Assembly: GCA_964270895.1 (NCBI GenBank)
Contig: OZ185450.1
From: Podarcis filfolensis
Lineage: Eukaryota
DNA length: 64,000 nucleotides
Reading direction: 5' to 3' (one strand)
In this document: in pieces, positions 1-64,000 of the stretch
Numbering within the stretch: position 1 is the first letter of the stretch
Layout of the letters: each line of letters opens with the position of its first letter
Made by a program: the position numbers and the translations under genes
Notes under the pieces: model-generated
Told to the model about the DNA's origin: nothing
Databases searched by the model: none
What the model saw: only the letters and a program-made list of their open reading frames with translations

Positions 1-594
1 GGAAAGAAGGGAGCAAAAGGGATGTTGTTAAAAATACTTGGACAGCATTAAGCAGGAGTTAGAACAATTTTAATGACGGAGCTGGCATTAAGAATGGACC
101 AGGCAAGCAGTAACCTTCACAAATCGGAGCCCTCCCTTGTCTTTGTTCAGTGCAGAGTTCAAACTTGCCTTTCCTGGGGTTTCACTTCAGTAACAAGCAG
201 AACGCTGAAGCAATAAAGGGCATTTATGTGGCACATAATGGGGATTTATTGCCATTTTGTACATTGTATTGAGTACTTTACAGTGCAAATGAGACGCCAC
301 AATTTTGTAAATAATGCATAGCAATCACCGTAATAACTTACTGGGTCTGCAAGTGGTTCTGTCCGTCCAACTTGCTTCTCTTGGATTGAGATATTGGCAC
401 AGGTGGGAGAGGTACCATCAGAATGCTGAGAGCAATAAGAAAGTAGCACGGTGGGTTTGAGCAACATATGAAATTGTATCTAATGGAGGAATCTTCTGCA
501 AAAGCCTCAATTACGCTGGAACAGTGGTAAGAGAAAAGACCCCTCAATGCAAAATTTAGGGCAATTGTGACATTAGTAGCCAATAGATCAATTA

Positions 595-751
595 CTGTAT
601 TTTTCCGTCTATAAGACGCCCCCCATGTATGCGACACCCCCTATTTTGGGGGACTCAGTCTTAAGAAAATCTACCCTCGGCACTATCCGTGTCTAATTTT
701 GGACATTATTTTTTAGGGGGGAAACCTAGTCTTATGCACAGAAAAATATGG
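595..751. mobile_element. Tc1/mariner-superfamily (pogo/Tc2-like) MITE
   Basis: TA dinucleotides at 593-594 and 752-753. Imperfect ~23-bp TIRs: CTGTATTTTTCCGTCTATAAGAC versus the reverse complement of GTCTTATGCACAGAAAAATATGG. No coding capacity. Confidence 0.75.
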
Positions 752-775
752 TATTTCCATTTGCCCTCTCACTGA

Positions 776-1156
776 TAGGGATGGAGGAGAAATTCAATTT
801 TGCTCACATTTAATCGATCAAATTTGCACCTTCTGAAATTATACGAGAAGCAAAACACCGGCATCCTTCGAAATTCACACTTATCCAGATTTTGTGTTGC
901 AGTTCTCCAGCAAACCATCACTTACATATTAGGGAGAAGTGTCCATTAAAAAAGTTACAAAAATGCACTATATTAGGGAAGTTGCTTGAGGAAATGTTTG
1001 TATTAATAAAAAATGTGTATAAAAATATTAGGAGAAATGTGCACCAAAATGTTGGTAAATTTTCCTGAGGGTTTTCTTCTTTTTTTAAATCTCAAATTGT
1101 TGCAGAAATGTGGAGAACTAAATCTAAAATTGAAAAAAATGAGTTGGTTCCTCCTG
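776..1156 (+). mobile_element. AT-rich non-autonomous hAT-like element (TAGGGATGG-ended family)
   Basis: Starts TAGGGATGGAGGAG and shares internal AT-rich motifs with copies at ~10083-10324, 41450-41775, ~49520-49880 and ~63196-63800. The 41450 copy has an 8-bp TSD. Right end approximate. Confidence 0.6.
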
Positions 1157-2399
1157 TCACTGGAGCCATTGCTTCTGGCTCCCCCTGCTGTTGGTCTCCC
1201 TGGCTTCTGCCCTACCAATCCCAACAGGGACCATCCACTATTGGGCCACCCATGAGCAAGCCATTCTCTTTGGCTGATTCATTTTATCATCCTTTGTTAT
1301 AGTCTCTGGTCCCCCTCCTAAGTAAGTTATCTTCTTCTCTGCCACTGTCCTTTCTTTGCTCCTGTAGTGCAGCTCACTCTTGCACTTCATAGATTTGCTG
1401 CATAGTGGGATCAAGAGGATGGCTGCCTAGATCTTTCCCTGGAGGCTGGAGCTCAATCTCATATGTTTTCAGGATGCTGAATTGATGTTGCCCTTTCGCT
1501 GTGGCTTTTCGCTTCTCTCTCCTGCTGCAGCACAGACTGAAAAGTCTAATGCCAGCGTTCTTCCTTTAATCCATCCACTCCCTTACATTTAGAGAAAGGG
1601 AGGGAGTCAGAATTTATTCCTTTTAAAAAATAATAATATTTTTTATTGGAAATTTTATTTACAACATAACATAAACCCCCCCCACCCCCAATACAGAAAT
1701 ACAATAAGCACAACATACAACAATACAAACAACCAAATAGTCAGAATTTATTCAATTAATTTGCTTATAAGAGTTAAAGATGCATGCAAAGGAAGTTTGT
1801 GAACATGAACTTCTTGTTCAGCCCTTGCATTTCTGAACAGAACAATGTGTGTGTATGTGTGTATGTATATGCGTGCACGCAAATAACCAAATGCTGCTGG
1901 GCAAAGTGGGGGAGGGGGGAGAGAGTTGTTAACAAGTGAGTGAGAAATCCCATACTGTAACAAGCTGCATCCCTTTGCACAAATTTCCATTAATAAGCTG
2001 TGTTGTCAAGTAGGCATCCACAGCAACCAGCTCTGTGTGCTAGTTAGGAAAGTGTTGGACCATTTTAGCAAATGTTTGAACAAATCCCAGCCTGATCTTT
2101 TTTTTGCAGAGTGGTGGGAATCAAGAGGTCAGCTTGCTCTGGAAACAGGAACTATAGAGACTAAAGTGTTGTGGCAGTTTGGTTTTGCTACAGTTGCACC
2201 AGTGATAGGACTGGGATGCCTCTTGGTGGCAGTGCAGCACTCCAAAATGTGAATTTGGGGTGGGGGGTGTTATGGTTTTGGCAGTCTGGAGCTGAAGCCC
2301 CAAGGTACTGAACCAAGATTCATTTCTGCATCTTTGGTGATTCTGGAGTAATAACCAATGAACTCAATGAGTCCAACCATTAAATCAGATGTTGGAGAG

Positions 2400-2785
2400 A
2401 TTGGAAATACCTAAAAAAACCCATATCCTCTCCTACAGACACTCCTAAGTGTTAAGATCAGCAGAGGAAGCCCTCTTGGTAGTTGCACTATTCTCAGAAG
2501 TTTGTTGTGAGTGTGTTCCAAGAGGGGGCCTTCTCTGTGGCAGCCCCTAAATTGTTGAATTCCCTCAGAGCTGTGTCTGGCTTCATCACAATACAACATT
2601 TGGCAAAATCTGAAGATGCACCTCTTTACCCTGGCCTTCAACACTGGAGACATGTGTTTTCAGGAGCCACCCGATTCTCATGAATTTAATAAGTTTAAAC
2701 TGTTTTTAATTCTGAATTAATTCTGAATTTTAATTCTGAATTGTTGTAACCTTCCTTGGGACCTGCTGGTGAATAATAAAGTTTG

Positions 2786-2830
<45 letters not shown>
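2400..2830 (+). mobile_element. L2 LINE 3' fragment with (TAA)n tail
   Basis: Contains the L2 3' motif GGGCCTTCTCTGTGGCAGCCCCTAAATTGTTGAATTCCCT and TTGTAACCTTCCTTGGGACC, ending in (TAA)n at ~2789-2830. Start approximate. Confidence 0.7.
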
Positions 2831-2832
<2 letters not shown>

Positions 2833-3018
2833 GCCAGCTCAGCCTTCCCAAATCAGCTTCCCAGCAAGATCACCGATTCCCCAATTCCTCATCTCTTTAC
2901 GCAACAGTCTTCAGTGTCCTGCAGAATATTGAGGTTCCTTGGGAGCATCTTTGGGATTCTCCAAAGAGAACATTGGCAGTGATAAGCAAGCCAATGTGGT
3001 CTGATGGTTGGAGCAGAG

Positions 3019-3156
3019 CAGTGCCATTTTTTTCTAGAAAAAGAGGTGCTGGAACTCACCATGAACACCTCCCTTCTTCTCTTATAATGGCAACAGCGCC
3101 CACTTGAGAGGTACCAGAACTGAGTTCCCATGAGTTCTGGCAGGGAAAAAAGCAGG
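3019..3156 (+). mobile_element. Short non-autonomous DNA element, copy 1 (sister of 18411-18533)
   Basis: Shares TTTTTCTAGAAAAA..GCTGGAACTCACC..TTCTCTTATAATG..GAGAGGT..CTGAGTTC with 18411-18533. Ends resemble hAT-type CAG..TTTTTC / GAAAAAAGCCCTG. No clear TSD. Confidence 0.55.
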
Positions 3157-3852
3157 GTTTGGAGAACTCTTTCCAGTCCAAGGGCCACGTTTACTCATGA
3201 ACAATCTTCTAGAATATGCAGGCCAGTAGTGGGTGTGACCAGGGATGAATCCAGACAAGGCAACAGGTGTGCCTCTTACCTTTCTACGGCAAGCTAAATT
3301 CTAACCCCAGAAAAGACAATGATCTCTTCTAGAGGTTTGCAGCAGCTTTGTATAATCCTTGGGTTGAACTGGGGCACCTTGGGGTGTTTGGGGACTTGCC
3401 CAGCACTAGGTGAGATCTACAGGAGCTGAGCACCTCCCCACACAAACACATTCAAATGGATACCTGCCAAAAGCCATGGAGCGCTCTGTTGGCTTGGTCA
3501 TAAGGAAAACACCAAAATACTCCATACAGAAGAGTTTTTTTTAAAAAAAAATATGCAAAAAGTGAAGCCAAACTTACAAGAAGCATCCCTGGTTAAATGG
3601 GAAACCACAAGCAAAATTGGTCTGCAGTTTGGCAGGCTTATCACCCAGGGACACCTCTCTTATGCCTGCTCTTTACAGACCGGTTGCCTGCAAAACACTT
3701 GGGAAGCTTAAGTGGTTCCTATTTTACCCACCCCGAAAGTTTGCAAAGTCTGCCTTTGTGGGAGAACTGCTGCAGTGATCATTCTGAAATTTGGGAGAGT
3801 TCAACCATTCAGAAATATCTATGCCTGCAACCTGTATCAAATGCTGCCCAGA

Positions 3853-3900
<48 letters not shown>
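3853..3900. repeat. (AAT)16 microsatellite
   Basis: Direct read; the source of the poly-N and poly-I ORFs in the track. Confidence 0.95.
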
Positions 3901-3901
<1 letters not shown>

Positions 3902-3969
3902 CCTCTGGGGTCTGAGATGGGGTTTCTGCAGTCCCACTGCACACATAAAAGATGCAGAGTTAAAGGCTG

Positions 3970-4166
3970 GTGTGGCCAAAAGGAGAACAAAGCTAGGATT
4001 CTCCTTTATGCAGAGTCAGATCAATGGTCCACCTTCCTCAGCATTTTCTGGCTGGCATCAGCTCTGGTTTCAGAAAGTGGCTTTTGCTAGCCTTACCTGG
4101 AGATGCTGAGGATTGAAACTGGGACCTTTTGCATGCCCAGCCTGTGCTGTACCACTGAGCCTTCCA
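3970..4166 (-). mobile_element. tRNA-derived squamate SINE (family also at 37010, 53990, 62224, 62500)
   Basis: The reverse strand reads ..GGCTCAGTGGTACAGCAC..GCATGCAAAAGGTCCCAGTTTCAATCCTCAGCATCTCCAGGTAAGGCT.., with Pol III A/B-box-like motifs and the shared CTGAAACC..GCTG..GCCAG body. Confidence 0.7.
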
Positions 4167-5227
4167 CCAAAGCAGGTAGTGCCAAGACGGGGTAAGCTTG
4201 CAGATGGAGGCATCTCTCTGACGTGATTGAAGATTTGAGAGCCAAAGACTGGGGAAGGACAAAGGAAAGAGAGCAAGCTTGTACCTCATTGTCTAGAGAA
4301 TAGATGAGCTGCAGGATGCAAAAGGAAGGGAGCTGTCAATCAGTCAGTTCTAACAGAACAGGCAGCAGATGGATTTCAATACGAGAAATGAGCATAAATA
4401 TTTCTTAGCTGAGACGAGACATAAAGCAAAGAAATATCTTGTTTGACTAGGCACAGCGGGAAACTTCCAAGGACTTTGAAGTTTAAAAAAAAAAGAGGGA
4501 GAGAGAGAGGTGGGGGGAAAACCAACCTTCGCACCACCAAAATATTAATGGGCAATTTACCCTGCAGCATTCAAGAGACACCCTGAAGGTTCTGAGCAGG
4601 TAACAATAAATGGAGAGAATAAATAGAATGGAACAACGTGGCATGCTTTGTCAAGCAGAGCTGCAGTTCCAGCATAATCCTATGCCGAACTACTCAGAAG
4701 TTAGTCCAAATGCATTGGGTGGTACTTGCTCCAAATGTGTACAGAATTGCAGCACACATTATTGAAACTGAGTATCGTATGCATTGAATAAACGTGCAGA
4801 GAACTGCAGTTTAAGACATGATAGACATGATGTGGTTTGCCCCTGTGAGAACAGGATGTTGAATTAGGGGGCTCATTGGCCTACTCCAGAAGGGCTCTCC
4901 TTATGTTCTCGTAACCATGGTCCCATAGAATCAGTTCAAAGACAGAGGTCTTAGTGAACCATGCTTCTGGGGAGAAAATCCTCAATCTCTGACTTTGGTG
5001 AGCCTCCAAAAGGAAGGAAGGAGTTCTGAAAGTGGAAGTCTACCACCAAGCATGCGACTCCCTGTGCTCTTGCTGTCAGAAATGGCATAGCCCTGTGCAG
5101 ATGTCTGGTGTGTCTACCCTCAATATATACATTCATAGGGGAGCTGGATCAAAACTCACATCAGCCCATGCCAGGGGTGATTGCAGTTGTTGTCCAAATC
5201 ATCCAGAGGACATCAGGTTAGAGAAGG

Positions 5228-5352
5228 CTGTTTTAGATACAATGGGTCCATGCATCTGGCTGTTAACACCAAGGTTGTTGGTTCGAGACCACCCAGGGAT
5301 AGCTGTGAGCAGGATTCCTGCATTGTAGGCAATTGGGCTATGATTCTATGCT
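5228..5352 (+). mobile_element. SINE with tRNA-Asn(GTT)-derived head and truncated CR1-type tail
   Basis: GGCTGTTAAC..AAGGTTG.TGGTTCGAG.CCACCCAGGGA matches the vertebrate tRNA-Asn 3' half as I recall it (anticodon GTT at 5262-5264). It is followed by ATTCCTGCATTG..TATGATTCTATG (CR1 terminus). Confidence 0.65.
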
Positions 5353-5366
5353 CGTTTCTTTATTTT

Positions 5367-5515
5367 AGCCTGGATAGCTCAGTTGGTTAGAGCATGGTGC
5401 TAATAATGCCAAGGTTGCAGGTTCGATCCTGATAAGGGACAGCTCCATATTCCTGCATTGCAGAAGGTTGGACCAGATGATCCTGTGGGTCCCTTCCAAC
5501 TCTATAATTCTATGA
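5367..5515 (+). mobile_element. SINE with tRNA-Ile(AAT)-derived head and CR1 3' tail
   Basis: TAGCTCAGTTGGTTAGAGCATGGTGCTAATAATGCCAAGGTTGCAGGTTCGATC looks like CpG-decayed tRNA-Ile-AAT (anticodon 5402-5404). It runs into the CR1 end CCTGCATTGCAGAAGGTTGGACCAGATGATCC..GGTCCCTTCCAACTCTATAATTCTATGA. Acceptor and T stems are broken. Confidence 0.8.
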
Positions 5516-6209
5516 GACAGGGAGGAAACATTTTCTATGAGAGATCTGTGCAGGCCCTGCAATGGGTTTTAAATATCCACAAATCTATTCAAACAGGAGT
5601 AATGGGGGAAAGCCAGAATTTTTCATGGTATATACCTGATGTGATTGATTGTGAGGTGCACATGTCACCTATGAACCTTTATATAAGGGTCTTGGACATA
5701 TGACCAAGAACTGTCCATACAGAAATATTTGACAGGAAACTCTAATGAAACAGCTGAGAGCAATATCAGAAGGAATGAAGGGGAGAGAGGGAGACAGAGA
5801 GAGAGGGAGGGAGGGTGAGCCAATTTAATGAACTGTATGAGTGGCTGGGTGTTTGTGAGGCAAGGAGGGGGGGACAGAGAGAAGAGAGAGCATTGTTTCC
5901 AATCAATCAAGCGAGTAGCCATGATTGGCAGACAGAGCAGAGAAGAATTTAGGATAAGTAGTGAATATCAAATGCCCTGTGTTCCTGAAGGCTAATCCTC
6001 AAATCCTATCCTCTATCCTTACCTGACTGTGTAAGTATCTCTCCGGTGGATGAGAATGAGAGAGAATTTGGAAATATCATATTGTTTAGCTAATTGCCAG
6101 ATTTAGATTGTAATACCAGGATCTTCACATTGTGCCAACAACGGTGCCAACTTGCTCTTTCTGCAGGACTTCTCTCTCTCCCGCCCTCCCTCATATGCAC
6201 ACACATATA

Positions 6210-6451
6210 CAGTAGTACCTTGGGTTACATACGCTTCAGGTTACATACGCTTCAGGTTACAGACTCTGCTAACCCAGAAATAGTACCTCGGGTTAAGAAC
6301 TTTGCTTCAGGATGAGAACAGAAATCATCCTCCAGCGGTGCAGCAGCAGCGGGAGGTCCCATTAGCTAAAGTGGTGCTTCATGTTAAGAACAGTTTCAGG
6401 TTAAGAACGGACCTTCAGAACGAATTAAGTTCTTAACCCGAGGTACGACTA
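6210..6451 (+). mobile_element. Tigger/pogo-like MITE (TA TSD), copy 1
   Basis: TA|CAGTAGTACCTTGGGTTA ... TTAACCCGAGGTACGACTA|TA, with internal tandem TTCAGGTTACATACGC repeats. A near-identical inverted copy lies at 15890-16128. Strand label is relative. Confidence 0.85.
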
Positions 6452-7660
6452 TACACACAGAGCTCATCCACATGTCTTTTTGTCCTGTGATTTCGTCTGT
6501 CCTATGATTTCTAGTTGTGAATCCAAGAGGTTCCTTTTTTTGTCCCACCACATTACTTGGGGGGCGGGGGAGCACTGCTTACTGCTGAATTGGAACAAAG
6601 GACAATCAGCAGACAACCTGATTGATGTTTATTCTGAGTCAGCAGGAAACAGTGAGGTTTCCTGGGGAAAACAGCAGGACAAAAAAAGAACTTTTCAGAC
6701 TTGTAAATAGAAATCATGGAACAAGTGGAAGTGTGGAAGAGCCCACACAGCCCCTTAGAGATGTACCCCTTACATCATTATACAATCATCAAATAACAAT
6801 TGGAACTGACCTTAGAGAACATTGTCTCAGAGTGGCTGGGGAAATCCAACCAGATGGGCGGGATAGAAATAATAAATGATTATCATTAATAAATTATTAT
6901 TGTATTGTCCAGGGGTGGGAATCATGTGGCCTGTGGGCCAGTCTTGGCCCACTGTGGGGGTGGAAGGGTCAAATTTGACCCGTGAGACCAAATTTTATTT
7001 TGGGGGGATATTTCTGCAAACCTCATGCTCACCCCAAAACTGCTGATACATTATACATGGCTGGTATCATGTGGTTACAAAACCAACTTCACTCACAGTC
7101 TGGACATTGGCAATAAAGGGAATGATGCAACACCAGCTTTAGATCAAGCAAGGAGGTTCCTCCTTCCTATGCCCTCCCTCCCTCCCTCCCTCCCTCCCTC
7201 ATTCTCCCACTCCAACTGCTTATAATTTAGATTGCAAAGGTCCTCAGGCCAGGATTTTCTGTTCATGTTTCTCTGTAAAGTGCCATGCAAACAGTTGATG
7301 ATGTATAAATCACACATAATAATAACAAATGTAATGTGGCAGCTACCGGTACAAAATCATAATTCATTTCATAGCTGGTTTTAAGGTAATGACCTTCAAG
7401 TACCTTTGAAGGCATAGATTGTAACCATGCAACAGGAAATGCCCCACAGCCATGGGGAAGCAAGAGAGGGTTTTTTTGGGGGGGGGAGGGAATGATAGCA
7501 CTTCACAAAGTCTGTGATAAAACCCCAATGCTGTTACTGTTTTAAAGTCATGAGCATATGGTCACTGGCCTGCCATTTTTACTCCATCACTCCCTATTAA
7601 AAATACAATACAAATCTGTGATGAGACAATCCATTTTCCGAGCTAAGAAAAAATGCATTT

Positions 7661-7991
7661 GCTCTGGGTTAAACCACAGAGCCTAGGACTTGCCGATCAG
7701 AAGGTTGGTGGTTTGAATCCCCGCAACGGGGTGAGCTCCCGTTGTTCAGTCCCTGCTCCTGCCAACCTAGCAGTTCGAAAGCACGTCAAAGTGCAAGTAG
7801 ATAAATAGGTACCGCTCTGGCAGGAAGGTAAACGGCATTTCCATGCACTGCTCTGGTTCGCCAGAAGCAGCTTAGTCATGCTGGCCACATGACCCGGAAG
7901 CTGCATGCCGGCTCCCTTGGCCAATAAAGTGAGATGAGCGCCACAACCCCAGAGTCGGCCACAACTGGACCTAATGGTCAGGGGTCCCTTT
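7661..7991 (+). mobile_element. Sauria SINE (slightly 5'-truncated)
   Basis: Diagnostic body GGGTTAAACCACAGAGCCTAGG..GCAAGTAGATAAATAGGTACC..GTCATGCTGGCCACATGACCCGGAAGCTG..CTGGACCTAATGGTCAGGGGTCCCTTT (Bov-B-derived 3' end). Confidence 0.92.
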
Positions 7992-8069
7992 TATGGCCCA
8001 TGTACAGCATGCAAACTGAGCTGATCCACATAACGTCACTTCCTTTGCTTCTTGATTGCATTGAAATTC

Positions 8070-8235
8070 CACCTTCTCCAAGAAGCTCAAGGTAGTGTAC
8101 ATGGTTCTCTGTCTCCTTGGTTAACCCTGTGGGGTTGATAAGGCTGAGAGGCAGTGACTGGCCCCAAAAGTCACCCAGTGAGCTTCATGGCCAAGTGGGG
8201 ATTTGAACCCCCTGGTCTCCCAGGTCCTAGTCTGA
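8070..8235 (-). mobile_element. MIR-like CORE SINE (copies also at ~9915-10082 and ~23745-23940)
   Basis: Shared GGCTGAGAGGCAGTGACTGGCCC..GTCACCCAGTGAGCTTCATGGCCAAGTGGGGATTTGAACCC..GGTCTC motif in three places. Boundaries approximate. Confidence 0.65.
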
Positions 8236-9464
8236 ATGCAATAAGACCAACTGCAAGCCAACTACATTGAATCTACATCTGTTACTAAGGGCCCACAAGC
8301 GACAGGGTGAGCAGACCGTGCATGCCCACCCTCTGCGAATGAGTTTGGATTTGTTTGCCCAGTCCTAAGGCTTGGGACATCATCTGTGCAAAGAAGCTGT
8401 GCTTGCCCCACTCTTGAACAGGAAAGTGCAGGTGGGGTGTCAAGAGTTGGATGAACTTTGTACCTAATCCTAGCCATGTATCTTAGCACCCTGTTGTGCT
8501 TTTCCTGCTTCAGATCTGTAGACCCATTTTGGGATGCTGTACTGATTTCATCCATAAAGCTTTCAGATCTTCCAGCCATGGGAACTATTAAGAGAAAGCC
8601 AACCCAAGCAGTTCTTTCCAGTCTAGGTGCAAATGCTGCAGTGGAACAGAATGGTAATTCAGCTGCCCCAGTCCCCATGTCCACTAGGGCGTATGCTAGA
8701 GTTTCTGGGGTGCTCTGGAAGCACTTATATAACTCCATGCAAAACAAATTACTATCAGGGACTGTTGCAATATGGCCCATTAGTGATTGTTGGCAGCACA
8801 TTTTCTCTCCCCCTTCCCCTGGCCTCTGTTTACAATCTTCTCTTTATTAGTGTTGTTTAATGTCCGCATTTATGATTCACATTTAGACGGAGGGCAAAAG
8901 GAGAGTGCCATGTGAAACGAATGACCCTTCATTTTAGGATGTCACTCGGAGCAACAAGTTCTTGCAGTGTTAATTTTTATTACCAGGAGGCAGCCGTAAA
9001 TTGGCTCTGAATTGCTGTAGGGATTGTAATTAAATAGTTAGTCTTTCGCCTCCAAAAAAGAAGCAATCTTTCATGCCCTTACTTTTACTTATCTCAAATC
9101 AGCCGCTGTCAACCTCAGCTGAGGTAGTGTAAAGATTTATAGACCTTAGGGGTAAGTATTGACCATTGGGAAGCCTGCCTTAATGTTCACCTTGAAGGAC
9201 GATAAATTGTGCTATTGATTAAAGCTGAATGCCAATGGCTGTATTGTTGTAAACATTTTAATAAAATTATCTCCATAAAATATTCTCCTTCTGAAGCAAG
9301 CCCACTGCTAGTCTGAGTCCTGATTCACACGGGAGAGCTGTTGGGTGTTGATCACACTCATAGTTGCCATGAGCCTACTGCTCTGGGTGCCTTTTTTGTA
9401 CCCCAGAACCACTGGGGTAGAAAACCAGGATCCCACCACAGCTGCAAGATGTGGGCATTTGTTT

Positions 9465-9576
9465 GTTTGTTTGTTTGTTTTTCTATAACACCACCCTTCA
9501 TCCAAGGATCACAGAGTGGTTTACAATATAAAGACACAAAAATACATAACATAGTAGCAAACATAAATAATAAACC

Positions 9577-9664
<88 letters not shown>

Positions 9665-9850
9665 TTAAAAGGCCATTGATTGTTTAATTAGCCAAAGGCC
9701 TGGGAGAAGAGGAATGCTTTTGCCTGGAGCCTACAGAAGTGTGAAAAAGGCACCAGGCAAGCCTCCCTGGGGACAGCATTCCACAAACAGGGAGCCACCA
9801 CAGAAAAGGCCCATTCTTGTGTTGTCACACATGAAGAAGGGCCTCAGATG
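9465..9850 (-). mobile_element. L2 LINE 3' fragment with internal compound microsatellite
   Basis: (TTTG)n tail, then CCACCCTTCATCC..GGTTTACA and CAGCATTCCACAAACAGGGAGCCACCACAGAAAAGGCC (reverse of the L2 3' motif). Confidence 0.65.
9581..9662. repeat. Compound microsatellite (CT)14(CA)7(GA)20
   Basis: Direct read. Confidence 0.95.
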
Positions 9851-9914
9851 ACAATCACAGGGTTCTGGTTTGTTCCTATAAGGAGAGGTCCATCCTTTTT
9901 TTTCATTTATATTC

Positions 9915-10082
9915 CACCTTTTTCTCTCTCTGAAGAGCTCAAGGCGGCATACGTGGCTTCCCCCCCTCATTTAATCCACCCAACAGCCACGTGAGATAGG
10001 CTAGGCTGAGAGGGACAGTGCTTGGCCCAAGGTCACCCAGTGAGCTTCACAGCCAAGTGGGGATTCGAACTCTGGTCTCTAG
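9915..10082 (-). mobile_element. MIR-like CORE SINE
   Basis: Same motif as 8070-8235: GAAGAGCTCAAGGCGGCATAC..GGCTAGGCTGAGAG..CCCAAGGTCACCCAGTGAGCTTC. Confidence 0.65.
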
Positions 10083-10324
10083 TGAAAATAACACACAAAA
10101 GTGCATTACATAAGGGGAAACAGTTTTGCCAAAATGTGTAGTTTAGGGGAAATTGCAGACAACAACGTGTATGTAAAGGAGAAATTTGCACTAAAATGCT
10201 GGTGAATTTTCACGAGCACTTTAAAAGCACACAACTGAGGTGGAACTATGAACAAGTGAACTGAAAATTGGCAAAAAAATGAGAAAGTGGGAGGAACCAA
10301 GAAATGACAAGTTTGGCCATCCCT
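10083..10324 (+). mobile_element. 5'-truncated copy of the TAGGGATGG hAT-like family
   Basis: AT-rich body similar to 776-1156, ending GGCCATCCCT (TIR). Confidence 0.5.
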
Positions 10325-11753
10325 CTTGGCTGCAGCTCTGCAGACTTTGGTTTTTCCAGCCTCACCCAGAGGTGATGGAGACCTTCAGCAGACACTGCAG
10401 ACGCTCTGCATCCTTTCCCTCCCTAACTCTCTCTTCCCTCCCTGCTTGAGGTAGCAATGGGAGTCTGCCCATTCTCACCTCTTGCCCCTTTGTGCCAAGC
10501 CTACCCTTCCTGCAGCCTGTCTTCGAGTGTTGCCATTTCCCGACTGGCCTGCTGACACTCCCCCCCCCCCCCCGTTCTGACAGATGAGTCCCCATCAGCC
10601 AGGGGCCTTACGAAGCGAGACACTGTCCTCCAGCTTGTAGATGGCAATCTCTTTAATGTACCCGCTCTGGCTTATCTCCGCTGCTCCACGGGAGACACAT
10701 CACTCTGTTATTTATACCTTTCTGTTTCGGGCCCACTGCTGCTGCGGATGCTGCCGTCGCCACCGCCTCTTGCCTGCCTCTAGAGAGGACATGGGGACCT
10801 TATTGACATGCCAGTGCTATTAGCAAACTCTGCTGGGTTCCTTTGAGTCGTGTTAGTAATATCGGCCTCATGCCTGCCTCATTATCCTTTCTTGATTCTG
10901 GCACCCCTGGGATCCCTTCACTGGAGATGCTGGAAAGGGAACCTAGGGATTTATGCATGCAAAACTATGTGCGGTGCTTCGGAGTGAGAGACAGTAGACA
11001 ACCCCAGAAGGATTATGGGAACTGAAGTACACAGGGCCCTCAGCTGTATCATTCTGTATGATAAATGCAAATGAAGGTGACTGGCAGATACCTTGGATTA
11101 TTTATTTATTTTTAAACTACACACAACTACAATAAAAATGAAAATCCACATTATTGCATTGATCTGCCGAAAATTCTGTTGAGGGGACTTTTGGAAGGAA
11201 GGAACCAGCTGCTGCTTTGCCTTGAAGGTATCCTAGTTGTTCAGACTATTATTTATTGAGTGTATCTTGTTTTTCCTCTGCAGATCAGTTTACAGATATT
11301 TCCTGGCAGAGTTTGTTATAATCTGCAGCTAGTCACTGCCTGTGCAGCAGGAAGCGGGGAGAATTGTGCAGTGGAGACGTAAAGTTTTTCTGCAGTTGGG
11401 TGTACAGAGTTTAACAGGAGATGAGGGAAAACAAAGAAGGCAGAAAGAAGATATTGCAGATGAAATACCTTTCAGTCTTCATAACCTTATCCTAATATTT
11501 AATACAGAGTCATTTGATTACTTCTTCATTTCTCACTAAGCACCTCCACTTTTCCCTTTTTATTTTATTTCCCCGGCTTCACTATTCCTTCATTGCTTCT
11601 TCCCATTGCTTCTTTCATTTAGGAAAGGTTTGGCGGGTGTGGGGGAGAAATACATCTTGGGGGTTCAAGTACAGAGACTTACACCAAATTCCCAACTGGT
11701 CATACTTTGTTCAGTAATGCATCACTGGACAGAGTTCAAAGAGTCAGCAAGAG

Positions 11754-12002
11754 CACTGGCGGAAGAAGAGGAGGGAAGCATACTGCTCCCGGCACCACAA
11801 TCCCGGTGGGGTGCCATTGCGGCTGCCCCACCCTGCGCTGGGTGCCACACCCCCGCAGGTGGCACATCACAGCCCCAGGATGCGTGCCATGCCCCTGCGG
11901 GTGGCGCGCCACACCCCCAGGACATGCACCATGCCCCTGCGGGCAGTGCACCACGCCCCCAAGACATGTGCCAGCCACGCCCCCTCTTGCTCTCCGCCAC
12001 TG
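11754..12002. mobile_element. hAT-type MITE with internal 42-bp GC-rich minisatellite
   Basis: Perfect 8-bp TSD AGCAAGAG (11746-11753 and 12003-12010). TIRs CACTGGCGGA / TCCGCCACTG. About three 42-bp units (GCCATGCCCCTGCGGGTGGCGCGCCACACCCCCAGGACATGC consensus). Confidence 0.85.
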
Positions 12003-12721
12003 AGCAAGAGCATTTCTATTGGGATACATATTCTTAGCCATCATTTACCCAGCGACCTTCTGCCATTCCAGCACGCAACCATCTCTCATCCAACCACAAT
12101 CCCTGAAAACCCTTATTCAACCCATTCTTCACTGTATGTAATAGAACCCTTTTTGTACCTTATCTGGATATGCTTTTCACTTTAACATACAGCTGTTAGA
12201 TTCCTCCTTACCAGTTTTGTGGTCAGGTTACATTATTGTGTACATGATATGGACCTCACTGATAATGAGGTTGTTGTTTTTAATCCACATCAGGGGTGCC
12301 CATGGATGAAGCACAGAGGCTGCACCAGGTGTTTGTACAGCAGAGTTAGTTTGTTCGGCGTAAGTGGTTGTATCTGTGAACAGCCTCCCACAACAAAACA
12401 TACCGAAGTGATGTACACCAAAAACAAATTACACTAATAAAATTAAGTAAGCGTATTAGAAACATAATCAAAGAGAAAACATAGAAGCAGATGTAGCTGG
12501 ACTTCGTTTCCCATCAGCCTCAGCCAACATGGTCAATGTCCAGAGATGATACGAGCTGTATTCCAGCAACATCTGGAGATGTGATACATGATTAAATTCT
12601 GGGTAAATTTCCAGGTGAACAAGTAGCTTATTGACTGTTGATGCCACAATTTAGTGGGGAGGACGCTGTTGGATGGGTTCATCTATCATTGATAGCCACA
12701 AAATTACTCTTGCAGGCATTG

Positions 12722-12722
<1 letters not shown>

Positions 12723-12752
<30 letters not shown>

Positions 12753-12789
12753 CTTCTTCTTCTTCTTCTTCTTCTTCTTTCTTCTTCTT
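12723..12789. repeat. (CTT)n microsatellite
   Basis: Direct read; also forms the tail of a short reverse L2-like end. Confidence 0.9.
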
Positions 12790-12869
12790 TGTATACCACC
12801 CTTCATGTGAAGACCACCGGGCAGTTCAGGCAGGGCACAGTTGTTGCAGACAGGGTGGGAGGAGTCTAA

Positions 12870-13204
12870 ATGCCAGATAAAAGAAAGGACTTCTTCACAT
12901 GGTACATAATTAAACTATGGAACTCACTCCCATAAGAGGCAATGATGGTCACCAACTTGGATGGCTTTCAAATTCATGGAGGAGAAAGCTATCAATGGTG
13001 ATGAGCCATGATGGCTATGCTCTGCCTCCAATTGTGGAGGCAGCAGTGTTTCTGAATACCAGTTGCTGGAAACCACAGGAGGGGTGAGGGCTCTTGTACT
13101 TGAATCCTGCTTGTGGTTTCCCTACAGGCATCTGCTTGGCCACGGGATGCTGCACTAGATGGGCCACTGCCCTGACCCAACAGGCTCTTCTTGTATTCTT
13201 ATGC
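12870..13204 (+). mobile_element. CR1-clade LINE 3' end
   Basis: Degenerate ORF2 end (reads roughly RKDFFT..IIKLWNSLP..AMMVTNLDGF..) plus 3'UTR GCTATCAATGG..GGCATCTG..GGATGCTG.ACTAGATGGGCCACTG.CCTGA.CCA.CAGG.TCTTCTT. Sister copies at 20505, 27780 and 42225. Confidence 0.75.
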
Positions 13205-14475
13205 TCAGTGAATTTCCATGTGTATAAAAGAAAGGGTTTCCGTAATGAATGTGTTTCCTGTCAAAAGGGCACCAGAGCGGGTGGAGGGGATGGTCAGGAG
13301 CAAGCTTTTTGCTGATTTACTTAAGTTGCTTGCTAATTGCTCTGCTGCAGCCACTTGCGTTCTGCTTGGCTTCTTCGCCTGACAGCACAAGTTATCATCT
13401 GCTCTCTCGGAGGCTGGGCTGCTCTCGCCAGCTGTTGATGGTGCACTGCCAGGTTACAGCCGCTCCTCCCCCAGAATGCACTGGGGCAGCCGTCTCCTGA
13501 ACCTGCCAATCCCCCTCCGTTCAGGGAGGCCATTAGCAATATGGATGGAAGCAAAGCATCCCGGGGCTATACAGGTGGAGGGCTGGGCTGGCTGTAGGAG
13601 GTGGGGGAGCAACAGATCCTGGACTTGCTGGAGAGGTTTTAAAAAGATGATTGCTCATGTCAGCTCAGAACCACCAGTGGAGTGGAGCGGGTGGGGGCAG
13701 CTGAGCTGATTCTTTAGCCGTGTGCACTGTTAAATTTTGCTGAGTTTTGCTGAAGTCCTTTTTATGTTGCAAAACTGCCTACCAGGGCAACTCTCGGGGC
13801 AAAGGCTTGCTGTCAGATCTGCTTTATTCCTTTGCGAGATTTTCTTCAAGCTCTCCGCCCCCTAGGGAACTCTTTGCACGTTAACGTCTTTGCTGAGGAA
13901 CCACTGGAATGTCTGCTAAAGGAACCCTGCAAGTTGCAGAGGATTATGGGAGAATGCTGTCAGATATATCCACAGTTCAGGCAGGGCACTGTTGTTGGGC
14001 CTCCAGCATTCTTTGAGCCGAAGAGTAGGGGATGCTGGAGGAATTTGATCTTTGTAAATTCCTTTGTGAACTGACCTGATCCAAACCTCCTTGCTTCGTT
14101 TGCAGATTTGAACATAGCTTCCTACCAAATTTCACAGTTCCCATAAGTTCACATGGAGTTCTCAACTTAAAAAAAAAAGCAAGCATTAAAATACAAGATA
14201 AAATGCATGCTGTGCAAGAAAATATGTGGAGAAAATATGTATATTGGAGAAAAGGTTTTAGCATGCAGAAGGCTCACAACTTATGAAGATGGTACTGTTC
14301 TGCGGATTGACACGCAAAGGCAAAATCTAACAAAGTCCAGAAGACCCCCAGAACTGCCCTTGTGTGATTATCCCTACTTTATTGGGCTCTGGGAAGGTTG
14401 TGTGATATCTTGTGGAGCCTTTGTGAGATCTCACAAGGTCTCAGGGGCTCCCCTTGAGTGTTTTCCCCGCTCTCC

Positions 14476-14514
14476 ATTAATTAATTAATTAATTAATTAA
14501 TTAATTAATTAATT
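14476..14514. repeat. (ATTA)n microsatellite
   Basis: Direct read; a self-complementary TTAA array. Confidence 0.9.
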
Positions 14515-15071
14515 TTACTGCCACCCACAAAAGCTGCAATAGTATAAGTGAATCCCATTTAAGTTGTGGCTCTACTGTATATGTTTAAATGGCAATGTAC
14601 ATAAGGCTGTGTGTTAGTCATACGCAAAGTATTGCCAGGCCACATGCATAGCTGTCCTTTTAAGTGCTATGATAAAACTCTGAACAGTAATGGTTTCCCC
14701 TGAAGGGTTCTGGGAGCTGTAGTTCATTAAGGGTGCTGAGACCCCTGTCCGCCTCCCAGAGCCACAAGTCTCAGAGTTCTTTGTTGGTGGTTGATGACCC
14801 ATCTAAGAGGAATCCTTGGGCCTCAGCTGATGGAGGTTGCCAAGGTGATGGGTGTGTGAGAGAGGTGACAGGAAAAGAGTGTCTTTAGCAAGGCATGATG
14901 GGAAGTGGAAGGGGGAGAACAAAAGACAGATCCATCTTGGGCAGGCTGGCTGAAGGGAAGCTGGGAGAGAGGACTTGGACTTCTGTGCTGCACTGTTGTG
15001 GGGAACAAGTCTTCCTGAGATGACCATGCTGTAAGATCTGGACTCCCTCCATCCAAACTCAGGTGTAAATA

Positions 15072-15323
15072 CAGTGGTATCTGTGGTTTCGAACGGGATC
15101 CTTTCCAGAGCCTCGTTCACAACATGAGCAGAACGCAACCTGCGTCTACGTGTGCGCAGGTCGCGATTCATCAGTTCTGCGCATACGCGTGATGTCATTT
15201 TGCGTGTCTGCACTTGCGTGAGCTGCAAAACCCAGAAGTAACCCTTTCCAGTACTTCCGGGTTGCCGCGGAACGTATCCTGAAAGAACATAACATGAAGC
15301 GGACATAACAAGAGGTATGACAG
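15072..15323. mobile_element. Tigger-like MITE, second family (CpG-rich)
   Basis: TA|CAGTGGTATCT ... AGAGGTATGACAG|TA. Retains many CpGs, consistent with young age. Confidence 0.7.
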
Positions 15324-15574
15324 TATATGAAAAAATCTAATTCCTTAAAGCTACAGCAGTTTCTGCTGCATCTTGATTATCAAAAGGACCCAGACCCTTG
15401 GTGAATGCCTAGAACCGCCCCCCCTAGAATCTTGCTACTGCTCAGCAGAGAGTGGGGGTGGCGCCCAACTTTTGTAACACTATTAGCTGTGGATTAATGC
15501 AGAAACTGGGCGAGATGGACTTATTGGTGTGCTCATCTGGTGACAGTGAGAGAGAATAGAAAGAGATGAAGGTA

Positions 15575-16170
15575 GAATCATAGAATTGTAGGGTTGGAAG
15601 GGTGCCTGAGGGTCATTTAGTCTAACTCCCTTCAATGCAGTAATCATAATTAAATAATCCTTGGCAGATGTCTATCCAACTTCTGTTTAAAAACCTCCAC
15701 AGAAGGAGAGCCCACCACCTTCCGAGATGGTCCGTTCCACTGTTAAACAGCTCTTACTGCCAGAAAGTTCTTTCAGATGTTTAGTTGGAATCTCCCTTCT
15801 TGCAGTTTGAATCCAGTGTTTCAGGTCCTCCCCTCTGGAGCAGCAGAAAACGAGTTTGCTCCACCTTCCATGTGCCAGCCCTTCATATACAGTGGTACCT
15901 CGGGTTAAGTACTTAATTCGTTCTGGAGGTCTGTTCTTAACCTGAAACTGTTCTTAACCTGAAGCACCCCTTTAGCTAATGGGGCCTGCTGCTGCCGTGC
16001 CCCCGGAGCACGATTTCTGTTCTCATCCTGAAGCAAAGTTCTTAACCTGAGGTACTATTTCTGGGTTAGCGGAGTCTGTAACCTGAAGCGTCTGTAACCT
16101 GAAGCGTATGTAACCCAAAGTACCACTGTATTTGAAGATGGCTGTCATGCCACATCTCAGTGATCAGTTC
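15575..16170 (-). mobile_element. CR1 LINE 3' fragment interrupted by a MITE
   Basis: AGAATCATAGAATTGTAGGGTTGGAAGGG..GGTCATTTAGTCTAAC is a reverse CR1 terminus. The sequence resumes after the MITE (CCCTTCATA|TATTTGAAGATGGCTGTCATG). Confidence 0.8.
15890..16128 (-). mobile_element. Tigger/pogo-like MITE, copy 2 (inverted relative to 6210-6451)
   Basis: TA|CAGTGGTACCTCGGGTTA ... TAACCCAAAGTACCACTG|TA; the reverse complement of the 6210 element. Confidence 0.88.
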
Positions 16171-17503
16171 TCAAATGTATCTGCTCTTAAATGCCTCACC
16201 ATTCCAGAAAGTACCCCTTTACAAGGGAATGTGAATGCTGAATTTGTGTGTGAAGAGGGAGAGAGGGGACATGAATCCAAGCATGCTACAGAATTTCCTG
16301 CCTTCAATTTCCATAGATGGTGGTGGTCTATCAGTCTCTAAATGAAGGTTGCCCTCCATCACTGATCTCCCTGAGAAATCCATAAGAGGTTTCTAAGGAA
16401 CCCCAGAACTCCCTGGGGATAAACCACTGTTCTGGAAGGTGTGCTTGTGTGTTTAAGATAAGGAAGTGTCCCCAGGAAAGGAAGACTTCAGTTTTGTCTA
16501 AGGTTTGACACAGGCTTTGATTGCAGGCAACCTGTATGTGGAATCCACACAGGCTGTGGGCCAGAGGAGCATGGCAAATTAGCACAGCTGAGTAAACCAG
16601 CTCATTAACCTTACACCTCACTCTGTTGTCTCGGCTAACAAGTGCTTTTGTTTGTGGATTTCAGAAGCTGCTTTTAATTAGGTGAGGTCTGAGTGATTTA
16701 CAAAATTAATCCCCATGGAGAAGCACTGGGCATTTCCCTGGCATTGCCTCTAGAGAGTGTGTGGCATAAGAAGAAGAAAAAAAGAGGAACTTGTTTAAGG
16801 TTCAACCACAAAGCAAATCTCATTATTCTCGAAAGTGGGAAGGTGTTGGTTTAGTGGCAAACCCAATGCGATTTATGTAGGTATGTTGTTCTTTTTTCCA
16901 GACGCTGCCTCTGAGGGTGGGGGGTTGATTCCTGCAAAGTTAGTTTTCAGGGCTGGTGCCCAAAGAAAGAAATCTTAGGGCACAAAGACTGATGTATGGA
17001 GAAAATCTCAGTGCCATACACTGCCCTGAAGGCACCTATCAACAGGGCAGCTGTGCTGTTGGAGGAGTACTCTTGCTCTCCTCTGTTTGTTCTGAAGTCT
17101 TTTTAAAAAATGGTTTCCCTTATATTGGAAACAATGGGAGTGAAAGAAGAGAAAGAGAGCTAGATCGGCTCCTGTGCTGGTCTAAATTTCACCCCCATTT
17201 GAAGGTGCATCGGGGTGCTTGTGTGGCTTTGGAGAAGCTCGGATCCAATCCGTTTCCCCATCTTCCCTGGCCTGCCTCCAAACTGCCCTAACAAGTCACC
17301 TTTGGGGCTCAACTCACATCAGAGCTGCAAACCTGGTTGGTCCAGGTTGTGGAAGCTGTTGCAGTGCTGGAGAGGATCTGGGGATACGACTTCACGTCCC
17401 CCTCTTGGATATCAGAGCTCTGTCTCCAACCTCTGGAAGTAAGCAGCAAGGTATCCTGCGACCCCTGGGAAATCCTCCCAAAACTTTAGGACTTCACCCA
17501 TAG

Positions 17504-17638
17504 TAGGGTTGCCATATGTCTTCTTTTTCCAGGACACACCCTCTTTTTCATGGGTAGAGTCATCACAGCAATCCATAGTTAAAAGTAGAAGTCAGCAAAT
17601 ATGTCCGCTTTTTTGCTCTTCATAATATGGCAGCCCTA
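17504..17638. mobile_element. Short TIR element (TAGGGTTGCCATAT / ATATGGCAGCCCTA)
   Basis: 14-bp near-perfect TIRs. No TSD match found. Confidence 0.55.
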
Positions 17639-18410
17639 AATTAGTTGCACATGTTCTGGTTGATCACGTGATTCATTTATTGATTAAATCTGCATTCATA
17701 CCCAAAGGAGGAAAGGGAATAGTTAGTGCAGCAGCTCAGAACAAATTAAATGGTGCACTTCATGATAAAGCATGAAACTCAGTGCATAGAACTGATACCC
17801 CAAGAAGCTCCATTGGATGCCTTCCTATTTTCCTAACATGAAAAATGGTGGCCGCAAATAGTTGTGGACAGTTATAAACAAAGCAAACACCTCTAGTTCC
17901 ATGGATCCAATTTACATTTTCTGTATAGCAGCATAAAGAATATTCACTAGGCTGTAATTAAATGTTTAGCATTGGTGTCATGTAATGCATTATTACTATT
18001 CGATAGTATGCCAAATAAAAATGACTAAATTCATATTTATATGCAAGTTTGTAATACACTTTGTAAGAAATTCCTTGTTGATTCAATTAGGATTTTAAGT
18101 TCCAAAACTTTCAGAAGCACCTGTCAATTATTTGACTTCTTAGCCAGCCAGTGACATTTCTGGCTTAGCCCTGTAATAAAACAGGAACAGAGTAAGATAT
18201 ATGTGGTCAGTGTTGTTTTTCTGGTATTGTTTCAGAAAGCGCAAAACAGGTAGGTTCACATTTACATGCAAACTGAATCAAATTTTGCCCCCAGTTCATG
18301 GTTGCTGGATTAGAATTCCTGACAGGCTGGTTTTGCATGTGGATAGATTTTTTAAAAAAAGCATGGGAGTACCTTCAAACATGTGATACACACACCCACA
18401 CCCAAAGAAG

Positions 18411-18533
18411 CAGTGTCATTTTTCTAGAAAAAAGGATGCTGGAACTCACCTTGTTCTCTTATAATGACAATGGTGCCCAAAAGAGAGGTGCCGGGACTGA
18501 GTTCTGGCAAATTCCAGCTGGAAAAAAGCCCTG
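18411..18533 (+). mobile_element. Short non-autonomous DNA element, copy 2 (sister of 3019-3156)
   Basis: Similar to 3019-3156; ends GAAAAAAGCCCTG. Confidence 0.55.
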
Positions 18534-18879
18534 CCCAGCAAGGGCAAATTTAGGTCACTGCAAGCAGTGTGGTCGGACTGGGGATGCAACCGAAAAAGAG
18601 ACTTTCTCAAAGATTCGGAAAGGGGGCATGAACGCTCTAACAGGGTCCTAGGGTCCTAGAGTCCTCCACCATCCTTCTCAAAGCTGGGCAAATACTTACT
18701 GGGCTTCAGGAAAGAAGTAGGAGGGCTCTAGGACCCTGCCAAAGCCTCTCACCTACTTCCCAAAGCCAAGCCCAACCCCTGCCCTCAGCAGTCCAAAATG
18801 GCTCAGTCTAGCGAAAGCAGCACCTGTGATATGGGCTTTGCTTGAGAAGAATAACCCCCGCCCCAAAGCACCATTTCCA

Positions 18880-19350
18880 CTTATTTATTATTATTTATTT
18901 ATTCAATTTATATACCGCCCTATATCCAGAGGTCCCAGGGTAGTTCACAAACAAGACCACAACATATAAAATCAAACCAAAAACAATAACCCAGTAAAAA
19001 CAAAACAAAAAAGAGCCACATTCTAAAAGGGTGTTGGATGTCAATACTGTTATGTACTGAAGTTCTCACCCTGGGCCAGCAGGGGGATACTGTAGATAGT
19101 TATGCAAATAAGGGATCGAAAGTGACGTTCAGTGATTGGATAGTTTTAGAAAATTGTTACAGTTACGTTGTACCGGAGTTCTATATAAGCAGGCTGACTG
19201 AACCCTTCAGTTCAGTTCTGTTCTGGCCTGTGAATAAACAAGAGCTGTTTGAAGAATCACTGTGTCGTCTGATATGTTCACCCACAACTTAACAAATACG
19301 ATCAGCCAAAGGCCTGCGTAAAAAGGAACGTTTTTGTCTGGCGCCTTCTC
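18880..19350 (-). mobile_element. L2 LINE 3' fragment interrupted by a solo LTR
   Basis: (TTAT)n tail, ATACCGCCCTATATCC..GGTCCCAGGGTAGTTCACA. Continues after the LTR as GATCAGCCAAAGGCCTGCGTAAAAAGGAACGTTTTTGTCTGGCGCC. Confidence 0.7.
19048..19294 (+). mobile_element. Solo LTR (247 bp) of an LTR retrotransposon
   Basis: TGTTA...TAACA termini with a perfect 5-bp TSD AATAC (19043-19047 and 19295-19299). Internal TATATAA at 19182-19188 and AATAAA at 19233-19238. Confidence 0.85.
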
Positions 19351-20370
19351 CTTCTTTGCAAAGCCAATCAGAACAAGCTGCACACCCAGCCACCCAAATC
19401 AGCTGCAGCAGAGCAGAGGTGGGATCTCATTCCTGTGGATGAATCAATAGTCCTTTTTGTGCAATTAGCCTATGAATAGGGAATGTGTATTTGATGAAAA
19501 CTGGCTCTTGCCTGTTCAATTTTCCAGCTTGTATTATACTACTATTATTATTAATAGTAATAATAACATCAGCTGCCAGAGCTGGCCTTCGCAGCCCCGA
19601 GGAATGAGTGATCTTAATATTAATGCCTGCTGTATTTCAGCCCCTAATTGTGCCCTTTTAGAGGGATCCTTTTAAAAGTTCACAAAAGCTGTTTCAACGA
19701 GGAGAAATTGAATGAGGCCTGATCATGACAGCAGGGAGCTCCCAGGAGAGTCTAGCGAGCTGCAGCTATTAAAGTCTCCAACAGAATGCTTTGCCTCCGG
19801 TGGTAAGAGAGAAGAGTCTTTGGAACCATTTAACGGCAGTTTGCTAGATTCAAGGATATAGGAAAGTGGCGTATGTACATTTTGCACTGAAAATAAATGT
19901 GAATTTGAAGGAATGAACAGTACGGATTGCCTTGCCATGGCCTCATTCAAAGACTCCAAAGCTCAGAATAACAAAATCATATATCTTCCAAGTGTCCCAG
20001 TTTTCCAGGGACAGTCCCAGAATTAAGAGCAGAAAACAAGGTTGTTTCATATTCCATGTGACAGCCTTTGAGATGTCGAGGGAGCCTACAACTGCCTCCC
20101 CTTCTCTCCCATTCCTGCACTAATATGAACACCAGTTACTCTGGGGCCCAAGTACAGGAAAAGGCTGTTTGTCTTTCAGTGATGGCTGTGGGTTTCCCAG
20201 AGGCTGACCACTGCAGGAAGTAGGATTCTGGGCAAGATCAGGAATCTGGTCTGATCCAGAAGGACTCTTTTGTTTGTATGTTGTTTGCATTAAACCCAAA
20301 TCATGCTTATAAACTCTTGTTCCTTGCTGCTTTTCTCCCCACTTCATCCCCCAACTATCAAACTTTAAAT

Positions 20371-20490
20371 CAGTGTTTCCCAAACTTGGGTCTGCAGCTG
20401 CTTTTGGATTACAATCCCCATCATCCCAGCCTAGTGGTCTTGCTAGCTAGGGATTATGGGAGTTGTAGTCCAAAAACAGCTGGAGATCCA
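20371..20490. mobile_element. Hairpin hAT-type MITE (GGACTACAACTCCCATC family), degenerate
   Basis: CAGTGTTTCCCAAAC..GGATTACAATCCCATCATCCC..GGGATTATGGGAGTTGTAGTCC forms a palindrome. Same family as 32230-32365. Confidence 0.6.
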
Positions 20491-20504
20491 ACAGCTGCTA
20501 AAAT

Positions 20505-20710
20505 TCTAGGCATAGGATAAGGCTACCAATGGCTAATAGCCATGTTGTCTATGCTCTGACTCCACTGTCAAAGGCAGCATACTTCTAGGGATCACAAGTG
20601 GGGAGAGTGCTGTTGTGCTCAGATCCTGCTTGTGGGCTTCCCATGGACTTGTGGTTGCCTTCTTTAGAACAGTTTGCTAGACTTGATCCAGCAAAGCTTT
20701 TCTTACATTC
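20505..20710 (+). mobile_element. CR1-clade LINE 3'UTR fragment
   Basis: Similar to 12990-13204 (GGCTACCAATGGCTAATAGCCATG..CTCCACTGTCAAAGGCAGCAT..). Confidence 0.6.
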
Positions 20711-21317
20711 TTATTTCTCATGCTCTCCTTTCCCTTCTGCCTGCAGAGCAAAATTACAGCCTGGCTGCACATAGGAAAGGTTGTTGAGTGGGCTCAAGGA
20801 GGAATGGGGCAGGAGGTCTAGTGGATGCAGGCTTCCTGAATGTATTGGGGCATTTAAAAGCGATGTCTCAGGGTGCTTGTGGTATCTGAATGTCAGTTGA
20901 TATCTATATGGCTCTGCTTCCGGCATATGTTCTGGTGCTTAATATATAACAGTGATGTGTGTAAAGCAGCCAGCGGAGACGGTGACTCATCCACCCTGGC
21001 AATCTGTTAAGGCAAGGATGAAGTTTATTTTTACAGGCCAAAAGGTATTGAAGATGATCGTGATTACATTTAGCCATTGCTGCATCTTGTGGTAGCAAAG
21101 TCCATCGTGAAGAAGTATCTGAAGAAGTGCTTTCTTTTCTCTGTTCTTGCTCTCCCAACTTTCAGCTTCATTGGATGTTCATGAGTTACAGCATTATGAG
21201 AGAGCGAGGAAAACTTTTCTCCATCCACTTTCTCCAAGCCATGCAGATTTTTTTTAAAAAAACTTCTATCACAATGCGTCTCACTCAACTTTTTTATAAT
21301 CTAAAAAGTCAAAAATG

Positions 21318-21730
21318 CTGCAACCATTCCTCATAGGGGAGTTGTTCCACCCCCTTGAACATTTTGGTGGCCCTTTCCTGGACTGTTTCCAACTCTGCAA
21401 TATCCTTTTTGAGGTGAGACAACCAGAACTCTATAGAGTATTCCAGATGTGGTCACACCATAGGCTTGTATGCAAAACAAAATTAAAAAAATCCATCCAG
21501 TAGCACCTTAGAGACCAACTAAGTTTGTTATTGGTATGAGCTTTTGTGTGCATGCACACTTCTTCAGATACCAAGTATGCATGCACACGAAAGCTCATAC
21601 CAATAACAAACTTTGTTGGTTTCTAAGGTGCTACTGGGAGGAATTTTTTTTATTTTGTTTTGACTACAGCAGACCAACACCGCTACCTACCTGTACATAG
21701 GCTTGTATGATAGCATTATGTATAACAGCA
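21318..21730 (-). mobile_element. CR1 fragment interrupted by a Penelope-type palindrome
   Basis: Reverse CR1 ORF2 segment (TGGCCCTTTCCTGGACTGTTTCCAACTCTGCAATATCC..AGTATTCCAGATGTGGTCACACCATAGG), resuming after 21709. Confidence 0.65.
21473..21695. mobile_element. Penelope-like element terminal inverted-repeat remnant with minimal hammerhead motif
   Basis: 14-bp TSD CATAGGCTTGTATG (21459-21472 and 21696-21709). Inverted arms of ~85 bp. Contains CTGAAGA-GTGTGCATGCACAC-(G/A)AAAGCTCATAC and the reptile PLE-type TAAGGTGCTAC end. Confidence 0.75.
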
Positions 21731-22418
21731 TTGCAATCTTGCCAATGTTATTCGTAATACAAGGTATGCTTGTGTATACTAAGGAGACTTCTAGACCATC
21801 ACTGTTTTGTGGGAAGGATCCAAGAGCATCTTGAAACTCAGCCAATTAAAGTGGATTATAGTACTCTTCTGATCTAGCATAACAAATCCACTTTTTAAAA
21901 TTAAAAACAAAGAAACAGATTTCCTTATGGTTTGCAAACTGATAGGAAAATGCAGTGCAAAGGATGGGATGAAGGATTAATGAGATGATGAGTGCTCACT
22001 GTCATATAACTCCCCCATAAACAGATCAGTGCTGACTCTCTGAGACATGTGAGTGGGACTGAGCAACTGAATTGTGCCTAACCCAGATGACCCTTCACAG
22101 AAGACTGTCCTCTACTGGTTCAGTCCAAAGCCAATTTAAAAGATCCCTTTGAAGGAAAAAAATTGGGGCTCTTTTTGTTACTACGCAGGCAGCTGACTAG
22201 GCAAGCAGTCACACTGCTCACCTGGCCACATTTTTCCCCATCCCCAACGTAAATGAGTTGTGATGCCTGCATAGCAGGGTGTTGTACCAGATGACCTGTA
22301 GTGTCTGTTCCAACCATACATTTCTATGACTCTATAAAGGCCAGACATAGTCTAAGCACCCCATAAGCTTTGTGCAAGTGAATCAGGATGAACACTGAAT
22401 AAGCAGGATGTCTGCAGG

Positions 22419-22578
22419 CAGGGCTGGATTAACCATTAAGCAAAATAAGCACATGCTTAGGGTGTCAAGGGAAGGAGGGCATGACATAAATTTTCCATTG
22501 CCGGATTTACCAGGGACCATATGGTGCAGCTGAACCAGGTTGCATAAAAAACACTCCCAGGATAAATTTTATACACAC

Positions 22579-22633
<55 letters not shown>

Positions 22634-22763
22634 AACAACAACAACAACATAGTAATAATACAGATTAATGAAATACGGTTTATTGTTCGTATATATTTTG
22701 AATTATGGGGCCCCCAAAATCTTTCAAGTGCTTAGGCCCTCTAAAGGTCTTAATCTGGCCCTG
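22419..22763. mobile_element. hAT-type MITE (CAGGGCTGGATTAA TIR) with internal (CA)n
   Basis: TIRs CAGGGCTGGATTAA / TTAATCTGGCCCTG. 8-bp TSD TCTGCAGG / TCTGCAAG (1 mismatch). Confidence 0.8.
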
Positions 22764-23744
22764 TCTGCAAGTACCCTGAGATGCTCCTATGCTACCTCCC
22801 CAAACTCTCTCCCTTCTATCTTATAGGTACCATAAATAAATGCATCTTCTATGTGCCAGCTGCCCTGGGACCTTGGAAACCATAACCTCCTCTGTGTTCT
22901 GTTGCTTTTTTGCCAGAGTGCATGCTGTTATTTACAGATTGCGTTGACTTAACCCCTGCCCCACTCCCTGGGTCCAGTCTATTTGTTTCCTCCATTCCTG
23001 GTGGTCGCTAATGCACAAAATTTGTCTCCGAGTCTCTCAACAAGGCTTCCCATTATAAACAGGCAAAAAGAAGAAAGTAAAGGGACAGGGCTCATGGAGC
23101 GTTGTGGTTCAGCAATTACTCTCAATCTGTGCCTTCCTCAGTGGAGAGATAAAATGGCTGGTAGCATCCAGCAGGGGATGCTGCAGAAAAGACTATATTA
23201 AATCTCATTTTATAGGGGCAAAGAGGTGTTGGGAAAAGATAATAATGTATTCCGCAGGCTGGAATCTGGCAAATAAACATCCGGCTTGGAACTGGATCCG
23301 TGTTTTATTTGCTAGGCGGTGCACTTAAATGGTCTCAGCTGGATTGGGATTTTAAAAAGCTTTATGGCTTTAGATTTTATTTACTGCTCTTGTGTCCATC
23401 AAAATACAGCTTTACTTTAAAGTGTTTTGGGTTTTTATTTTATTTTATTTAATGGAACAATAACATCACAAAACTCGTAAGGAAATCCCTACTCCATGTA
23501 CTTTCATACAGGGTTTTTCCCAGATGAGAGTCTTAATTTCATTTTTGAATTTATTAAATTTATATTCTGCCATTCATCAAGAGACCACAGGCCAGTTTAC
23601 CACATAAAACACAACATACATAATATAAATAATAATAAAAGGAGGGGGGAGACAAATACCAGAGAGAAAGAGAGAGAGAGATATGGTTTTGGAGAATTAG
23701 ATGCATGCTGTTTGTTTATCTGTCTCATTTATATTCCACTTTTC

Positions 23745-23940
23745 CTCCAAGGAGCTCGAGGTACTGTCCATCGTTCTCATCCTTTCTGTTTCATTCTCAC
23801 AACAACCCTGTGAGGTTGGTTAGGCTGAAAGGTAGTGACTAGTCCAAGGCTATCCTGTTAACTTCATGGCTGAGAGGGGATTTGAACCCTGGTCTCCTAG
23901 GTCTACATCCAGAGTTCTAACCACTACACCACGGTGGTTC
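23745..23940 (-). mobile_element. MIR-like CORE SINE
   Basis: CAAGGAGCTCGAGGTA..ACAACAACCCTGTGAGGTTGGTTAGGCTGA..TTCATGGCTGAGAGGGGATTTGAACCCTGGTCTCC. Confidence 0.7.
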
Positions 23941-24846
23941 AAGATGTCTTTCCACAAATACTGTGTAAGTATTTTTGTGGATGATAGCATACTACTTGAT
24001 AAGGACACTGAAAGAGTGGAAATTGCTGGTGCTTTTTATTCCTTCCATATCTGGAACAGAAATCAATCAGTTGCTTTTGTTTATATGCAATCATTACATA
24101 ATTGATCACCACCACCTCCCCATTTGCTTTGTGCTTCCTCTGCACTTAAATGAATGGTGTGGAATAGCATAAGGATAAAATAATCAAGTATGTAAAAATT
24201 CTGCCACAGCGAGATGAACAACACAGCTTTTGTCAGAAGCCAAGCTGCAGCGGAATGGAAATGGCGCTGCATTGAAATCAATGCCACCCTACATCTCTGC
24301 TTGTACAGTGCAACTATGGTGTACACAGACTATACACTCATTGCTTGTGAATAAGTCCATGAGTGTATAGCTGAACAGTCTGTACAGATTGTTCACTTGT
24401 TGAATGTAACTTGTGAACACCCTTTATGTTGAGGCCAATTGTGGAAGCGTTCAGAGGCCTGCTGTGAGCAGCTTCCCAGTGCTCATTTCAGTGCATCCAG
24501 AGTCTGCCATTGCTCCTGTTGGGTTTCCAGTAAGCCAACAGCAGCCCAGGGCAGCAACATGGAGGGTAGAATGAGTTTGTGTATGCCCACTAACCATGTG
24601 TCATGGGAGAAAGCAGGAGCCAAGCAGTACACATCCAGCAGTAGAAATAGGGGAGAGAAGAAAGAAGGTGCAGACAGCAACAGAAGAAGGAGAAACAGAA
24701 GAAGGGAAGAACTCAATCTTCCTGTCTATCTGCCTTGACTTCTGATTTCCACTTCTACCCCATTCTGACATTCACTTGCTGCTTTTGCAACGTGACCCCT
24801 GCATAACCTGGAGAATGCTATTGTTTCTTGCTTTGTTTCAACTATT

Positions 24847-25200
24847 GGTAAAGGTAAAGGTACCCCTGACTGTTAGGTCCAGTCGTGGCCCACTCTGGGG
24901 TTGTGGCACTCATCTCGCTTTACTGGCCGAGGGAGCCGGCGTACAGCTTCCGGGTCATGTGGCCAGCATGACTAAGCTGCTTCTGGCGAACCAGAGCAGC
25001 GCATGGAAACACCATTTACCTTCCCGCCAGAGTGGTACCTATTTATCTACTTGAACTTTGACGTGCTTTCGAACTGCTAGGTTAGCAGGAGCAGGGACCG
25101 AGCAACGGGAGCTCACCCTGTCGTGGAGATTCGAACCACCAATCTTCGGATCGGCAAGCCCTAGGCTCTGTGGTTTAGGCCACAGTGCCACCCGCGTCCC
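24847..25200 (-). mobile_element. Sauria SINE, full length
   Basis: Reverse complement of the 7661 element, with complete head (..GCCACCCGCGTCCC) and (AAAGGT)n tail. Confidence 0.93.
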
Positions 25201-26199
25201 TTTCAACTATTTGTAGTAAAGTATTTATTCAGCTAAAAATGGAAAGGGTGTCAGAGTGGCTTCCAGATATCAGTTCTGCCAGCCCTTGCCATCAGCCTTG
25301 TAGCCTAAATGACACGACACAAAAGGAAAATGGACTGGGGAAGCAGGAGGAGAGAAAAAAGAAAGCTCATACACTAGTTCTTAGTAATGAACAGCTGGAA
25401 TGGATAGAGTTCAAGGAGGAGAGGAGCTAATAGTTGCTGGTCTCTCAGCTGAGCCAATGGGGACACCCTCTGTTGTAGATAGGATGGAATCACTGACGGT
25501 AGATCACAACACTTCTAACCTCTGTCCTACTACCCATTGGATTGATAGTTGACTCTCCATAAGCCATGAAACCGGACACCTGGAGACTAGCCTTTTCTTG
25601 ATGCTGGCACATGATGTGGTGTTCATTCTGTCTTCATGTAACTATTAACATGGATCCGGCTTCCTCCTTCACCTATAAACATTCATTGAAAGTGTGATGG
25701 TGGTGGGCAATCCATCTTTTGCCCCCTTTAGCCACCCTGACTCCTAACACAGCAGAGTGATTAAAGGGTGCTAAAGGGTACCAAATCTATCTTAAGTGAC
25801 CTTGAGCATGTGCCTTTAGCGTTCCCTGCTGGGATCATCATTCATTCCATGTTCAACTTAATCTGCACTATCCTGGAAGAACAAAGAGAGAGAAGGGAAG
25901 CTTTTAGTGCTGAATTTTCCTGCCTCGCATTCAGAGATTTTATTTTTAAAAAATTACCAACATGATTGGGATGCTTGACAGATTCCATCTTTTTGAATTC
26001 CAGTATGAGCTGACCTGCTCTTGAACTAATGTAGGAATTGGAACATCGTTGTCCAGAGGTTTCCCAAAATAACCAAAACAATGATTGGTGTGTGTGTGTG
26101 CACATGCACAATCGTATCCTGCTGTCTTCTACTTAGAGTAGACCCATGGAAATGAACGTACCTAAATTAGTTGTGTTTATAGCTAAAAAAGCTATAGCA

Positions 26200-26473
26200 T
26201 AGGGGCCCACTCTCTTGGGGCCCCCAAATATACCTCTTAATTGCATTTCAGTTCAACAATTACTTTGATAAAATACATATTTTGTTATGTGCAAATGGCT
26301 TTAGATACCTATTAGGTCCATAAATTACCATATAGCATAGATTCTTCAACAACAACAACAACAACAACAACAACAAAACAGTGACAATTTGTTATTGACA
26401 AAGGACAGCTGGACATATAAAGGGCCCCATGACCTTCAGTAGCTTAGGGCCTCATCAAACCTAAATCCGGCCC
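26200..26473. mobile_element. hAT-type MITE fragment (one end, ..AATCCGGCCCTG), internal (CAA)n
   Basis: The right end resembles that of 22419-22763. No left TIR found. Confidence 0.45.
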
Positions 26474-27779
26474 TGGTTGTGTCTTATTAATTTCAGCAGG
26501 TCCTTGTGCAAAAGTGACACAGGCTGGAAACAGAGTGATCTATCCACCCCTGCTCACAAAGTTACTTTGAAGTCTGTGGTGTGTTGACAAAATCAAGCCC
26601 AACTCCCTTTTACATTAGGAGCAATCCACACACCGGCAATGAGGTGTGTGGTGCGTTTCCAGCTGCTCGGGATTTTTGGCACATGCTCCAGTGTGGGCTA
26701 TGCTCGCTAAATGGCCTACATCTACTTGAGGGAAGAAATTCAGTTCTTTGTTAATTAGGAAGCCAGCGAGCTTTTTGTTGCATATATATATATATAATAC
26801 ACAGAGAAGTGAAATTTGTGCATGGACTGTATTCAGGCTCTTGGCTGCATATTCACTTTATCAGCAGAACACACTGTTCTACTGGGACGCTGATTCTAGG
26901 TCAGCCATAAAGGGATCCTTCCCCCATTTTCATGTGTATTTATTTCAGTGTATTCAGGGCAGCTCTTGGAACACAAAACTGCAGTTGTGCTTTTTTCCTT
27001 TCTCCCACCCGCAACCCCTCCACCCAAACCAAAGGATATTGATTTTGGAATAATGCCTTCAACACCATGCCCTTCGGTTATGCTGGATACTGATGAGCTC
27101 AGCATTTTCTCCCCCAAAGCTAAGGGAGGGTGCTAAGGGAATCCCAGAACTGGGAACTCAGAGGCATCCGGATGTTAACAATTCATCATCGCGGCAATAG
27201 GGAAGGCACAGGTTGCATAATGATGCATCAACAAGTCTCAGCTCCTTTCAGGCTTCTCGGGAAGGGATGCTCTAAAAAGTTCATCTGTGAGGTAGAAGAG
27301 TCTGAGGGGCAGACTGAGAAAATATGCTATTTCCTTCAAAAGCTGCTGTCACAATTTATTAGTCATTCGTCAAGGTGTGACAGGACTCATTTTGTTTTGC
27401 CACAACCAGCTAGTGCAGCTGCTCTTCAGGAATTTTTGAGGCGGAGGTGTGGGAAGATTTAGAATGTGTGGGACTCATTGGACTTGTTTCCCCTCCCCCT
27501 TGAACTTCAACCCCCACCTTCCTTTTCAATTCATTGAGTGAGTCCCCTGAGTAGGAATTAAAATGAACGCTGTGTCAAAAAAACAAAAAACAAACCCACC
27601 TTCCAATTTCTTGAAAATGTTCTTCCCCTGTGAAAGAGGCTCCAATCTTTCTGCTTTGTTTTCAGAGCATGTTATAATTTCCACAGAAGTTTGGTGCATG
27701 GTTTTGAAATTACCTTGTGGCGGCGAAAAAACCTGAGGGTGGTGTGTGCTTTCTCCTCTCTTTCCAGGAAACATTGCAC

Positions 27780-28312
27780 CAGAAGCTGCCCAAATTGGAT
27801 GTTGTTAAAAAGATTAGGCAAATTCATGGAGGAAAAGGCGATCAATGGCTACTAGCCACAATGGCTATGTTCTACCTCAGCAACTTTTCCAGCAGGGGGC
27901 CGGTCCACTGTCCCTCAGACCTTGTGCGGGGGCCAGACTATATTTTGAAAGAAAAAAAAATGAACAAATTCCTATGCCCTACAAATTATCCAGAGGTGCA
28001 TTTTAAATAAAAGGACACATTCTACTCATGTAAAAGCACACTGATTCCCGGACCATCCATGGGCCAGATTTAGAAGGCGAATGGGCCGGATCTGGCCCCC
28101 GGGTCTTAGTTTGCCTCCCCATGTTCTACCTCCACTGTCAGAGGAAGTATGCCTCTAAATGCCAGCTGCTGGAAACCAGAGGCAGGGAGAATGATCTTGT
28201 CCTCAGGCCCTGTTTACATGTTTCCCACAGGCATCTGGTTAGCCATTGCGAGAACAGGATGCTGGAGTACTGACAGGCCTTTGGCCTCACCCAGTGGGAC
28301 TCTTCTTGTGCC
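27780..28312 (+). mobile_element. CR1-clade LINE 3' end interrupted by a hAT MITE
   Basis: GGCAAATTCATGGAGG..ATCAATGGCTACTAGCC..TTCTACCT|CCACTGTCAGAGG..GGCATCTGGTTAGCCA..GGATGCTGGA; matches 12870-13204. Confidence 0.75.
27878..28123 (+). mobile_element. Charlie-like hAT MITE, copy 1 (first ~7 bp of left TIR missing)
   Basis: 8-bp TSD TTCTACCT (27870-27877 and 28124-28131). Body nearly identical to 38856-39110. Confidence 0.85.
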
Positions 28313-28986
28313 CTGGCTTTTTGCGCTTCCTGATCTGAAAAAAAGCCTCTTGGGAGAAGTTGCCTCATGATACCTTTCTCTGGGTTTTCACTGAAGCCTG
28401 GACACCCAGGGAAGCTGCAGAGCGCAGGCCACTGGGGAGATGATTGGTAGCATGAAAGAAAACACACCCACAAACACCCACCAGCCACCTCAAAAGTAAA
28501 TCAGTCTTAACAAAAACCCTGAAAACTCACCCATGAGAATTTCACCAAAGTTTCCAAATTCCAAAAAGTTGACTTTAAGCAAAGGTTAGCAGGGAATAAA
28601 AGAACAAGGTCTGAGTTTTTGTATGGAAGGCCACAGGGGGCAGCGACTATTTCTGACTTAAGTAGATCCATCCAATTTATTCATTTCTGTGAAAGACTTG
28701 GCTGAGAAGTTAACTAAGTACCCTCTTTTAAAACAATTCTCTGAAAAGCAAAGCAAGGCTCTTTCTGTTACAAGGGCTCTTAATCCTTTCTCCTTCCAAG
28801 GTAAGGAACAAATCATGTTTGGAAGACATGAGGGTTTAGTAAAGGACGGCTACATATTCAGAAAGCATGCTTAAGCTGCCCACATTTATAGTAGGGTGTT
28901 GCCTTGAGAAACCATTGTTTTCAATCTACAGCCTTGAGAAAATAAGATTGCAAGCCCTCTAACATTTTTCTGATGAAAATAGGGAT

Positions 28987-29021
<35 letters not shown>

Positions 29022-30351
29022 CCTGCCCATCTGACTGGGTTGCCTAGTTACTCTGGGCAGCTTCCAATATCTATAATACAACATTAAATAGATGCCTTCA
29101 GATGTTTTCTGTTGTATAGTTTGTATAGTTACTTACCTCCTTGGCTCAGGAGTCACTTAACTCCATACCCTCCAACATTTCTCCGATGAAAATAGGGATG
29201 TCCTAAGGAAAAGTGGGACATTCCAGGATCAAATCAGAAACTGGGATGGCTTCTGTAAATCTGGGACTGTCCCTGGAAAATAGGGACACTTGGAGGGGTC
29301 TGAGATCAGGACCTGTCAGTTATAAACATGGGCCATCCATTGGCTACAGGTAGTTTTCTTGACAATCCTGTCCAAATTCATCATTCTTTGACAGGAGGGC
29401 TCTAATAATATTGCTGGCGTGTGTGAAAGAGAGAGTGGTCTGGTGCATGGGGCTCACCCCATGGGAGAGATAGAGTCAAAGAGGCACTGCTAGACATGTT
29501 TGCACAGGTTATAATTTGGGGTTGCAGCAACCCTCTGGGGATCAGTAGGAACCTTTGCTTTATCAGAGGTGTGGAAGACAGCTTTTGTATTGTTGCATGC
29601 CACCCCCACCCCAATCTCTGAGTGATGAGAGATTCAAAGGGTTCAAGGCACTTTCCCAGAGTTTGTTTTCCTTGGAAGGAGGGAAAGCAGAGACATTGAG
29701 GACTTTCCTTCCTGCTGGCTCTGTGTCTCTCCAGGGGAAGGACTTGGGGAGAAATAGTTCAGTAACTGCTTGACATTTCCAGCTTCTGTTGTTTTTTCCC
29801 CTGGGAGCTCTGCAGACCCCCTCTCTCCTTCCCTGATAACAGAGGGGAGGCCCCCAGTGTGTGCTGCTGGCCTGTAGTTCACAGAGCTCTTGCGGCAACC
29901 AGAAAGCCTCAAGGCGTAGCTGCCTCTGTACAGTCTGCCGTCTGGGATGAGGGGGAGGAAATAATCAGTAATGGGAAGGCACTGGTGAATGTAATGACAA
30001 AGAGGGATTTCAGTTCCCATCATGGTCCCTATGCAGTGTCCTGGCTGGCACAGTCATCTCTCATTCACACTGCTGCACCCTCCCAGGAATGTATTTGAGA
30101 TGCACCCATGCACTGTAAGGGTACTGTCATTTATAAGAGGACCGCAGAAGTACAGCTCTCACTGCAAGATTTTGCATGACCCTGGGTATTTGCAGAAGGG
30201 CATTTTCTCTTCCTGTATAACTAGCTCAGTCCCTGTTTGGGGGGCACGTTATATGTGTGTACTGTGTCTCCCCCCCCCCAATAAAACATTCTCACTGCCA
30301 TTGTCGTCCAGTTCCAGAAACAGCTGTCCACAGCTAATTTATTTCCTAATG

Positions 30352-30483
30352 NNNNNNNNNNNNNNNNNNNNNNNNNNNNNNNNNNNNNNNNNNNNNNNNN
30401 NNNNNNNNNNNNNNNNNNNNNNNNNNNNNNNNNNNNNNNNNNNNNNNNNNNNNNNNNNNNNNNNNNNNNNNNNNNNNNNNNNN
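30352..30483. other. Assembly gap (132 N)
   Basis: Run of N. Confidence 0.99.
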
Positions 30484-31683
30484 AATAGGAATATTAAGTG
30501 TGACACCGGTCTCAGAGATGCTCTGCTCAGTAATTACAACACCCGGGCTGCAAAAGATTTGATAAAAGGAGATGGGGAGATTTAAGAGAAATAAATAAGA
30601 CAGCTCTATTTATGTCTCTCTTCCTCCTCACCCTTCTGCCATCCTTTAAAGGGATTGGTAAAGTTTCTTCCTTCCTTTCCCCACATTTCAAAATCAAACT
30701 TGAACTTTCCAATTTGCAAAAAAATGACTCACTATACCAAAGGTATTTTAATGCTGATATAATCTAATGGTTTTGCATTTTGAGGGAATGTCTGAACTGC
30801 AAATGCAATCCAGTTTGAAACTAGTTTATCTCATTTTACTTTATCCCAAGACTGCATACTCACCATACATTTAAAGCACCTAGAATGCAGGGAATTGTAG
30901 TCTGTGAAGGGTGCTGGGAAATGCAGCTCTTTGGGGGTAAATTACAGCTCCCAGGATTCTTTGGAAAAAGCCATGTGCTTTGAGTGCATGCTGTGTGCAC
31001 AACCTTTGAGCCTTGGGAATTGTATTGGGGAGGGGGTGGATTCCTTTTTGCTTATCCCTTTCACGACATTCCGGTTCTTGATATTATTGAGGCGGCGGTG
31101 GCAACCATGGCAGTGAAACTGGGGCAAAACCAGTTTATGTCTATACCTTAAACATATCTCTAGTACTATGGAGACTCTCTCCTTTTACCAACTGCCCCCA
31201 CCACTGCAGGAAAGAACTCTTATTTCTTTTGGTAATGTGTGTACAAATGCATGACTCAAGTCTGCTGAAGGGGGTCATCAACGTAAGCTAAATGAGGCTA
31301 AGTATGCACTTTGATTCGGCTTGAAAGCCATGGACCGGGGATTTCTCCTCTTGACAGTGAAGGGAACTCCCTGCTCCCCACACACATTTTCAAAGGAGCC
31401 AGCGGGTTTGGTGTCTTCCGCACGTGGATTATCAATGGCAGCCTGCCAAGCTTGGCTGCCTACCAACTCATTTATATATAATGCTCCTTTCCTCCACATC
31501 AAGATATCCAGGCAAACAAATGGAAAAGACCGTTTTAAGGGCTGTATCTAGAACTCCCATCAGCAGCAGCAGTGCCAGGTGAAAGATGCATGCCCAGAGA
31601 ACATTGTGCACTGTTTCTAGGTATCTCACCAGCCACATTGTCCTGCTGCATAGTCAAAGTTGATCCTTTTCTTTCTTCTGCAG

Positions 31684-31818
31684 CCGTGGGATTCATGAGC
31701 GAAGACGAGTACTTGGAGATCACTGGCATCACTCGGGAGCAGTCAGGGGAGTACGAATGCAGTGCATCCAACGATGTCGCCACTCCTGTTGTGCGGAGAG
31801 TAAAAGTCACAGTGAACT
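31684..31818 (+). CDS. NTM: Neurotrimin exon, second half of Ig domain 2 (135 nt, phase 1 to 1)
   Basis: Pyrimidine tract plus CAG acceptor, GTGAGT donor. Encodes (A)[44 protein letters not shown], nearly identical to chicken CEPU-1 and human NTM as I recall them. Confidence 0.97.
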
Positions 31819-32229
31819 GTGAGTATTGGGTAGGTTGTTGCAGGGCAGGGTGTAGGTTGCTGCAGCTTAGCAGTAGTGGGGGGGTGCTGCTGGAAAGATT
31901 TCCACAGTCTTTCTTGGTGCATTTTCTGTGTTTTCTTGGCATATTCTCTGCACCTTTTAATACCTGCAAGAGATAAATTAAATACCTGCAAGAGATAAAA
32001 TAAGAGCATATGAAGCTACCTTACATGAAGCTGGTCCAACCTGAAACCTTCTGAGTCGTACCCAATGTAGCGCTAAGTTAAAGTTATGTAGCAGTATACT
32101 TGTTTCACTGGCAAAAAAAAAAGGGTTTGTGCTAGCAGAATGTCATTGAGCATGAGAATGCATAAGCAGATTGCTGGTCACTTTATTGCATTGTGGATTG
32201 ACCATTCTGTTGCATGAGTTCTGCTAGTG

Positions 32230-32365
32230 CAGGCATAGGCAAACTTGGCCCTCCAGATGTTTTGGGACTACAGCTCCCATCATCCCTAGCTAACAGGACC
32301 AGTGCTCAGGGATGATGGGAATTGTAGTCTCAAAACATCTGGAAGGCCGAGTTTGTCTATGCCTG
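32230..32365. mobile_element. Hairpin hAT-type MITE, intact
   Basis: TIRs CAGGCATAGGCAAAC / GTTTGTCTATGCCTG. Perfect 8-bp TSD TGCTAGTG (32222-32229 and 32366-32373). Almost wholly palindromic. Confidence 0.9.
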
Positions 32366-33159
32366 TGCTAGTGCGACGGTTGTGTTGGATTCCTCTGTTG
32401 CAGAACACTAAAACTCAGCCATCCACTAAAGAATGTTGGATATAGCGCCCTGCATGAAAAGTGCATGCTTTGCCTTTGAGCTACAAACCAACATTTGTTG
32501 CACCACAGTAAATCTTCCAAAAGGGGGCTGAACAGTAACATGGTAAATTGGGAGCATCTCTTTCTAGTGACATCCCAGCAGAAATGATGCTGCCTAGGCC
32601 AGATGTCCAGTTCACCCAATGAATGGGTCACACTTGTCTGCATGCTTGCATACTGATTTACACACATACCCCGCATTTCAGAACTCAGACAAGTGCACAC
32701 ATTTCTCATTCACACACAGGTAAGTCCGTAGTCAATTAGGCATACACATGTGTTTGTTGTCACATTCCTGCATGGACTCGCATGCATTTGCACACATGAG
32801 CATTCTCAAAACACACATCTTGCACCAACAGGACTTGAAAAGTGGCAGAGAGTTGAGGATGCATTGATCAAGTGGGCAGGAGTTAGAAAGTGGAACTGTG
32901 TGGGCAGTGGTAGTGTCTAAGAGATAGTTTGGAGCTGGTTCCTTTGAGAATGCGTGTAAAATAGCCTTTGAGTATTCACTGCCAGGATCTGATCACTGAC
33001 TCTTCAAGCGCATCTGGCCAAGTAACCTTCTGTCGTTGGCAGTTTGTTTTTGGCACAAGCAAAACTCTGGAGAGGGGAAGGACCTTGAAGAAACAGCAGA
33101 GCAAACTGATTTTCCAAAGCCACAGAGAACAACCCCTCAACTTGTCCCTTTCTCTACAG

Positions 33160-33280
33160 ACCCGCCATACATCTCAGATACTAAGAACACCGGGGTGCCG
33201 GTGGGACAAAAAGGCATCCTCCAGTGTGACGCCTCTGCAGTTCCATCAGCTGAGTTCCAGTGGTACAAGGATGACAAAAG
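33160..33280 (+). CDS. NTM: Neurotrimin exon, first half of Ig domain 3 (121 nt, phase 1 to 2)
   Basis: TCTCTACAG acceptor, GTACAT donor. Encodes (Y)[39 protein letters not shown](R). Confidence 0.97.
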
Positions 33281-34054
33281 GTACATGAAGGATTAGTTGT
33301 AACTGATATTAGGATATTTCAGCAGGACCTATCCTCACCATCACTGCATCAGAATTTACTTGCTCTCTTAGAAAACGGACAGCCGCTCCACCCTAAGTAC
33401 AGTCAGCATGGTGCTGGTGGGGTAGATGAGCACATTTCTCTGCAGTCGTTCAGCGACTGAGTGTGGATAAAGAACTGGGGCTAATTCTATGGAAGGATGA
33501 ATTTCATTTTTAGTTTTCCTCTGTTTCTTATTTCCCCAAATTTATTAAATTCAGTTTGCTCCCATTTCCATAAATAGGGTAGCACATATTTTCTATTAAA
33601 AACTCTTTGCAGAACAAAACTCATTCCCATTTCTGAACTCTTTTCTCTTTCTGTATGTATTTTCAATGCAATTCCAGTTAACATATATGTGCCTGGAGGC
33701 AGGGTCACTATTATATATATTTCCTCTACTATACATCTTTTGTACTCTCTCTCTCTCTATTCTCAGAGAACTTCAGTGCAAAATTTTAAAAAGGGCACAT
33801 TTTGGAAGGTTTCGCTCATGTTTTGGTTTGTAAAGTGTTAATTAAGCAGGATCACAATGAAATGCAAAGTGAATGACCCCCCCCCATTAATGTTTCAAAG
33901 CAGGGGGATTAACTTCCAAACTTGTAAGGGAATCTGCTAGCATTTGTCCAATGTTACTTTTAGCTTTGCTGTCTTCAATTCCTGCCTTCACACTCGCTTG
34001 CCACTTTTTCTTCTTCCACCCAACTTCTTATTATCCCCGTTGTCAACATTGAGA

Positions 34055-34360
34055 CCATCTGCACTATATGTTTAAAGCACTATGATACCACTTTAAACAG
34101 TCAAAGCTTCCCCAAAGAATCATGGGAACTATAGTTTCTTAAGGGTGCTGACAATTGTTAAAAGAGTCCCATTTGCCTTACAGAGTTGCAGTTTCCATAG
34201 TGGTTTAACAATCAGTCACCCTTGCCAGAGAACTCTGGGTAATGTAGGGGGGAATATCAACTCTCAACACCCTTCACAAACTACAGTTCCCATGATTCTT
34301 TGGTGGAAACCTGGAATGTTTAAGTGGCACAGTACTACTTTAAATGCAGGGCACAGATGG
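34055..34360. mobile_element. Long palindromic MITE (TTTAAAGCAC...CTTTAAATG family)
   Basis: Self-complementary arms. Sister copies at ~30850-31000, 36168-36835, 39285-39605 and ~43360-43520. Superfamily not determined. Confidence 0.6.
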
Positions 34361-35815
34361 GGTCTTAGATTGTATGCTCCTTAAAATTAGGGACCTTTTC
34401 CCTGTACGCTGCTCAGCAAAGTAGATTGATGGCACTGAGTTAAGAGTAATAATACTGCAAGCAAGTGGTAATCTTCTGCATGTGGCACAGCCCCTTCACC
34501 CCAATATCCTCATCTGTGTGTCTAACATGGAATTATGCTTAATAGCAGCCCTCATTGCCAAAGTTCATTGGTACAGCAAGGCTCCACTGTAACAATTCCA
34601 CCCCAGTTTGTGAGTGAGACTTACTTATCAAATTAGAATCATTCTCTGCTTGTGTAATTCCCACAGAAATCCCCAGACCTTGGAGCTCTCCTCTGCTAAT
34701 TATCTCCACAGTGCAGAGGTCCATTGAAAACACAAATTTGGAGATATTGTCCATTTGATTAAGGCATTTGTTTTAAGTTGTGGATCACGTGGTGAGCTTC
34801 CAATGTGCTGTCAGTCAGGATCAAAAGCCAGGGCAATAACACAGAGCAAGAGGCTGTGGGGAAAAGTAGCTAAGCATAGCACACACACAAACAAAGAGAC
34901 ACACACATTGTCTTTTTCTTTTAAGCAGCATACAAGAGTATCAGGGTGGGGGAATCAGGTACCAAAGAGGGGAGACACAGGCTATGGGGGGTGTAACTGT
35001 GGGGGAAAACTAAAGTGTCTTACATCTACCAAATATGCTCAGCAACCTCATTTCATTCCCCCAGCAGACACTTTGCAGAGTTCTTCAGCTGCATCCTGTT
35101 CCTTTGCCTAGTGTCTGTTCCTTGTGTGTAAAATAAGGCATGGCATGGAGAGAGTGGATAGAGAAAAGTTTCTCTCCCTCTCTCATAACACTGGAACACA
35201 TGGACATTCAAGGAAGCTGAATCCTGTAAGATCCAGGTCAGACTAAAGAAAGTCTTTCATGCAGCACATAGTTAAACTATGGAACTCGCTGGCCTCTTCC
35301 CTCCCTTCCTACTGCAATCTGATTTGAAGGTCCTTTCTAGTGTAGCATTAGAATTCACAGTCTCCTCCTTTGGAATTCACTGAGCCGGTGCAAGTTTCAT
35401 TGGAATTGTTTATCTGTGCTGTGGACAAATCAATGGAGTCTCCTTAAAAGGCAGCTGGCAAAGGAATCTTCTGCCTTGAGCTGTTTGTTCTGGCAGGATC
35501 TGCAAGGTGGAGAAGGAAAGGACGCTTGAATCCAATGATCCCACATCACGAAAGTGCTTCTCAGCTCCAGATAAATGGCTTAGATAACCCATTCCAATTT
35601 TATGTTTTTGATGAAATCTCTCCATACAAGGGATCACGTGGACCCAAAAAATGGCATCAGAATTGGCCCCTGGTGAATGCTCAGATCTAATTATGGTGCT
35701 CGAATGCAGTCAGTTATAGGCAGCAATGCCAGCTAACTCTGTTAGCTTCCATCACGGACTTGTCACCATTTCTTGGTCTTCCTCTTTTTATCTTTGCTAT
35801 CTCCTATTACTTCAG

Positions 35816-35967
35816 GCTCATTGAAGGACAGAAAGGGTTGAAAGTGGAAAACAAGGCCTTCTTCTCCCGCCTGACTTTCTTCAATGTCTCTGAGCAGGAC
35901 TATGGAAACTATACCTGTGTGGCCTACAACCAGCTAGGAAACACCAACGCCAGCATCATTCTGTACG
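35816..35967 (+). CDS. NTM: Neurotrimin exon, second half of Ig domain 3 (152 nt, phase 2 to 1)
   Basis: TTACTTCAG acceptor, GTAAGT donor. Encodes (R)[50 protein letters not shown] with the Ig DxGxYxC motif and three N-glycosylation sequons (NVS, NYT, NAS). Confidence 0.97.
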
Positions 35968-36167
35968 GTAAGTAAAGCATGTCCTGGTATTCCAGTGGGA
36001 TCGTATATGGTCAAGGAGATGTGGGAGGGGTGGACAGGTGAGTTTAAAAACCCTCTCTTTTCAAGTCTGGGAAAGGTGGGCAGGGGGGCTACTGGACTCA
36101 TGTCCTACACATGGGCTTCCCTTTGGCACCAAGTTGTCCACTGTAGTAGCAGACTGCTAGACTAGGG

Positions 36168-36835
36168 CAACATACACCCCATACATTTAAAGCACCATGA
36201 AACCACTTTAAAGAGTCCTGGCTTCCCCCAAATAATTCTGGGAGCTGTAGTTCACTAAGAGCATTGAGAGTTGTCAGGAGACCCCTATCCCCCACCCCCA
36301 AAGCTGCAATGCCCAGAGTGGTTTAACAATCCGTTTCCCCTCCCAGGGATCTATGGGGATAGTAGCTCTGGAACAGGGGTCTCGTAACAACCCTCAGCAC
36401 CCTTAACAAACTACATGTCCCAGAATTATTTGGGGGAAGCCTGGACTGTTTTAAAGTGGTATTGTGGTGCTTTAAATGTATGGGACACGGGTGGTGCTGT
36501 GGGTTAAACCACAGAGTCTAGGACTTGCCAAGCAGAAGGTCGGCGGTTCGAATCCCCGCGACGAGGTGAGCTCCCGTTGCTCGGTGCCTGCTCCTGCTCA
36601 CCTAGCAGTTTGAAAGCATGTCAGAGTGCAAGTAGATAAATAGGTACCACTCTGGCAGGAAGGTAAACAACGTTTCCATGTGCTGCTCTGGTTCGCCAGA
36701 AGCGGCTTAGTCATGCTGGCCACATGACTCGGAAGCTGTCTGCGGACAAACGCTGGCTCCGAGTCGGTCACGACTGGACCTAATGGTCAGGGGTCCCTTT
36801 ACCCTTTACCTTTAAATGTATGGGGTGAATGTGGA
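36168..36835. mobile_element. Long palindromic MITE with a Sauria SINE inserted in its right end
   Basis: CCCCATACATTTAAAGCACC ... GTGCTTTAAATGTAT|SINE|(CTTT)AAATGTATGGGGTG. Confidence 0.7.
36482..36813 (+). mobile_element. Sauria SINE, full head, internal deletion near the 3' end
   Basis: GGGACACGGGTGGTGCTG head and (ACCTTT)-type tail. TSD CTTTAAATGTAT (36470-36481 and 36810-36821, overlapping the tail). Confidence 0.92.
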
Positions 36836-37009
36836 TTTTGGTCTGACCCAGCAGGGCTCTTATATTTTCTGCCACAAGGGCTGAACAAGTGCTGCATCCA
36901 TGACATTTATTAGAGTCATGAAAGACTAGCCTCCCTCCTTAGCCTCTTTTCCTTGGGATGCCACTGGATAGACAACCAAATCTTTACAAATTATATTTAC
37001 TCCTAATGT

Positions 37010-37203
37010 TTAGGAACATAGGAAGTAGCTTTTACTGAGTCAGATCACTGGTCCATCTGGTTCAGAAATGTCTACGTTGACTGGTAGCAGCTCTCCCTTG
37101 GCTTCAGACAAGGGGCATTACTAGCCCTACTCAAATTTACCAGGGATTGAACACAGGAGCTTCTGCCTGCAATGCAGTATCTCTACCACTGAGCATCTTT
37201 CCC
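37010..37203 (-). mobile_element. tRNA-derived squamate SINE
   Basis: TAGGAACATAGGAAG tail, CAGCTCTCC..TTCAG body and CTACCACTGAGC head (reverse). Confidence 0.7.
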
Positions 37204-38855
37204 TGGCATCTGCAGATGTCAACAGCTTTCAGGATGTGGGGCTTCTGTCAAATGCTACTCTCAAAGAGTAGGACAAGAAATGAGGTGGACTAAGCCACCA
37301 GGGTGACACTTAGTGAAGGCTATAACTTCCTAATCAGGCAAAAGTCAGTCCAGGATTTTGTACAACTCTGCTGGTTCCATAATAACTTTGACGGTCTTCA
37401 GTTGTAATGGGCAAGGGCTTCACTATTCTACTTTTCTTGAGTCAACTTCATCCTCCTCTTCACTGACACATGGACTTTGACACATTCATTACTATGGATG
37501 TGGAAAACCAACCTGAGAAGATAACCTTCCCTGGAAACTGCATGGACGTTTCACCCCCCAAAAGAATGCCAGTATTCACCTTGAATTCTGCTTTCTGTGG
37601 GATTCTCTGGCACCTTACACCAACAAACTTCTTCATTCCACTGCCTGAAGTCAGTATGGGGAATCATTGGCCTGCCAGGTCTTGCTGGACTCCAACTCCC
37701 ATCAGGCCCAGAAAGCATGGTCTATGACCAGGGATGATGGGAGCTGTAGTTGAGTGAAATCTACAAGATGAAATTTCTCCCACACCTGTTCTGACGTACA
37801 CCTGTTTCAGTGTCTCCCAGAAGTGTTGTCAGAACTGCCTAGTACAGAGTACTTTTCTGCCTTAAATCGGGGAAACATTTACTGTAGCACTAGACTTTCA
37901 GCTCTTTCTTCAGAACATATAAAATTCCAAGAAGCTGAATTATCCAGAGGCTCCCCTACCCCACACTTGAACAACATGAATACACACAATCCCCCTCTGA
38001 GATTTTTAGAAGCCAGATAGCCCCATGGTGGGATCATTCAAGTACCATTGTTGCCTGATAAGAAGTACTAAATAATTGCAGCTGGAACCATCCCAACCCC
38101 ATAGGACACCATAGAACTTCTAACCCCTTTACAACATCCTCATTTGGGGAAATCTTGATATACCCATTGTAGATCCATCAGATAACTGGTCCCCTCCTCA
38201 ACTCATGTTTTATAAATACATCTTAAGAAATTTCCTCCTCCAGAGTATTGCTCTTTCAGGTAATCAAGCAGAGAGGGGACCTGTTGTGGTGAGGACAAAT
38301 TTCCTCTCTATATACAAAACAGCCACCACCACCACCAAGTCAGAGAGCCTCCTCTGACATTGCCACCCCAGAGTGCAGTCTGTTAGGTGAGGCTTTTGAG
38401 AATAAACAACCCAAGCGGCTCGGTGATCCCAGGTTTGCTTCCAAGTCGCATTTTCTATTACTGCAACATGAAATAAAAAATTGACTTTCGCAAAGGGAGG
38501 CGGGGAAGAGCTCTGTACCCTTATCTGGAAGCTATTTTCTCCACATGCCAGAGCTCTGATTAGAGTGATGGATCCATCTGACACCACTCACAGCCAGGGA
38601 CAGCTGTAATTGCTTGGCTTATTTGTCACGCTTCTCCAACGTTGTGGCAGGCAGAGCTGTTCTGGCTGCCTTTCTGTGCCAGTTGGGAGCTGAGGTGAGG
38701 AGCATAACCTGGAGTGCCCCACTTTTCTGGCTTCCTATGCCCACTTTAACCGATTGTTACTGGGTGGTAGGGATAGTAACCATGCCAGTCCATGTCTATT
38801 GACCATTTTAACATAACCTCCTTGTTGTATACTACACTCTTAAGAGGGCTTAAGC

Positions 38856-39110
38856 CAGGGGTCAGCAAACCTTTTCAGCAGGGGACCGGTCCACTGTCCC
38901 TCAGACCTTGAGGGGGCCCGGACTATATTTTGAAAATAAAAATAAAAATGAACAAATTCTTATGCCCCACAAATAATCCAGAGGTGCATTTTAAATAAAA
39001 GCCACATTCTACTCATGTGAAAACACACTGATTCCCAGATTGTCCGTGGACCAAATTTAGAAGGCGACTGAGCTGGATCTGGCCCCTGGGCCTTAGTTTG
39101 CCTATCCATG
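38856..39110 (+). mobile_element. Charlie-like hAT MITE, copy 2 (intact)
   Basis: TIRs CAGGGGTCAGCAAAC / GTTTGCCTATCCATG. Perfect 8-bp TSD GCTTAAGC (38848-38855 and 39111-39118). Confidence 0.9.
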
Positions 39111-39284
39111 GCTTAAGCGCTGTCCCATGGGGCATGGAGTGACCCAGCCCAAGACAGGTAGGTGAAAAGCAACATGAAGAGGAAGCCACACAGAGGGTAC
39201 GTCAATGAAACCAACATTAATATGGTCTGTGGAGGAGGAAGCCACTGCTTTTGATGCAGAACAGGAGCTAAGATCACATCCTCG

Positions 39285-39605
39285 CTACCCATTTAAAGCA
39301 CCATGACACAGCTTTAAGCAGACATGGCTTCCCCCAAAGAATCCTAGGAACTGTCATTTGTTAAGGGTGATGAGAGTTGTTAGGAGACACACACACCCCT
39401 CCCCTAACAGAGCTGCAATGCTTAGGGTGATTTAACTATCAATTGCTCTTCCCATGCAACTCTGGAAATTGTAGCTGTAATGGGAATAGGAGTCTCCTAA
39501 CTGCTCTTTGTCCCCTTCACAAGCTACAGTTCCCTTGATAATAGGAGGAAGTAGCAACTGCTTAAACTGGTTGAGTACTGCTTTAAATGTGTGGTGCAGA
39601 TGTGG
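39285..39605. mobile_element. Long palindromic MITE
   Basis: CCCATTTAAAGCACCATG ... GTACTGCTTTAAATGTGTGG; same family as 36168. Confidence 0.6.
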
Positions 39606-40340
39606 CCCCAAAAGCCCAGTCCCTGAGAGATGACTCAGGCAGTCCCTTGTATGGCAAGCCAGGAGGGCCAATACAGAGCAGTAGGTTTCCTGAAGATTTA
39701 CCCATAAATACATTGCCATTACTTCCATAGTAACCAGAAGGGGAATTATGGAAGGAAGAATGCTAATCTGTGGGTCAGCAAGAAACTGAAAACGAAACCT
39801 GCTCATCTTCTAAGCACAGCATGAGTCCAGGTTCTTATTTCAAAGAATCCCAGGCCTCTGGACACAACAGACATGCATACTTCATCCACTAGAATTGGGG
39901 CTCTTGCATTCTCCTACCATTGGTAAAAGAGAGGCTGGCATCTCCTGGCCTGGTGATCATCATGATGCAACCTTTGCCCCTGTGTGTTGTGTGCCATATT
40001 ACTTTAGTCTATTAAATAGGAGCCTAGGACTGCTTGAGTCCCAGAGGAAGTCAAAGTGGCCACTGGATTGGAATTAGAAGCTAAATATCTCAATTTATTC
40101 CTTTGTCTGAATCTCTAGGTGTCCACACTGGAATCCCTCCAAATGTCAGGCAGGGGTAACATCAGTGTTTCAGACCACATATAATTATTATTCATAGCCA
40201 AACAAGAGGATGTACTGTAGATCATGTAGCCATCTCCTGAAAAACCTGTGTTATTTTGCTTTGTTTCAAATGAAAAACAGCTGTGGGAGGCTGTGAGTTT
40301 CAGTGGAAAGATGGTAGTGGGGAGGGAGTTGCTTGACCCT

Positions 40341-40412
<72 letters not shown>

Positions 40413-40428
40413 GTCTCTCTCTCTCTCT
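40341..40428. repeat. (CT)n microsatellite
   Basis: Direct read. Confidence 0.92.
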
Positions 40429-41449
40429 GCACAGCATTGCTGCTACCCACATCTTTCTCTCTGTGTGGAAAAGCAACTGGGGAAAGGTCACTTTTAGTGA
40501 GAAAATGCCTCAAGTGGGATTTTTATTTGCTTAGCTAATTTATACACCGCTTTGTATTTCAGCAGAAATATGGTTAAGGAGCCCTTCCCTTTCATTTCTC
40601 TTCAGACACTGGAGAACTGTAGATTTGCATGTTTGGAAAATTAATCTAGCTAAGAGCGAGCCTTCAAATGCTGCTGAGAATCTTTCCCAAGTGAATTAGC
40701 ATTTTCTTGCCCTGTTGAAATCTGAAGTGGCAGTCTGATGTTGCAGAATTGTAGAAACCTGAATCCCTGCCTACATGGGCTTCAGCTTGCCTATCTCTGT
40801 GTATGTCACAAGTGGGATGGGTCATGTCACAGGTGGGAAGAGAAATTAGGGTCCCAGTCTTTTAGTTACTTGTGATTTAAATGATTGATTGAGTTAGATT
40901 TCCACCAGCCCATCCCAAAGGCTTGGGATAGGCAAGAGGGCTTGAAAAACAAGCACAACCCACCCCCCATTTGAATAATAATAAATAAAATGGCATGTTA
41001 GAAACTCCAGCAAATGGGATAGCACATGTACTACCCCATACACTAGCCAGCAGCTACACTCTAGAACTGTTGCCTATTGATATTAAGCAGGTGTCTGAGA
41101 ATACTGTTTTCAGCGTTTGCTTTTAAAAAAATGTTTAGGAAAGCAAAGTCAGACATGTCATTTTAACATGTCATTTTAGTTTATTATGTCATTTTAAAAA
41201 ACCTGCTGCTTTTACTTAAATTTAGAGGAATTGAAGGTCAACACTTATTTTCAGCATTGATTTCATCAGTTTTATTAATGACTAATTTATGTTGTTTTGT
41301 GGAAACTTCTTGAATGTTTTTTGATGATTACGTGGCATATAAGCCTTGTTAAATAGATTAAATAAATAAATAACTCTTTTTAAAAACAATGCCCAGGGTC
41401 TGGATTTGGAGAGTCATTCGTAGGAGGCAGCGGCCTGGAAGTCACTGAG

Positions 41450-41775
41450 TAGGGATGGAGGAGCAATTCAATGCAGGTTTCCACTCAAGTCAAATCTATC
41501 CGGGAGACACTTTCCAAAATAATATGCAAAAAGAAACACGGCAATCCTGCAAAATATGAGCCTACCCGAATTTTGCTTTGCAGTTCGCCAGGCAAACAAT
41601 GTTTTGGGGGAAAATGCATATTTCAGGGTAGCATGTGCTAAAATGTGTGCATTAGTCAAAACTGCATAAGGATATGTGTTTATTAGGAGAAAAACACAAT
41701 GGGACTTGCTGCAAAATGTGGACTGGCAAAACGAGAAACCAAGGGAACAAAATTTGACAGATCCTTCCATCCCTG
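41450..41775 (+). mobile_element. AT-rich hAT-like element (TAGGGATGG family), intact ends
   Basis: TIRs TAGGGATGGA / TCCATCCCTG. 8-bp TSD TCACTGAG / TCACTCAG. Confidence 0.8.
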
Positions 41776-42224
41776 TCACTCAGAATAAATGTCATTGCTG
41801 CTGTCATACAATGAAGAAACTAGAAACACAAGGGGGATTCATGTGGTGGGAGGTAAGCATTTTGAGGGGGTGTAAAAGAAGAAGCAGTCTCTTCAAGAGG
41901 CTGATCCCATGCAGCCTTCCAAGCAAGAGTTTGTGTCCACACCAGGGCCTAAAATGTTTTATACTGCTGATTGATTAATTCCTGATGACATCTCTCCCAT
42001 CACATGCATCACAATGTTCTGTCATACAGCCTTGCAAAAAAAAAAAAAAAAGTCTGCTACCAAATGTACACTCAATGTCAAATGAAGCTAGTTTGTGCCT
42101 TTCATAGTTATATGTCACAGCCAAGTAGGTAGAAAAGAGTTTTTCTCCCTTTCTCATAACCCTAGAACTTGTGGACAGCCAATGAAGCTGAATGTTGGAT
42201 GATTCAGGGTGGATGAAACTCTGG

Positions 42225-42515
42225 AACCCACTCCTGCAGGAGGCAGTGATGGCCGCCAACGTGTATAGCTTTGAATGAGGATGAGACAAATTCATGGAGG
42301 ACAAGGCTATCAATGGCAGCTAGTTGTGCTCTGCCTCCATGGTCTAAGGCAATATTCTGAATATCAGTTGCTGGAAACCACGGGGATGGGGTGGATTGAT
42401 TGTTCTTGTACTTGGGTCCTGTTGGAAGGTTTCCTGCAAACATCTGGTTGGCCACTATGAGCACAGGATGCTGGACTAGATTGGGCTATTGGCCTGATCC
42501 AACAGGCTCTTCTTA
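42225..42515 (+). mobile_element. CR1-clade LINE 3' end
   Basis: GGAACCCACTCCTGCAGGAGGCAGTGATGGCC..ACAAATTCATGGAGG..GGATGCTGGACTAGATTGG..CCTGATCCAACAGGCTCTTCTTATG. Confidence 0.75.
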
Positions 42516-43184
42516 TGTCAGGGCACGGTTGCAAATTGTGAATACTCTTGAGCCCATTCCATGTAGCCCAAGTTTCCCAAGGTGAAACTGGTAGGTGGAA
42601 ATACCACAAGGAGTGACTACTATGGTGCAGTTGGTATTATTATTATTAAGTAGTTTTGCTCTTAGTTGGACCTAAAGTGGTATTAGGAGTTGAATTCTAG
42701 AGACTACCAGAGGTCAGTGGTGAATTTGCATGGGTAGTACCTATTTTATGCAGGGAGTTCTACGTGTCTCAGATCCTACATTGTTCCAGATGATATGAGG
42801 CCTCCCCAGAAGCCACACCAAAAGCATAAGTATCTGAGCCCAGGGATCTTGTGAGATTGCTTTCGCCGGCACTGCATGGATTACAGTTCCCCAATGCCAC
42901 AGACAATACAACAGTGTCCAAGGCTTTTAGTCCTCTTCGGTATATGTTCCTCAGATATGTACCGTGTAGGTAGAAGCAGGCCCAGAAGCCTTTGTAGGCT
43001 TTGGTGCACATCACTGCTGTCACAGGCTTGCACTAGACCTTGGGACAGTTCTAGAGGAGCCTAGTACAATGGGGGTTATGAAAGGTTCTGATAAGTGAGC
43101 TCCAGGTCTTCACTGAAATCCTTGTCAAAATTGTGGTGGGTGTTTTATTCCACTGAATTTTGTTGTATGGCTTAGAACAGGAGG

Positions 43185-43345
43185 AGCTATTCACCAGTGG
43201 AACAGGCTACCTTGGAAGGTGGGACTCTCCTTTATTGAAGGTTTTTACAGAGGTTGGATGGCCATCTGTCATGGATTAATTAGATGTGGTACCTGCATTG
43301 CAAGGGATTGGACTAGATGACCCTTGAAGGTCTCTTTAAACCTTA
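43185..43345 (+). mobile_element. CR1 LINE 3' end (ATTCTATG-tail type)
   Basis: GAGGTTGGATGGCCATCTGTCA..CCTGCATTGCAAGGGATTGGACTAGATGACCC..TATGATTCTATGA. Confidence 0.75.
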
Positions 43346-45526
43346 CGTGTCTATGATTCTATGATTTAAAGCATGTTTAAAATGCACAACATCCTCAAGG
43401 GAATCCTGGAATCTGTAGTTTGTTAAGGAGGATGGGAATTTCAGCTATCTTGGCATCAGCTACAGTTCTCAGGATTATTTGGGGGAAGCCATGTGCTTGA
43501 AATATGATTGAAATGTATGGTGTGTGCACAGCCTTGGTCAGGCTGGACTCCCTAGTTGGCAAAAACTAACTCTCAGACAATCATGCCAAAAGCAGCAATC
43601 GTTCTTCCCTTTGTTGAACATTTCTTCCCTGAACAAATCCAAGATGTAGAGTGGTTATTCTTTCTTAGGTGAGGCAGGTGTTTTAATTTCCCCACCACTA
43701 AGATGCAATAAAGGAACAACCACCGTCTCGCGAACCGCGGAGAGCCTTAAAGGAGCTCAATGCAGGGGCAGAGAATCAGTCTGCTGTTCACAGAGGGATC
43801 GTCAGATAATTAAACTACAGCAGGGTCCCACTGTACCATCCTGTACTAATCTTAGTTTAGCAAATCACTTTCTTCCCCTCCGCACCACCCTCCCACAACA
43901 CCTTTTGTGTGACTACATTGTAAACTCTGCAGGACTTCACTTTGGTTCCGCATAGTGCCTTAATCTAGTGGGAAGCTAATTTCATAAGAGGTCTCCTGTT
44001 GAGAGCCAGAATTCTAGGCCCAACTGTTGTTAGGGGCAACCACAGACTCCATGTTTTGAATATGGGGGTATGCTGCGCTAAAATCAATAGGGAAGAGGCA
44101 TGACAAGGTCCCTGAGGTGTCATGCCATCACAGGTGACCTGCAGTTTTGACCAAAAAGTGCAGAATCCTGATTCCCTCATTAATCTTAATTGATAGAGCA
44201 GTTGTGCTCCTAAATGATGAAGAGGGAGGGCAATGCATTCCTCCATAAACAACCTGATGTGCCACATTTGAAGGAGAAAAGAATAAGCTCAGCAGAGCTA
44301 ATGTGGTTGTGAGAGGAGGTGTGTAGGCTGGCAGCTAAGAGAGAAGGCTGTGTGCGGAGCAGGCCCTAATTCAAGTTTTGCCTAATTCCCCAATCTCAAC
44401 ACCCACATAAAATGCTGGGCTACTTTCGAGGGCCATTGTAAAGATGATTGAGATAAGTTATGCAAAGTGCTTTGAATACTTGAGATGTGCTATTTAAGCA
44501 CACAAATGATTATTACCATCCACTTCCATGGATGGAGATGTGAAGGAACTATTTTCTCACACCAATCCTTCAGGAAAAGAATCTAATGAGTGAACCTTCA
44601 AGAAGAGGTAGGGTGGTTTGAGGAGAATATCTCTCATCCATTTGACTTCTTTGGCCATTGAAAAGTCTCCTCTGAGATTTTACAGGGTTTGCCTATTGTG
44701 TTTGTTATATTAAAGGGGGCCCCCAGGGAGAGAGCTGAAAGCTGTGAGGTGTGAACTAGGAAACTGGGAAGCCCAATTATTCCTTGGTGTTTAATTTTAT
44801 TTAAGGCTTTTCATATCTGCCTTTTGGTTCTATAGTAGAACTTCCCCTCCACAAAAGGCAGTCAGTGACCACCCAAAACTGTAAAGCAGTGAGAAGAGGC
44901 TGTGATTTGCAGGAGAGAATTTGTGGACATGGTATCAACTAACCATCACTTCTTCCCTGAAACTCTCCTACCCTTGCCCTAGCACTTCCCCCTGTGACAC
45001 AGGAAACATGGAGTTGGCTGACAAATACAGCTAAGGTGATGTGGGAAAGGGAAAGCAACAACTGGGGTTAAACATTCCCTTCCCTGACCATTGAAGATAA
45101 ATTGTTAGCTGTCTTATGGGCTGGACATACTCCTCTTCTATAGCAGTTTTCAAAACAGGCAATAATATGGGATGATAATATCAAGAAATCAAGGTATTGC
45201 ACAAAGTGATGTGTAGGCCTAGGAACAGGCTGTGATCCCCGGCCTCTCCGGTGACCAAATAGGCTCTTTTGCAAGGCTGGCATTAAAAAGTATGTCATCC
45301 TTTCCATCTCCTTTTCTTCATGCTTCCTTTCATTCACTTTCAGAAAGTGTCTGCTGTTCTCTGTTTTGCCCATTTACTTCACAGCCCTCCCACTGCCACC
45401 CACACCTTCTCCATCCCATTTCTTATTTACACGGCGCTGTGGTCATGGAGTGGTAATTATGAAACAATATATTTATTTTTATTTTATCTTCATTTTTCTC
45501 TTCCATTGTTTCCTCACCTGGTTTAG

Positions 45527-45562
45527 AAATAAGTGAGCCCACAAGCTCAACCTTGTTCCAAG
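45527..45562 (+). CDS. NTM: Neurotrimin alternative microexon 1 (36 nt, phase 1 to 1): EISEPTSSTLFQ
   Basis: Long pyrimidine tract plus TTTAG acceptor, GTCAGT donor, in frame. The peptide matches the alternative human NTM insert as I recall it (ELNEPTSSTLLQ). Absent from the ORF track in this frame. Confidence 0.88.
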
Positions 45563-45875
45563 GTCAGTATTGTTCTTGCTGTATGTCACCTTCCGCTCCC
45601 TTATTTGCAACCTCCCCACCCGCCGCCACCCTTCGTTATACATTGCCTGTTTCCCTTGTCCGATTTGCATGGAGGACGGTACCACTTCCTGATGAGCACC
45701 CAAGAGACTGCAGGCTCTGATTGGTCTCCTTGTCTCCATCATGTCATGTTTGATCTGTTGACTCAGTGATTCAGAGCTTCAGTAACCAGTTCCATATCTC
45801 CTTCTCCTCCCTCACAGATTAGACTCAAGTAACTAAAAGTGTATCTGCATGCAAAATTCATATTGCCTTTATACT

Positions 45876-46110
45876 AGGGATGGGGAACCTGTGGCTCACC
45901 AGTTTTTGCTGAACTACGACTCTCATCAATCCTGACAAGCGTCATGGATGGTGGGAGTTCTAGCCCAACAATGTATGGAGAGTTAGGGGTGATGGAAGTT
46001 CCATCCCATTCAACATCTGGAGAGCCAATGATGGTTTGAGTTGTAGCCCACTCAACATACGGAGGGCTACAGCATCCCCATCCCTGTCCCCATCCCCTAA
46101 CCACTTTGAC
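45876..46110. mobile_element. Nested or degenerate hairpin MITEs (TAGGGATGGGG...CCCCATCCCTA)
   Basis: TAGGGATGGGGAACC at the left, CCCCATCCCTA at the right, and several internal GAGTTGTAG/CTACAAC palindromic units. Confidence 0.5.
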
Positions 46111-46852
46111 CATCAAGTTTTCCTACCCAAAGAATCGTGAGAATAATAATCTGTAGAAATGACTCACAAAACTGCAGATCACAAGCTTTCCTAAAATCAG
46201 TTTAAACCTAGAATGCACATAACCTCTTCAATATTCCCATCATAAGTCTCTGAGTTTAGGGCTTATACTAGAGCGGTGCCAAACATCCTTAAAAACAAGA
46301 ATTTTATGAGAAATGTTCTGGACGTATTTATTTTTTTAAGAGCCTCCTAAAATGGTTGGAGAATTTTGGAACACCCTTGATAATATGACCTTAATTTTGC
46401 TAGTGGAGAATCAGGTAGAGAATAAAATTCCCAGCCTTCCAACAAACAGAGCATTGCACATCCCTCACAGAAAATCTATGGCAGGGTACCCTTCCAGATG
46501 TTGTTGGACTCCAGCTCTTATCATCATTGTGCATGCTGGCATGGGCTGACGGAAGCTGTAGTTCAACAACATCTGGGACTCAGTGTGTCACAGTAGGTCA
46601 TGGTTTGCCAACTTGTTTTGTCCTCCAGATGTCGCTAAGTTACTACTGCCATCATCCCTGAGTATTAGCCATGCTGACTGGAGCTAATGGGAATTGTAGT
46701 AGGTGGGTCTAGTTATATGGGTGGTGCCAGGGATCTGCAACATATGATTCTGAGTGCCCTCACCAAACTACATTTCCCAGGATTCTATGAGGATCCATAA
46801 AATGAAAATTAATATGAAACCAATATAGGTTTGCAGAGTAGATGTGTGTCTG

Positions 46853-47115
46853 CAGCGGGCGCTGGAGCACCCCCACCCCAGAGCCAAGTGGGGCCAAATC
46901 TCCCTGACTCCCGCAGAGAGGAGCACCGGGTCGTGCTGTGCTGGGGTCACCACTTGCCAGCTTCCCTCTGTCTGCAGCCACTCACCGTGGGTCTGGGCTG
47001 CTCTGTTGCCTGGGCCAGGGTTGGGATCCCTGCAGAACAGGGTGCCTGATTGCACCCCTCAGAATTTTGCACCAGGGGTCACAACCCCCCTGCCCCTCCC
47101 CATGCTAGACCACTG
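46853..47115. mobile_element. GC-rich hAT-type MITE
   Basis: CAGCGG / CCACTG ends. 8-bp TSD TGTGTCTG / TGTGTATG (1 mismatch). Confidence 0.6.
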
Positions 47116-49519
47116 TGTGTATGGAATTAGAATGGGCCCAGTCTCTCCTTCTTCACTGTTCCATAGTTATGGTGGAGGTTTGCAGAAGCATCCATTGCAG
47201 GTGATGGGACCAGAGAACTTTTTTGGGTCCTTCCCAACTCTATGATTCTTTGTTGGGATCTGTTCCCCCATCTCCCCTTAAAAGTGTATGGGTAAGCCAG
47301 CCTTGATCAGGGCTCAAAGCCGTCCTATATTATGCAGGATCACAAGAGAGCTGCTTCCCCGCCATGGAATTCATCTCTATATAATTATGTAGTGTTTAAA
47401 GCATGTCCTTTTTGCCACTGCCTGCCAACTGGGCTGACAAAATGATCAGCCGCTGCCTTATTGATACTCTTGCAGCGAAAACAAAACAAGGCAGTACATT
47501 TGGAATCACTGCATAACATGTAACCAGGAAACGGCAGTGTTAATTAATTGATGGCATGGTGGCGGGGGGGGGGGGATGAATTTCAGCAGAAGGAGATGTG
47601 GAACTGGCAGAAAGTGGCCCCAAGTTGCACCATCTGGCAGATGAAGAGGAATGATTGTGAGGTGAAAGCATGCCCCAAATCCAGGTGTTTAAATAGGTCT
47701 GATGGAAAAAAACAAGCTAACAGAATGCAGGCGAGGGAAGAATCCTAGCAAACTTGGCCAGCTCCCCAACCTACCTCCCCATCTTCATTTGGAGAGATAT
47801 GATCCCAGGAATGGAGCTAACTTTGGTCCCTGGTCCACGGACCTCCATTAGATTTCATCACTGATACTAGGACTTGAATGTGGTTTGTCTCTATCGATCT
47901 GCATTTCCTCCCACCTTGCGGAATCAACACTGGTTTGTAGCTGCCACATTCCGAGAAGCAAAACTTATTTATTAACTCATCTGTTCTTTCTTTCTTCCCC
48001 CCCTATTTCCCCCTTTTTTTCTCTTTCTTTCTTTTCTTCTTCCTGCATGGCTTCCTTGTGTGTGTCTTCTCCTCATGCCTCCCTACATTCTGCCATGTAA
48101 GTACCACAAGCTTATATACCAGCTCTAGCCAATTTTGCATTTTTCCTATGAAAGGGGTGGGGCAACAGGGCACAGGGTGGTCTTTGCAAGGGGTGTGTGT
48201 ACATTTTTGTTTTTGTTTTTTTGTTTATGAATGGCTTTTAAGAAGATAGCTGGGAGTTAATTTTCTGGAGCATTATGGGAATCACTTGGAGGATCCAAAG
48301 CAGAAATGGTTGGAAGCTGTAGGCATGAGAGGTTTTGTAACTAATTGGAAAATGACCCAGCTTTATTAATGCGATATAAATGATCTAGGGTTGGGTTACC
48401 TGAAAGACCACCTTGGCCTTTATACATGAGCTGGATCATTTGGATCATGTGGAGTATGTATGTTCATGGGCACTTGGATGACAACATCTCATCTTTTCAA
48501 GCAGAAAAAGTTGGTATTGGCAACAAGCCAAAGGATTAATTTCCTTGTTTAAGTGAACAGTATTTTAACCTCGCCTCCCGCCTCCCCCCCCCCATTTTAA
48601 CTTTTACATTCTTCTCTTTTGTGTGGTTCATGTGACAATAAACAGGACAACTCCTCCTATGTTTTCTTAGGCACCCCCAGACCAGGTGTTTCTGCACCAC
48701 CTATTTAGCTCTGCTTGTGTGTGTGTTGCAGACAGACTGAACAGTAGTGTACAATTCATAATACAGACTGCACTGTCAACCCATAGCATGGGTACCATGA
48801 GTCATTACTCCTTACAACTGATCTAAATTCTTCTATAACCTGGATTTGGAATGAGAACATCCTTAACCGGGAGTGCGCAGAGAATGTGTCTGTACGTGTG
48901 TTCTATTCTACATATTGGTTTAGGTTTCTCTCTTCAGCCAAAAACCACAAGATAAACCTACTTTCCTTTTTAAAGAAAAAGAAAGAAACCTCATGCTGCA
49001 AAACTTATATAGCACCTACCCAGATTCTACCCATGAGGCAAACTTTTAAGCTCTCTGGCTTTGCAAGTTCCTAGAGCATCTTATTGTTGTCTGTGGCATG
49101 AGTTGCTTCTTAAGTTGCCAGATTGAGGAGGCCAGTGGATATTAGAGCTGAGCATACAGAGCTGGGTCTTCTGTCATCTCAATGTGTCAGGAAATATTTT
49201 GTCCCATGGAAGCAAGCTGAAAGTATGATGCAGCAGATGCCAGCATTTCCTCCATTGCTCATGGTCCCTGCAAAGCATCTTGTTGCTTCCTACACCCCAC
49301 CATGATTGCTTACTTCTCCTAAGTGACATCAGCACAAAGCAATACAAAAGTGGAAGTGTGATCAGTTTTCTTTACAGCAAACCAGCTTCTCAGATTCATC
49401 TCTTCAGCACCCATCTATTTGTTCAGATCTCATACTTTGTACTTTCCCATCCTTTAGAGTATGACTGTTGGTGTCACTGGCTACTAATATGCAAGGTTTG
49501 GTTCCTCTGTGTTCCTCTC

Positions 49520-49880
49520 CCACACCAAGCATTTTTTAAAAAGCCCTTTCAAAACATCAACATTTCAGTTCACATTTTGCCTAACACACACCTTTTCCAT
49601 TCAATTTTGCCTAATATACATATTTTTGCAAGCAATTACCCCAATATAACACATTTTGTTTGTTAACGTTCGTGAATCAGCGCATTCTCAACTAAACTTT
49701 CTTGCAATATATGCATTCTTTTACACATTTTGTTGTTGTTGTTGGAGAACTGCATTGCTAAAAAATAAAAATAGAGAAGTGCAGATTTTGAGGGATAGCT
49801 GCATTTTGGTTTGCATCCTGTTTTAGGAAGTATGAATTAGGTAGATGCAAATTCAAATGTGAAATGAACAAAATCTTAGG
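49520..49880 (-). mobile_element. AT-rich hAT-like element (TAGGGATGG family), reverse copy
   Basis: Reverse-complement similarity to 776-1156 (e.g. TTTGCAAGCAATTACCCCAATATA). Ends approximate. Confidence 0.5.
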
Positions 49881-50644
49881 GATGCCACTCCTTAGACTTT
49901 TCTTCACCTAAAGATGTCCCACAAGGCAGTGGGTACGAATTTTTTTTCTCAGGGTTTGTTCCCAATGCCTTTCTCATGAATGAGTATAGCCACAAGGCAG
50001 TAGAGGTTTAGGATCAGTTTACCTTCTCCTAGATGGGCCACCTTCCCAGGTTGATGAGCCCCATCTGCCTCTAACCATTTAGAGTATGAGATTAGTAATA
50101 TTCATCTGTTTTACAGGGTTGTTGTAAGGGTTACAGCAAAGGGATCTGTGGGAATCCTCAAAATCATTATAGAAGTGTTATCATCATCAAGCCTGCATCA
50201 TAACACAAGGCCCCACTCCAGATACAGAAATCTCGGTCTAATAAACATCATACCTGCAGGCTTCCTCTTCTTCTCTTTCATGCATTGTGATTTTGTTCTT
50301 CTGGGGTTTCCTTTTATCTCACCCACTTTTTTTGGTTAAAAAATATATTTGATGCAAATATCAAAATATACAGATGTTAAAGCGAACACTCCATGTGAAA
50401 GGCATGTTACTGTAAAATAATTTATACTATAGGCACTGCATTTTAACATACAGCTGTTCGAAGTGTTCAAGAGCAAATGATACACGGGTTAATCAGATGT
50501 GGGGATGTAAATAGGCATTACTTTCCATTCTGCCCTGTATTTGTCACATTTGCATCCAACCCAAGGTTTGTGCATAGCAAACACAGATTTGCATAGCATC
50601 CCAGGTACACAAGTCAAGGAACTGTGTTTGACCTCTGCTCCCAG

Positions 50645-50710
50645 CTATCTATCTATCTATCTATCTATCTATCATCTATCTATCATCTATCTATCATCTA
50701 TCTATCTATA
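50645..50710. repeat. (TATC)n microsatellite
   Basis: Direct read. Confidence 0.92.
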
Positions 50711-51123
50711 TTTCTCCATAGGCAGCAGTAGCATATTGATAACTTTATTTCATGAGGAAAAGTGTAGCTATTTTACTAATCCTTTACAAACGATTTGCAG
50801 TTGCACCAAGATCAAAGATGACAATGAGTTTTAAAAGGTCAGAAATCTTCTAGAGACGGTGATTATGAGCCTTGGTTATGAGCAACATGATGAAAATTGC
50901 AATGCCTGGAGCATCTTATTTGCCGTCTTTTAACACTCTGTAAACTGTCTGTGACTGGAAAAGCATAAAAACAGCTTAGAGATAAAAAAGAGAGAGCCTT
51001 AGCAGAAGTTTGCAAGAAATCACAGCAGTGCAAACCAGAAGGTTGAAGGTGTCTCAGAGCAGGGTGGAACACCTCGAGGGCCTTTTGTTTGCTTTATTGA
51101 TAACTTCTTCTTTAATTTTGTAG

Positions 51124-51156
51124 AAGAGACAACCACACTTCAGACACCCTGGAAAG
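51124..51156 (+). CDS. NTM: Neurotrimin alternative microexon 2 (33 nt, phase 1 to 1): EETTTLQTPWK
   Basis: TTTAATTTTGTAG acceptor, GTCAGT donor, in frame. Matches the recalled NTM/CEPU-1 insert EVKTTALTPWK / ETTTALTPWK. Confidence 0.9.
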
Positions 51157-53989
51157 GTCAGTAAAACAATAACAGCAATCCACAAACCTGCTGCTGCTCC
51201 CCCAACTTCTGGCCTTGAACCTCAGCCATCCCTCTCCGTCTTTCTCTGTTTCTTCTCCCTTCCCCTATGGCTAAGCTAACATCAATGGATCGAACGGCCC
51301 ATCATTGGCCATGTTGAATCTTTTGTCAGCTTTTGTGTCCAACCCTCTGCCTCTTTTTGCTGAATACCTGAAGGCTTTCTGCCACCTGCTTTCAAACAAT
51401 CTGCTTTGTAGCAAGACTTCACCTGTCACCAGTCATCCTTATTGCAGAATAATGCGGCTAGTCCTCATTTCTTTCAGCTTAATTTACAGATCTTCTTTAC
51501 ACAGCTTTTGCTTCCATTGCTGTGTGACCCGCTATCCTTGCTTTGCCACTTCTCCTAATCCTTTTTTCTCCCAAACCCCCAAAACACATTCTATATATTA
51601 CTCATTTGTGATCTGAGAAGCATTACAATGGTTTTCCAGTCTACCTTTATTCAGAATCTCAGGCCTGGTTTATACATACATTTTCGTCATGCATTGACAG
51701 TGATATCAAAACATGGTTTGCTGCATGTGTGAGTGGGCCTGAACAGCTACAGCACCTAAATGCCCTTATCTCCTCACATCACTTTATGCAATGCTGTCTA
51801 GAAGTGAAGAGTCATTTTATACAGTCAGGTACTGGCCTTAAAATGTACAGTAATGAGTTTGAAGAGCAGTCAAATAATGTTATTTCCACATGTGCTAAAT
51901 CCTGATCAAAATGTCCACTGCAGATTCATTGTCTTAGTTGTAGTTCACAAAGCCAAAGGTATGGAGGTATTTCAGCTGTTCTCTGAAGTAGGGTGTGCAC
52001 TTTTGAGAGGTAGAAGAACTTAATGGGATATCTTTATGTTTCTGACCAAATGGCATCTATATCTCCCCCTGCTCAGAGTGTTCCTCAGAATGGAACTTTT
52101 TTTCAACAAGCATTTACACCAGGTATAGACAATGTGGTGTGCTCCAGATATTGCTGGACTACAACTCCATCATTCCTGACAATTAGCCATGTTGGCCATG
52201 TAGTCCAAAACACCCTGAACATTGTCTACTTTTGATTTATACACCAGCTTAGACCTGGCTACTATAATCCAGCCTTGAAATTTTGCCTGCGGACGTTCTC
52301 CCTTGAAATTTGGAAGTCCCTGGGGAAAGGGATCCTCATCAGTGTGGAGAAGCCACCAATAACATCCCTCTGCGTGCCTTAACACTCCAAAGTTGGCACC
52401 TGGATGGAAAACTCAGCAGGGTATTCCAGGCCAATCATTCTCAGATGATTTGTTTCTTTGTTCTCAGATGCTCTCGGTGGATAATTGATGCTTAATAGCT
52501 TTTTCCCTAGGATACCACTGGGCCTGTTTGTTGGCCACTTTGGAACATCACATGCCTCCTTAATGAGCGCTAAGGAATTAATGTTGGAGAGAAGCCATTG
52601 CCAAGGCCAGGCTGGGCCACTTCGGCTCCTTTGTTGACTCTGCCGTCATTGATGGCTGTTTTGGCAGCAAGAGCTCCATTATCTCCTTCCATGCAGCTCT
52701 GTGCTTGGCTCCCTTGAATGCTTGTTATGAAATTTCAAAGGATCCAACTTCGCTTTCAAGAAACTGGTAGCTGAGGCTTTCTAGGGCTTCTGGTCCAGCT
52801 CCAGTGTGATAACGCCAGTTGATTTAATGGAGATAGAAAACATTTGTGGTGGAGGTGTTTAATCATCAGTACAGATTTAATAGTAAGTTACAAAGTTGGG
52901 ATTTATGCTAGGAAAACTATGCTATACCAAGAAACAAGGCAGGTGCAAAAAAGCAACAAAGTGTCTTGGGGCATCTTGGGGCATAAGCATTTGTGGACTG
53001 TGGTCTCCTTCATCAGATGCATGAAGTGTTATCCTGATCTGAAAGTACATATATACATGGTTGGGAGGATGTTGTTACAAAAAAGATAAAGGGAACTCAA
53101 ATGCAGGAAAAAAACAGAAAGTGATAATTTAGTGTTTAACAGTGGCAGCTCATAAAACCATTTTTGAAGACACAGGCATCCTGGCATGGGTAAGCCAATT
53201 ATTGCATACAATGTGCTCGAAATCCTTTGCCTTGCTTCAATCCAAAAGTCTTGATATAGTCAGCAGGTTTCATGGCACAGTCTCCCTTTGAAATCTGCTG
53301 CTCTGCGGTGGCTACTTAAAGGTCATTTGCCGAAAAGCAGAGCAATGAAGAAATGGAAACAGGAGGCAGTCATGTAAAAACCACACCGTGTGTGGCGGAC
53401 ATCTGACCAGTACCAAAGGCACATTGGGGCACATTTAAAGAAGGTGGTCTTCACAAGAGATTGAAAGGTTAACACGGAAGGGACCAGATATACCAAGTGC
53501 TGTCACCAGAGACACATCAGACAGTGATGGGATTTAGAACAGGGCCTCCCTGGAGATGCTCAGCAGACGAACAGGATTATGTTGGAGCAGACGGTTCTTT
53601 GAATGAATACGAATGAATTCAATCATATGAATCACATGTTTGGAAGCACACATCAAGAGGCTCCGGACCTCTGAGTGTTCAGTTTCACCTTACATAGCAT
53701 GTTGTGACAGGATTTAAAATGTCTCAATGTACATAAAAGAGATTGAAGTAATCTTTGCAAGACTGACAAGGGAAGAAGCATTTGACTCAACAGAACTGAG
53801 CAACGTGTTGGCAGATGTGCTTACAAGAGAGTAACAGTGGGATGATTGGGCAGACTTTCTTTTCATCCTGGGTCTCTCCACCCATAGTATTATCTTTGTG
53901 TGGTTTGGCCATTAGTTTTCCAGTGGATGATGCTCCAAGGATTCACTATGCCATGAAAATTTGATCTTATTCCTTGGCGGGTTGTACCT

Positions 53990-54180
53990 CAGTGATGCTT
54001 CAGCACATGCTATGCATGCAAAAGGTCCCATGTTTGATATATGGCTTCTCCAGATAGGGCTGGGTGACCTCCCACCTGAAATCTTGGACATCTGCTGCCA
54101 GTCAATGTGTCAATGATACTGAGCCAAATGAATCGATTGCCTGGCTTAGTATAAGCTAGCTTCCTTCATATGTTCCTTAA
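53990..54180 (+). mobile_element. tRNA-derived squamate SINE (degenerate)
   Basis: ATGCATGCAAAAGGTCCCA..CTCCAGATAGGGCTGGG..CCTGAAA..CTGCTGCCAGTCAATGTG..CAGTAT/TATGTTCC. Confidence 0.6.
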
Positions 54181-55149
54181 GGGTTTCTAACTGCTTATTT
54201 GTAAGCTGGAACACTCTGATTTTTCACAATGAAAAGTAAAGGACTCATAGTATACAGAATACGTTACTTGTGCTATGGCAGGTCTAATAATATGGGGACT
54301 TCAGAGCAAGCAGGAATGAACCTCAGCCTGCATTATTCGCATTAGTGTTGAAACTCTAAATAACTTAGAACTCAAATATATGAAAGGCCATCCCCATCTC
54401 TTCTGCTTTTGTCGTGTGTTAAGATCTGCTAAGGGGAAATCTCTTGGCAGCTCCACCACAAAGAATAGCAGGCCGGTAGAGAGATTCCATGGAGCAGCCT
54501 CTAAATTGTGGAACTCCCCAACAAGGTGTGTCAGTCACCTTCACTGTGCAGCTTTCACCATGGGCTCGTCAACATTTCCATTTGCCCTTCCACTTTCCCC
54601 CAGGAAAACCCACAGTTTCATGCTGAGTCAGAATGAAAGACAATTGGGTTTTCTATGGATTGCTGTTTGTTCTGATTCAGCGCTAAATAACAGGTTTTCT
54701 GGGAGAAAGCAGCAGGGCAAAGGCAAAACCTCTCAGCCCCGTGCCTAGAAAAGACAGGGCAGGCAGAAAACCATAGACCCCTCTGTTCTATGCACAGGAA
54801 AAGCAGTGATGTGGCTGAGCTCTGGAGATCCCCCTATTTCCTTTGGCTTTTGACAGTTAAGGAGCTGAATTTGTGGTGTTCGGTTCACTCTGGAATGGTT
54901 TTGGGTACGGTATTTTCATTGTGTGTGTGTGTGTGTATTCTTTAAATAATTGCATATCCACTTGTTGTAACCCTCTCTGGGACCTTATGGTGAAAGGTGG
55001 GTAAGAAATCTTATAATTAATAAGCTTTGGTTCAGGTGTTATGACATGGGTGTTGTGAAGACTGGCTGGTCAGCTATGGCTACTGATGAAGAAAGGGGAC
55101 AATCTCTGGAAAATGCCATTGCTTTGGGTCGCTGTTTGCTGCTCTTGAT

Positions 55150-55530
55150 GATGATGATGATGATGATATCACCATCTTGCCTTTTCTCCAGACTGGAACT
55201 CAAGGCAGCTTACACAGATTAAAATGAAATAGGTAAAACACAGAAAGCTAAAAACATTTAAAAGATAATTGTTCGAAAGTAATACAACTCTAAGTAAATT
55301 AAAGCAACATAAAAAAACACAAATCTATTAAAATACAGAAAATAAAAACAGCACAGCACTATTAAAGTCCTTTCCTTAAAAAAAAAAAGACAATTAGTTC
55401 CCAGAAACCTGTCAGAATAAAACAGTCTTCACCTGTGAATGAAAAGACAACAAGGAGGGAGCCAGCTTCTCTAGGAAGGGAGTTCCAAAGTCTGTGGACA
55501 GCCACTGAGATGGCACTCTCCCACATCCCC
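55150..55530 (-). mobile_element. L2 LINE 3' fragment
   Basis: (GAT)n tail, GAACTCAAGGCAGCTTACA and GGAAGGGAGTTCCAAAGTCTGTGGACAGCCACTGAGATGGCACT (reverse L2 motif). Confidence 0.6.
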
Positions 55531-55735
55531 ACCAGGCTTTTGTCCTTGCTTTCTTGTTGTGCTCCTACATAATAAATAAATAAATTTGACTAGGGTAGAC
55601 AGGGGTTAGTTTGGAACCAGCCGTGGCAATAACCATCGTTTCGCCATAGCTGATAATAGCCTCTGGCCTGTTTGCTTCTTCATTCCATTGCTTATTATTC
55701 CATTCACTGACATGGTACCTTCTGTCTTTCCACAG

Positions 55736-55836
55736 GCCCTGGAGCAGTGCATGATGGGAACAGTGGCGGATCAAGAAGAGTTGGCTGCATCTGGCTGTTC
55801 CCCTTCCTTCTGTTGCAACTGCTGCCCAAGTTTTGA
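55736..55836 (+). CDS. NTM: Neurotrimin terminal coding exon: GPI-anchor signal
   Basis: TCTTTCCACAG acceptor. Encodes (G)[32 protein letters not shown] then TGA: a small-residue omega region, a spacer and a hydrophobic tail. [11 protein letters not shown] matches chicken CEPU-1 as recalled. Confidence 0.95.
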
Positions 55837-56755
55837 CCCTGTCAACCATGGCGATAAGATGACGACGGAGAAGAAGAAGATAAAGAAGATGAAGAGAAGA
55901 AGAATATTACAATTTTTTTAAAATAATCATAATAGTAAGAGTATATTATGAGGAAATATTGGGGAGAGAGAAAGGGAATCTGAAAAAAGAAGAGTCCAAA
56001 TTGTTCTGCTGATGTTTCAACACAACTGAGTGTTTTGTTTTCTTTCTTTTGGGTTTTATTTTTCTCATCCACTCCCTCCCTCACCATGGACAAGGAATGC
56101 AGCTGTTGGGGACCAACCAGTGCATTTGGCTGAGTGACCATTGATCCCCATCTGCCCATCCCCACACTAGCAAGGCAGCTGACTCAGTTTTTTCTTTTCT
56201 CTGAAATCTGCCCAACTCTGGAGGATTATGGTGTCGACTACCCTGTGCACAAAATACGTCACAGTTCCCCCCCAACCCCACATACACCTCTGGTCCCCTT
56301 CCCTCCTCTTCATGGACTGCGCTGTCGGTTTGCTTCTTTGATTGCAAACGATGATGAAACGATGACAGGACCACAACCACTCTGATAAAGCAACAGCCAC
56401 CACAAGCAGCTTCAAGGAAAAGGGAAAACACGATGATGACCCAAAATCACATGATTGTTAAGACATTGATTCATTGTACTACATGGATGTCATGGATAAT
56501 AAGGGATTATGAGTCATTATTAATTTTATTAATTATATTTTCTGATATGAGCCTAGAACTGTTAGTTCATAAAAAAACACCACAAAAATACAAAAAAAGA
56601 GAGGAAAATGGGGTGGGGGAGAGAGAAAAGTAAGTTTATTATTAAGAACAAATTGGCTAATGGGATTCTTAACTGGCTTACAATGAGGTGGAATGTCAAT
56701 GTCTCTGGCTGTTTATCAGATGGGTCTGGATATAATTTGACCCGTCCAGCAGAAG

Positions 56756-56816
<61 letters not shown>

Positions 56817-57490
56817 AAGCAAGTAATGCCTCCACCAGCATTATCGAGTTTTCATTCATTATTCTGGTGTTCAACTCAAGAAGGTTTTCCACTGTCTTCA
56901 TACTGTTTGGAAGTACAAAGGTTGATGCTCACTGTATCTTGAGTTAGATGGATATGCTTATTCTTTTTATGAGCTATATATATATATATATATAGTATAT
57001 ATAAATATACATACATATATATATAAATATTATAATAATTATTATTTTGTTAGCATCCTAGCACATTATTTCTCAGCCAGGTCCTTCTGCCGACATTACT
57101 GCATGCTGTATATGAAGTTAGCTGTGTATTGGTCTTTTCAGACACAAGGATAGAGTTTTATTGGTAACTGTGTAATTAATTCCTGCTTTTTCTTTTGTTT
57201 TTCTTTCTTTTTCTTTTTCTTTCCTTTTTCGGCCTTTCCGTGGGTTATTTACATGTTGAAGACATTTATATAAAAAAAAGAAAAGAAAAAAGAAAAGAAA
57301 GAATGGAAAAAACACATAACAATTCTGCAGCGTCTCTTTCCATATTTGGATTTCTATAAATGGGGAAAACAGTGGTGATTAAAACCAACACACAACCTTT
57401 ATTTTCCCTGTGCTACACAGCTTTGGATAGGAACACAACAAGGACACAGAGAAAAATAAAAATAAACGACGTTTCAGTGAATAGTACATC
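55837..57490 (+). other. NTM: NTM 3'UTR (presumed extent)
   Basis: Follows the stop codon and is free of recognisable transposons. AT-rich, with (GA)n at ~56757-56813 and (TA)n at ~56975-57040. The end is inferred from tandem AATAAA. Confidence 0.55.
57455..57466 (+). promoter_or_regulatory. Tandem polyadenylation signals AATAAAAATAAA
   Basis: AATAAA at 57455-57460 and 57461-57466, ~1.6 kb after the stop codon. Actual use is not demonstrated. Confidence 0.5.
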
Positions 57491-58584
57491 TTTTTAAAAA
57501 GAACCCTCCAACACACACATATGCACATACCCCATGTCTACTAGAGAAACTGACTCACGTCAGTTTTGTTCTCTCTTTTCCTTTTCAATGGATAGAACTG
57601 GAGAGTTGCATCTTGATGACGGACAGTTTTTGGGGATAGCTCAGTAGATGGAGACCTCCTTTGTCCTTGATTTGTTTGGAGGTCAAAACTGGAGGTTGTA
57701 TCTGACTTTACATTAAAAAGAAAAAAGAATATGTTCCATGTTCCTCTTCAGACTGATTGTGATACCTCATTATTAAGCTGGTTGTGGAAGAGATGTGCAT
57801 ATATAGCTAATGCAGCAAAACAATTCATCAATAAAATGTTGAACTTAAACTCTGATATAGGACAGATCTTGAAGGGCAGGGTGCAATGCCATCCTAGCAG
57901 GGTGGTGGGGTAGGAGACCACAAGAGAATTAGCTGCTCCTGCTGTGTGCAGGTCTCAGTAAGAGTTCCTAGTTGGGTCTTTTTGCCCAGTGTCCATTAAC
58001 TTGATGGTAGATAAAGAATGCATTGAAAGGGATATGTTGATGCAATGTGGCAGGAATGAGGGGAACCAAACATCTCTGAATCCAGCTGGGCTGAACATAA
58101 ATGGATATGATCATCAACTTGGGTTAGTGTTACTTTAATATTCAACAGTATATTTGTGTGTGTGTGTGTGTGTGTGTGTTGGTGTCTCATGAAATTGTCC
58201 CACAAAAATGAGAATCGCGTTGCAGGTGACATGACATTGAACCAGCAAGCCCAATGTTGTTTTCCTGCTTTCTTGACTCCTGTGGATCCTTAATCCCTCT
58301 TCCCCTTGTTGTTCATTATTTCCTTGCTTGCACTGGCTGCATGCCCCCTGGCTCCTGCCTACCACCCTTCCCTTGAATAGTTGCCCTCTGTTTCTCTAGC
58401 CTTACTCCTCATTCATCTATCGTTGGGCTGATCTTCCAGCTTCCTGAGCTAGAAGGTTAACCTAGACCTTTTCATATTGGATTTCGCTTCACCATTGGCC
58501 TCAACATGGATGTTGTACATGCAATGGCTATGCACATATCAGTTAGTTATCAGAAACTCTGGACCAGCATTCCCTAACCAAGTA

Positions 58585-58664
58585 CACGGTGAGTCCTTTA
58601 AAAGAGGCCCCATGGATACAGAGTGCACATGTTCCACAGGGCCTCTTTTAAAAGACTCACCCTG
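58585..58664. mobile_element. 80-bp Tc1/mariner-type mini-MITE
   Basis: TA|CACGGTGAGTCCTTTAAAAGAGGCCC..GGGCCTCTTTTAAAAGACTCACCCTG|TA. Arms match 27/29 including flanks. It sits inside a hairpin hAT MITE. Confidence 0.8.
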
Positions 58665-58974
58665 TACTCCAGATGTTCCATATGACATTTACCATCATCC
58701 CTGGCCATCATAGGGATAGTCAAGGAAGATGGGAGTTGTAGTCCAAAACCTCTGAGGAATAACATGCAGAGGGAGGCAGTTCTAAGCCTTCTTTCTTTCT
58801 TGTTCAGGGTTCTGATGGAGAAAGCGAGCAAGCATTTTAAGATCACAAAGTCTTCCTTCTTACAAGTGGCCTGCAAGTCTGATAGATCACATTCTCCTTC
58901 ACAAGACTATCTTGGTCCAGCGAGAGGCAACATCCTGTCTACTAGTTAGCTTCTGTAACCTTTGCAGCCTTATT

Positions 58975-59045
58975 TATACATACATACATACATACATACA
59001 TACATACATGCATACATGCATACATACATACATACATATATATAT
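58975..59045. repeat. (TACA)n microsatellite
   Basis: Direct read. Confidence 0.9.
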
Positions 59046-60599
59046 ATTGTACTTCATCAAAAGATATCAGAGCAGTTCCATGTGGACGGCTAAATGATTG
59101 TAATTCTGCCCCCTTATTTGCTGGCCTGGATTAGACCATGACCTCCAAATCTGGACACAGCCCACCAGCCAGCCCTATTTGTTCACCCACCACAGCCTGA
59201 ATAAACCACCTTCCTTGGTTACTGGCCTGGGGCTACAAAACCAAGCATATGGGTGATACCACACATAGCAGACCATGATACACTGTGTCGATCAGCTGCA
59301 TTTGGTGGGCCACAAGCTGCATGGGACATCTCAAAAAGAAAGAACTGCTGCTTATCACGTAGGGAAGTAGTTAAATGGAAAGAAGAGTGTCCTTCAGGAG
59401 GGATGCCACGGAGTGCAAGATGCAGAATTGCAAGTAATGAGGTCTGGGAAACAGAGACATAAAGGTTACAACTGGGATTTTATTGTATTTTTTTACAGTC
59501 CTTTCTCTCCATAGATGCTTAGATGTTAGTGCTAGAAGGGACAGTTAACCTCCTTGCCTGATCTTGTCCTTGATTGCAGGTCATAGACTTTTGATCAGTG
59601 CAGTGCAATGGCATTCCCTCTAGCTATAGTGGGTGAGCAATAGCGAAGGCGCAAAGGTTATAAAAGAATCTGTGTTCAGTGCACACTGCAAATGGAAATC
59701 TTCCTCCAAATACTTGGCTAAGTGATAATGTTTCATTTCCATCACCAAATGTAGCCAATGTGGTGCACCACACTGAGGTATTCCTCATCAACGATCTACA
59801 TCAATAGCTTTTGCCATGTGGAGGACAGCAGGAAGACTCACCACTCAATGTCTCCATGGTGGTGCCCCTCCAGAAGTTATGGACTACAGCTTCCATCAAT
59901 CCCTGACTGTTGATTATTGTGCTTGGGAATGATGGGAGTTGTAGTCCAAAAAACAGGTGGAGGTCACCACATTGGCTAACCCAAATGTTTCCTATGCAGG
60001 AGCGAATGTGAATAGAAGCATGAATAGCACAAAATGCAAGGAATAGACTAAGTTTTGCTGACATTTTGCTTACAAGGCCCCTGCAAGACAAGCTGTATGT
60101 TGCATTTGTGGGGGAATTCCCCTTGGGGTTACAAGTATGGAGGCTCACCTCCAATTCCCAGTCAGTCAGACTTTAGTCAGTAATGCATTACCAGGCAGAG
60201 TGCAAAGAGTCTGTGATAACTTTCTATCAGGACACACAATATATAGGCAAATTATAGATAATCTTCAACCACCCCAGCACTTCACCACCTCTCATCCAGC
60301 CACAGTCCATGAAATGCAACCCTACTCAGCCAATTTTTTACTGAATGTGTCTGAAACCTCCCTGTATCTTATATGGAGGGAATTGTTGTTGCTGTTGTTG
60401 TTTTTGTTGTTGTTTGCTTTAATAGTCAGTGTTAACTTCCTCTTTAACTGGTTCTTACCACTCTTGTGGTCGGGTCATATTCTTGTGTACGTGACACTCA
60501 CCTCACTAATAATGGGTCTAACGGTAATTCCACCTCATACTTGCCAAGGAGACCAGCATGCCTGTGGCAAGACTGTTGAATATTAGTAGTCGTTGTCGT

Positions 60600-61050
60600 C
60601 GTCATCATAGTATTACATTTATTTCCTGCCCTTCAGGTCCATGCTTCCAGGCGGGTTACAACAATTTAAAATTCAGAACTGAAAGCATCTAAAATATTTT
60701 GCATTCACAAGAATACACTGCATCCTGAATGGCACATCTCAGATGCCGAAGGCAAAGAGGAGCATCTTCAGCACTCACTGTAAGCTTTATAGTGAAGGTG
60801 CCAGGTGTACCTCTGTGGGCAGGGAGTTCCACAGCTTGGGGGCTGCCACAGAGAAGGCCCTCTCCCTGGCCACCACCACTCCTGAACTTCTTAGGCTGGT
60901 GGAACTACCAAGAGCGCCCCCTTCTGTTGATTTTGAAACCTGGCAGGGTCTGTAGATAATATTACAGATATTTGGGGCCTGAGCCATTTAGGGCTTTGGG
61001 CATTAATATAAGCACCTTGAACTGAGCCTGGAAATGAACTGGAAGCCAGT
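60600..61050 (-). mobile_element. L2 LINE 3' fragment including the ORF2 C-terminal remnant
   Basis: The reverse strand reads ..WLPVHFQAQFKVLILMPKALNGSGPKYL.. (L2 HWLP..FK..KAL motif), plus GGGAGTTCCACAGCTTGGGGGCTGCCACAGAGAAGGCCCT. Confidence 0.8.
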
Positions 61051-62223
61051 TTAGGACTGGCTGTCATTCAGTATGACTCAGATCATCACATAATGAGGTT
61101 CCTCATGTATGATCCACATCAATAGCATTCTTCATTCTTCTTCTTTTACCATGAATGACAAGATAACACTTCCTCTGTTCTCCACGCGCACAAACTCTGA
61201 CTGCAGAGTATTTGGTGTTTGCTCATTGGATCATTGACATTCACTTGCCACAAGATGTTGTGATAACTGGGAACTTTCTTGGCTTTCAGCATTAATTGGA
61301 CAAATTTGTAGGATGGATCTATCAATGTCTGTCACCCACAATAAGACAGGGTTTTGTTTTTTTCAGGAAAAAAGAAACTCATGTGTTCAGAGTCAAGGTG
61401 CTATAGCCAACTAAATTCTACTCTGGAATGATTGTTAAACCAGTTTAAGCCTCTAGTGCAGATACACCCAAGAAGTTAGCATGCATGTAGGGCTCTGACC
61501 TGATATCTTCTCCCACAAAAAATGCAAGCCCCCATTTTGCCCACTGTGAAAGATGATCAACAAGTCTGCAAATGTTTGCCCTTGCACAGTTCCTGGGATC
61601 CACCCTCCCTGGTCCTTTTAGAAAAATGTCTATGTATATCCATATCATACCCAGAATGGAAGGTAGATCTGTGCAATGGCTTCAATCGAATAACAAGGTG
61701 AGCACGTGGGTTCAGACTGAGTGAGCCCTTCCAAGATGAGGCACACACACCAAACAGAACAGGGTCATGGTCCAAAGTGTTGCATCACTTTGGGGTGGGG
61801 CCTTGGAAGAGCCAGGCTGGGGTGAATGAGGGGTAGGGATTTACTTATAAGCACAGACCTGATACATTCTGCCCAGCTTCGCTCACTGGTGTGGATGGCA
61901 AGCAATGAAATAGCCATAATAGCCATGAGTGAAAAGTAACAACCAGGAATGTGCCAGACATGCACACAGAAAAATATGATCTTTGTTACCCCTTTTTGGT
62001 GGAAGGCAGTTGTCCAGATACACTGCAAGTTTACAGCAGGAGCCTGTTTTTTTCCAATTCTTCGTAAGTTTACTCCAAATATGGGGATGGCGGGGAGCAG
62101 AATGAATGAATTTTGAGTGGCGTATGACCAGATATATAGGTTTGCCCACCAACTAGCACTATGATTAGCGCTTCTCTCTTTTCTTTCTTTCACAAAACCA
62201 CTTCTACTTTTCTTAATAAGGGG

Positions 62224-62420
62224 AAGGGCTGTAGCTCAGGTGTAGGGCATCTGCTCTGCATGCAGAAGGTTCCAGGTCCAATCCCTGGCATCTCCAGCTT
62301 GGGCTGGGAATGCTCCCCCCACCCCTGCCATCTGAATTCCCGGAGTGCTGCTACCAGTCAGTGCAGACAGTACTGAGCTTGATGGACCAGTGTTATGACT
62401 CAATACATGGCAGCTTCTCG
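62224..62420 (+). mobile_element. tRNA-derived squamate SINE
   Basis: GGGCTGTAGCTCAGGTGTAGGGCATCTGCTCTGCATGCAGAAGGTTCCAGGTCCAATCCCTGGCATCTCCAG..GCTGCTACCAGTCAGTGCAGAC. Confidence 0.75.
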
Positions 62421-62499
62421 CAAGGTTATTTCCGCCTTAGGAATTCTTTTGTTGTGCTCAGCCCTTTGCTTCATTCCTCCTGAATTCAGAAGGCGTAAA

Positions 62500-62685
62500 T
62501 AGGACTGTTCCGCTAAATGGCTTTAGCCGAGTAGGAGAGCATTTGCTTTGCATGCAGAAGGTCCCAGGTCCAACCCCTGACATACCACAGTAAGGCTGGG
62601 AGAGACTCATGCCTGAAACCCTGGAGAGCTGCTGCTCTTGGTAGACGATACCAAGTCTGACTCTATGGCAGGCAGCTTCCTATGT
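62500..62685 (+). mobile_element. tRNA-derived squamate SINE (second, adjacent copy)
   Basis: GAGCATTTGCTTTGCATGCAGAAGGTCCCAGGTCCAACCCCTG..CCTGAAACCCTGGAGAGCTGCTGC..GGCAGCTTCCTATGTT. Confidence 0.75.
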
Positions 62686-63195
62686 TTTATAAGCTCTTCT
62701 GAATTGCTCTGTGGCTTGGTAAACATTAGCCATTGCCAGCTCCCTATTATTCAACTCTTCCACCTTAAATGAATTTTGAGCCTGTCTCCTTTGCAGCATT
62801 TGCAATTCTGTCCTTGTTGATGTTCCTGAGAACAGCCTCAAATAAGCCACATTATTATTTATTGATCCTTCTATTCCCTGCAAGTTCTGCCACAAATGTC
62901 CCCTCACCTGCACCCACTGGCAAGAAGATATTTCCCTTTTCCCTTTTCGATGACCTTTTTGAATTATAAGGCATCTAGGTCCCCTGTAGTGTCATGTCGG
63001 TCTCCCTCTGCTCCACCTGTCCTTGCTCTTGTGATAACAATGGCATAACAAGGCCATTGGAGAAAATGGTTCATAGTACTCTGTGGCTGTCCTCTCCTTG
63101 GACCTTTTATGCTGCCTGAGAAAAACTGTTGATGATTTACAGTGAAAATGCCTACTTGTACAGCTTGGGATTTTGCTTGTGCATTGGGTAAGCTA

Positions 63196-63800
63196 GGGAT
63201 GGGCAAATTCATCTATTTCGAGATCTCTCAATTTCTCATTTTCCCAGTCTTAAGTTCAGTCCTCCACAAATGTTCCACACATCAGCTTGCAAAGTTTTAA
63301 AGTCCTCATCAAAATGCACTGGTATTATAATATGAACTTTATCCTAAAACAGTATACACATTTCTGTATGTCATTCTGCCGGATATGCATACATTTTTGC
63401 AAAGCATTTTCCCGTAATTTACAAATTTTTGAAAAACAATTTCCCCTTACCTTATATAATGTGCTTGTATATATTATTTGCACAAATTATCTTAGTATAT
63501 GCATTTTTCGTACACATTACTTGGCTGGAGAACTACCATGCAAAATTCGGAGAAGTGCAAATTTTAAAGGCTGTTCTTTGGTTCATGTTTTGTTTGCATA
63601 TAATAGTTAAAATAACACAGAAAAATGCATTATATTAGGGAGAATTGTTTGCAAACAAAATGTGTATATTTTTCAAAACTGTGCAAAAGCACATTTATTA
63701 GAGGAAATTAATACTGAAATGAATTTTCATAAGGATTTATTTTTTTATTTTATTTTTTGGTAAGAATCCAAATTTCTGTGGAAATGCGGAGAACTGGATT
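63196..63800 (+). mobile_element. AT-rich hAT-like element(s) (TAGGGATGG family)
   Basis: Begins TAGGGATGGGC; AT-rich body similar to 776-1156 and 49520-49880. May be two nested copies; end approximate. Confidence 0.5.
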
Positions 63801-64000
63801 TAATACTGCTAAAATAAGTAACGGAGATTCAGGCAGGGGCCCTTCCCAGCCCTATCTTGACATGTCAGGAATCAGATCCCAAGGCATGCAAATCATATGC
63901 CACTGAGTTATGGCCCTGCCCACAGACAGGGATGTGTTGTGGTACAGAAGCAGAGGGCAATAGAGGCTGCATTCACACAGCCATTTCTTCCGCCTCCCCA

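Follow-up and report, generated by a model that had tools for sequence, protein, structure and literature searches.

How far the Ig domains of neurotrimin stand from the membrane, and whether they are anchored there at all, would depend on what is spliced between the exon encoding the second half of Ig3 (Ig3b) and the exon encoding the GPI signal. IgLON adhesion proteins influence the growth of neurites and the number of synapses, and metalloproteases release them (PMC10606101). Both this cleavage and the spacing from the membrane would be set in the stretch that links Ig3 to the lipid anchor. We therefore asked which splicing choices are encoded at this place in a 64-kb stretch of DNA from Podarcis filfolensis (hereafter the window), which was identified as the 3' end of neurotrimin (NTM; CEPU-1 in birds).

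In a phmmer comparison with solved chains, the 50-aa translation of Ig3b matched neurotrimin with an E value of 6e-22, OPCML with 6e-20, NEGR1 with 2.5e-12, and IgLON5 with 6e-9, and because Ig3 was thus closest to the neurotrimin chains, the gene was assigned to NTM rather than to OPCML, NEGR1, or IgLON5. The peptides of Ig2b and Ig3a, of Ig3b, and of the 36-nt and 33-nt exons described below were identical in Podarcis NTM models. Each exon was used as a separate query. The window contains a run of N at 30352-30483. We regard it as highly probable that the window is the lacertid NTM 3' end carrying two ancient optional phase-1 cassettes, which add 0, 11, 12, or 23 residues to the stalk.

Two cassette microexons and the GPI-signal exon

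As summarized in Table 1, all the junctions from Ig3b to the GPI-signal exon were phase 1, as had been claimed in the initial annotation and as was borne out by the splice sites and the translation. Ig3b ends one base into a codon, and both microexons are open and multiples of three in length. Since both are phase 1 in and out, each can be inserted or skipped without a change of frame.

Table 1. Features of the P. filfolensis NTM window, with positions counted from its first nucleotide; a slash marks an exon boundary
Feature	Position	Strand	Sequence or basis
Ig3b (exon for the second half of Ig3)	35816..35967	+	AG/.../GTAAGT splice sites and translation; phase 1 in, phase 1 out
Ig3b donor	35968..35976	+	GTAAGTAA; unspliced reading Gly-Lys-stop
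Candidate alternative terminal exon	37216..37271	+	ctgcag/AT GTC ... GAG TAG; protein without GPI signal; tblastn with the tail of a Podarcis lilfordi NTM model (P0402)
36-nt cassette microexon	45527..45562	+	AG/../GTCAGT; peptide EISEPTSSTLFQ
Conserved intronic flank 3' of the 36-nt exon	45563..45805	+	alignments to snakes and turtle; TGCATG at 45666-45671
Candidate 11-nt stop microexon	45818..45828	+	G+AT TAG; judged unsupported
33-nt cassette microexon	51124..51156	+	tag/aag/AGAC...AAAG/gtcagt; peptide EETTTLQTPWK
GPI-signal exon, coding part	55736..55836	+	phase 1 entry; TGA stop at 55834-55836

An open frame alone was little evidence for either exon, because the intron holds 884 in-frame open AG..GT pairs of 6-63 nt. 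The 4162 AG..GT pairs of the intron were ranked by means of a crude splice-site matrix made for this analysis, in which the 33-nt exon came first and the 36-nt exon ninth overall and third among the in-frame open pairs. The window was also compared at the nucleotide level with two snakes (Thamnophis and Crotalus) and the turtle Chelonia. The alignment of the intron across amniotes, which had been put forward as a check on the microexons, gave colinear conservation peaks at both of them (Chelonia, Crotalus). The 36-nt exon was identical at 36/36 positions in Thamnophis, Crotalus, and Chelonia, synonymous sites included, as were its acceptor and donor; the 33-nt exon was identical at 25-28 of 33 positions in the two snakes and the turtle. 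The corresponding values were 87-92% for the Ig3b exon in snakes and turtle, and 85-86 of 101 nt for the last exon in Chelonia and Crotalus. In a gap-ridden Thamnophis scaffold (L001), the 33-nt block was located upstream of the 36-nt block, and, since Crotalus and the window are colinear, this order was taken to be a misassembly. The splice-site rank, the conservation peaks, and the presence of the peptides in annotated isoforms all indicated that the two microexons are real, as originally proposed, and the microexon set is under strong purifying selection.

Conservation continued into the intronic flank 3' of the 36-nt exon, which is not conserved as coding sequence because indels of 1, 5, 6, and 1 nt interrupt it. 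A 52-residue read-through ORF past the 36-nt exon was rejected as a coding tail, since lizard-snake indels of 1 and 5 nt break its frame. A further conserved block, at 38340-38733, was examined as a possible hidden exon or site of intronic polyadenylation and was also rejected, because its AATAAA motifs are not retained in the turtle and its pattern of conservation is non-coding.

Two alternative acceptors had been overlooked in the earlier reading. The tandem (NAGNAG) acceptor of the 33-nt exon allows a 30-nt form from 51127, which is annotated in P. muralis X4, and an internal acceptor at 55748 in the last exon drops GPGA. The stretch through the latter, CAG/TGCATG, was identical in Chelonia and Crotalus, and the resulting isoforms, which start with VHDG, have been annotated for Podarcis, Lacerta, Pogona, and Anolis. 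The former would shift the stalk length by one residue, and the latter would remove four. The C-terminus encoded by the last exon, composed of a 12-residue start, SRRVGC, a Leu/Phe-rich tail, and KF-stop, matched the GPI-signal pattern of small residues, spacer, and hydrophobic tail, and the putative attachment site, as judged by alignment with mammalian NTM, would lie about nine residues into this exon. The window and P. raffonei were one residue apart in the GPI exon.

Candidate routes to a GPI-less neurotrimin

The initial annotation had further proposed that two routes remove the GPI signal, one of which was read-through of the Ig3b donor into a Gly-Lys-stop. The sequence GGT AAG TAR does encode this ending, and it was also found after Ig3b in Thamnophis and Chelonia, but it would be the product of any unspliced transcript, because the donor sequence itself is GTAAGTAR. 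Neither AATAAA nor ATTAAA was found in 35968-37500, that is, within 1.5 kb past the donor. The read-through of Ig3b continued as GKCG or GKRG in other squamate ORFs, and it ended as GE-stop in bird ORFs.

More broadly, a GPI-less secreted isoform could be made with the candidate terminal exon at 37216-37271, or by retention or intronic polyadenylation after Ig3b (GK-stop) or after the 36-nt exon (the 52-residue tail), and we hold this to be doubtful. The tail of the P. lilfordi model matched 37216-37271 with an E value of 6e-9, the 36-nt donor was read through in Thamnophis and mammalian models, and varied non-GPI tails were present in Pantherophis X4, Varanus X5, and Chloebia models. By its title, the paper of Lodge et al. 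(2001, Mol Cell Neurosci 17:746; cited in PMC10084454 and PMC10606101) also puts on record a secreted isoform of chicken CEPU-1, CEPU-Se. These tails were, however, unconserved between lineages, the frame of the 36-nt read-through is broken by the indels noted above, a poly(A) signal was not found near the Ig3b donor, and some of the models are products of ab initio or ORF-calling pipelines. The segment 37216-37271 showed no conservation in snakes or turtle, and the tails of Sphaerodactylus (P0045), Chloebia (P0078), a mammal (P0009), Pantherophis (P0357), and Phrynosoma (P0405) gave no significant match to the window. A word search for squamate spliced transcript fragments with a 106-aa C-terminal piece (Pituophis P0050) returned mostly genomic ORFs of Ig3b only.

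Combinations of the two inserts across vertebrates

The suggestion that the lizard version might be unannotated failed for close relatives, as RefSeq models of P. muralis, P. raffonei, and Lacerta agilis carry identical peptides; the splicing module had been correctly read but is already known and annotated in many vertebrates, close lacertid relatives among them. The peptide EETTTLQTPWK was identical in Podarcis and Lacerta isoforms, and that of the 36-nt exon, EISEPTSSTLFQ, was identical in the annotated isoforms across squamates and turtles. From teleosts to primates, predicted NTM isoforms carried the latter in the form E-[ILV]-x-E-P-T-S-S-T-L-[LF]-Q, the teleost version being EIIEPTSSTLLQ. 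Peptides of the two microexons were found in NTM isoforms predicted for reptiles, birds, mammals, and amphibians; frogs, salamanders, and one caecilian had one or both inserts, and the bird models retrieved had the 33-nt insert only.

All four combinations (+0, +11, +12, and +23) were annotated in squamates and in turtles, and the RefSeq models of Podarcis and Lacerta together provided +0, +11, and +23, plus +12 with the shortened GPI exon. Both inserts (+23) were found in Podarcis raffonei X1, Lacerta agilis X9/X10, Pogona X4, and Anolis carolinensis X9; the 36-nt exon by itself (+12) in Crotalus X1, Anolis X8, Caretta X2, and platypus X2; the 33-nt exon by itself (+11) in Podarcis muralis X3, birds, and Macaca X14; and neither (+0) in Podarcis muralis X6, Anolis sagrei X6, and alligator X6. 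The independent inclusion of the two exons, as proposed in the earlier reading, thus recurred in predicted isoforms of other species, congeners included, but for P. filfolensis itself the use of the exons and their proportions rest on orthology and on such predicted models.

It seems improbable that these combinations are mostly annotation noise, with one form dominating in vivo as in a simple tissue switch that would, for instance, include both exons in neurons and neither in other tissues. The isoforms compared are predicted (XP_) models throughout, and neural microexons are frequently co-regulated, both of which would favor such a switch; nevertheless, forms with a single exon recurred across independent annotation runs and clades, namely +12 in snakes, anole, turtle, platypus, and monkeys, and +11 in birds, lacertids, a marsupial, rodents, and frogs.

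The second route proposed for secretion was the 11-nt candidate, which, used as a lacertid-specific stop microexon after Ig3b or the 36-nt exon, would give an Asp-stop ending and a secreted neurotrimin; it is very improbable that it does so, for although its acceptor was strong (pyrimidine tract 0.9; 99.8th percentile in the crude matrix), its pair ranked second among the 4162 of the intron, another TGCATG is found 18 nt past its donor, and it lies at the edge of the conserved flank of the 36-nt exon, the donor CAA/GTAACT was weak (93rd percentile), the acceptor AG was missing in Chelonia, neither of the two snakes nor the turtle had the TAG, and none of the approximately 400 retrieved proteins ended in ...ILYD or ...LFQD. 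Neither conserved sites or stop nor use in a transcript model was found for this candidate in the two snakes, the turtle, and the retrieved models. Unless it were a last exon, its transcript would likely be a target of nonsense-mediated decay because its stop is far upstream of the last junction. If a GPI-less product is made, incomplete splicing or terminal exons specific to a lineage are a likelier source of it than the 11-nt exon. Of the module as initially described, therefore, the phase-1 combinatorial cassettes altering the distance from Ig3 to the GPI anchor stood, and the secretion half was weak.

Possible regulation and stalk function, and comparison with known systems

TGCATG was located downstream of the 36-nt exon in all four species, at +104 in the window and between +97 and +101 in Thamnophis, Crotalus, and Chelonia; the exon is thus followed by a conserved (U)GCAUG within approximately 300 nt, as would be expected of an Rbfox-enhanced cassette. 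The hexamer occurred 11 times in the whole intron against approximately 5 expected. On the strength of this one conserved hexamer about 100 nt downstream, Rbfox proteins may promote the neuronal inclusion of the 36-nt exon. Both exons also fit the length of SRRM4/nSR100-type microexons (approximately 51 nt or less); TGC, as in the SRRM4-type UGC motif, was absent from the 60 nt upstream of the 36-nt exon, and it occurred once before the 33-nt exon, at -34.

In the proposed mechanism, the 36-nt and 33-nt exons would be skipped or joined independently so as to place 0, 11, 12, or 23 additional Ser/Thr/Pro-rich residues between Ig3 and the GPI site. Considering their Ser/Thr/Pro content, the inserts could form a flexible and perhaps O-glycosylated stalk, which would determine how far the Ig domains reach and how exposed they are to sheddases. 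In the literature searched, no paper connected neurotrimin with microexons, or studied O-glycosylation, stalk function, or shedding in relation to the inserts.

Beyond a spacer alone, we tentatively suggest that the 36-nt exon may encode a recognized motif, for instance a sheddase/protease site or a ligand site that depends on glycosylation, under Rbfox-type neuronal control. This reading was prompted by the invariance of the exon in four reptiles and the retention of its peptide, whereas the 33-nt exon drifts. If it is true, inclusion of the exon would switch a defined interaction on or off, in addition to tuning the length of the stalk, and the invariance provides a reasonable ground for a bench test. 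A genuine and deeply conserved splicing module could be picked out from raw sequence alone.

The closest known counterparts are the annotated NTM/CEPU-1 isoforms of Podarcis muralis (X1-X8), Lacerta agilis (X6-X10), Pogona vitticeps (X2-X14), and Anolis carolinensis (X3-X9), which share with the window the gene, the position, and the peptides, as well as the tandem acceptor and the internal acceptor of the GPI exon, with no substantive difference. Going by what its title states, chicken CEPU-Se comes from an NTM orthologue whose RNA is alternatively processed so that the GPI anchor is missing, and in this sense it resembles the proposed switch and is a precedent for the membrane-versus-secreted idea; it differs in that neither of the secretion routes proposed in the lizard is conserved, bird ORFs giving GE-stop after Ig3b.

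In NCAM1, the mini-exons of the muscle-specific domain encode an O-glycosylated hinge in the membrane-proximal stalk, and a separate stop-containing SEC exon gives rise to a secreted form. The likeness lies in small stalk exons within an Ig-superfamily adhesion molecule that can be GPI-anchored; the gene and the exons are unrelated, and the comparison would hold as an analogy of mechanism only.

OPCML, the paralogue adjoining NTM, has a 27-nt juxtamembrane exon in the same place and phase as the NTM 36-nt exon, and the OPCML models retrieved showed nothing corresponding to the 33-nt exon. The OPCML cassette is shorter than the 36-nt exon and its second half is unconserved, but it likewise starts with EIS.., reading EISEPPALA in Pogona and EISPSSAVA in mammals. 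Because OPCML possesses this EIS.. cassette in the same place and phase, the 36-nt exon probably predates the NTM/OPCML duplication.

Gene identity and the microexons of the last NTM intron

As judged from the encoded protein, the gene in the window is neurotrimin (NTM): the best solved-chain matches of the 50-residue Ig3b translation were to neurotrimin (6dlf and 6u7n; E about 6e-22), with OPCML, NEGR1 and IgLON5 behind. The Ig3a, Ig3b, 36-nt and 33-nt exon peptides showed no difference from those of Podarcis NTM models, and the last exon differed from that of P. raffonei by one residue. On this peptide comparison the animal belongs with the lacertids, beside Podarcis. The splice sites and translation agreed with the phase-1 junctions that the initial annotation had assigned to the exit of the Ig3b exon and the entry to the GPI exon. 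All-phase-1 junctions are usual for Ig-superfamily genes, and they are no special feature of this intron.

Features of the 3' part of NTM, with positions in the window
Feature	Position	Strand	Characteristics
Ig2b exon	near 31680-31825		upstream ORF
Ig3a exon	near 33157-33289		upstream ORF
Ig3b exon, second half of Ig domain	35816-35967	+	pyrimidine tract and AG before, GTAAGT after; last base is codon position 1
Candidate alternative terminal exon	37216-37271		ctgcag|AT GTC ... GAG TAG; matches tail of a Podarcis lilfordi model (E 6e-9)
36-nt microexon	45527-45562	+	peptide EISEPTSSTLFQ; long pyrimidine tract, donor AAG|GTCAGT
Candidate 11-nt stop microexon	45818-45828		very good acceptor, weak donor (rough splice-site matrix)
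Tandem NAGNAG acceptor (tag|aag|) of 33-nt exon	51122-51127		30-nt form from 51127, plus or minus one Glu; annotated in P. muralis X4 and Pogona X2
33-nt microexon	51124-51156	+	peptide EETTTLQTPWK; long pyrimidine tract, donor AAG|GTCAGT
Internal acceptor CAG|TGCATG, 12 nt into GPI exon	55746-55748		removes GPGA; Lacerta agilis X6/X8, P. muralis X5/X7, Pogona X8/X14, Anolis
GPI-signal exon	from 55736; TGA 55834-55836	+	split codon completed as Gly; short polar stretch, then Leu/Phe-rich tail

Open stretches of the forms AG-N36-GT and AG-N33-GT proved common in a mechanical scan of the intron, so that an open frame alone is at chance level. A rough splice-site matrix, whose ranking is indicative only, was applied to every AG..GT pair of 6-63 nt in the intron (4162 in all). 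It put the 33-nt exon at the top and the 11-nt candidate next, with the 36-nt exon in ninth place overall and in third place when the 884 in-frame open pairs are taken by themselves.

The intron was compared with the loci of Thamnophis, Chelonia and Crotalus, which cover it, and with that of Phrynosoma, whose coverage stops at about 44.1 kb. The window itself has an N run at 30352-30483. Colinear matches to Chelonia and Crotalus comprised Ig2b, Ig3a, Ig3b, both microexons, the last exon with its 3' UTR and a few non-coding blocks; both microexons are conservation peaks against snakes and turtle. The 36-nt exon was identical at 36/36 positions across the lizard, Thamnophis, Crotalus and Chelonia, as were its acceptor and donor. 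The conserved flank extends some 130 nt to the 5' side of the exon and 240 nt to the 3' side, and TGCATG is found at +97 to +104 in all four species. For the 33-nt exon, identity was 25/33 in Thamnophis, 27/33 in Crotalus and 28/33 in Chelonia (the last counted by eye), with conserved splice sites. Together with the splice-site ranks and the peptides found in predicted isoforms of relatives, this conservation argues that both microexons are real. Downstream Rbfox sites enhance exon inclusion, and the conserved TGCATG points by this rule to a promotion of the 36-nt exon by neuronal Rbfox proteins.

Two models, Thamnophis P0058 and mammalian P0142, read past the 36-nt donor. A conserved coding tail was rejected as their explanation, because lizard-snake indels of 1, 5, 6 and 1 nt mark the downstream flank as non-coding, and the tails are best taken as intron read-through. 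On Thamnophis sirtalis scaffold LFLD01S000574.1 (37432-38730 of the retrieved locus), the two microexon blocks stand in reverse order, the 33-nt one first, and the GPI exon is absent from a sequence with many N gaps; a misassembly is the probable cause, given that the Crotalus adamanteus locus is colinear with that of the lizard.

Elsewhere in the intron, a strongly conserved non-coding block at 38340-38733 (88% over 395 nt against Phrynosoma, 76-82% against snakes, 74% against green turtle) has a core resembling homeodomain/Pbx-Meis sites (TGATTAGAGTGATGGATCCATCTGACAC ... TAATTGCT), and is probably an intronic enhancer, neither exon nor poly(A) site. Shorter blocks at 41949-42039, 47840-48122 and 52462-52737 showed 69-88% identity to snakes and/or turtle; no matching inserts were found among the retrieved isoforms.

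Proposed routes to a secreted protein

The initial annotation had also proposed a membrane-versus-secreted switch with two routes, both of which lack support. Reading past the Ig3b donor gives GGT AAG TAA (Gly-Lys-stop), and the GGT AAG TAR common to the lizard, Thamnophis and Chelonia is the donor consensus plus a purine; other squamate ORFs continue as GKCG or GKRG, and those of birds as GE-stop. Because the motif is the donor consensus and no poly(A) signal was found within 1.5 kb of the donor, this route amounts to the early stop of an unspliced transcript. The evidence on the 11-nt stop microexon, apart from its very good acceptor, is unfavourable: its donor is weak, the turtle lacks the acceptor AG, neither snake nor the turtle has the TAG (their alignment to the lizard stops just upstream of it), and the predicted ending did not occur among the retrieved proteins. 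SINE-like repeats at 45870-46100 and 46480-46700, just downstream of this candidate, would draw stray RNA reads.

The candidate terminal exon would, if used, yield a GPI-less protein; it showed no conservation in snakes or turtle, i.e. outside lacertids. It adjoins a tRNA-like SINE. A secreted chicken isoform, CEPU-Se, is on record in the literature through a title cited in PMC10084454 and PMC10606101.

Predicted stalk-length isoforms across vertebrates

A library search with the Ig3b exon retrieved NTM fragments and models whose tails hold the microexon peptides, including Pituophis model P0050 with both inserts. A word search with P0050, scored on its C-terminal part, then gave 437 NTM/OPCML proteins with source names, and inserts were called from the residues following the conserved Ig3 end in these predicted proteins. 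Each of the four anticipated combinations was found among predicted isoforms of other species: both exons (Pogona X4, Anolis carolinensis X9, Podarcis raffonei X1, Lacerta agilis X9/X10, several turtles, Tamandua and frogs), the 36-nt exon only (Crotalus X1, Sphaerodactylus X3, Anolis X8, Caretta X2, platypus X2 and Cercocebus X3), the 33-nt exon only (Podarcis muralis X3, many birds, Macaca X14, Monodelphis, a caecilian and frogs) and neither (Podarcis muralis X6, Anolis sagrei X6, alligator X6 and chicken). The tandem and internal acceptors, absent from the initial list, exist in the window, and lacertid, agamid and anole RefSeq models make use of both; snake and turtle share the exact sequence of the internal acceptor.

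Graded stalk lengths between Ig3 and the GPI site can be generated through the two phase-1 cassettes, the tandem acceptor of one of them and the internal acceptor of the last exon. By alignment with mammalian NTM and by the human NTM entry, the attachment residue would be the ninth or so of the last exon. Stalk length would then range from roughly 9 residues, or 5 when the internal acceptor is used, up to about 32. Given their Ser/Thr/Pro content (6 of 12 residues for the 36-nt exon, 5 of 11 for the 33-nt exon), O-glycosylation of the inserts is possible. That the 36-nt exon did not vary at all among the four reptiles suggests that it has a specific function and does more than provide spacing, and is the one point meriting bench work.

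The stalk-length module was largely right as an observation, with real exons and a sound reading, but it is already known at annotation level and its secretion switch is unsupported; nor is the module unannotated in close relatives, as the exons already appear in Podarcis and Lacerta models. In teleost NTM, EIIEPTSSTLLQ is followed by further Ser/Thr-rich inserts, and OPCML has a 27-nt exon, starting EIS.., in the same place as the NTM inserts. With the isoforms found across vertebrates, these likenesses indicate that the module is old and already in public annotation.
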